Assembly: GCA_963693365.1 (NCBI GenBank)
Contig: CAVNZM010000002.1
Location: 6,771,943-6,835,942 of the forward strand
DNA length: 64,000 nt
Direction of reading: 5' to 3'
Source of the DNA: Amoebidium appalachense
Taxonomy: Eukaryota > Protista > Ichthyosporea
Part shown: positions 1 through 64,000 of the stretch, piece after piece
Position numbering within the stretch: position 1 is the stretch's first letter
How the letters are laid out: every line of letters starts with the position of its first letter
Notes under the pieces: generated by a model
What the model was told of the DNA's origin: nothing
Seen by the model: the letters and a program-made list of their open reading frames with translations, nothing else
Database searches by the model: none
Position numbers and translations under genes: made by a program

Positions 1-2643
1 GAATATCAGCGTATATTTACGGCCGAACTAATGTTTAATGAATTGTTCCCGGAGATATTTACAGAAATTTCTAAGCTTCAAAATTTTCGTGTTATATGTA
101 TATTGCTGCTACTTTATTTTTACCTGAGTGCGTTGGTGGGCGAAATTTCCCTTGACGTAAATTCAGCCTACTTCCTCAATAAAAACAGTGCATCCCCACC
201 AATTTCGGCCACCAACGCACTCGGTTATAATCAGCAACAAATTCATTACGCATACAAGGAAGATTAGATAATATTTATATATTATTTGACTTCTGGATCG
301 CTTATTATCATCGCAATAATTTGCAGATTTGTACGTACGTGTTCGGTACAAGGCCTAGGGGACGTTTTGTATGCACCCAATCACATTGTAAAAACAAATT
401 GCCCACGTAAATATTAATCTGCCCACGGGTCGTGCCACACTTTTACAATCGATTATTGTTAAGTTATTTTTAGAATTGATATAGTGAATTTTGCTGCAAC
501 ATTTTACGTGGAACGTAAGACCAAGCAACCTGCATTGTATATACGTATATAGTATATAATCTGATTTTTGGATAGACTCCGAATTTCGGACGGTCCTTGC
601 GTCACTACAATAGGCCACTCCGGATCGATCGCCGTCCGCATAAAGCGCACAATAGTCAGTGTTCAGTCCGACGCAGAGAGCACAAGGACAATAGAATATC
701 TATAAACATTAATATATAAAAAGAACATTTAACATTTTGCTAACTACCATATAATACTTATGACAAATACGGTATGTTATACAATTACCACACATGCGCC
801 GAAGTCATGAATCATGATATTCATTTGGGACTCCACCTTTAGATCCCAACTGATTGTGAACCAATAAAAAGGAGAGCAAGTAGCCGGCTGCGCCGCAGAT
901 CTCGCGCCAGATGATAGATCATTGTATATGCCTTTTCAGCGCAGATAAGCGGAAGAATCATGAGAGCCCTTCAATCTATACTCTCATAGTTTTTCTTAAC
1001 AATTTTATCGAGTTTCAATATTCAGTTGTTTCAAGTTTTTGCTTTCGACTACCGACAACGATCTACAAACTCCTAGATCTGGAAACATTCATGCTGATAA
1101 CCCATCCCGAACTGTGACCGTGGCTCAGTGCACGTGAGTCAGGTTGCCTCGATACGTATTACCGGGCATCTCCCTTTCGCGGAGTTTCTCGCTTGAGAAG
1201 TGGTTTCTTCTACGCCTGGTGGTCCACTGCAACCTATGGTAACTTCTACACGCTGTCTACGCTTCTACGCGACCTATTGGCGGTGGGCTGCTGCAACTTC
1301 TTCAGCTACTTCTGCGCTGCGTGAGTGGAGGCCCTGGGGCGGCTACTTGGTCGTCGGGGAGCTTTCCAAGTGACTGCCAGTCCTTAGCCTCCAGTCAGTG
1401 TGGTCTGGTCAACATCGGTGCAGCAGCATATGACTAGTTGGAGCAAACTAGTTTCACGCATACACGTACACTTACGGTTTTGCCCGCTGGTGTCCTTTGT
1501 CACTTGTCGCTTTATTTTTATTTCGTAGCTTTGGCTTTTTCAGTTCTATTGGTGGTTATGTAGCCTGTGGCTGCACGTTGCCTTCATCAACGGATCAATA
1601 AACCCGAGTCAAAAGAAGAAAAAAAAGGGGGGGAAAAAAAAAAAGTATTACCGGATGTACGTGCACAAAAATAAGATATAAGTGGTGGTGCACCTACAGG
1701 GGCAACCGTGTGTTCTGCAAGGAGGAAACAAGTGTTGTAAGCATTGCTTTCGCATGTTATTTTGAACCTGCATAAAGTTTGAATAGTATTTGTTTTTTAA
1801 AAAAGACAGGTGACGTTTGGGTACCGTGGTCACCTGGATTGGCTTTCTAAAACCCCCCCGTGTCTAGGTTTTCCGAATTTTGGTATTGGGAATCATTTAG
1901 TAAAATGTCAGACTCTCAAAAGCTCCATCAGTAAATTTTCATCGAGAATCTTTTTTGTGTTTTCACGGTTACTTCTCTTACTAGAATCATATATCACAAA
2001 ATCCTTCCCTTTTGGTATAGTGATTTTTTTCTTACATCACCTGCAATGGAATCCCCTCAAATATGCGGCGTCCAGGATTATCGTGCCTTGCAAGAACGCA
2101 CCTTTTGCGTCCCGACGGCCCACGCACCCGACACCCGGTGAACATATTCATTTTCGTCCCGGATGCTGGCCATGGGGCCATACGCGGGTTCTCCTACAAT
2201 AGTTCCGAGGCCGCGCTGTTTTCGGAAGTTGGACGCACTCGGGGCACCTTGCCTACGGCAACGGCTCTTTTGGAGCACACCGTCGCCATCCGCCGCCGAC
2301 GTAAACGCTTGTGCGCTTGTTGTTATCGTATACGTACGATCATATGTTGTAGGAAACGGTTCCTCAATCATTATGCCCTCATGGTCACATTCATCAGAAT
2401 CTCTTCAAAGTAAAACATAAGGTAACCTGAAATTCAAAGCCACTTGGGTCAGTACTAGTCACCAACACAGTCACGTCTACTGCGATTCCGCCTAATATAT
2501 TAGTTTTCGCCACCTACCTTCCTTTCCTAACCATTTTTCCTTCTTCCCTTTATTTTTTTGTCTTCTCACGCTGCCCAAGTACGGTTTTTACGCCCACCGC
2601 CTTCATGTGTGTGACGCAGGCAGCTACCCGTCGTGACCAGACC

Positions 2644-3918
2644 ATGGCTGAGCCCGAAAGTGGCGAGTGCGTGTGCGAGTTCCCGGGCTGTTTGCGTCGC
2701 TACCTGAACGAGCACAGCCGCCGCCAACACTATAGGCGTGCACATGGTAGTGAATGGGCAAATCGGGCCGTACGCCGACGCCATAAGGCGCGACCAGAGA
2801 AGAGTTTCAAGGTCACCAACCAGTATGGCGCCGAGAGTTCCCCAACCACCGTCGTAAACTTTCATGTTGCCACGCGCGCATCACCAACACATACAAACAC
2901 GAGCGCGGGCACACACTCGCCCCCTTTTGAACACGTTTTGAAGCTGGAAACAGATACGGCTGCGCCCCACCTGCCCGACAGGCTTTCCAAGGTTTCACTA
3001 CCCGGCTCACGCACGCTGTCTCCCAAGGCTTACGGCACTCCACCTTACCAAGACACCAACATGCACAACCATACCATGGCCCCTTACTACCAGCATAGAC
3101 GCGAAGAATATGGCTCGTACGGAGAAATACAAAGTGAGCGCAGCATAGCAGGCTACCGCCATTCACTAAATACTTCACACACGTCAGAAATGAAGTATGG
3201 ACGGCCACACGGCAACTTGAACGGGGGTTCTATGACCTGGAGGCAGGAGGGCCCTGGGGCCCACGTCAACATCAATGACGTGTGTCCGGCGGACCGTGTC
3301 AGCTATAGCGACGAGTTTCCTCTCCGACAGCCCTCCAACCGTAGTGAAGGCGAGAGGGAATGGGCCACCAGCCGGCCAAATACGCACACACATAAGTGGG
3401 CACACGATAGAGAGCACGTGTCCCCAAGTGGCAACGTGCCTGCGTGTGCCTGTTCAGACTGCAGCCCACGTCCGGCCCAAGCACACGGGTGGTGGGCGGC
3501 CCAGGAGTCGCTCCGACGCAGTCTCCCTCCCGTAGTGCTTCGTGAGCGTCCAGCTGTGCCTGTCGAGTGTGGGCCACACTGCACGTGTCCGCACTGTGTG
3601 CCTCGCTCTTCGGAACAGGCCACGTGGCACATAGGCACACGTGCACAGCCACAGAGGGAATGGGCGGCAGCAGGCGGTTGCAAGGGGTCGTGGTCTGGGG
3701 ACTATGAGAGCAGCGGTGAGTTCGGCGACCCGACTCGGTATGTTACTATGTGCATGTGCCCCACCCCCACCCCCTCCCCCCCACCTCCCCCCGCCCAACA
3801 AACACACCCACATACACACGCATGCACACGCACACACGCGGAAAAAGAGTGCACACGTCGATGTTTAGTGGTGCTTGTTGCTGCTGATAGCATTGTATCA
3901 AGCACTACTAGGATCTGA
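2644..3918 (+). CDS. C2H2 zinc-finger protein (putative transcription factor)
   Basis: ORF from ACCATGG at 2644 (alternative ATG at 2605) encodes CEFPGCLRRYLNEHSRRQHYRRAH (C-x4-C-x12-H-x4-H) followed by a low-complexity region. A probable intron CG|GTATGT (~3738) to ACTAG|G (~3911) ends in the same TGA at 3918. Confidence 0.7.
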   Translation: MAEPESGECVCEFPGCLRRYLNEHSRRQHYRRAHGSEWANRAVRRRHKARPEKSFKVTNQYGAESSPTTVVNFHVATRASPTHTNTSAGTHSPPFEHVLKLETDTAAPHLPDRLSKVSLPGSRTLSPKAYGTPPYQDTNMHNHTMAPYYQHRREEYGSYGEIQSERSIAGYRHSLNTSHTSEMKYGRPHGNLNGGSMTWRQEGPGAHVNINDVCPADRVSYSDEFPLRQPSNRSEGEREWATSRPNTHTHKWAHDREHVSPSGNVPACACSDCSPRPAQAHGWWAAQESLRRSLPPVVLRERPAVPVECGPHCTCPHCVPRSSEQATWHIGTRAQPQREWAAAGGCKGSWSGDYESSGEFGDPTRYVTMCMCPTPTPSPPPPPAQQTHPHTHACTRTHAEKECTRRCLVVLVAADSIVSSTTRI

Positions 3919-6106
3919 ACCTCAATAATCCATGTCCGTGCCAGCGGACATACTAGAAATTTATAAAATCGTGTCGTACTGTGACATGAGGTTCTTCGAA
4001 ACCATTTATGGATGTGCTTCACAACTGGCAAGTTGTACACATTTATCTTGTGATGATGTTGCTTCCCACGTGACATCGCCGAGTGTACTACTCCACACCG
4101 TCAATTCTATTGATCCTTCTAGATTAATATAACCGTTATTTCGGTATTACGCGGTTGGCCATCATGTTATCATCACTCGGACAACATCCTTGATTATCAG
4201 GCTATGTTTGTAAGTATAGTAACATCAGTCCTTGTATACCACCATTTAACGACAGACGGAGGCTTCATAGCTGTTTTCAAGCAAAGCTACTCTTTGCACG
4301 TGGCCTCGGGGAATGGTGTTAATTTCTTAATGGTGTCAATGAGAGGTGAAATCATGCTTGTTTCTCATCTTGTAGGCTGACTCCACCTAGGTGCCAGTTG
4401 TGATTGGTTTCACAAAAACGATCCGGTCGGACATGCCTCTCCGATTTCTTTAAGTCGTTCGAATCCCTGACCTTTTCTGATCGAGAATTGAAGTTAGGAT
4501 TCTCACTGACTGGGTATGTAAATGTGAACGTATGATTATGACACCGTGATGAGGACTGACCATGAAATACACTTGTCCATAATTCGAACTGTACTATTTA
4601 AATTTTGTGTGGCTAAGTCTTAAATGTTTGAATTCGCTGGTGTGCTTGTACATGTCAAGTTTGTCGCTCTCTCTTAAAATTTAAAATGACCCTGCACAAC
4701 TGTGATTGGTTCTGATTTTAACCATTTTTCCTCGCAGGCCCCGAGTGCGCTCACACAGTGTCGGTAGTTCGCTGTCTCCGCCGGTGGGCTATCATATGAA
4801 TGACCAGCAACAAGACTTCGGCCCCTTGTAAGTTCAACTGAGTCACTAGGCATCATGTTAATCGACACAGCCACCATAACTCCTAAGTTATACTACTAGA
4901 CTAAGCACTGCAAATGAATTGAACGTGTTTTAATTGTTCACTAATCAACATACGGGCTAGAAGAGCACTGTGACTGTGCTTTGCACGTAGACTACTAAAT
5001 TTTAATATGCTACTGAAACTCAGTGAGTTAATTGTTTGCAACTTTGACTTTACTGTAGGGTAACTTTAATACGGGGGCACTCTTGGATGTAGACAGGGGT
5101 AGTGGTAGCAATGATTACACTTTACTGTCTTTTTGCTGTGACAGGACTGCAGCCCAGTTCCTGTTTGATAAAGTGGTGCTAATTACACTAGGAATGAAAT
5201 GATAGTCACTGAGGCTCTCAGAGGCACTGATATCTGCAGAGAGAGGCAGGTCCTGTATTAGATGATATTATCATGAAGATGCATGTGAAGTCAACAGATT
5301 ATCTGGTCGGAGTCGAAAGAAATGCTGCTGACGTGATAACTAGTACTAGTTATTATTGTCAATTTGGGTACATACATAAAACAAACAAAAAACTAGGAAT
5401 CATGGTTGTCATTTCAAATACTCAAAAGAAATAAATATGATAATCATAACTTTCCAAATGCATAAACCTTGTCAATGAGTGCTTGGCGACAACTCTATGG
5501 GACTTGTCAATAATACACACCTATGGCTACCGTTACACGTTAAGAGTACTATTATTAGTTCTAGCATGTACATACGTATACAAACAGTTACTGCTGTTTT
5601 CGTTTCTATCACCGTTTGGCACTTCAATCCTTGTGGCAAGGGTGTTGACAGACTCCGAATTAGGTGCTACACAATTTCCGATCAAAACAAGCGGCTTACA
5701 GAGTGACCGTCACCCCAGTAGCGCGAACAAGTAATTACCACCCTATGGGATGATGACCAGGCCGTTTTGTTAATCATGTTATCAAGTCTGAAGCTGGAGG
5801 CGATTATCACCGATTTTGCTGCATCAAATTGTTTTGTATCAAGTTGTTTTGTAACATAAATCGCTATTAGTATATAGCAAAACCCGCAGCGGCTGCCCAG
5901 TGCACAGGTGATACAGCACATAACAATCATTCGAAAATATACTTCAACCCAAAAAATCTTTGTGGTGCGCAACACTTCTGTACTCTAGGACAGCCTGAGG
6001 TACAGCATTTCGCTCATAGCTAAGTCAGTACGAGCACTTCAAATTAATATTGATACTCTACATGTACCTGCCAGCCCCTGGTGACGCTGGGCAAACTTCG
6101 AAAATC

Positions 6107-15980
<9,874 letters not shown>

Positions 15981-16980
15981 GTTGCAGGTGACTTGCTACC
16001 ACATGGCTTAGCTACTTTATTCACTTCAACAAAACTGCACTGTAAGTGTCCACAGACGGTGTGATATAATGGACTTCGGGTGGGCCCCTCTATTATTGTA
16101 GAGACCTGAAGAGAGAGCTAGCCTAAGCCGAAACATGTTTGTGTGCCAGCCAGTACTGTGCATGTGTACTGTGGAATGTGGCGCGTGCAGTTGATTAACG
16201 GAAACTTTACCATATATGGTATTGTTTTGTTGTTGTGCTGTACGTATGCACATTGTATTCAGTGCACCGGAGGCTTCGGAGCGGCCGGCGGTCGACCGTC
16301 GGCTTTTCATTCATTTTAGATACCTTTGTAGAATCTTTTCACTGCTTCTTCCTATGGCTTGATTCTTTTCACTTTACACAGAAGTGCACCGGATGTACAC
16401 CACGTGAATCCCAGTCAGTGAATTCGCCACCATGACTCAATATTCGCTGGCTCATCCAACCAATCAGACGTTATTCTCTTTCTATTGGTCGATGAGGTGC
16501 CCAATCCTGGGGCTTTTCACCAGATTCGAACATTTTATTCTTGGCATATATGTAGGTATTAATATGAAAAGAACCGATGATGGCCAATTAAAAATGAATA
16601 ATATATCGTAATATTGAATATATAAGTGCTTTTTAATCCCAAGATAGGGCTTTTGCATTGTATTTTGCACTTCGTTGTAAATGGTTCCGAACGGGAGTCA
16701 CTAAGTCTATGCGGAATGCATGGGCAGCCATATTAAGGCATTTGCCAATAGAGAAAATTTTGAAAAATGCTTTTTGATTGGCTGTAAACCGATCACGTCA
16801 TTTGATTGGCAGCTTACAATCTTTTTGTTTATCATCCCCGGTAGAAAGGTCTCTTTTCTCAACTTCCTCCTTTTAGTTTCTTGGGTGGCCAGTTTCACTC
16901 TCTTCGGATTCTGTTCCCCTACACACTTTCCTTCTTCTCCCCTTACACAGTTTATATTGCAACCAAAAAACATTAACACA
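15981..16980. promoter_or_regulatory. Probable bidirectional promoter between CK2-alpha-like and ATP-grasp genes
   Basis: A 1-kb AT-richer spacer lies between the divergent ATGs at 15980(-) and 16981(+). It contains several CCAAT/ATTGG boxes (about 16460, 16484, 16501, 16745, 16776, 16805). Confidence 0.55.
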
Positions 16981-19382
16981 ATGGCGCTCTCTGATCTCAC
17001 CGGTAGTGATGCTGCCACACAGACGGCCCGTGAGGCAGCTCTGAATGGCAAGAATGTGATCTACATCCCGCCCATGATGTTCCCTGGGTACTCGGGGGTG
17101 CACCCCGGCACCAAGGTCCTTGTCGACTGGATAAAGTGCGTGCCCCTTGGCTGGTTTGTGCGAGCAACTTAGCGCTCTGGGTTTCTGTTGTTGCATGCGA
17201 ATTCAAACGTTCTAGTTGGGTTGGGTTCCCGAAGTTGTAATACATCTCGTGTGTCTCTCAATCACCGCTCTGAAAGAAACTTGCTCCTCACAACCGGAAG
17301 TTGAGCCTCATTCTGAACCTCTTTATCGATGCTGCTAAATATAGCTCTTCGTAAAACCACGCGAGTCCTTTCCTCGCTTCTAATGCGCAGCCAATGCTGC
17401 CTGTCTTGTACGGGTTATGTAATCTCATCTGCAACACCCCCCCCCCCTCCTCCCCTATACTCGGCAACACGTTTCCCATCCTCCCCACCCCCCACCCTGC
17501 CCACTCCTTCCTTGTTTCAAACGCCATGCTCCAACGTGATATGAACATGCCGCGCTTCACATTTCATGCCCGGATTCCTATTCTATCATACCCTCCGCAT
17601 GCACCCTCCATAACCGAGGGCAGGAAATTATTGTGTACCTCGTGCTAACCCCCCCCCCCCCCCCTCCTCCCTCCCCCCCCCCCCCCCCCTTCCCCCTCCC
17701 CCTCCCCCTCCGCCCCCTTCTCCCCCCCCCCATCCCATCATCTCCAATGAAAACCAGGGGGTGCGGTGTGAATCTGTACCTTGTGACAGAGAAGGATGCG
17801 CAGTACGAGGCCTGGATGAAAGAGAAACTGTGTGACGGCGCTCTGTTCGTGGACCTGTCTGACCAGGAGAACTGTGCGGCAAACATCTACAAGGCTGCCC
17901 AGGATTCAGGCGTCAAGTTCGATGCCGTCTTCAGCCGCACTGAAAACTGGCAGCCGGTCGTAGGCCAGGTAATACTTATGACCCCCCTTTCCCCTGCCCT
18001 CTCCCCCCCCCTCCCCCCCTCCCCCCACCACCACCACCACCACCAAACACACACACATTCGCTGCCACCCCACCGTTACAAACACATGCCGTATGGCACA
18101 CATGACTACCTACAGTTGAGAACCTTATCTATCCCCTTTCCCTCTAGCCATGTCACATTCTGTGAACTGCTATGTTAGGCTTACCATGCCAGCTCGGCAT
18201 TGCTGGATAGGGTTACTGTGCAGGGAACGAAAATGTGGATATTGGGAATATAACAGGAGCACGGTGGTTTAAGCCTGGTGAGGCGGTTCCATGGGATGTT
18301 TATCGAACAAAGTGAGAGTTGTAAAACGTGGCGAGCTTGTCTGGATGGCGATGGTGCAACCCTGCTAAACTGCCATATCCCTCCCATGATTGGTTTTTAG
18401 CGGGCAGTGTTCCAACAATCCTATCTTCGATTAGCTGTCTCCAGACCTTCACCCCTTGCATACTCCGAGCTCGGACACATTCTAACACCCCCCACCCCAA
18501 CCCTCCTCCCCCCCCCCCCCCCCTCCCCCCCCCCCTCCCCCCTACCTCTTCCTTCCCTACTCCGTTTTTTCCCAATGAAAAACAGCTGTGTGAGCTTCTA
18601 GGGATCAAGAACAACCCAGCATCTGCCTACAATGCAGCACGCAACAAGCACGCCACCCGTGTTAAGCTCGAGGCAGCGGGTCTTTTGACGCCCAAGAGCA
18701 GATTAGTCAACTCTATGGAGGAGCTGGAAGAGGCCCTCAAGGTCGTGCCCCTGCCCCTCGTCGTCAAGCCTACATCTGGTGCTGGAAGTGCAGGTACGTA
18801 TGTGTGTGTGTTGGGGGGAGGGGGGGTTGTGAAGTCAGTACCGGGGGAAGAGTAGGGTGGGTGGGTGTTGAGTGGAGAGGGGTTTGAGGGGGGGGGGGGT
18901 GAGGGGGGGGGGGTGTTGTTAGGTGTGGTTGATCTTGAGGACTTCCATTGTGTTCACACCAAATGTATGAGACAGATAAATGCGAGTGCATGGTGGTCGG
19001 GGAGATCAGGTATTACCACTAGGTGTAATATTACTACCAACACGTACTCCAATTCCATCCCAACCCTGTCTCCACCACCCCCCCCCCCCCCCCCAAACCC
19101 CCCACCCCCAAAAAACACTCAAGCAAACAAACCAAACGCTGCTCATAACACATCCATTTTACTCTAAGCACTACCACATCCTGCCCCCCCCCCCCCCCCC
19201 CCCCCCTCCCCCCGCCCCCCCCCCACACACACACACACAACACACACACACACACACAGGTGTGTTCCGTGCCGATACTGCCGATGAGGCCCGCATGCAC
19301 GTCAAGGCAGCCTTTGATGCCATCAAGAACAGTGGTGCCGTGCTTGCCTTCCTGCCCGGTGTCAAGGCATGAACACTCCTCC

Positions 19383-19415
<33 letters not shown>

Positions 19416-19577
19416 AGCCCTTCCGTGAGGATAGGCCCTGCTTATGGTGCATGCCCTTTTGTGTAACACTTCTGCGTCTTCTGCATTGTATTAGTGAGTG
19501 TGCACTTCGTACTCTGTAACACATTCTTACCCCCTTCCCCCCCCCCCCCCCCCCCTCCGCCCCCCACCCACCCACCC

Positions 19578-19608
<31 letters not shown>

Positions 19609-20116
19609 ATTCCCCCTCCTCCTCCTCCTCCCCCCGTGCACCCCCCTTCCTCTCCCCTCAGGCGAGTGAGACAGCCCCCGTGATGATTGAGCAATTCATG
19701 GTTCCTTATGAGTTCCCCGACCTCCCTGCCGGTGAATTCGATGTGGATATCTTGATGTGGGACGGCAAGCCGATTTACTGCGAGGTCTGCGACAACTGGA
19801 CCCCGGTATAAGATCCCCCCTCCCCCCTCCCTCACCCTCACCCTCGCCCGCCCCTCACTCCTCCTCCTCACGCCTTCCCAACACACCTACACACAGCCAC
19901 TCGCCCGCTCACTCACTCATTCACTCATTCCCACTACATAGTCCCTTTCGTAGACTTTTTTGGTCCTTTTCTTTTTCACAATTACCCCCCCCCCCCCCCC
20001 CCCCCCCCCCCCCATCACCACCACCACCACCACCACCACCACCATCTCGCCCCATTGTTTCTTCCTGCATCTCTGCTCTTACTTCGGCAGCAAAACTGCA
20101 AAGTCGTGCACAATTC

Positions 20117-20156
<40 letters not shown>

Positions 20157-20359
20157 CCCCCCCCCCCCCCCCCCCCCTCCCTCTCTCCCTGGATGTAAAA
20201 TGGATTCTTTTAGTAATACATATTTTCTCTGTATGTGCCCTTTTTGGCGAATCTGCATTGTGTTGCCCGTCGTGAACTTGTATCTCGTACATTGTAACAG
20301 ACTTTAACCCCTGCCCCCCCCCCCCCCCCCCCCCCACCCCCTTCCCCCTCCCCGACTCC

Positions 20360-20419
<60 letters not shown>

Positions 20420-21413
20420 TCCCCCCCTACTTCCTTGAGACGGGCAGCAACTTCCCTTCTGTTGTGCCTAAGTCAGTGCAGGAGGAGCTCAAAGAGTATT
20501 CCATCAAGTCAGTCCTGGCCCTGGGCTTCGACAGGTGCGTAGAGTAGTCGTATTTACCTTCTACTGGGACAGTTTTCATTAGGCTTTGATGTTCAAAAAA
20601 AAGATACTATTGTGTGATGACCAGATTGTTCAAATCTACTGCTAGGGAGTTCATTTGTCTTTGTTTTTTTTTTATAATGTCGATTTCAAGCTCCCGCGCA
20701 AGGTCTGAAGGTATATGATAGAAGCTTACCAGACGCGCTGGAGCCTGGGGCCTTCCCGGGCGGGTGTGTGTGGGTGGGTGGGTGGGTGGGGGGAGGGGGG
20801 GGGGAAGAGGGATGAGGAGAGGAGGAAGGGCAGAAAGAAACCAGAGATATGTGCATGTTCCATTTCAAGCCATTCTCTTTTCCTGGTTGGTTGCATGGGC
20901 TTATCACGTGACCAACGACCAATGGCTGCAGGGGTGCATTCCACGTGGAGTCCATGTACACGAAGGAGGGCCCCATGCTGATCGAGGTCAACCCCCGTGT
21001 GGGCGGTGGCCCCGATGAGCCCTTCCACCAGGGTGTATCTGGTGTGTGCCCTGACCCTTCCCCTCCCCCCCCCGCCCCACACACATACACACACACACCT
21101 CACACATGCACGCGCACACACACGGATAAACGAGCACACAGAGGGGTTTGCGCTGGTGTCTAGCCAACTCCCTTTTCCCACCAAGCACGCACACAGATGA
21201 TTGGTAAGAACTCAATGGTAGGGTAAGTGAGCCTTCCTACGGCTTTTAGTAAAACCTAGAAGACCCGCCTACAGATGGAAGTTGGCATGGCATTGTTTTT
21301 CTTTAGTTCCCTTTCCCCTTTCCCCTTCGACCGCGCCCCCCCCCCCCTCCCCCCCCTCCCCCCCCCCCCCCCCCCCCCCGCTCTCCCCTCCCCCTGCCCA
21401 TCCAACACAGCAC

Positions 21414-21448
<35 letters not shown>

Positions 21449-21956
21449 CCCCCTACTACCTCCATGCCTTCCTCAACTAAACTCCCCCCCCCCCCTTCCC
21501 CTCCCCCCCCCTCCCCCCTACACCCACCCAAACCCCCCTCCCCTCCCTCTCCCAGACATCAACATGACCAAGAATTTCTCCATGGCTATGTGTGGTGTGC
21601 CCATCAACCCCCCAAGGGCAGCAACACCCATCAAGACGATGGTGCACTATGACGTGTGCTGCCCTGTCACAGGTGACTAATCTCTCTCCCTCCCTCCCTT
21701 TCCCCCTCTCTCTCTCTTCCCCCCCCCTTCCCCTCCCCCCCTTCCCCTTCTCCCCCCCCCCCCCCCCCCCCCCAACACACACACACACAAACACCAACAC
21801 ACCTTCCTGGCCACACACACCAGCCCCATACCACCAAACGCAACAACTATCACCAAAACGGACTTTGGGGGGCCGGGTCTGTACTGCCAGTCCCCTGCCT
21901 TTGACTTGGCTGTTTCGAGGCAGATTTGTCTGTTGTGTTTGGGGCTGTGTTTTTTT

Positions 21957-21987
<31 letters not shown>

Positions 21988-22872
21988 AGTTGATTGGTTG
22001 GCCGCTGTGTACGTGTATACTGACAGGTGCATGTGCAGGTACTATGGGCAAGCTAGACTGGCTTGATGAGATCAAGAGCTGGCCGTGGTGTGTGGATGTG
22101 GGCTACTACGTCAAGGAGGGAGATGAGGTCGTGGGCTTCGATACGGCCCTGCCTCAGGTGGGTGTACAAAAAAGGGTGGGGGAGGGGGGGGGGGGAGGGC
22201 TGGGGGAGGGGGGGGGGGGGGGGGGGGGCTTGCGCACGTGGCATGTATGGAGGGAGGTGGTGTTAACGAACCTGTGTTGTGGAGTGTGTGTGTTTAGGTG
22301 GGTCGGGAGAAGTAGATATGCAAGGAGGAGGGGGGGGGGGGGGGGGGGGGGGTGTGCATGAGCCGTGTGTGGAGGCGAGGTTGGGGATTCAGGCTTTCTA
22401 CTTGTGGAGTGTGTGAGGTGGTTGGGGGGGGGGGGGGGGGGGGGGGGGGGGAGGGGGGGCAAAGCTTGAGGCGGCAAGAAACGGTAGCACGACCCACACA
22501 CTAACACCATTGACCCCTCCCTCCCCCCTCACCCTACCCTCCCCTGCCCACCCCCCATCTCTTCCCTTCCCTCCCCTCCCCTCCCCTCCCCCAATCCCCT
22601 TCCCTTTCCCCCCTCCCCCCCCTTCTCCCCATCGACAGTGGATCGGCTACTTCATGATGGAGACCACACCGGAGAATGCAACCATTGCCGTTAAGGTTGC
22701 AGAGGCTGCAGCCAAGCGAGTCTATTTCCACCTGCAGGGGAAGATCACTACCAAGGCCCAGCTGCAGGTCCAGCGGCGCAGAAGCTTCGAGGCTATCACG
22801 GCAAAGCGCCGCGGATCAAGAAAGGCGTCTGTGTGCATTGATAATGATGAGCCACGCACGGCTGCGGAATAA
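16981..22872 (+). CDS. ATP-grasp ligase, carnosine-synthase / L-amino-acid-ligase-like; 10 exons
   Basis: Approximate exons 16981-17135, 17758-17968, 18586-18793, 19260-~19366, 19662-19805, 20419-20534, 20932-~21042, ~21556-21672, ~22039-22157, 22638-22872. ATP-grasp motifs: ARNKHATR, PLVVKPTSGAGSAGV, MIEQF, EFDVD, YFLETGSNFPS, GAFHVE, LIEVNPRVGGG. Confidence 0.88.
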
Positions 22873-23430
22873 ACTAAACATTTAATGGTGTGATATGATT
22901 GGTGGATCTGCAGGCTAAGATGCAACGATGCGCATGGATTGGCTAATGTGGAAATCAAAAGAACATTTAACGGTACGCAATTGTTCATTCTTTTTGTGTT
23001 GGAGGGGGCGATGAAGAGAGACTGATGTTGTGGATAAATAAACAAATAGCCTAAGATACGCTAACGAATAATGAGTTAGAACAGCGAGATTGTACATGAT
23101 ATGGCTAGCTGATAGTATGATAGATCTAGATACGCTGTGTGCTGATAGGCCTCCCATCTATAATAGTGTTCCGTGCTAAATATAGCCTTTTGGCAACAAT
23201 GTGGTGGGCCAACGGGTTTGTGCCTGCCAGCAAGTGAAGTGCATGGGTCCCTTGGGTTACGGTAGAGGGGTTTGATTAGGGATACGGGTCGGGTCAGGCC
23301 CCCAGAGAGATTTTCATGCTTCAGTTTTGGCAAGATGCGCATCAGATAGAAGTGTGGCCTGAAAGTGCCCATAAATAGGCCTAAAAGAAACCCATCTTAC
23401 TGCACTTCTTCGTATTCCTATGCTGCTTGC

Positions 23431-23982
23431 ACTACAATTGGGGGCGCGGCACCCCGTGAATGGTGACGTCACAGGTGTGACGTCACATTCACGCGGTCCC
23501 GCAGCCCCCAAAATATGGCATAAGTGGATATGAGATGTGTGATATCTGTGTATATCGCGATATGGGATATGAGATATGGGTGGATATATGTACAGGAGCA
23601 CGTGCACACACTGTGTGTGTGTGTAAAACACGTGCAGCGCACGTGATTGTAATTAAATAATTAAAGAGAGAGAGGGCGGAACACGTGTACGCGTACGTGT
23701 ACGCGTACATGTGGTGCGCACACGTACAGGTGCTGCGGATCGAAGGAATGCGAAATGATTCTGAATTCAGGCGAAAACTGACCAATGGAAATAGCCGCCC
23801 AATGGGAATTAGGAGGCGAAAAAGCAAATTTGCCGGAAAACTGACCAATCAGAACCGCAGCCCCCAAAGATATGGCATAAGTGGATGTGAGATGTGTGAT
23901 ATCTGTGTACACACATCGCGATATGGGATATGAGATATGGGTGGATATATGTACAGGAGCACGTGCACACACTGTGTGTGTA
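23431..23982 (+). repeat. Left terminal inverted repeat (552 bp)
   Basis: Reverse complement of 59989-60540, with one substitution seen. It holds an internal direct repeat of ~356-bp period (CGCAGCCCCCAAA-ATATGGCATAAGTGG at ~23500 and ~23856). Confidence 0.93.
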
Positions 23983-26734
23983 CCGGCGATGGTGTCCGCC
24001 GGGTGTGTGTGTCGGGCAACCCTGCCGGCCGGTTCTTCTACAAGTTCAAGTACGCCAGCGTGCGCCGGCTACGTCGGCTGCACACCGCCCAGGAGCAAGG
24101 GGGATACGATGCAGGTGCAGATGCAGGCGCCAACGACGAGGGGGAGGACTGGGGTTGGGGCACGGACACGGGGGAGGGCTCGGATGCCGAGGATGCCGAC
24201 ACCGACCCCCCACCCAACCTTGCCGAGTCGTCAGACGACGAGGGTGACGATGATGATGATGGCATCGACCTCATGCAGATGTCTGAGGGGGAGGGGGAGG
24301 GGGGTGAGGACGGGGGCAAGAAGAAGGACGACACGTGGACACAGCACCTGTGCACCGACTACGACTGCAAGGGGTGCGGGGGTTACATGCCCGGCAACCA
24401 CACGTGCCTCATACGCAGCAAGCGTGACCAGCGACGTGTGCATATGTGCACGCACACGGATGCAGACGGCAAGGAGTGTGACAGGGTGGCATGCTACTCC
24501 AACGAGCAGGGGGAGGGGGAGGAGGGGGAGGGGGAGGGGTCACCTGCACGGCAGAGGGCCAGGGTGGATGGTGCCGACGGCAGGGTGGGTGCACACGTGT
24601 GCAAGCTGCACCTGCCCGACGACGGCAGCAAGGGCCCGCATGGAGGCAGACCCGGCAGCCCATCCGGGACATAGTGCTCGACTTCGAGACCATGCCCGTG
24701 CCTGCACCCGACCACACCGACGACAACCCCCACTTCATACACATTGTCTACCTTGCAGTGGCCACATACGTCGAGCCGGCGGCCAGCCAGCCCTCAGCCC
24801 CCATCATCTTCTGGCCTGAGGCCTCTGCCGACGGCAAGAACGGCTGGGATGTGTTGATGGAAGACCACCACCATGTTATTGACAAGGTGGTGAAGTGGCT
24901 GTTTGACACACCGCCACATGCCGGCGGCCGGGTGTTTTGCCACAACGGTAGTGGTTTCGACTTCCACTTTATGACCAAGAGGGTGGTGGGCAGCCAGGAC
25001 TATGTGTACGTCCCCATCATGGCCAACAGCAAGATCAAGTCCTGCCGTATCCGTCACTACATCAAGAATGCCGGTGCACCGGCACCCCCCGGCCCCGAGC
25101 CCATGCACGTGGACGGCGATGGCCATGGCCATGGTGATGGCCATGGTGATGGCCATGGCGAAGCAGCAGCAGGCACCGGGCACAAGAGGAGGCACGGGGG
25201 GCAGAGGGGGGACGGCAGCCGCACAACGGTGGTGGAGCTGGCGTTCGTGGACACCCTCAACTTCCTCACCATGTCACTGTCGGATGCTGGCAAGGCCATG
25301 GGCTGCCAGGAGACCAAGGGCCACTTCCCCCACCGTGCAGCCACGTTTGCCAACTTCAAGGCCGGCCGCATTGCCTTCCCCGGGCCCGAGGACTTTGGGG
25401 CCCAGGACATGAAGCCCAGGCAGCATACTGCCTTCATGCAGTGGTGGCACGAGGAGCAGGCACGTCTGCACGAGGGGGCACCGGCGGCCACATGCTACGA
25501 CATTGTGCAGCAGTGCGAGGACTACTGCGTCAAGGACGTGGTGCTGCTGCAGCAGGTGGTCAAGGCCTTCATGTCCAAGCTGGTGGAGCTGACGGGCATC
25601 GACCCCTTCACGTGCGTCACCCTTGCTTCCCTCGCCATGCACTTCTGGATCACGCAGGCCATGCCCAAGGACGTGGCCGTGATGCGTGACCAGACCATGG
25701 GCAACGTGAACAGCAGCAAGAAGGAGCAGGAGTACATCGACTACATCACCCACAGCCTGGGGGTGGGGCCAGACGACGCTGCACGGCACGTGGCCACCGG
25801 GTACGGCCCCCACGGCAGGGCCACGGCCGATGCCAAGGCCACCCACGACGACGGCACGTGCACCTACTACTTCTTCCATGGGTGTGTGTTCCATGGGTGC
25901 CCCGACTGCAACAGGCACGAGGATCTGACGATGAGGGTGGTGAAGAGGCCGGCCAGGGAGGCCTACGACAGCACCATGGCCCACGAGCGTTACATCCGTG
26001 CCCAGGGGCACAAGGTGCAGAGCATGTGGGAGTGCAGGTGGGACAGGCTGAGGCAGAGCCCCGAGGTCAAGGCTGCACTTGCAACCCAGGCAGCACGGAG
26101 GGAGGGCACCGGCAGGGTGGCCCCCGTGCCCACGGGCCCCGTGCAGTTCCGTGATGCCTTCTTTGGTGGTCGCACCGAGGTGATCACCCGTCACATCGAG
26201 GTCAAGGAGGAGGACCAGCCGGCGGCCGGGCTCAAGTACGTCGACGTCACCTCCCTCTACCCGTACGTCATGATTGACAAGTACATGCCGGTGGGCAAGT
26301 CACAGTGGTTCACCTGCCTGCCCATCAAGCCGGAGGACCACCCATCGGCCATCGTCACCGACCCCCAGGTGCTCAAGGAGAGGCTCGACAAGACGTGCCG
26401 TATGGCCCCCGGCTCCCCCCAGGCCAGGACCAAGGGGTACTATGGTGTTGCACGTGTGAGGGTGCTGCCCCCCAAGGACCTCTTTATTCCGGTGCTGCCG
26501 GTGCGAATGACGGGTGCCCAGGGGTACGACAAGCTGGGCTTTGTGCTGTGCAGGGCCTGCAGCAGCAAGGAGGAGGCCCGGGCCACCTGCATGGACGAGG
26601 ACGGCAACCCCAGGGTACGTGAGCACACACTGTGCACACACACGGACGAGGAGAGTGTTGGAAGATGGTATCGTTATCCAGTCCGATCGCATGAATCAGA
26701 TCATGATCGGCTGGTGGCCTGCGAGATCTTAACC

Positions 26735-26806
26735 GATCCGTAGCTCAGTTGGTAGAGCACTCGACCGGAGATAGAGGGGTCGCGGGTTCAAATCCCGTCG
26801 GGATCA
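26735..26806 (+). tRNA. tRNA-like sequence in LTR1 (1-nt acceptor-stem deletion; probably not a translational tRNA)
   Basis: Box A TAGCTCAGTTGG, box B GGTTCAAATCC, cloverleaf arms present, followed by TTTTTT. Confidence 0.7.
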
Positions 26807-27102
26807 TTTTTTCTCATCCTCTTCTCGCTGGGGTAAAAGCCAGCACGCCTTTACTGGCGTCATCACAACCATCGGCAGTGGTTAGGTTGTGATCTCAAGG
26901 CTAGCAAGATCGCTAGTCTCTGCACCAGGACAAAATCCAAAATGGTAGCATGAACAGGGGTTCAGTGGGGACTGAGGGGGCAGTCCACCCTAACCTGATT
27001 CTGCGATTCGTCCTGAGTGGGGATGTTGGAAGATGGTATCGTTATCCAGTCCGATCGCATGAATCAGATCATGATCGGCTGGTGGCCTGCGAGATCTTAA
27101 CC

Positions 27103-27175
27103 GATCTCGTAGCTCAGTTGGTAGAGCACTCGACCGGAGATAGAGGGGTCGCGGGTTCAAATCCCGTCGGGATCA
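27103..27175 (+). tRNA. tRNA-like sequence in LTR2 (73 nt, anticodon position GGA, short variable loop)
   Basis: Acceptor GATCTCG/CGGGATC, D arm GCTC/GAGC, anticodon arm CTCGA/TAGAG with loop CCGGAGA, T arm GCGGG-TTCAAAT-CCCGT, discriminator A, then a T6 Pol III terminator. Confidence 0.75.
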
Positions 27176-28813
27176 TTTTTTCTCATCCTCTTCTCGCTGG
27201 GGTAAAAGCCAGCACGCCTTTACTGGCGTCATCACAACCATTGGCAGTGGTTAGGTTGTGATCTCAAGGCTAGCAAGATCGCTAATCTCTGCACCAGGAC
27301 AAAATCCAAAAGAGAGGGCGCTGGTGGGCACGTGGACGACGGAGGAGTTGAAGGTGGCCGTGCGTGACGGGTACACCATACTCGACGTGTACGACGTGGT
27401 GCACTTCAAGAAAGCGGAAGTACGTGCAGACGTTCCTGAAGGTGAAGCTCACCAGCACCACCGTCGACCCGGCCGACATTCCTGCCCTCGTGCACCTGTT
27501 CAAGGAGCACTACGGCGTTACGGTGACCGCCGACGAGTTTGACCCCAACCCGGCCCTGCGTACCATCAGCAAGCTGTTTCTGAACAGCCTCTGGGGCAAG
27601 TTGGTGCAGAGGGCGGGGCTGGACACCATCGAGTTTGTCGACGACGTCGACCGGCTGAGGCTGCTGGTGACCAACCCCAACCTCCTGGTGCTCGACGTCG
27701 AGCCCATCGGCGAGCAGAGGGTGGCCATCAAGTACCGGCCCAAGAAGGAGACGGCCCCACCCCCTCCTATGCCAACATTGCCATTGGCACGTACGTCACT
27801 GCACATGCCCGGCTGCACCTCTACGGGGCCCTCCGGTCCCTGTCCCCCCAGCAGGTGGTGTACATGGACACCGACTCCATCGTGTACCACTACGACAGCA
27901 GGGTGCCCCACCTCCGCCACAACATCGACTCCACCAACGGCGACCTGCTGGGCAACTGGAAGAACGAGACCACCACCCCCATCGTCGAGTTCGTGGGGGT
28001 GGCCCCCAAGACGTATGCCTACCGCACCCAGGACGGCAAGACCGACGTCAAGGTCAAGGGCATCACCCTCTCCCGCCGTGCAGCCGACACCGTCAACATG
28101 CCCAACCTCTGTAGGCTGGTGCACGGCGAGCTGCCGAGTGTGAGCGTCACCAACCACCGGCTGCTCCGTGAACCCGTGCCCGGGGTCCCCCACAACTACC
28201 ACCTGGCCAGCAAGGACCAGCGTAAGACACAGTCGGGTGCCTTCGACAAGAGGGGGGTGTTTGAGGCGGCAGACGGTAGTGTACGCAGCTACCCCATTGG
28301 GTGGGCTGCACCGGAGGGCACGCTGCAGTTTTGATTAGGGGAGGGGGTTAGTTAGAGCATGCGGACCATACGTAGTCTAAGCACCTGAAGTTACATTAGA
28401 GTAAATTTGAAAATTATATGAGGTGTCTGTTAACTTAGCTTTGAAAGATAGAAAAATGGGGTACCATGTGCACGGGCAGGGGGGTCAGAAGAAGAACTTA
28501 AAGAAAAAGAGTGTGTTTTTAGGTATACACCATGTGCACCGTGTGCACGAGGGGCAACAGCCATTAAAATCAGGACTTAATGCAAACACAAACACAAACG
28601 TGTCGTTCAGCAGACCACCACATGCAGGCACAGGTAGAAACAACACCAACACCACCACCGTACATGCATACAAGGGTGGGAGGCTTGCCAGAAAGAGCAG
28701 GCACCAAAACATATAAAAGGCGCACACACATGTACACAAACACTTCACTTTTTGCAACACCCGTAGACACACACACACACACACACACACACACGTAAAA
28801 AATTAAAATTAAA

Positions 28814-29689
28814 ATGGACGAGGACACACTGCTAAGTATGGTGGCCGACACCACAGACCCTGAGAAGCTGCTAGACTTGTGCCCCTTCCTCTATGACATG
28901 TACTGCAACACCACCACCACACAACCAAAACCACAGCCACCGTGTGCATGTTGGTGGGCATCCTGCAAGGAGAGGGAGACGTGCACGGGGGAACACGACG
29001 AATACGAGCACGACGGAGGGGACCAGGAGTACGTGTACGAGGAGGGGGGAGGGAGGGGGGAGGGGGAGGAGGAGGAGGAGGACTGGGTGTACGACGGGAG
29101 GGGGTGGGAGGGGAGTGACGGTGAGGGGAGGAAGACGTACGAGGGATGCACGGCCTTCTGGGACAGAAAGAGGTCTCAGCCGTACAGACACATTAACCAC
29201 TTCAAGCAGCTGCTGCAGTCGGTGCAAGGGCTGAATGCGTCTATGGGGGACATGCAGGAGGGGGTGGTGGCAGCATTCAGGGGCGTGCAACACAGAGAGA
29301 GTGCAGACCAGGCAAGGAGGGTGTTGAGGCAGAACAAGCTCACACGGCACTACGTGCACGTACCTTATATCATGAACAGGCTGTACGGGCACCCCCTCCC
29401 TAGGTTCACGTGCGAGCAGTTGGAGTTGCTGACGGGCATGTTTAAGTTTTCCTTGTCGTGGCACCGCCGGTACAAGGACGAGGCAAGGAAGAACTTTGTG
29501 GGGTACCCCTTCCTACTGGTGAAAATGGTAGGGTTAGTGAGTGGCATGGACGCAGAGGTGGTGGCCAGGCTGGTGCCTGCCGTCAAAAGCAAGGTGACTA
29601 GAGCAAAGTGTGACAGGGTGTGGGTGCAGCTGGAGAGGGACCTCAAGAACTACCACATGCTTACGGAATACAACATGTTTTGCTTGTAG
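28814..29689 (+). CDS. VLTF3-like (poxvirus A2 family) late transcription factor
   Basis: Intact, intronless 291-aa ORF with the family pattern Y-R-x-NHF-x-x-LL, HY.HVP.I...L.G.P.P, MF, RKNF..Y...L.K, VKS......D.VW. TATAAAA lies ~100 bp upstream (28712). Recognised from motif memory, not from a search. Confidence 0.8.
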   Translation: MDEDTLLSMVADTTDPEKLLDLCPFLYDMYCNTTTTQPKPQPPCACWWASCKERETCTGEHDEYEHDGGDQEYVYEEGGGRGEGEEEEEDWVYDGRGWEGSDGEGRKTYEGCTAFWDRKRSQPYRHINHFKQLLQSVQGLNASMGDMQEGVVAAFRGVQHRESADQARRVLRQNKLTRHYVHVPYIMNRLYGHPLPRFTCEQLELLTGMFKFSLSWHRRYKDEARKNFVGYPFLLVKMVGLVSGMDAEVVARLVPAVKSKVTRAKCDRVWVQLERDLKNYHMLTEYNMFCL

Positions 29690-29759
29690 CCTGGTGCTAC
29701 TTGTACCTATAGACTTGGTGGACAAGACTTGTCATCAGCAAACTTGGAAAACCCTCCGG

Positions 29760-30490
29760 AGATGATCCGAGTATATGTTGAAGATATCTAACGCACGAAC
29801 CCATCCTGAACCCATCCCTAGATCCAGTGGTTAATCTGTAGATATCTAATATGCATTAGATATCTATTTGGATATCTACTGCTGGATATCCTAGAGATAT
29901 CTAATGGTTAATGGATAGGCTATCTAGCAGTTTTTAGATATTATCTACCAAAAATTAGATATCCAATGGGATATCTAATGATGGATATCTTCAGATGATC
30001 TAAAGAGAATCTAAAGATATCCATATTGCCAATGTTTTGGCCGCTAACCTATCCAGTAACCTATCCACTTATGGCTCTAACGGATATGTACTGGATATCT
30101 AATGAGTGGACGCGAATGACATCAGACACAGAACACTTATTTAGGACATATATACATGATATCCATTAGATGTGTATATGTGCTCTACCTAGATATGTTC
30201 AAATAACACATCAACAATTGGATGTGTCGTTATAGCATTTGTAAGGCATCTAAGAATATCTAAATGGATATACAATAGATGCACTACTGCTGAATAGGTC
30301 AACACAATATATACAGAAGATATCCAATAGGAGGATCTTAACATGCATAGCATACCCATAACCTATCCAATGGATATGTTATACATATACGATGGTATAT
30401 CATTAAAGTATGCTCAACATATCTAATACAATGCATAATATTACGGAATATCGTAATATACGATTACGAGCTGTCGTAATATCATTATAC
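29760..30490. repeat. Subterminal region dense in GATATC / TGGATA / TATCTA motifs
   Basis: Many short motif copies in both orientations, mirrored at 41700-41960. This is typical of CACTA-type subterminal transposase-binding repeats. Confidence 0.65.
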
Positions 30491-30509
30491 GAAAAGTAAC
30501 CACCACCGT

Positions 30510-30557
<48 letters not shown>

Positions 30558-30999
30558 CCCCCCCTCCCCTCCCCCCCCCCTCCTTCTTACCTGTCTAACT
30601 TTTTCACAATTTGTACACGAGATACCATTAAGACTGTTGTTCCTTTATGTCTCGCTCCACTGGAGCAGAGACCGCACAAGTTGTTCATGTTAAACTGTTG
30701 TTCCTTTATGTCTCGCTCCACTGGAGCAGAGACCGCACAAGTTGTTCATGTTAAAAAATTTCTAAGTCTCACTCCACAGGAGTAGAGACCATTTCACTCT
30801 GTTAGACTCCACAGGAGTCCAGCTTTCACCGAACAAACTAAACAAACCAACAAACCAACAAACAAAACAAAACAAACATCATCACACAAATAAAATACGA
30901 AGTCTAAATCTCACCCCTATCTCCCTATCTCCCCCCTGCAGAGGCCGGGACTACACCAAAAGAGACATAAACTAAGTATTAATTCTTTTTTTTTTTCCT

Positions 31000-31041
<42 letters not shown>

Positions 31042-31098
31042 CTTTCCCTATTCCTCCTCATTCTAATCATCCTCAACCCTCCCACCCACATCGCCTTT

Positions 31099-32525
31099 CT
31101 ACTTTTTAACCCCACCTTCACCCTTCTCATCCCCACTCACTTCCCTCGCACGTTTTCCCCCGCCACTACTAACATCGCCATCCACCACCTCTTTACCTCC
31201 CCTAATCTTGGCCAACTCCTCCCAATACTTGTCATCCCCCCCCGCTTGCGCAACACCCTCCTGCTCATCAGAACCACCCGCTCTATCACGAGACACAGGT
31301 GACCCATGCACAATGTCATCACCACCCACCCCGCTAGACGCCACGCCCTGGGCCTTTTTACCCTTCTTCATGAGGCGCCCGGCACTGGCATCCGACAAGT
31401 CGTCGTCTGACTTGGGCCGCTTCTTGGAGCCAGAGTTCTCCATCTCGTCAGCCGCCATGCCAGTGTCATCAGAAACCTCGCCGGTGTCGTCTTTTGCCGT
31501 GGACTGCTTCGTGGAGGGCTTGTCGTCTCCCTTCTCGTCTTGCTCATCAGCTGACAGGCTGAGGACTGCCTTCTCCCGGACCTTGCAGATCTTTTCCCAG
31601 GTCTTTGCATACTGGTTGGGACAGAAGGAGATTGTGTGAGTGTTTTTAACTTTTCTGGCTAGCCTGAGCATGTATTTACCTGGGAAAAATGCTATCACAA
31701 TGTTACCATACCAAACCTAAAGATGACATGATAGGATGATACTTGCCCATGCTTAGGAGATATCCTAAAACACTACGATGATACGTAACCCATACATACG
31801 ACTTATCAATATCATCATTTCGATATCCATACGTTGTCGTTCGGACGGGAGCTAAAACACAAGGATGGGGGGGGGGGGGGGGGGGGGGGTTTGAATGCAG
31901 AACACGGTACGAAATACGCATACACGATGAGAAGCATGGTGCAGGACACATGCAAAGGCAAACATTCAAGCACGCAACATCAGCCATGTGCACAGTATGC
32001 GTCATAAGCAGAGCCCATCCTCAGGGAGGACGCAAGGGAGGGGGGGGGGGGGGTAGTTGTTTACCTTGCTGATCTCTGATGGCCGAGCACCACCCTCGTA
32101 GTCAGGCATGTCAGCTCCATACTTCACACTGTAGCTGACCACGAAATCTGAGTGGCAGACTTGTGGGCCATTGGATCCCGCAGTCCGCACTCAAATGTGT
32201 GGAGCATGAAGCTGAAGAGCTCGGGCAACGCCTTTTGAAACTCCTGTGTGGGTGTTGGTGTGTGTGTTGCGTGTACGTACACGTAAGCATGTGTGTATGT
32301 GGTGATGAGGAAAGGGGGGATTCTCCATTAGCAGCAAATAAAACCGAATTCGACAATGAAAAATCTGAAATGACTTGAGGAAGTGGGAAGCTGAATGGAT
32401 ACTGGATAACCATGCATGTACCGTTTCTCTGAGTGATAAGGATTGATATCTTGTGTGGTTATGTGTTGGTGATTCGTACGTGGGACAACAGGGGGAGGTG
32501 GGAGGGAGGGAGTGGGAGTGAGTGT

Positions 32526-32556
<31 letters not shown>

Positions 32557-32682
32557 GGGGGGGTCACAGTGCATTAAGAATGAACCAATAAGGAAGAACA
32601 ACAACATTAAACATGAATAAGCATGTTAAAAAAAGCACCATGAGAAGATTTCGTCTTTGATTGGGGTGTGGTGTGTGTGTGT

Positions 32683-32719
<37 letters not shown>

Positions 32720-33560
32720 AATGGGCACAAACGTTTAGTGTCTTGAAGCTGCTGAGGCGGTTCTTGATGTAGGAGCCGTTGATGGGGGACATGCACATAA
32801 TGCGGTGAAGGGCGGGGTTGCCCCATGGGTTGCCCTTCACCGGATCGACGCTGTACATGCGGCCACAGGGATGGTTGTTGCACTCAACTTGAACCTCCAC
32901 CAACCACCCCTCCCACGTCTTCTTGCGGTACCTAACCTGGTCTGCCAACTTGTCGGGGTCGGCGGCATTGACAGGGGCAACCTGGAACATCTGTGTTGGT
33001 GGGCATGGAGGCATTTGACAGTTTTTTGGAAGGGGGGGGGAGGGGGGAGGGGGGGGATGGGAGGGGCTTTTGGTGTGTGTGTGTTTTTTTGTATGTGTGG
33101 GTGGGGAAGTGAGTGAGTGAGTGTGTGTGTGTGTTTGGGGGGGGGGGGGGGGGGGGGGGGGTTAGAATGAATGAATAACACTAAATGCTAACATGTGAAA
33201 CACGCGTACGTTGTGCTGAAAGACAAAAGCACAAACTTATGAAGTCTAGAGAAGCAGAAAATAGCTTGAACGACTGGTGGAGGGGATGATAGCTATAGTG
33301 CTAACAGGAAAAGTAGTGCCCACAGTCGCTGGTTCATGAACGTGAAAAGGCAACGTGCATCTGCAGCCAGCAGAACACACGCACACGCACGCACACACAC
33401 ACACATACACACACACGCACACAGACACAGACACAGACACAGATATAATCACAGGCACGGACACAGACCAGACAGACAAACGCCATATGCACCAAAGCAG
33501 GCAACACAAAACTAACCTTCAAACGGCCTTTCAGCCGTTAGGCGAAGATGCTGCAGCATG
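31099..33560 (-). pseudogene. Multi-exon gene of unknown function inside the CACTA/Plavaka element (probable second ORF)
   Basis: Codon-like segments at ~33560-33517, 32989-32733, ~32243-32065, ~31847-31710 and ~31680-31099 have GT/AG borders and poly-C introns. One in-frame TGA lies near 32192. The C-terminus is acidic/basic and low-complexity. Confidence 0.5.
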
Positions 33561-33589
33561 CAGCATGGTCGAAACCATTCAGCACGGTG

Positions 33590-33730
33590 GCTGCGCGACC
33601 TGCGGAGGGGACCTGTGACCAGGCGACCTGCGGGAAGGGAACTGCGACCAGGCGACCTGCGGGAAGGGACCTGCGACCAGGCGACCTGCGGGAAAGGACC
33701 TGCGGACCTGCGGACCTGCGGGAAGGGGGA
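33590..33730. repeat. Short GC-rich tandem repeat (GCGACCTGCGGGAAGGGAC / GACCTGCG units)
   Basis: Visible reiteration of GACCTGCG and CGACCAGG units just upstream of the minus-strand gene. Confidence 0.8.
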
Positions 33731-34116
33731 AAAGAAATGGAGCAAACAACGTGCGTACAGGCTGAAACGGACAAAAAATTGCAAACCGGATTGGGTTTAG
33801 CCAATCACTATTTGCTATAGACCGGTTTAGTAACCGCCGCGCCTGATTAGGGAAAAGATAAAAATAGATTTCGGCTCGCGCGCGCGCGTGCATCAGCTTG
33901 GTGCCCTTAGCGGTGCCCTTAGTCATAACTATCAGACTATAGTTACGTGTCCTCCACGTGACCCCAGTCTTCCGAGGTGGTGTCATAGGTGGGCGCCAAC
34001 ACCAATAAATGACTGGTGACGGGTGTACAACCAAAGAAACTCAGCAGCACATATAATAACGTTGATGCTATACCCTGCCTAGTTGACGTAATAACTAGTG
34101 CACCATCGCACGCGTG

Positions 34117-34152
<36 letters not shown>

Positions 34153-34284
34153 GGGGGTGTTTTTGCCACGCGGTACCCCTGATATTGTAGGTGTACACTG
34201 CCCCCACAACCCCAACTGTGTGCTGAATATCTCGTGCTAGGAAACCAATAACGCGAAAGTAACACATGCTGCATGATATATGAT

Positions 34285-35547
34285 GTATATGGTACAAAGG
34301 GGGTTTCAATCCAGGCTACAATGTTGTGTTTTTTTCGGGTGACCCTCGTACTCCAGAGGCACACTCACCATCCCCCCCATAAACTTTGTGGTAAATTTCT
34401 CGTGCCAGAAGCTGTTCTGTGGGTAGTTATTGAAAAAACCAATAATGTGCAAGTAACATATGTACATATACTATGCTACAAGGGGGGGTTCTATTCGAGC
34501 TACAACGTTGTGTTTTTTTCGTGTGACCCTCGTACTCCAGGGACACATTCACCATCCCCCCCTAAACTTTGTGGTAAATTTCTCGTGCTAGAGGCTATTC
34601 TGTGGGTAGTTATTGAAAAACCAATAATGTCTAGGTAACATATGTACATATTCTCATAGGCTATGCTACAAGGGGGGTTCTATACGAGCTACAACGTTGT
34701 GTTTTTTTTTGTGTGACCCTCGTACTCCAGGGGCACATTCCCCATCCCCCCCATAAACTGTGTGGTATATTTCTCGTGCTAGAAGCTGTTCTGTGGGTAG
34801 TTATTGAAAAAACCAATAATGTGTAAGCAACACATGTACATATACTATGCTACAAGGGGGGTTCTATTCGAGCTACAACGTTGTGTTTTTTTCGTGTGAC
34901 CCTCGTACTCCAGGGGCACATTTACCATCCCCCCCATAAACTTTGTGGTAAATTTCTCGTGCTAGAGGCTGTTCTGTTGGTAGTTATTGAAAAAACCAAA
35001 AATGTCTACTGAGGTAACACATGGACATATACTATGCTACAAGGGGGGTTCTATACGAGCTACAACGTTGCGTTTTTTTCGTGTGACCCTCGTACTCCAG
35101 GGGCACATTTACCATCCCCCCCATAAACTTTGTGGTAAATTTCTCGTGCTAGAGGCTGTTCTGTGGGTAGTTATTGAAAAACCAATAATGTCTAGGTAAC
35201 ATATGTACATATTCTATGCTACAAGGGGGGTTCTAAACGAGCTACAACGTTGTGTTTTTTTCGTGTGACCCTCGTACTCCAGGGGCACATTCACCATCCC
35301 CCCCATAAACGTTTTGGTAAATTTCTCGTGCTAGAGGCTGTTCTGTGGGTAGTTATTGAAAAAACCAAAATGTCTAGGTAACACATGGACATATACTATG
35401 CTACAAGGGGGTTCTATACGAGCTACAACGTTGTGTTTTTTTCGTGTGACCCTCGTACTCCAGGGGCACATTCACCATCCCCCCTTATAATTTGTGGTGA
35501 ATTTCTCGTGGTAGAAGCTACTCTGTGGGTAATAATTGAAAAAACCC
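34285..35547. repeat. Tandem array A, ~7 copies, 182-190-bp unit
   Basis: TACAAGGGGG anchor at 34293, 34477, 34667, 34851, 35038, 35220, 35402. Confidence 0.93.
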
Positions 35548-35798
35548 GATGCTTATAAGTAACGCATCATGCGGCACAAATTGTCATCATAGCATTATAC
35601 TACCATAGTAGTTGGTCGACAATAACGATATATTGGGAACGTGGACACCATATTGTCAACCAAAAAATAATAACACCATAATATACTACACATACCTAAC
35701 AATGTATTGTGAATGAATAAAATACTTGCTTACGTGCTGGTAACATACGAGAAACAAGGATTCTCTCGCTCTTTTTTTCTTTCTTTTTTGTTTGTTTT

Positions 35799-35889
<91 letters not shown>

Positions 35890-36277
35890 CAGGGGGGGGG
35901 GGGGGGGGGACGTTTTGCAGATATATCGACTAGAGTCCCTCATCAGGGGACACATTCACAGTGCTTTATTAAGATCGGCCTTCAAGGCCAAAAAAGCTCA
36001 ATTTCGACTAAGATTAGATCATAGCATTTTATGAGGCCGGCCAGGCCTTAAATACAAAAAGGAGAAAAAACAATACACAGCTAAACATAGATCTAATATT
36101 AGCTAAATCAATCGACACACTGGTACATTGCCTGGAGTAAACAGCATCAATCCCACTGGTACATGACTGAGTGTGTGCATGTCTGTATGTGTGTGTGTGT
36201 GTGTGTTTGCGTGTGTGTGTGAGTGCATATGTGAGTGTGCATGTGCATGTGCATGTGCATGTGCATGTGTGTGTGTG

Positions 36278-36317
<40 letters not shown>

Positions 36318-36530
36318 GGAGGGAGGGAGGGACGGAGGGAGGGAGGGACGGGGGGAGGGAGGGAGGGATGGTTGGGAGGGAGGGATGGAGGGGGGAGGGA
36401 GGGAGGGACGGAGGGACGGAGGGAGGGAGGGAGGGATGGTTGGGAGGGAGGGAGGGAGGGGGGAGGGAGGGTGGGAGGGAGGGAGAAAAGAGAGAGAGAC
36501 AGTGTGTGTGTGTGCATATCTGTAGGTGTG

Positions 36531-36565
<35 letters not shown>

Positions 36566-36723
36566 GCATATGTGTGTGCATGTGCATGTGTGTGTGTCTG
36601 TGTGTGCATATGTGAGTGTCTGTGTGTGCATATGTGCATGTGTGTGTGTGTGCGTGTGTGTGTGTGTGTATGCGTGTCTGTGTCTGATGTGTGGATGTCT
36701 GTGTATGTTGTGTGTGTGTGCAG

Positions 36724-37143
36724 ATTATTCCCTTTGTCATCCGTGACCTCATCCCCGATTCCCCATTGGCCAACACCAAGGCTTCCAAGGTGTTCCTTCA
36801 TTGGAACAAGTGGTATGATATGGTGTGCAGAGACAAGTACACCGAAGCAGATCTGGATGAAATGACGGATCAGTATCGCCTGTACTCCCCCCCCCCCCCC
36901 TTCCCCCCCTCCCCCTCCCCCCCCCCCTCCCCCCTCCCCTCCCCCCCCCCCCCCCCCAGGCAACCAACTTGCACAACCCCCTTTCATTTCTGGAATTGGT
37001 ACCATTAGACATCCAACAGTCATACTCAAGACCACTAATGGATATATAAGGATGATGTTTAACATATCGTGTACTCAATAGATATGCTCTGTATATACCT
37101 AGAGTATACGATGGATATCCAATGTTTACACATGTTGCCATGC

Positions 37144-37181
<38 letters not shown>

Positions 37182-39814
37182 CCACCACCCCCCACAACAA
37201 CCACCACCACCAACACCTGCACAAACGCCGTGGCAGTAACTAAAATGGTGACAATAGGTTCGCCAAGGCTGCGTACGAATGTTTTCATGACTCTTCCAAC
37301 AACGAACTCAAGACAGCCAAGCTCCATGCAGGCGACCACTACAGCGACGACTTCCGTCTGTTTGGTCCTCTTGTGACAGCTGAGAGCTGGGAGCGGGCCC
37401 ACAAGCACTACTGCAAGATTCCATATCGAATGACCAACAAGAACAGCACCTTCATCAAACAGGTTGGTACTTTTCTTCATGCATGTGGTGTATACACGTC
37501 TGGTATGTGTGTACAGGGTGGGATGAGGGAGAGGGCCGGGGGGGGGAAGGGAGGGGGGCCGGGGGGGGGGGGGGGGGGGGTAGGTGCACGTGTGAAGTGG
37601 TGTGGGGGTCCACACAACCAGGGGGGGCGATCCGTGGGGGGGTTTAAGGTGTGAAAGTTGGTTTTGCGCTACCAACTGTACATGAACAACCACTGCCTGC
37701 AGGTGCCGGGAAAGTGTGGGGATGTTGGGGGTTTGCATGCTACTAGCCTAGTGGGGGGGCAGTCTATGTGCACGTGTGCAGTCGTGTGGGGGTCCACACA
37801 ACCAGGGGGGCCGATCCCTGGGGAGGTTTAAGGTGTGAAAGTTGGTTTTGCGCTACCAACTGTACATGCACAACCACTGCCTGCAGGTGCCGGGAAAGTG
37901 TGGGGATGCTGGGGGTTTGCATGCTACTAGCCTAGTGGGGGGGCAGTCTATGTGCACGTGTGCAGTCGTGTGGGGGTCCACACAACCAGGGGGGCCGATC
38001 CCTGGGGGCGTTTAAGGTGTGAAAGTTAGTTTTGCGCTACCAACTGTACATGCACAACCACAGGCAGTGCCTGCAGGTGCCGGGAAAGTGTGGGAATGCT
38101 GGGGGGTTGCATGCTAGTGGGGGGGCAGTGTATGTGCACGTGTGCAGTGGTGTGGGGGTCCACACAACCAGGGGGGCCGATCCCTGGGGGGGTTAAGGTG
38201 TGAAAGTTGGTTTTGCGCTACCAACTGTACATGCACAACCACTGGCAGTGCCTGCAGGTGCCGGGAAAGTGTGGGGATGTTGGGGGTTTGCATGCTACTA
38301 GCCTAGTGGGGGGGCAGTGTATGTGCACGTGTGCAGTCGTGTGGGGGTCCACACAACCAGGGGGGCCGATCCCTGGGGGGGTTTAAGGTGTGAAAGTTGG
38401 TTTTGCGCTACCAACTGTACTTGCACAACCACTGCCACTGGCAGTGCCTGCAGGTGCCGGGAAAGTGTGGGGATGTTGGGGGTTTGCATGCTACTAGCCT
38501 AGTGGGGGGGCAGTGTATGTGCACGTGTGCAGTGGTGTGAGGGTCCACACAACCAGGGGGGACGATCCCTGGGGGGGTTTGAGGTGTGAAAGTTAGTTTT
38601 GCGCTACCAACTGTACATGCACAACCACTGCCTGCAGGTGCCGGGAAGTGTGGGGATGCTGGGGGGTTGCATGCTAGTGGGGGGGCAGTGTCATGTGCCC
38701 GTGTGCAGTGGTGTGGGGGTCCACACAACCAGGGGGGACGATCTGTGGGGGGGTTTAAGGTGTGAAAGTTCATTTTTCTTCCATCTACTAGTATTTAGGC
38801 CTCACATAATCTTTTTCTTTTTAGGTTGCAATCAAGGTACGTCGATGGGATGCACTAGATCTGCGTAGGGCTGTCATTATTGGGCTGGAGGAGGAGAGCG
38901 CCCCCAGAGCGGTCATTGAGGACGAGATGCCTGACTTGTTATTGGAGGACCTGGTGGATGCGGTGGTGGATGAGGAGGATGCAGGGGTTGCAAACCCTGT
39001 GGTTGCTGAAGATGTGGACCTCAATGACGCTGAGGATGACATTATCATGTCAGGTAAAGCTGCTTTCAGATGCATGGGAAGGGGGGTCCCGTGGGGGTGG
39101 GGGTGGGGGTCCATGAAAATTAAAGCATTTTTTTTCCTCCCTTCAGGCCGACAGAAATTGAGGAAAGACATGATTTCCCTCGGCCAACTCGACAATTTCT
39201 TCAACGTTGCTGGAAACCTCCAGCCACACCCGCTGCTACAAACAGATCGCCATGCTTGCCTCAAACACCTGCCCCTACAGTTGCAACTTAGTTTGTGCAA
39301 AGATACTGCAAACGCCGCACTGAACGTACCCCGCTCCCATCTTCCCTCGCCGTTCTCCTCCAACATCATTCGCTACAACAGCGCATATGTCCGGTTGGTG
39401 GGGATCAATGACAACCACTGGGTACGCATTGTGGCCTGCGACAAATTCTACGGGCCCCGAGACTGATATGATAACATCATCATCAACGCGGGACAGGACG
39501 ACAAGGGGAACAACGTGCATTTTTACGCAAGCGTCCTGCTTATCTTCCAGTTCAAGGGCGAGGATATGACCCCTCAGAACAAAGCATTCGTACGCTACTA
39601 CAACGAACTGAAACAAATGGACCAGGCAACAGGGTGCGCAAAACTACAGTGGGAAACAGTGAGAGTGGGGAATGCAAGGAAACAGAGGTACGATGTCATC
39701 AATGTGGACTCCATACTGGGGATTTTCCACTGCATACCACTGCCTAGGGTGCCCGGAGGGAAGGAAGAGTTTCTAGTGAACCGGTATGCAACTCTTGGCC
39801 GTTCACACCAGTGA
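36724..39814 (+). pseudogene. Plavaka/CACTA-like transposase, C-terminal part (N-terminal part not found)
   Basis: Exons encode [24 protein letters not shown] (36724-), ESWERAHKHYCKIPYRMTNK (~37380-37461), and RYNSAYV..YDNIII..FYASVLLIFQF..AFVRYY..ATGC..YDVINVDSILGIFHCIP..FLVNRY (~39370-39814). There is an in-frame stop at ~39464. Confidence 0.72.
37583..38770. repeat. Tandem array B, ~6.5 copies, 176-196-bp unit, inside a transposase intron
   Basis: GTCCACAC anchor at 37608, 37792, 37976, 38158, 38347, 38543, 38719. The array lies between donor CAG|GTTGGT (~37462) and acceptor TTTTAG (~38824). Confidence 0.93.
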
Positions 39815-40599
39815 CGGGCCTTTGCTCCGGATGACCATTTTTCGAGGCATATATTGTTTGAGTATTCATTGTAGATATGTGTCGGATATGTCCAACATAT
39901 ACGGCAGGGCATAGATAATTTGAGTTTATACTGTAGATATGTGGTGGATATGTACACCATATACTATTTCACGGTACTTTTCCTCTGCATGCCACTGCCT
40001 TGGGTGCCCAGAGGGAAGGAAATTTTTCTAGTGAACCGGTATGCAACTCTTGGCCGTTCACACCGGTGACGGGTCTTTGCTCTGGATGACTATTTTTCGT
40101 GGCATATATTGTTTGAGTATTCATTGTAGATATGTGTTGGATATGTTCAACATATACGGCAGGGCATACATGATTTGAGTATATATTGTAGATATGTGGT
40201 GGATATGTACACCATATAGGTTCGATATAGGATCCATACAGTACAACAATATCTACTTGTAATACACATGCAACAACAACCACTGCTACTCAAACGTAAC
40301 TAGTTCAGCGGCGCTCCACATATTACTAAAGTAGTCTACGTACTCGCCCACGGCTGTGTCACCAGCAAACATGCCAGCGCTAAGAAGCATATGAACACCA
40401 TTATCGTATCCATTTTTTTAGAGCCTTATTTGTACATGTTCTTAGTGTCCTTTCGAATTTTCGCTGCTTAAAGCTTTGCTTCCTCAGGCTGTTGTTTCCA
40501 AGTGTGCAGGGAGTGCACGTGATTATTACTATTAGCCAATCGCACGCAGTGGTTATTTTATGTCTTTTTGCCTTCCAAATTAAGGTTTACGAACGTGAG

Positions 40600-41723
40600 G
40601 ATCAATAGATATCCAATGCGCTTAGAATCTGTTTTTGTATATCTAATCAGGTATCTATCTAGATATCTTATACACCCCCGGCCGGATATCCAGGCGTCCC
40701 ACAAAGTTTTGACTCTCTGGTGCACAATGCTGATATTGAATATATCCATTTAGATATCGACATAGATATATTGGGTATATCGATACGATAGATATACAAT
40801 GCGCTTAGAATTGGTTTTTGTAAATCTAATCAGGTATCTATCTAGCTATCTTAAACACCCCCGGCCGGATGTCCAGGCGTCCCACAAAGTTTTGACTCTC
40901 TTGGGTGCACAATGCTGATATTGAATATATCCATTTAGACATCGACATAGACATATTGGGTATATCGACGCAATAGATATACAATGCGCTTAGAATTGGT
41001 TTTTGTATATCTAATCAGGTATCTATCTAGATATCTTATACACCCCCGGCCGGATGTCCAGGCGTCCCACAAAGTTTTGACTCTTTTGGGTGCACAATGT
41101 TGATATTGAATATATCCATTTAGATATCGACATAGATATATTGGGTATATCGACGCGATCGATATACAATGCGCTTAGAATTGGTTTTTGTATATCTAAT
41201 CAGGCATCTATCTAGATATCTTATACACCCCCGACCGGATGTCCAGGCGTCCCACAAAGTTTTGACTCTTTTGGGTGCACAATGTTGATATTGAATATAT
41301 CCATTTAGATATCGACATAGATATATTGGGTATATCGACGCGATCGATATACAATGCGCTTAGAATTTGTTTTTTGTATATCTAATCGGATATCTAGCTA
41401 GATATCTTATACACCCCCGACCGGATGTCCAGGCGTTCCACAAAGTTTTGACTCTTTTGGGTGCACAATGCTGATACTGAATATATCCATTTAGATATCG
41501 ACATAGATATATTGGGTATATCGACGCGATAGATATACAATTCGCTTAGAATTGGTTTTTGTATATCTAATCGGATATCTAGCTAGATATCTTATACACC
41601 CCCGGTCGGATATTCCGGCGTCCCACAAAGTTTTGACTCTTTTGGGTACACAATGTTGATATTGAAGACATCCATTGAGATATCTACATAGATATCTTGG
41701 GTATATCGAACCGATCGATATCC
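40600..41723. repeat. Tandem array C, ~6 copies, 183-186-bp unit, subterminal
   Basis: AT(G/T)CGCTTAGAAT anchor at 40616, 40799, 40984, 41169, 41354, 41540. Confidence 0.93.
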
Positions 41724-41992
41724 ATGGATCTCTTCGTTGGATATCCATTGGGATGTACCGCTGGTGATCTATTATACATTAGATATCCAATCACCATTGG
41801 ATATCTAACTGGATATCCCGTTCGATACCCATTTAGAATAGATATCTTCAGCATCACCTGTGGATATCTTTGACGGATTTGTTGAAACCCATCCAACGTA
41901 TCCAATGGATATATTCAACCAATCAAACATATCCAGCTGGATATGTTGGATGGGTTTGATGGGTTCGGGATGGCTGTCCAAGTTTGCTGATG

Positions 41993-42505
41993 GTGCACAA
42001 TACATTGGGGGTAGCAGGTGGCGGTAGGGGGTGTGCCAGCACGTACCCACACTACCATCGGCCCACTCCGGTTTAAAACGAACACCACAGGTGCCGTGCG
42101 TATGGGCCGGTTGGCGTTGACACCAGACAACGGCACGGTGTAGGCCAACGGACGTTGCCGAAAGTCCCGTATGGTGGAGACGTCCATGACGTTCAAGTTG
42201 TTGTTCTGTTCCGGAAAGATGAACGGTTTCTTGCGTGTAGGGGGACCGCCAATGTTGAGCTCCATGTTGCTGGTAGTTGCCTTGGTGTTCGTGTGTGTGC
42301 GGGGTTTGGTGATCGTGTTGGGTTTCTGAGTAGCACGAGGCTGTGTAGGGGGAGGGGTGGGGAGGGTTTTCATGCCCTGGCCCGGAGTCTTGACTTTCTT
42401 CTGCGTTGGGGGCGGCGGTTTGACTGCCGTAGGCTTCTTGGCGTCACGTGTCAGGGTGCTTTCATTGTCCGAAAGTACCGGGTAGTCGTCAAATTCGCCC
42501 GCCAT
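41993..42505 (-). pseudogene. Intronless Polinton ORF of unknown function, interrupted near its 3' end by the CACTA/Plavaka insertion
   Basis: ATG in ACCATGG context at 42505 and a P/T/K-rich N-terminus. Joining across the GT TSD gives ...PQCIVH-KSCPPSL* with the stop at 29709-29707, convergent with VLTF3. A minus-strand TATATAAA lies near 42725. Confidence 0.6.
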
Positions 42506-43329
42506 GGTTGAAGAGATGCTTAAATGATTGAAAGATGTGAGATTCTGAAGGATGCGAGTTTCTTGAACTGCGCGGTCGCCAATGTAAACAGTTGGACTAG
42601 TTAGGATAAGGCAGAGTGCAACTGAATCAAAATAAAGACAGAGAACGGGTAGTAAGGCACGCGCGGCCAGGTTACTATTTAATGTGCTCGTTCAGAGTGA
42701 TCCCCCGTACTGGGACGGCTTGTTTATATAGCCCCCAGGTTCCGGATCATCTGGATGGGTGGCATTGATGCCTTCGTGACTTCTGACCAGTCAGAAGTTG
42801 CGATCGTCCTTATGTGCACACAGTGCACCCATAACAGGAAGCCAACTAAATAGGATAACTTTGTGGCAAATGATTGGTCAACACTTAAGCCCGTTTAGGT
42901 TTATACAAATGGGTCTGACTTCCTTATTGGTTCCGTTCGTTTAGCTACAGATGTTGCCTTCGTAGTGGATGAGACTTGCATTCCTATCCTAGCGGTTCTC
43001 GAATTTCTATTTGTTCGTACTGACTGCACGGCCACTGCATGTTGCCGGCGCCGCGGCTCAGTCGTGAGCCGCAGCCCGCGGCTGTCGCGTATGATATTGA
43101 TCTGATCATATGTACGCGGCGCCTCAGTCGCGAGCCGCAGCCCGCGGCTGTCGCGTATAATATTGATCTGATGATATGTACACAATATCTACGTGATCGC
43201 TATGATATGTACAGTATATTCGTAATAGTAAACATGTACGGCGTGTACAGATGTTTACAACGGGCGGGGTGTACCACACTGCATTGGTGTTTTGTTAGAA
43301 GCACTCTTCAAGTTGTCTCAAACCTATGG

Positions 43330-44712
43330 TAGAGATGTGGTTAATGGGCACCTTTCATATGGTTTTTCTCGACTAGAGGTCTCTTGCAGGGTCCATTGCT
43401 TAGCCCCTTTTTGTTTAACCTATTTATAGATGATTTGGCTGTCAAGATTTATGCCGAAAACGATGACCCTATTAATAACTTTCCGCCTGCACTTCTCTAT
43501 GCTGATGATCTGTCCCTCCTTGCCCGTACCCCTAGATGCCTGCAAAGATTGTTCGATGTAGTGTCAGAGTGGTGCAAGGCAAACCTTATGATCCTTAACA
43601 TAGACAAATGTGGTGTTCTTGTACCTGATATAGCCAACAATTTACACACATTTACATTATCATCTAAAAATGTACCTCTAGTTCCAGAATACAAATATCT
43701 CGGTGTTCCGGTTAATTCTGTTGGTGTTATGTTTTCCCATATGGTTGAAAAGAGGGTAGAGCTGGCACGCGGTTAGCTTTCTTCTCGGCTAATATTTTTA
43801 AAGACACACCCCTCCATCCTTCGATTAGAATTACATTTATTCTCACTTTTGTCTTCCCGGCATGTGAATACTAGTATTGTTTACCCCTTCTCGCCGCTTG
43901 GATAAAGAAAGAGAGAACTAGAGCGCTTAAACCCCTGGCAAATTTCCTTGAAGCAGAAGTTGCCTCCTTTCTATCTAACAACTGTTGTAAACCTGGGCCT
44001 GTAACGCTCTCGATATATGGTCTGGTCCCAATAGCTGCTAGAGTATCCCATCTCGCGCTGAAATTCAATAAGCACATAAGCCGCTTAAAGAAGTATTTGC
44101 CCTCCCACCCTCTCTTCTCTATCCACCTATCCCCTCTTTCCTTCCCTCTCTCTCTCCTTCTCCCCCGGGCACAAATACAAATAGACCCCACAAAAGTGTG
44201 TGTGTGACTTGGTACTGCCACTTACTTTTTAGACATGTACATAATCACAAAATAATTACGCAATATAACAAATGGAAAAAGATGCCACACGACACTAGAC
44301 CCGATGAAAGCGTACACCTTGAATAACTAAGCCTTATGTCTCGGTTTATATATAATGACCGCCTTAACCATATTACCAAATATGGCACTCGCAAATGTGT
44401 AACACCTAAATACACATTACCTTCCTGTAGAATAGGTCTTTCTCTAACTGATGGTATTATTGATCACATACCACGCTTTTACTGTACACGTGCTATACAG
44501 TGGAGATCTAACTTAATAAGTATAAGGTGGCATCATTTGCATGCCCAAACAACACACACACACACACACCAGTTTAAACGATCATGTATCGTCAAATGTA
44601 GTTTAATAGACCACATTATACCGCAACACACACACTGTGACACGACACATTCACAACAGACACCCAGAAAGATAGCCTACCTGAAAATTACAACATCCTT
44701 GATTTTATACTA
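43330..44712 (+). mobile_element. 5'-truncated, decayed non-LTR retrotransposon (reverse transcriptase C-terminal part)
   Basis: Motifs RGLLQGPLLSPFLFNLFIDDL, LLYADD, LNIDKC and YKYLGV. Stops and frameshifts follow 43776. A (CA)n tract and an A-rich tract at ~44986-45049 come next. Confidence 0.85.
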
Positions 44713-44784
44713 AACACGCGTAACTACGACCTGTTTATTAGATGTATTGATTGGCTTGAGAAACACGTCATTACAAAACTCTAG

Positions 44785-44953
<169 letters not shown>

Positions 44954-45429
44954 CCAGCTGATACCGAGTGTCCCAGGGCAGCCCGAAAATAAAAAAAAAT
45001 AAAAAAAATAAAAAAATAATAAAATAAAAAAACAAAAAAACAAAAAAAAGAAACGGGGAACCCCAACTCATTGATTTTTCTTAGTCTCTATGGTGTCTCG
45101 TAGAGAAAGTAAACCCTGATATATAATCATCACCAGACATCTATGTACGTGATCATGATATACCGCCAAGGGGATATTCCGAGCAAAAACCCCTCATACC
45201 TGAGACTGGTCTCTCTTTGCCTCGAGTAAACAGCGTAAATCCCCCATACCCATGTCTCTCATAACTGTGACACTGTGTTTTACGTGCCTGCGCATCATGT
45301 GTGGTCCGTACGCCCAACAGTGTAACCCCAACATACACAAGAAATCATACAATCACACACCGGTCCCACCTTCCGTGTGTCTATTTGTCCCTAGGCAACA
45401 TCCCGTATACAGTACGTGCAACCCGTCCT

Positions 45430-45460
<31 letters not shown>

Positions 45461-46505
45461 GCCCCTCGCCCCTTCTCCTCCCCCAAATCTCTCTCCTTCA
45501 AATTCACACCCAGGATAAACCCAGGATAAACCCTCAATCCCCCTTCATCGCCACCACCTCCCCCTCCACCGCACCATCACTCTCCCCCAAACCCGACCTC
45601 TGTGTTGTTGACGGAGGTAGGTCTATACGAAGGAAGCCCTAGGTATAGGGAGATCGGATGATAACCGGCTAAAAAAATACAATAATTGATAATAATTTAC
45701 AAAAATAAAAAACATAAACCCAATAACCATAACCCTATGTGTGTCTGGGCCCTAAATGGGGGGGCTGCCGCCCCCCCAACCCCCCGCTAAAGGGGCCTGA
45801 CGGCCCCTTTATGTCGCTTGGGGATCGAATCGTTCTCCCCTGATTTTACGTCATCGGATCGTGTTTTGTCCAATCAGGTGCGCGGGGACTTCCGGCGTAT
45901 GGACTTGGGTGTTGTTGACGTGTTCCTCCCGGGCAATCTCCGTGCGATTCGCGCCACGAACGCAGGTGAAGACCTATTCCTCTTGATCGTCGAATCAGCG
46001 ACCGAGGGCCTCCCAAGCTCCAAATCAGCAGAGTTTCCCTGTGTGTGTCTCCTCGTAGGAGGGGTGGCACCCGCGTCGGCGCGGTTTCTCTCCCCCGATG
46101 TTTTCTCCCCGAAATGGATGTATTCCTGTTGAAGCCTTTGCATGATTCTCTTCATCTCCCGCCTCGAAGGCGTAACTTCAATCCCCCCCGCGCGCGAACC
46201 AAACCCATCCTCGTTCCCTGCCATCCCTCCTGAACCTGAGCCCATTGCACCCGAGAGGAACCCCGGGCTGCGTGGTTTCACCCTGGGTGATGGGTGTGTG
46301 TGCACGTCAGGTGTGCGGCTGTTGGGGGCCTATCTGCCGTGTATTGCTGCACGTATGGCTATAACTTCTCCTCAACCTCCTTTTGTACCCTCACTAGAAG
46401 GGTCTGTACACTCTCTGGCCCAATTTCGTGCCTCTCTTGGCCCAGTCCGTTCAAGCCGTTGGAGCTGCAAAGGAGGGGGAGGAGGGGTGGGAGTGGGGGG
46501 AGGGG

Positions 46506-46540
<35 letters not shown>

Positions 46541-46787
46541 GAAGTGGCAGGGGGAGGGGGGAGAGGGGAGGAGAGTTAGAACTTGTTATAGAGTACGAAG
46601 ACAACGTCAGCGGGTGCCCTCCGCGGGGGGGGGGGGGGGGGGGGGGGGGGGGGATATGGGTGCGTGTTGATAAAATCTACCAATGTGCGTCGTGGCTGAA
46701 TACACATCCACCCACCCACCTCCCCACCCACCCTTCTCTCCCCACGCACACACACGCGCGCGCGCGCTCACCTACGCACACGTGCGT

Positions 46788-46847
<60 letters not shown>

Positions 46848-46948
46848 GTGTCCGTGTGTACGTGTGTGTGTGTGTTTGTATGTGTGTACGTGTGTGTGCG
46901 GCGCCTGTTTTGTGTGTGTGCGCGCGTGCGCACGCGCCGAGTGTGTAC

Positions 46949-47001
<53 letters not shown>

Positions 47002-47495
47002 ATTTGTATGTGTGTACGTGTGTGTTCGTAGGTGCTGCACACTACAGAGATCCAGCACATAAAAGTTTACCAAAGCAGCAGGAAAGTTACAATACCTTGG
47101 TAGAGTGTGCAATACCTTGGTAGAGGCACCCAAAGGGGCAGATGTGAACACTACTTCTCTGCACAACGTCTGCCTTTGTCTAGCACGAGGTCTCGTATAC
47201 ATGCATGCATTCATGCTCTCGCGTGTCTGCATGTTCCGGCATGAACTTCATACGCCTTGACGAGTACATGCAACCCTCTCAACAGGTGAATGATTTCTCA
47301 AGTGTGCCCTTCTCTACGTGTGAGTATCTCGGTGTGGACACGTGCGGTGGGGTGTATCTTGGTGACGAACAGGGCTGTTGTGGACAACCACATGAGGTGC
47401 ATGCAGCCCCTACCCTGCACACCACCCTCAGCCACGTGTTTCATGACCAGGCCACCACAGCCACTACGAGGCGACCATGGGCTGGAGCACCACTG

Positions 47496-47548
<53 letters not shown>

Positions 47549-48842
47549 CTCTCTCTCTCTCTCTCTCCCCCCCCCCCCCCCCCCCCCCCCCCCTCGCCAT
47601 TCAGCCTCGCACAACCATCTTCACACAATAACCCCTCATTAAGTTCCGGTTTGTGTGTAGAATCTAGAGTCATTGCCCGAGGAGATCTGTGTGACTGAAG
47701 ATAGTGAGCCGAGGCGATGCGGTTACCCACTTGAACGAGCCTTTCAGCAGACCAGCGCACTTGAACTTGGATGACGTGGAATAAAGAAAACAAAGAAGAT
47801 AGAAACATGACCTGAAAGGGGGGGGCGGGGGGCGGGGGGGGGGATCAAACAGTTTTTCCACCCGCGTTTCGTCATCAGAGACCTAAAGAATGGTTCCGTC
47901 ACAAAGACCTCAGATGCCATTGCGAGCTACTTCATCTGGCCATCGTATTTGCAAAGGTTGCTTATGCTAGCAAGAACTGTAGGTGGATGTTTGGACTGAA
48001 GGAGGGGCCTTGGCATACAGATGCCAACGGGAATTCCTCCCTATAAGCCATCTGTGTGCTTTTCCTATCTCCAGCATATGACGTAAGGTCGAGAACGCCC
48101 TGGACATCAATAGCCGTGCTTGAATGTCTCCAAGTAAGTGAAGGTCAAAGCCATGCCTAATGTGATTGTACTCTTCCACGGGTATGGTTAACACGTGACT
48201 GAAAGGACAGCGAAAAGAAGTGGCACATCATGCAGGTGCTGTGGGGGTGCAAGTCGTAAACATACACAAAACGCAATTATTCTCACATAAGGATTTACTG
48301 TACTGGCAAGACTTTCTCTGTCACAGTGGCAGTGTGCAAGGAGTTCACTGGTTTAAAGCAACCTACGTTCCAGCTGTATTGTGCACCCTTGTACATTTTG
48401 ACAGCTAGCCATGCAAACCAGCCCAAACAAAATCCTCCTCTAGGTCATCTTGCAGAAGGCCACCTGTGCCATCGGAAAGGAAAACAGCACCAGCATGCAT
48501 GAAAAAGAAAAAAAAATGCTAGCCATCCAATCCTGCAGCCCAAACGAGCCAATAGAAAGAAGCTGGTCAGGCAGTGAAACGTTATTAGAGGCGAGGTATC
48601 TAGCTGTGAAACAATCTGACAGGTACGTCGGAACTGCGAGCACGTGCACAAGGTACCCACAACCAGTCACAACGTGTCTCTGACAAGAGCCCCGAGCACC
48701 GAAAGGGCACAGTAACCAACAGGGACTTAAGCACATCCAACATCTCGATCACTGTATGGGTAGACACCATCACCAGGCCCTGCCAGTCCACCTCAACACC
48801 CCCCATGCATCCCTATTCACCACGCTACCTATTGCTCAACCG

Positions 48843-49592
48843 CTAGACATCCTTCGGCACGACGTCGTCAACAAGTTGCTGGTTGATCCCTGCAGCTCGG
48901 CAAGCGCATTCAAAGCTGATGCGTTGCTCTTCAGTGTGAAACACGCCGTCGGGATCGGGAATTGCTAAAACTTCAAGGAACTGGTGATGGTGCATGGACG
49001 AAAACGCCATAAGGTTCTTGAAAGCGCTGATGACAATCTTGCGTCTCTCTTCGGTAGGGATAGCTTTGGCAACCTCGCCCAGAAATTCCCGACTACGGGC
49101 GAAGTCGGTTAGTGCCTCGGTTGTTGTAATTATTTTTTGCGCTGCAGATTCTCCCTGGGTTGTCCGCATTCTCGCCCTCTGTTCATCAGCAATGACCTCG
49201 AGCACAAAACGCACCGAGAGCTTCTGTTCTTGCAACTTGGAGTTTCTCAGCTGGTTCTCGAGGGTGTTGACTCTGTCCTTCGCAGCCCCAACTTCATCCT
49301 TCGCAGCCACAACTTCATCCTTCGCAGCCACAACTTCATCCTTCGCAGCCACAACTTCAGCCTTCGCAGCCAACGCCTGGCTAAGAGCTGCGTCCTTCCC
49401 AGCCAACGCCTGGCTAACAGCTGCGTCCTTCTCGAAATACAACCGCCGCCAGAACTCCACTGATGAAGGATCAGAGGTAGTCAGGGTACTAAGGGCACGT
49501 GTGCGCCATGAGGCCACAGTACTCACACTACTGATCGTGCATGCGGCGTGGCGCAAAAGAATGCGCGGTCGCATAAGCAAGGAGACAGCCAT
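48843..49592 (-). CDS. Hypothetical intronless coiled-coil protein with a mitochondrial-presequence-like N-terminus
   Basis: 249-aa ORF with a real ATG. The first ~40 aa are R/S/L/A-rich and lack D/E. A 21-bp repeat gives (KDEVVAA)n heptads and a 33-bp repeat gives KDAA(V/L)SQALA twice. Confidence 0.65.
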   Translation of the reverse strand: MAVSLLMRPRILLRHAACTISSVSTVASWRTRALSTLTTSDPSSVEFWRRLYFEKDAAVSQALAGKDAALSQALAAKAEVVAAKDEVVAAKDEVVAAKDEVGAAKDRVNTLENQLRNSKLQEQKLSVRFVLEVIADEQRARMRTTQGESAAQKIITTTEALTDFARSREFLGEVAKAIPTEERRKIVISAFKNLMAFSSMHHHQFLEVLAIPDPDGVFHTEEQRISFECACRAAGINQQLVDDVVPKDV

Positions 49593-50273
49593 TCTTCCAA
49601 AGATGTAGTTAGTGCTTTGAAAAGACTACCGTCGATCAGTTACACGACTACTGTACAATGGGCGGGTCAACGTTAGCACTGGACCTGTGTGATCAGCCCG
49701 CTGCCCGGGCCAGATGTCGATGGGCCCGGCGGCGCCTCCGCCCAGCCTGTAGGCAGGACAGAAGTAATCGTGGCCGCAAGTCTGCAGGCAGCCAATCAGG
49801 ATCTCAGAGTAGTCAGAGTAGCCAAACTAGTGTCTAATATTGGAATGTACACCAATGTAACGGATCTCATATGTGTTGTAGTGCTTCAAGTTATACCTGT
49901 TCTTCGTACAGTCATGTTAGGGGGGAGGGGGGGGGGGGGGGGGGGGGCTAGCTTTCATTCCGAAGTTTACTGTAAAGAATTAAAATTTAGAATCTGAGTA
50001 ATAGTACAGAGCCTTTGCACTTTTCTCTGTTTGTTAGGAATTCTTTGTGATCGAGAGTATGGTGTGTTAGACTATTGGTGTTAATGTGTCCTGGAAGGTG
50101 TATAATGTCTGCTGGCCGTAGTCAGTATCTATTTTTAGGTATATAGTATATTTTTAAATGTTGGCCGCTGGCCAATAAATAGCAAATAATAAACACACGA
50201 TAAAGTCAACAGCGTGCCAAAAAACTAATCCCCAGCGAGCGCACCCAGTGATGTGTGTGTGTGTGTGTGTGTC

Positions 50274-50343
<70 letters not shown>

Positions 50344-51665
50344 GCGTGCGTGCGTGTGTGTGTGTGTGTGCGTGCGTGCGTGCGTGTGTGCGTGTGTGCG
50401 TGTGTGCGTGTGTGCGTGTGTGTGTGTGAGTGTGTGTGTGTGTGTGTGTATGTGTGGTGTGGTGTGTGCGCGGCTTGTACATATGTACGTGTTCATGTGC
50501 ACCTGTGTCGGACCTACGAAGTACATGAAAGTAAATTTTGACAGCATCGATCTGCCGGTGTGTATGTGTATGTGTGCCAGTGCAGCAGGTGTGCCTTGTA
50601 ACTGATAGCTTCGCATTTTACGTGTGTGTATATATAGTAGTACGCATAGACACTTGCTGATCATTCGGATCGACATTAATATTTAATCTGTCGGTCCTCG
50701 GTTTTTTGAGTGAATGATGATCAAGTGTAAGAGCATTCACTTGGCAAGTATTAATGTTGCAGAGGCTAGCTGCAGCTGCAAGCGTCGGATGCACACTGAC
50801 AATTGTCTTTTCAGCGAGTCTAACCTGCAGGCAGCAGCTGCACACATATAGGGTTGTTATCTTGCGGCACATGCACGGTGATCATTTCAGAGTAATAGAG
50901 TTCAGAGCAATGAAAATAATGAAAATAACTAAACTTTGTGACTACTTTAAAGTTGCTGAGATCATACGTGGTGCAAGCTGCACTATGAACACATGTATAG
51001 TGCTAGTAATTAATACATTTTTGTTGCCTTCTGCAGGGTTATCGTAGCTACGTCACGGCCTGCACTCAGGGGGGGGGGGAGGGGGGGGAGAGGGGGGATG
51101 ATTCGAAGGGGGTATAAATAAGAACATGCACCTAAAGGTCTTTCCCGTGGATCCTCCCCCCTCCCCCCCCCACCTCTCCCTCCCCCCGGGGCCCCATACT
51201 ATGATATCTAGGCCCAATATTATATGCCCCTTCCCCCCCCCCCCCCCCCCCTCCTCTCCGGATCCCCGGACCCCACTTCCCTACCCGGAGGCTCAAGAGC
51301 TCCCCCCTTCCCCCCCCCCCCCCTTCCCCCCCTCCCCCCCCCCCCAAGGCTTACGGGGGCCCTTCTTCATCGAGGGGGAGGGGGTGGGGGTGGGGGGGGT
51401 GGGGGGAGGGGGTGGGGGGAGGGAAGTGGAAGGCGGGGGTGGATGCATGTCAGCCTAGGTGAATTCAATTGTTTAACTCCAGTGTGCAGGACTGGTCTGA
51501 AGGCTTAAGAAAACAACGAGGAAATGGGGTCCAGTGGAGGTGGTGGTGGTGTTCTGTGTGTGTGTGTACACGTGCACGTATGTGTGTGGTTTTTTTAAGG
51601 GGTGAGTGGTGGTGGTGGTGGTGGTGGTGGTCACCGTGGTGGTGGTGTGTGTGTCTGGTGTGTGT

Positions 51666-51710
<45 letters not shown>

Positions 51711-53094
51711 TAGAAAGAAAAACTGCTCGTGGGTCACTGTTTTTCGTCACTGTATTTGTAACGGGCCGCTCATATTTATATAACTACTTTAATTTAAGTA
51801 CACGTGTTCATTATCATATACGATGGCCAAATATAGAAATTTTGGCGTCGAAGTTCTTGGAGCTAAAAAAACGTTTAAAAGGGGGAAATAATAGCTTGGC
51901 CCCAAATTTACCTTGCCGTTTTTAGCGAATGTATTTTTTATTCATGAGTTCTAGTGATTCAGTGAGTGCACGTGCCTGCCTCAGGCTGATCATGACAACT
52001 GCAACACACCATTCCTACATGGATATCAACCAAAAGAAAATAGTATATACTGTGGTGGTCTCCTAAACCTTGTGCGGCATGCGCATACATGATATTACAG
52101 TGACGCATGTGCATATTATTGTTCTGTACACCGGAGTGTGCCGGTGCACGTGGCTGTTTTGTGCACATGTTACAATAGCAGCACGATCTCCCTAAACTCC
52201 ATGTTTACACATCCCTCACCCTGGCTCTGCCTTGTCGGTGCTCCAAAACACACATACAAATCCCCCTAGACTCAGTGCCTGCACATGGTCGCATTCACGT
52301 GCAGGTCACGTGACACATGCGATGCCATACTGCCGTCTACAGCAACAACCACGGCAGCATGTATACCGGCCCAGCACGAAATATACTTATCGGCAGCCCA
52401 CTGAACTCGCCCATTTTCTCTTTTTCATGTATGTCCCTCCTTTTTTGTAAAATCACCCTTTTTGGCCTCCCGGTAGTGGATTTTGCAGGATTTGACTTCT
52501 TTGAGGTCCAAAAACCTCAAATTTTCCCCGGCGGGGCCGGGGAGGGAGAATTCAAAAATTGCCCGCTCCTGATATGGTACCCGGGCCGTAAATTTTTCTA
52601 TTTTCAGCTTTTCTTTTGTCTCAGTTTTTTCAGTTTTTTTCTCAGCATCTTTCGAAGTGGGCGAGAAATTAGTAGAAAATGTGGCCACCCTCAGAAGAAG
52701 AGCTTGTAAAGCTGTACATGCTGTTTATAACATCAGCTGCTCAATCATGTTTGCTGTTGTTGGAAGGGTTTGTTACGGCTCTGGTAAATGCCGGCTATAA
52801 CATGGCTTTACAGAACTCTCAGGCCTTGGTTTCCATAGCTAGGGCCGCTTGGGTGTCTGAAGAGTTTGGTGGGACTGTGGTTTTTGACGGGTTTGAGGTT
52901 CCCACACGTTTTTTAATAATGAGCGCAATGCAGGCAGAAATCACTTTCCATCCTATACAACATCTAAAAGACATCACTGCTTTACTTAGATATAGCTACC
53001 TACAGAAGAATGCCTCCGAGGTTGTCCTCAGTGAAATGCTTACCCGCGAGCACACAGACCCAGCACACCACACACACACACGTGCACACAGACC

Positions 53095-53146
<52 letters not shown>

Positions 53147-53919
53147 ACACATACGTGCACACAGACCCAGCACACACACACACACACACACACACACGCG
53201 CGCCCGGCGCCCACCCGCCCTCACCCAGCATTTTCCCATTAGGCAATGGCACCCACCGCTGTTCCGCCATTCATCCATGTGCACCCGCAATTAATCACGT
53301 GTGTGTGTGTGTGTGTGTGTCTTTGTGTGTGCCAGATTTGTTTGCGAATGGGGCCCCCCCGGGGGGAAGGGGGGGGGGGGGGGGGGGGGGGGCAGGGGGG
53401 CTCAATCTGTTGACTTCATGATCAGACACCGGACGGTATTTTACAATTTCCATATATATTGCCTTCTGATCCAGACATGCATATCAGTAGTACAATGGAT
53501 CACAGCTGTATAATACTCGATCCTTGGGTATACACAGTACATAGCATCGGCCAATCACGTAAAGAGCGGCAATTGGGCCTTTGCAGAAAAAAAGAAAAGA
53601 AGAAGGTCAATATGCATAAGTCTACGGACTCTCTCTAAATATGTAGCGACTCGCCGCACACGCTCATAGCACTTAATCAGTGCACCGTAGCAAAGGAGAT
53701 GATTGAAAATCAACGAATGATAATGTTTGCACAACTATTCCGACCACAAAAATTGGTTTAGTTTCCATGCAGACCTAAAATGCGACAAAATTAAATGAGA
53801 ATATATAGTGAAAACGAATACCAAACAAACAAATCAACCAACCAATTATCTCCCAATACCTAGTAGTTTCCACATCATGTCGGCATTACCATGTTGTGGG
53901 TAAGTCAATGACTGAGAGG

Positions 53920-53990
<71 letters not shown>

Positions 53991-53999
53991 TGTGTGTGT

Positions 54000-54629
54000 G
54001 TTTCTCACAGGCCCCCGTCTCCGCGCTGCACACCCTGCGCCCCGGTTGCTGAAAAGGGGGTGGGGGGAACACCCAATCCGCTGCCGCTCGATGCACGTGT
54101 ATTACTGTGGGTTGGGGTGGCCTGTGCTGCCTGCTTTTTCGTGTCTGCGCCGTCCTTGGGCATGCTGACGCCGAAAAAACGAAGATATTCGCCAAGTCTT
54201 GCTGTGCGTCTCTGCCCTGCATTTGCTGCCTGCCGTAGAGGGTGAGCAGGCCAATGGTAAGTGCCGAGGAGCCAATGGCGCGGGACATCTCACCGCTGGC
54301 ATCTGTCAGTGCCTCACGAACCTCCGTACCGAAAGCCGACATTTGTTCACCCATAGAACTCAATCCCTCTCTGATTACTTCACCGAAGCGATCCATGCGC
54401 GCGTTGTCCATGTCCATTAACGTGATGCCGGTTGTCTTGGTACCAGCAGCGGCTGACGACCCAAGGGTGCTCTCAGCCACTTTCTCGCTCTTAGTAGTGC
54501 CGACGGGGGCCATCCTCCACTTATAGATCTGGTGTGTGTGTGTGCCGTGTGAATTGAGCAGAGTGCACATTTCAAGGGTTGGGTGGGTGGGTGGGTGGGT
54601 GGGTGTTTTTTTTTGTTTTTTTTTTTGGA

Positions 54630-54666
<37 letters not shown>

Positions 54667-54771
54667 GTGTTAGCACTCAATGAGGGGAAAGCGAAGGAAA
54701 CCCGTGTTAGCATTCAACGAAAAGCAAGGGATAGACACCATTTGAGTGGGTATAGTGTGTGTTTGTGTGTG

Positions 54772-54807
<36 letters not shown>

Positions 54808-55726
54808 GCGTGTGCGTGTGTGTGTGTGTATGTGTGTATGTGTGTGTGTGTGTGAGGGTAGGTGGGGGGGGGGGGGGGGGGGGGGGGGGAGGCAGGGGAC
54901 ATCAAAAATAAAGACGACAGGAGGAGGAGGAGGAGGAGATGTTTGGGGAAAAGGGGGGGGGGGGGGGGGGGGTGTTAACAGGGGGGGGGGGGGGTTTGAA
55001 TGCGTGGAGGACCTGGCCAGTATAGAAACGGACGTGGGAGTCAACGGAGGAGGCAAATATGTCGAGGGGGGTCTTGGGGTCCTCAGCAGCCTCGTGCTTC
55101 TTAGCCCTGCCCGGCTTGATGAACGAGTCCTTCACAGTCTTAACGAACTGGACTTCAAGGAAAGGGGCATCGTCTGGGCAGATGGCACCCTCTTTGGACT
55201 TGCTGGGGTGTTTGCGAAGCAGATCATTGTATTCATGCACGGCATTAAGAAGGCACGTTCTAGCTGCGACATCGGTGTATTGGCCGCCCTCCTTTTTCTG
55301 TATGGGCACACTGTTAGAAGTGACTCTGTGTGTGCATGCATGTGGGTGTAAATTATGCAGTCTGTGGTGTCACGCTGTCATTGAGCAAAACCTAAGTAGT
55401 TGTTTAAGAAACAAGCATTCAACGAAGGGAAATGCAAAGAAAGCACTTGAGTGGGGATTCTGTGTGTGATGTGTGCAGTGTGCATTGTGCAGCGTGAGTG
55501 TGAGTGTGAGTGTGTGTGTTGGGTGGGGAGGGGAGGGGAGGGGAGGGGAGGGGAGGGGAGGGAGGGAGGGGGGGGGGGGGGAGGGGAGGAGGGGGGAAGG
55601 AGGGAGAGGGGGGGGGGGGGGGGGGGGGGGGGGGACAAAAGCAACAGTCACACAGGATAACGGTAACAGAAATGGATCAGAATGTGAGCCCAGGAGAAAG
55701 TGAGAGGGGAGGGAAAGTGACAAATG

Positions 55727-55775
<49 letters not shown>

Positions 55776-56303
55776 GCCAAAGTTGAGCAGGAAGGAGAGC
55801 ATGGATGGAGCATTTGGGGGGGGGGGGGGGGGGGGGGGGGGCACTTTCCACCTCATGCAGGTTTCTCAGAAAAAGAGCCTTGAGGCGCTTGCCTCCCCAA
55901 TTGGTCCACTCAAACTGCCTAGCGTCGCCAACAGACTGGCCTATCTTCTTAACCATGTCCTCCTCAGCAGTGGGCGACCGCGAGTTGGTAGACTCCCCAT
56001 CACTCTCCTCATCATCCTGGGACCCAGTATCTGGCCCGGTGGAGAGGGAGCCGCCCTGTTGGTCTCCCTCAGGCTGCTGCACCTTTGTTGCAGCTGTGGC
56101 CTTGGGCTTCTTGGTTGATTTGCCTGTGGGGCGTGCGCTGCGCTTAACACCCCCCTTGGCTGTTTGCCGAGCAGACAGGCCTTCTTCTGAGTTGACCTTG
56201 CCCAGGGCTGCATGGTTTGCGTACACAAAATTAAGAATTTGAATAGGTAAATGCTCATCATTCCACAAGTCCCAAACACAAGTCCCAAAACCATTTGCCT
56301 ATA

Positions 56304-56336
<33 letters not shown>

Positions 56337-56647
56337 CCACACACACACACACACACACCACCACCACCACCACCACCACACACACACACGAACACACACA
56401 CACGCCACACATACACGCACGACATACACACACACACACGCTCAAGCTTTCTCTAGCCTCTCTTCTCTCTATCCTCTCTCCATTTTCCAGCCACCAAAAC
56501 TCCATACCCCTCTCCCCATCAATTGCACACACACATAAACTTACAAACCAACACCCCCCCCCTCCCCCCCCCCCCCCCCCCCCCCGTATTTCTTCTCCAA
56601 AATAAAGCCACTCAGCAAACATGGCAACCTCGACACATAGGTATTCC

Positions 56648-56699
<52 letters not shown>

Positions 56700-57107
56700 C
56701 CACACACACAAACACACACACCAAAAACACACAAAAAAAAAGGAAACCCCCCCCCCCTCAAGATCCCCCCCCCCCCCCCCGACACCCCCTCAATGCCTGC
56801 CCAGCCCGTTCCCCTCCCCCCTTTTTCTCCCATATAGATTTTGAAAACAACTCCTTTTGATGTAAACACCGTGGCTGTCGGACCTGGTAAGCATTTGCAG
56901 ATAGAACAGCAGTTACTTACGTTTGCCGAGGATAGCCTTGACGATGCAACCCAGCTGGTAGTGGTCGGGTATGAAAGACCCCCCGTTGTGTTCCTCGGGG
57001 GCAGAAGCCTCCAGCTGCCTCAGAATCTCAGACCAAGACAGCTGTCGAATTCTCCGAACAACGTCTGGCTCATCCTCCGTCTGTGTGTTCAAGAAATGCT
57101 CGAAAAC
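54000..57107 (-). CDS. Multi-exon gene fragment of unknown function, 5' end missing
   Basis: Protein-like segments 57107-56921 (VFEHFLNT...), ~56238-55852, ~55310-55016 and ~54528-54005 have CAG acceptors, GT donors and host-style poly-C/(CA)n introns. The 3' end is uncertain. Confidence 0.5.
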
Positions 57108-57558
57108 CTGTGCAGAAAGTATCAATGAGTCAATAAAGTGGTGGAAGTTGGAAGCTGTAAGGGTTGGGTGGGGTAGGAGTTGTTTGGGAAGGGGAACGAG
57201 AGGGTGGGGAGGGACGGACGAAGGGAGGGTGTGTCAAAAAGGTAGAAAAAGGGGGGAGGGGGAGGAGGGGGAAAGGGGGCCAAGGTACAAAAGGGTGGAA
57301 CGATGGGAAACGGGACATGCAGCACCTGTTTGTCGTGCGTGTTGTAGTTGAGTAGAGTTAAAAAAAAGTGAGAAACAAAGGAGCAATAAAGCCAAAACCA
57401 AAAACGAAAAAAACATTCAAACAGAAAACCCATAAAGAACGGGGTGTGTGTGTAATGGGGGAAGGGGGGGGAAGGGGGGATAGGGGAAGGGTGGGGGGGG
57501 GCCTCAATGGAGAAAAAAGGGGGGGAGGGGCTGGGTCCTGCTATAACATTCCTCGTAC

Positions 57559-59386
57559 CTTCCTGAGGCCGTGGGTGCACGTGTCCAGCCGGCACCAGAA
57601 CACGTTGTCGCAGAAGGAATGACGGTCTCTGCCAACCCCTGCCCCTGAGCCCTTGAGCTTGGTGCTGTGGTTGGCCATGCATTTGGTCGATGGGAAGAGG
57701 CCACAGCAGTCGTCACAACGGTAAGGCCATGCCTCCTTCCCTGCCCGTGCAAGCTGCAGACGGCGCTCGGGGGTCCACACACAGGCGTTGGCCTGGTCGT
57801 TGCGGTCCCCCTTTGACCCACAGTTGTCGCACTGGTTCACACAGCGGTGTTTCCCCATGTTCTTGCTCTGCACGGTCTGGTTGCAGTGGTAGCAGGTGCT
57901 GAGATTCCGTCGTGCCTCCCCCGTGTGGTTGCTGTGTCGTAGGCGCTCGATGGCCGTGCTGACACTGGAGGTGATGGCCGTGAAGTGGCCCAGCTTCTGG
58001 GAGTGGGCCAAGTACATGGTGCACAGCTTGGAGGGGGGCAGGGCCGTGCTCAGGTCCCCGTACCGGCGTAGCACTTTGGCCCCGCTGTCCATGTCCACCA
58101 CCACCAGCCGCAGGCGGGTGACTGACTCAGGCTGCTCGGCAATGGCTGTGTTGAGGGCATCCACGACAGCCCCCAGCTCATTCACAGTCAGGCCATCCTC
58201 TGCAGGCACAGGCAGGTCGTACTTGGTCCACAGCACTCGGGTTGCCCTCACCAATCTCCGCAGGTAACGGTCTTGGTGGTGGCTCCTTGGATCTGTGGGA
58301 GGGAGTAGCAGGTTGCACACCCCACAGCCGGAAGATCTCGACCTCCCCAGGGTCGTGTTGCCGACCCCCACTACCTCCTTTGGGGTCAGCAGGTGGCACA
58401 GCACGTGGTGGTCCTTGCGATCCATGAGGTTGCCCCCCTTGCCCAGCACCTTGCGTGTGTGCTCGGTGGGTAGGTTGGCCTGCTCGTTGCCATTGGCTGC
58501 CTTCTTCACCCACATCACCATGCAGTACACCAGGCACAGCTGGGCACAGTTGGGGCCGTAGGCAAAGCCGTGCAGCTGCTGGTGGTCCAGGAAGGTCTCC
58601 CCGGTCACCTGTGGGTCGTCGGTGCTGCATGCATCCTGCACAAGGGCGGTCACATCCACCACGGCCTTGGCCTCCACCAGATCGTGCAGCCACCGTGCAT
58701 TCACCCCCGTGGTGGTGGACAGGGACCCACAGGCCCCCCTCCTCACCATGTCCTTGGGTCGGGCCACCGTCAGATGCACGGTGGATCTGCCGTCCATGAA
58801 GGTCTCGGCTGCACTCTGGGTACGTTGCCGTATGTTCTCCATCAGCTTGAGCACCACGGCGTTGACATCACCATTGAACACCTCCATGGGGCCTGCAGTA
58901 AACACACGGCGGTTGGTCACGTCGGCGTTGGGTTTGCCATCATCCCCCACCTGGTTGTCCACACCGTTGGCCTGCACGTGCAGGCTGATGATACGCACAA
59001 TCAGCATGTCCCCCGCCTGCACATCTGCACGGGCCATGGCATCGAACAGCATGGCTGCAAAAAACTGGGGGAACTCAGTCACGTCAAGGGTGCGCAGGGG
59101 TTGGTACTCGAGGGTGTGGCCGCGTACACCCAATCCCCGTGCCTGCATGTCATCTACACGGGAACGCAGCCGCCAGTTGCCCTCGGCCGGCATGGCAATG
59201 ATCTGGGGGTCATCGGGGTGGTTGATGGGGGCGGGGGCGGAGGGGAGGCCGGGGAGGGGGTGGGGGTGGGGGTGGTGGGGCCAACATGGCCTGCAGGAAG
59301 GGGTGGGCCTGCAGGACCTGCTGCGGGTCGGCATCCAGTGCCCGCAACAGATCATCTTCAAACTCTTCCTGGCTCTCGCTGAACAT
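57559..59386 (-). pseudogene. Protein-primed PolB, N-terminal half (terminal-protein-like region, OTU-like Cys/His domain, Zn-binding clusters)
   Basis: Probable ATG at 59386 (MFSESQEEFEDD..), with a frameshift in the C-rich tract ~59230-59280 into the 606-aa frame. Motifs QS...F.D, GPNCAQLCL, GLTVNEL, LVVVD, MYLAH..GHFTAI, CYHC..HRC..CDNC..CDDC..F..C..H match the N-terminal pattern of Polinton pPolBs. GC-rich codon style is the same as 23983-28334. Confidence 0.8.
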
Positions 59387-59399
59387 CTTGAATGGTAAC

Positions 59400-59860
59400 C
59401 TTAGATCTCAGACTGTAATCTTATAAATCTCAAGTATCAATCTAATCAATGGTTGCTAGCCTGGCTGTGCCAGAGCAACGCCTCAATAAAGAACAGTATG
59501 CAAAATAACGTCTCTGTGCCTGTGTCTATTAAATCTCAAAGCCCAGTGAAATCTCAAAAGAAAAAATCTCTCCAAATCTCACGAAGCAGTACGCAAAAAC
59601 AATAAGTCTGTGCGTGTGTCTGGTCGCCGCCGGCCGGCCGCCTCTGTTTACCAAAAACAATGAGCCATTCGCGGTCCTATTGGTCAGTTTCGGGATGGAA
59701 TGTACAGATTTCGGTTTACGCGCTCTGATTGGTCAGTTTTCCGGCAAATTTGCTTTTTCGCCTCCTAATTCCCATTGGGTGGCTATTTCCATTGGTCAGT
59801 TTCCCATTGAATTCAGGATTCGAATTCCCATTGGTCAGTTTTCGTCGGAATTCAGAATTC
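59400..59860 (-). promoter_or_regulatory. Putative pPolB upstream region with reiterated motifs
   Basis: AAATCTC is repeated about five times (59425-59580). ATTGGTCAGTTT (CCAAT-containing) occurs at ~59678, 59728, 59791 and 59830, and twice more in the TIR. Confidence 0.5.
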
Positions 59861-59988
59861 TCGCATTCCTTCGATCCGCAGCACCTGTACGTGTGCGCAC
59901 CACATGTACGCGTACACGTACGCGTCCACGCGGCGCGCCCTCTCTCTCTTTAATTATTTAGTTAAATTCACGTGCGCTGCACGTGTTT

Positions 59989-60540
59989 TACACACACAGT
60001 GTGTGCATGTGCTCCTGTACATATATCCACCCATATCTCATATCCCATATCGCGATGTGTGTACACAGATATCACACATCTCACATCCACTTATGCCATA
60101 TCTTTGGGGGCTGCGGTTCTGATTGGTCAGTTTTCCGGCAAATTTGCTTTTTCGCCTCCTAATTCCCATTGGGCGGCTATTTCCATTGGTCAGTTTTCGC
60201 CTGAATTCAGAATCATTTCGCATTCCTTCGATCCGCAGCACCTGTACGTGTGCGCACCACATGTACGCGTACACGTACGCGTACACGTGTTCCGCCCTCT
60301 CTCTCTTTAATTATTTAATTACAATCACGTGCGCTGCACGTGTTTTACACACACACACAGTGTGTGCACGTGCTCCTGTACATATATCCACCCATATCTC
60401 ATATCCCATATCGCGATATACACAGATATCACACATCTCATATCCACTTATGCCATATTTTGGGGGCTGCGGGACCGCGTGAATGTGACGTCACACCTGT
60501 GACGTCACCATTCACGGGGTGCCGCGCCCCCAATTGTAGT
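59989..60540 (-). repeat. Right terminal inverted repeat; its internal repeat continues inward to ~59724
   Basis: Reverse complement of 23431-23982. Segment 59724-59988 is a second diverged copy of 60118-60350 and is missing on the left side. Confidence 0.93.
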
Positions 60541-60661
60541 CTTGCCTTGCACGATAGTGTTATGGAGCACCAACATAGGAAAGTCTCTTTACCTACGTAC
60601 AAGAAACATAGATGGGACACCATATATAGTAATTTTTTGTCATCGGCAATCCTTACACTTC

Positions 60662-60708
<47 letters not shown>

Positions 60709-60724
60709 ACACCACCATGCCACC

Positions 60725-60783
60725 ACCACTATACACACAAACGAAGTCGTTGCGAGGGCGGCTACGTATACTGCAGAATACAT

Positions 60784-60820
<37 letters not shown>

Positions 60821-60897
60821 ACCACCACCACCACCACCACCACTATACACACACACGAAGTCGTTGCGAGGGCGGCTACGTATACCGCAGAATACAT

Positions 60898-60931
<34 letters not shown>

Positions 60932-61005
60932 ACCACCACCACCACCACTATACACACACACGAAGTCGTTGCGAGGGCGGCTACGTATACTGCAGAATAC
61001 ATGTC
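60725..61005. repeat. Three copies of a ~62-bp unit separated by poly-C/(CAC)n spacers
   Basis: CACTATACACACA(A/C)ACGAAGTCGTTGCGAGGGCGGCTACGTATAC(T/C)GCAGAATACATGT at ~60727, ~60841 and ~60945. Confidence 0.88.
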
Positions 61006-62189
61006 CCCCCCCCCCCTTCCCCCCCACCCTCCAGGTGCACCATGGCCCCTCCGGATCCGCCACCCCAACCATTCACCTAGTAGGTAGATATATATGATAC
61101 GAACCCGGGCCTGGCCACTTCCTTGAAATAATCCATCTAAGGTCGACGTCCAGCACCACATATGCATGTAAACAACACAAAACGGAGGTCACGCATGACG
61201 TTGTGCACAAGTTGTCTATAGCTAATATGTGCACAAAGTCAATGATTCACGATCGATCTAGATATCGATGTTTTGGAAGACGGTCGTACCATGGCCACAG
61301 TGCACGTGACTGCTTGAAATAATACGTGTACACGTACTTGTACATGTGTACAGCAAAAGTTAAGGTGTACCTTAAAAAAAAACAAAAAAAGTAGGAATAC
61401 GTGGATCCAGCTTTTACCGAGAGTGCACCCATGGCAAACGTTAAACTGTAATGGCGATAATAGTGATATCGCAGTAGCATTGGCTACCGTAGCGGCCTGG
61501 CTGACAAGTACACGCCCATACGTATACACCGGTCTCGTAGGTACGTACGCGTATTATACACACCGTGCATGCCGTGGTCTTGCCTGGCATCGACCTTAAA
61601 GTTTACCTGTATAGCCACACGTGAGCCCGCCACACGTACACCACGGGAGACAAATGTGCACATACAGGCACCGTGTACGAAAACGAACATGTATGGGTGC
61701 TTGCATGCATGTTGCAGTGTATGTACATGCGCACATGTACGTAAACGTGCCAAACCCGGGCATATGCACAAAACACCTGTTGGAGACAACATGCTACACT
61801 TATGTCTGTTGCACCGTCCTGTTCCTTCAAGGGTGCACATACAACACCAGATAATATGCATGGGTGGTGGGGCGCAAACGTAAAACAAATGGCAATGTTC
61901 AGGTCACTTATACTTCACAGACGTGCCCCAGGTCACGCTAGTACTTATAAATACAATAGTTAGGTACATAGAATGCCCGCGGGTCCTGCCGCCTGCCATT
62001 CAAACTTCCGGTTTGGCATACTGTACATGAAGCAAGACCCCCCCCCCCCCCCCCCCCCCCCCTGCCCCCCGCCCGTCCAGCGGCATTTGTGCATGTCCCA
62101 ATCCACACACACACCTGTGGCTGTGTGTGTGTGTGTGTTTGCAAGTGCTTATCCCTCCACCTTTGCATGCACCAACAGTCACGTGCACC

Positions 62190-62682
62190 CTACTGTGCCT
62201 TTGGTCTGACCTGCCTCAGTTTCTTGAGTCTGCGCACACTCGTCTTGTGTTTGGTCTTGAATTGGTGCGTCAGGTTGCTGCGCTCCTGCCTCCACCTGCA
62301 AAAAAAAAAAAAAAAAAAAAAAAGGAGGGGGAAAAAAGTGTCAACCTACAGGCAAAGTGTGCGAGAACATTCTTGGATATATAGCTCACGGGCCCCCCGG
62401 GGGGGGGGGGGGGGGGAGGGGGGGGAGGAGGATCAAACAATCAGGCATACAAAATATGGCAATGGGACGATGTTATCAGCATGAGAACGCACCCAACCTG
62501 AACACCCAAAGCGAGACGAATACGTTTCTCATGCTTGCGGGTCTGTACGGGTAAACAATGTGCTTGAAAGCGCTCGTCTCTGGGGAGTGTGTCTCCAAAA
62601 AGGCGCATCACTATGCCGAAAGGGGAGAAGGAAAAGGGGGGGGGGGGGGGGGGGGGAGGCGGGGGTGGGAAGAGGGGGGGGG

Positions 62683-62737
<55 letters not shown>

Positions 62738-63436
62738 AGGAGGAGGGGGGGGGGGGGGGGGGGGGGCACATACTTCTCCTCAATCTCTTCGAGTGACCCA
62801 TCCCTCACAAAGAAGGGCTTGAACTCAAACACAGGCCCATGATCGGTTTCTTTCTTCTCCACCAGCCGATTGGCCAGTTCAGGCGTGCTGAGGTGGAAGA
62901 AAAAGAGGCGCTTGGCTGCTAACTCACGTCCTGCTATTGTCGCACCGGCAACCGTGGGCGCGGCGGCCGTTATAACGGACGATTCTGCCATCGGTTTGCC
63001 CTCCTCCCCATCGGACTTATCTGATTGGCTGTGGATAATGTCTTCGACGGCACTTTCGGTGGCTACGTCGACGTCTTCTGTCTCTTGGTCCTGGAACGAG
63101 GTGGATGATATGATATGAGAGAGGGTATGAAATGAAAGAGGTTGCGGAATGTAGGGGATTAAGGCACATGTTTTGACATCAAATAGGTTGTGCTAGAAAA
63201 GGAATGAAGGGAATGTTAGGGATAAAGTAAATCTTATGATGTGAGAGAGGTCATGTTATAAAAGGAGGGTGCTGATATAAAAGACGTTCTGTAATGAAGA
63301 GAAAAACACAGAAGTTATGGGTGAAAAAACTCAAACCACGCAAGAAAAGGCCACAGAAAATGCCGTCATGGGCACACGACCATGCTAGCAAGGAGAGATC
63401 AAGAGACTTTCGTGTGTGAAGGGCGACTGGAGCATT

Positions 63437-63468
<32 letters not shown>

Positions 63469-63901
63469 GGGGAAGGAGGGGGGGGGGGAGGGGGGGAGTG
63501 CATGTGAAGGAAGAAGGAATGAGGGACAGCACGTGGGGGAGAAATCACCATGAAAGGAAGGAGAAGGGTTGGGCAGGCAGAGACAAAAAGCAGACGAGGG
63601 GGAGAGGGGGAGAAGTCTGGAGAGAGGAGGAAGAGCTAACGACGTATTTCATTCAAAAGACACAAACCCAAATTGAACATGGAATCATCGTACGGAATGC
63701 GCAGGGGGGGGGGGGGGGGGGGGGGAGGGGGCGAAAGAGGGCAAAGAGAAATGCAGATGGGGGGAGGGGGAGCACCGACCTGCATGTCCCCATCGTCATC
63801 TCCCAAAGCACCAAATAAGGAAAACCCCTCACTGGCTGGCTGCTCATCATCCCCCCCGAGGAGCGAAAAGCCGCCCTCTGCCTCTGCGTGTGTGTTTGTG
63901 T

Positions 63902-63932
<31 letters not shown>

Positions 63933-64000
63933 GGGGGGGGGGTCGTCGAAAATGGCAGACGAGGGCATGAACGGTTATGTATGTGTGTGAGAGGGAACAG
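62190..64000 (-). CDS. Nucleolar protein 8 (NOL8)-like gene, 3' exons; continues beyond the window
   Basis: Exons ~63885-63780, ~63110-62774 and 62295-62190 give ..LFFFH..FFVRDGSLEEIEE-K-WRQERSNLTHQFKTKHKTSVRR..*, which resembles the NOL8 C-terminal motif. The AA|GTATGT...CAG|G junction is in phase. Confidence 0.6.

What the first reader, a model, noticed from the sequence alone, without database searches (positions are those of the whole stretch)
26656..27311. Miniature LTR retroelement whose LTRs each carry a tRNA-like Pol III unit
The element has two ~288-bp LTRs, a PBS, a PPT-like tract, a 5-bp TSD and no coding capacity. Each LTR holds a full cloverleaf with box A, box B and an oligo-T terminator. 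This parallels Cassandra (5S in LTRs) and the Helenus-type tRNA-bearing non-autonomous LTR elements, and may be a new family or host lineage. LTR ends are TG...AA, not TG...CA, in both copies. The terminator suggests a discrete small RNA is made, not just a borrowed promoter.
Basis: partly seen in the sequence, partly recalled or inferred. Interest (0 to 1): 0.72.

Follow-up and report, generated by a model that had tools for sequence, protein, structure and literature searches.

The report
tRNA-bearing miniature LTR retrotransposon (Helenus-type)
This is a real, recently inserted 656-base jumping element with no recognisable gene, whose two end repeats each hold a crippled tRNA look-alike that likely serves as its promoter; the kind was described in 2024 (Helenus), so it is a new family of a known kind, with an untested hint that the tRNA loop may pair two RNA copies together.

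Summary
Observation confirmed: LTRs of 287 and 288 bp (3 differences), an 81-bp interior, GAGAG target duplication, TG...AA ends, and a tRNA-like unit with boxes A/B and T6 in each LTR. It interrupts the polymerase gene of a 37-kb Polinton-like element. Contigs of a matching DNA run show the empty site, other flanks at both LTR ends, and roughly 100-fold more depth than a host stretch, so it is a multi-copy family. It meets Kojima's definition of Helenus and matches no consensus in that paper's supplement on four diagnostic words. It is of the fungal, Copia-linked type (5-bp duplication, TGTTG start, TGGTAGCA primer site), not the animal type. The terminator and the non-CA end are not special: T runs and TA/GA ends are common in known Helenus, other copies carry an interrupted T run, and contigs from spliced-RNA runs cross it. 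Likely mechanism: Pol III read-through from one tRNA-like unit to the other, copied by a Copia partner (inferred). Extra lead: the anticodon loop is self-complementary (CCGG), as in 52 of 59 fungal Helenus read by eye, suggesting a kissing loop. Host unidentified.

The parts
26651..26655 (+). Left target-site duplication GAGAG
26656..26942 (+). 5' LTR, 287 bp, begins TGTTGGA, ends TCCAAAA
26656..26734 (+). Inferred U3 part of the LTR (79 bp before the tRNA-like unit); fold not better than shuffles (z -0.96)
   Evidence: U3 label inferred
26735..26806 (+). tRNA-like unit of 5' LTR (inferred R region): box A 26741-26752, anticodon loop CCGGAGA 26765-26771, box B 26785-26795; lacks one acceptor-stem base
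26807..26812 (+). T6 run, Pol III terminator-like; interrupted by a C in many other copies
26813..26942 (+). Inferred U5, 130 bp, four predicted hairpins (about 26827-26844, 26845-26860, 26862-26893, 26898-26919), z -4.35; no ribozyme match
26943..26950 (+). Primer-binding site TGGTAGCA directly abutting the LTR; same start as 7 fungal Helenus interiors; likely initiator-Met tRNA 3' end
   Evidence: primer identity inferred
26943..27023 (+). Interior, 81 bp, non-coding
27015..27023 (+). Polypurine-tract-like GAGTGGGGA abutting the 3' LTR
27024..27311 (+). 3' LTR, 288 bp
27103..27175 (+). tRNA-like unit of 3' LTR: box A 27110-27121, anticodon loop 27134-27140, box B 27154-27164; T6 at 27176-27181
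27312..27316 (+). Right target-site duplication GAGAG
24482..28334 (+). Target: DNA polymerase B gene (PF03175) interrupted by the element and broken by further frame changes near 27415 and 27760
23431..60540 (.). Enclosing Polinton-like element: 552-bp terminal inverted repeats (23431-23982, 59989-60540), CTTGC on both sides, VLTF3-like gene at 28799-29689

Best explanation
[quoted passage not shown] Shown: two near-identical LTRs, 5-bp target duplication, empty site in other copies of the target, other flanks at both LTR ends, boxes A and B, a tRNA body unfit for translation, no self-priming. Inferred: Pol III starts at the 5' tRNA-like unit; some transcripts stop at the first T run (about 78 nt), others read through and stop at the second (about 447 nt), so that the tRNA-like unit is the R repeat at both ends, as reported for the 5S unit of Cassandra; the long RNA is packaged by an autonomous Copia-type element, primed at TGGTAGCA by the 3' end of initiator tRNA-Met, second strand primed at the purine tract, and integrated with a 5-bp duplication by an integrase that tolerates the AA end. 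Speculative add-on: the self-complementary CCGG anticodon loop pairs two R copies (dimer or 5'-3' bridge).
For: Anatomy. Mobility: in DNA run X15 two contigs join 26650 to 27312, skipping 661 bases = element plus one duplication (depth 1902; shorter side only 21 letters); unrelated sequence follows the LTR end at 26942 and 26944 in X15 and precedes the LTR start at 27024 in X13. Abundance: X15 depth 36.8 on a host stretch against 5127 at an interior site and 9127 at an LTR site, ratios about 139 and 248; rough, the tool warns that contig depth is no copy number, and X15 may be the window's own source. 19 of 24 listed runs hold half or more of the words. RNA: X3 and X12 are spliced (contigs jump from exon end 17136 to the next exon) and each holds a 400-nt contig spanning interior, U3, tRNA-like unit and T run. 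Class: Kojima 2024 defines Helenus as TRIMs under 1000 bp with tRNA-derived LTR sequence, TRGCY/YGG and GGTTC boxes; fungal ones have 5-bp duplications and are linked to Copia. 7 fungal interiors start TGGTAGCA. Non-TG..CA ends are mostly Copia in plants.
Against: No Pol III transcript end, strand or level was observed: all runs laid were contigs. Element sequence in RNA runs could be Pol II read-through from copies in genes, or DNA carry-over of a 100-fold repeat. T6 in this copy would be a strong terminator, so this copy may make mostly short RNA. No autonomous partner and no host tRNA-iMet could be looked at (no genome). The PBS match can be claimed for 8 bases only; position 16 (26958) varies between copies. 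No second insertion was seen with both flanks, so the 5-bp duplication length rests on this copy and its empty site. Host unknown, so the Copia link rests on resemblance to fungal families.
Confidence: 0.8

Rival explanations
1. Ordinary Pol II-driven TRIM whose LTR carries a passenger tRNA/SINE head; the boxes are a leftover and the genomic RNA is made by Pol II.
For: T6 directly after the unit could stop Pol III before the PBS. Element sequence appears in spliced-RNA runs. Kojima states that Pol III use by Helenus is unvalidated.
Against: No TATA or AATAAA/ATTAAA in the element; boxes A and B are perfect while decoding features have decayed; the same box conservation holds across Helenus.
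Confidence: 0.12
2. The LTR mainly produces a discrete, about 78-nt tRNA-like small RNA with a function of its own, for instance a decoy or a working tRNA-Ser.
For: Full-length cloverleaf, 57.4 bits in Rfam, T6 right behind it, some hundreds of LTR copies.
Against: C33 instead of U33, G.A mismatch in the anticodon stem, Ser anticodon without long variable arm; T run interrupted in about half of the X15 depth at 27176 and in X3, X13; T runs are usual in Helenus. A short by-product RNA is expected under the best explanation as well.
Confidence: 0.06
3. Tandem duplication of a tRNA gene or SINE, or an assembly artefact.
For: Only one copy in the window.
Against: Exact 5-bp duplication, empty site, PBS and purine tract at the LTR junctions, other flanks at the exact LTR ends, same unit in other runs; GC 52% against 64-65% in the flanks.
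Confidence: 0.02

Closest known systems
Fungal Helenus TRIMs (TRIMp3; Kojima 2024, PMC10886601), e.g. Helenus-1_AmAr, -1_CCin, -10_CroRib, -3_PTrit
   Same: Under 1 kb, two LTRs with a tRNA-like unit and boxes A/B, T run behind it, TGTTG start, interior starting TGGTAGCA, G-rich purine tract, 5-bp duplication, some non-CA ends, palindromic anticodon loop (CCGG in Helenus-1_CroRib).
   Different: No shared family sequence on four diagnostic words; AA end not seen in the four data parts read; longer LTR with a 130-nt four-hairpin stretch behind the T run; host is an intron-rich, microsatellite-rich eukaryote with Polinton-like elements, not identified.
Bivalve Helenus (Helenus-1_SaGl, Helenus-2C_CGi)
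   Same: Very similar tRNA-like core: the 17-base box A/D-arm word occurs 4 times in the supplement, and Helenus-1_SaGl has the same CCGGAG loop start.
   Different: Animal Helenus have 4-bp duplications, other PBS types, short LTRs (about 120-190 bp) and a Gypsy link. The core likeness may reflect generic tRNA consensus.
Cassandra (plant TRIM with 5S in the LTRs) and Ajax
   Same: Pol III promoter and terminator in each LTR; transcript from the 5' unit to the 3' unit (as summarised in PMC10886601; PMC7215508 passages).
   Different: 5S-derived, not tRNA-derived; plants or nemerteans.
Retrozymes / ribozyme-bearing non-autonomous LTR elements
   Same: Non-coding, LTRs of about 300 bp with a strongly folded part.
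   Different: No hammerhead, twister or other Rfam ribozyme match.

Membership tests
Helenus (TRIMp3) | TRIM shorter than 1000 bp with two LTRs | tested here: met
   656 bp; LTRs 287/288 bp, 98.96% identical
Helenus (TRIMp3) | tRNA-derived sequence in the LTRs with TRGCY, YGG (box A) and GGTTC (box B) | tested here: met
   Rfam tRNA 46.4 and 57.4 bits; boxes at 26741/26785 and 27110/27154
Helenus (TRIMp3) | PBS after the 5' LTR and PPT before the 3' LTR | tested here: met
   TGGTAGCA at 26943, same start as 7 fungal families; GAGTGGGGA at 27015. Match to the host's own tRNA not testable
Helenus (TRIMp3) | 4- or 5-bp target-site duplication | tested here: met
   GAGAG both sides; empty site skipping 661 bases. 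One site only
Helenus (TRIMp3) | No retrotransposon protein encoded | tested here: met
   Longest ATG frame 103 codons, no Pfam match
Helenus (TRIMp3) | tRNA-like unit not a working tRNA and not the primer | tested here: met
   C33, stem mismatch, no long variable arm; longest complement to the PBS within the element is 5 bases. Function judged from sequence only
Helenus (TRIMp3) | Interspersed multi-copy family | tested here: met
   Other flanks at 26942, 26944, 27024; depth about 140-250 times a host stretch in X15; rough
Helenus (TRIMp3) | Transcribed by RNA polymerase III | not testable with these tools
   Only contigs were available; unvalidated for Helenus in the paper as well
Helenus, fungal/Copia-dependent type | Autonomous Copia partner sharing the PBS | not testable with these tools
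   No genome held
Helenus, animal/Gypsy-dependent type | 4-bp target-site duplication | tested here: not met
   5 bp here; animal rows of Table S1 show 4 or n.d.
A catalogued Helenus family | Sequence identity to a consensus in Data S1 | tested here: not met
   LTR start, LTR end and 10-base PBS words: 0 hits each; T-arm word 1 hit in an otherwise unlike family. Word search only, line breaks can hide a word; Repbase and Dfam not available
Cassandra / Ajax | 5S rRNA-derived sequence in the LTR | tested here: not met
   Rfam finds only tRNA
Retrozyme | Self-cleaving ribozyme in the LTR | tested here: not met
   No Rfam ribozyme at E<=10 on 26807-27102; five crude core patterns absent on both strands

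The most novel reading that the evidence does not exclude
The tRNA-like unit is more than a promoter: its anticodon loop has been turned into a self-complementary kissing loop (CCGG here; CTAG, CATG or CCGG in 52 of 59 fungal Helenus), which dimerises the element's RNA or bridges its two R ends for packaging and strand transfer by the Copia partner. This would be a shared, undescribed mechanism of Copia-dependent Helenus, and this family would extend it to a host lineage outside the fungi, animals and plants listed so far.
Probability: 0.2. Interest if true: 0.65.

Novelty: new member of a known kind. Interest (0 to 1): 0.36.

Why it matters
As a class it is known since 2024 and earlier notes of this scan record several more examples. 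This family is a clean, young, apparently transcribed example with an empty site, a tolerated AA end and a natural terminator polymorphism (T6 against an interrupted run), which makes the unvalidated Pol III read-through model directly testable. Its hundreds of LTRs will be mis-annotated as tRNA-Ser(GGA) genes. If the palindromic anticodon loop is a kissing loop, it would explain why these elements keep a whole cloverleaf and not just boxes A and B.

Tried and rejected
No genome held, so no direct copy count, partner search or tRNA match. Exact patterns found nothing in viral contigs or metagenome contigs. Earlier notes by place and sequence: none; by words for a kissing loop or a Polinton target: none. 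Ribozyme: none. Self-priming: rejected. LTR ending at CA three bases earlier: rejected, the duplication and other flanks put the end at AA. A 16-base PBS: not kept, position 16 varies. A long-hairpin alternative for the first two U5 hairpins was not found within 7 kcal/mol of the optimum. Host identification failed: two host frames gave no homologue, the atlas was not available, polymerase relatives were 23-33% identical and nearly all unnamed; polymerase B with VLTF3 recalls insertions described in an ichthyosporean protist (PMC11244446, passages), but no capsid or methyltransferase gene was found here, so it stays a lead. Lack of cover on introns and on the polymerase gene in RNA runs X12 and X3 would argue against DNA carry-over, but holes in contig data prove nothing, so it is not counted. 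The original Cassandra paper was not held. Animal Helenus do not keep the palindrome well (13 of 56 strict, 21 of 56 lenient, chance 0.23), which speaks against a universal kissing loop.
Full report
Observation. The element is real and at the stated place. The 5' LTR is 26656-26942 (287 bp), the interior 26943-27023 (81 bp), the 3' LTR 27024-27311 (288 bp); they differ by two substitutions and one 1-base gap. GAGAG flanks both ends. Each LTR holds a tRNA-like unit (ARAGORN; Rfam 46.4 and 57.4 bits) with box A, box B and a T6 run. The unit is unlikely to decode: loop CCGGAGA with C at position 33, a G.A mismatch in the anticodon stem, a Ser anticodon with a 5-base variable loop (the tRNA rules are from my own knowledge). 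The ends TGTTGGA...TCCAAAA are a terminal inverted repeat with one change from CA to AA. A 103-codon frame crosses the 3' half but matches nothing in Pfam.

Surroundings. The element interrupts a DNA polymerase B gene (PF03175, E 1e-24); relatives align up to 26665 and again from 27306, with further frame changes near 27415 and 27760 (6 of 35 relatives used). The gene lies in a 37-kb element with 552-bp terminal inverted repeats, CTTGC on both sides and a VLTF3-like gene, that is Polinton-like. The host genes nearby (a casein-kinase-II-like kinase, an ATP-grasp gene) have short exons and introns full of simple repeats. The host was not identified.

Mobility and copy number. No genome is held, so I used public runs. 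19 of 24 listed runs, under four organism codes, hold half or more of the element's words. Run X15 is DNA and identical to the window over a 1.5-kb host stretch at depth 36.8; it may be the window's own source and is not independent. In X15 two contigs join 26650 to 27312, skipping 661 bases, the element plus one duplication: the empty site, in other copies of the Polinton-like repeat (depth 1902; shorter side 21 letters). Unrelated sequence follows the LTR end at 26942 and 26944 in X15 and precedes the LTR start at 27024 in X13, so other insertions share the TG and AA ends. Depth at an interior site (5127) and an LTR site (9127) is about 139 and 248 times the host stretch; the tool warns that summed contig depth is no copy number, so I read this only as an order of 100.

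Transcription. X3, X12 and X19 are spliced: their contigs leave the exon at 17136 for the next exon. X3 and X12 each hold a 400-nt contig covering interior, purine tract, U3, tRNA-like unit and T run. Contigs give no strand, ends or level, and DNA carry-over or read-through from host genes is possible, so this is a hint only. In X3 and X13, and in about half of the X15 depth at 27176, the T run is interrupted by a C. The T6 of this copy is one variant.

Mechanism. Shown: structure, duplication, empty site, multiple flanks, no self-priming (longest complement to the PBS 5 bases), no Pol II signals by simple patterns. Inferred: Pol III starts at the 5' unit, partly stops at the first T run (78 nt) and partly reads on to the second (447 nt), so the tRNA-like unit is R, the 79 bases before it U3 and the 130 bases behind it U5. 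This copies the Cassandra scheme as Kojima summarises it. U5 folds into four hairpins (z -4.35 against 300 shuffles), a plausible packaging signal; it is no known ribozyme. The 5-bp duplication, TGTTG start, PBS abutting the LTR and non-canonical end point to a Copia partner; none could be sought.

Comparison with what is known. Kojima 2024 (PMC10886601; whole main text read; supplement parts 1, 4, 5, 7, 11 of 11 read and two word searches) defines Helenus as TRIMs with tRNA-derived LTR sequence. Every testable feature is met. It is not an animal-type Helenus (4-bp duplications) and resembles the fungal type: 7 fungal interiors start with TGGTAGCA. Words for the LTR start, LTR end and 10-base PBS have 0 hits in the supplement, so it is not one of those families as far as a word search shows; Repbase and Dfam were not available. 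Non-canonical ends are described for plant Copia and TRIMs (PMC5659011, abstract; bioRxiv 137141, passages). A search for Helenus or TRIMp3 from 2024 on listed 20 of 21 papers and none was a new survey by title; one meeting report only mentions the class (PMC12859917, passages). Earlier notes of this scan hold 35 findings with these words, 8 shown, among them several fungal Helenus and one diatom case; they are unchecked.

A lead that the comparison gave. Positions 32-35 of the loop here read CCGG, self-complementary. Reading the published LTRs by eye, a 4-base palindrome lies in the anticodon loop in 52 of 59 fungal LTRs (25 of 26 in part 1, 24 of 30 in part 4, 3 of 3 in part 5; parts 2 and 3 not read; a few loops are irregular or shifted by one base) but in only 21 of 56 animal LTRs (13 at exactly 32-35; parts 5 and 7; parts 6, 8, 9 not read). 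Chance for a random loop is 0.23. CTAG can be inherited from a normal tRNA with an AGN anticodon, but CATG and CCGG need the invariant U33 to change together with position 34, and neighbours cannot pair within a loop; three of the seven fungal exceptions are CTGG, which can still self-pair by G.U. This suggests a kissing loop between two R copies. Against it: families are related, so the counts are not independent; CCGG can arise from CTAG by two transitions; CTAG and CATG duplexes are weak (-1.4 and -1.2 kcal/mol, CCGG -4.9); animals do not keep it. The Helenus paper has no occurrence of palindrome, dimer or kissing; one library search for the idea gave one unrelated review and the scan's notes none. 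That is a thin search, not proof of absence.

Verdict. A real, young, multi-copy Helenus-type TRIM: new family of a known kind, possibly in a new host lineage, inserted in a Polinton-like polymerase gene. Interest 0.36; the kissing-loop reading has about a 20% chance and would deserve about 0.65.

Noticed in passing
window 23431-60540: 37-kb Polinton-like element with 552-bp terminal inverted repeats starting ACTAC, a 5-bp CTTGC duplication, DNA polymerase B and VLTF3-like genes; no capsid, ATPase or integrase was found among the frames scanned. Multi-copy in run X15 (empty-site depth about 50 times the host stretch).
   Followed up: partly
window 57544-59400 (-) and 23934-24674 (+): A 619-codon frame reading inward from the right inverted repeat ends in Cys/His motifs that recall (from memory) the N-terminal part of Polinton polymerases, while the catalytic part reads inward from the left repeat: possibly a polymerase split between the two ends. 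No Pfam match; untested.
   Followed up: no
window 8900-16000 (-): Divergent casein kinase II alpha-like gene in short exons, spliced in runs X12 and X19, head to head with an ATP-grasp gene (about 16980-22800, +) that is spliced in X3, X12, X19.
   Followed up: partly
window 34242-35546, 37569-38776, 40603-41724: Three different tandem arrays with units of about 185-195 bp inside the Polinton-like element.
   Followed up: no
window 43345-44204 (+): Reverse transcriptase fragment (RVT_1, E 9e-13), probably a non-LTR element nested in the Polinton-like element.
   Followed up: no
window 38825-39811 (+): Frames that recall (from memory) the tail of Plavaka/CMC-type transposon proteins; no clear Pfam match.
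   Followed up: no
window 26921-26950: The cyclic contig of RNA run X12 is cut exactly after base 8 of the PBS, which would fit a branch into tRNA-derived or partner sequence, but may be an arbitrary cut.
   Followed up: no
window 26827-26860: The loops of the first two U5 hairpins are complementary to each other over 5-6 bases; meaning unknown.
   Followed up: partly
window 60671-61032: Short tandem repeat of about 115 bp right outside the right inverted repeat.
   Followed up: no
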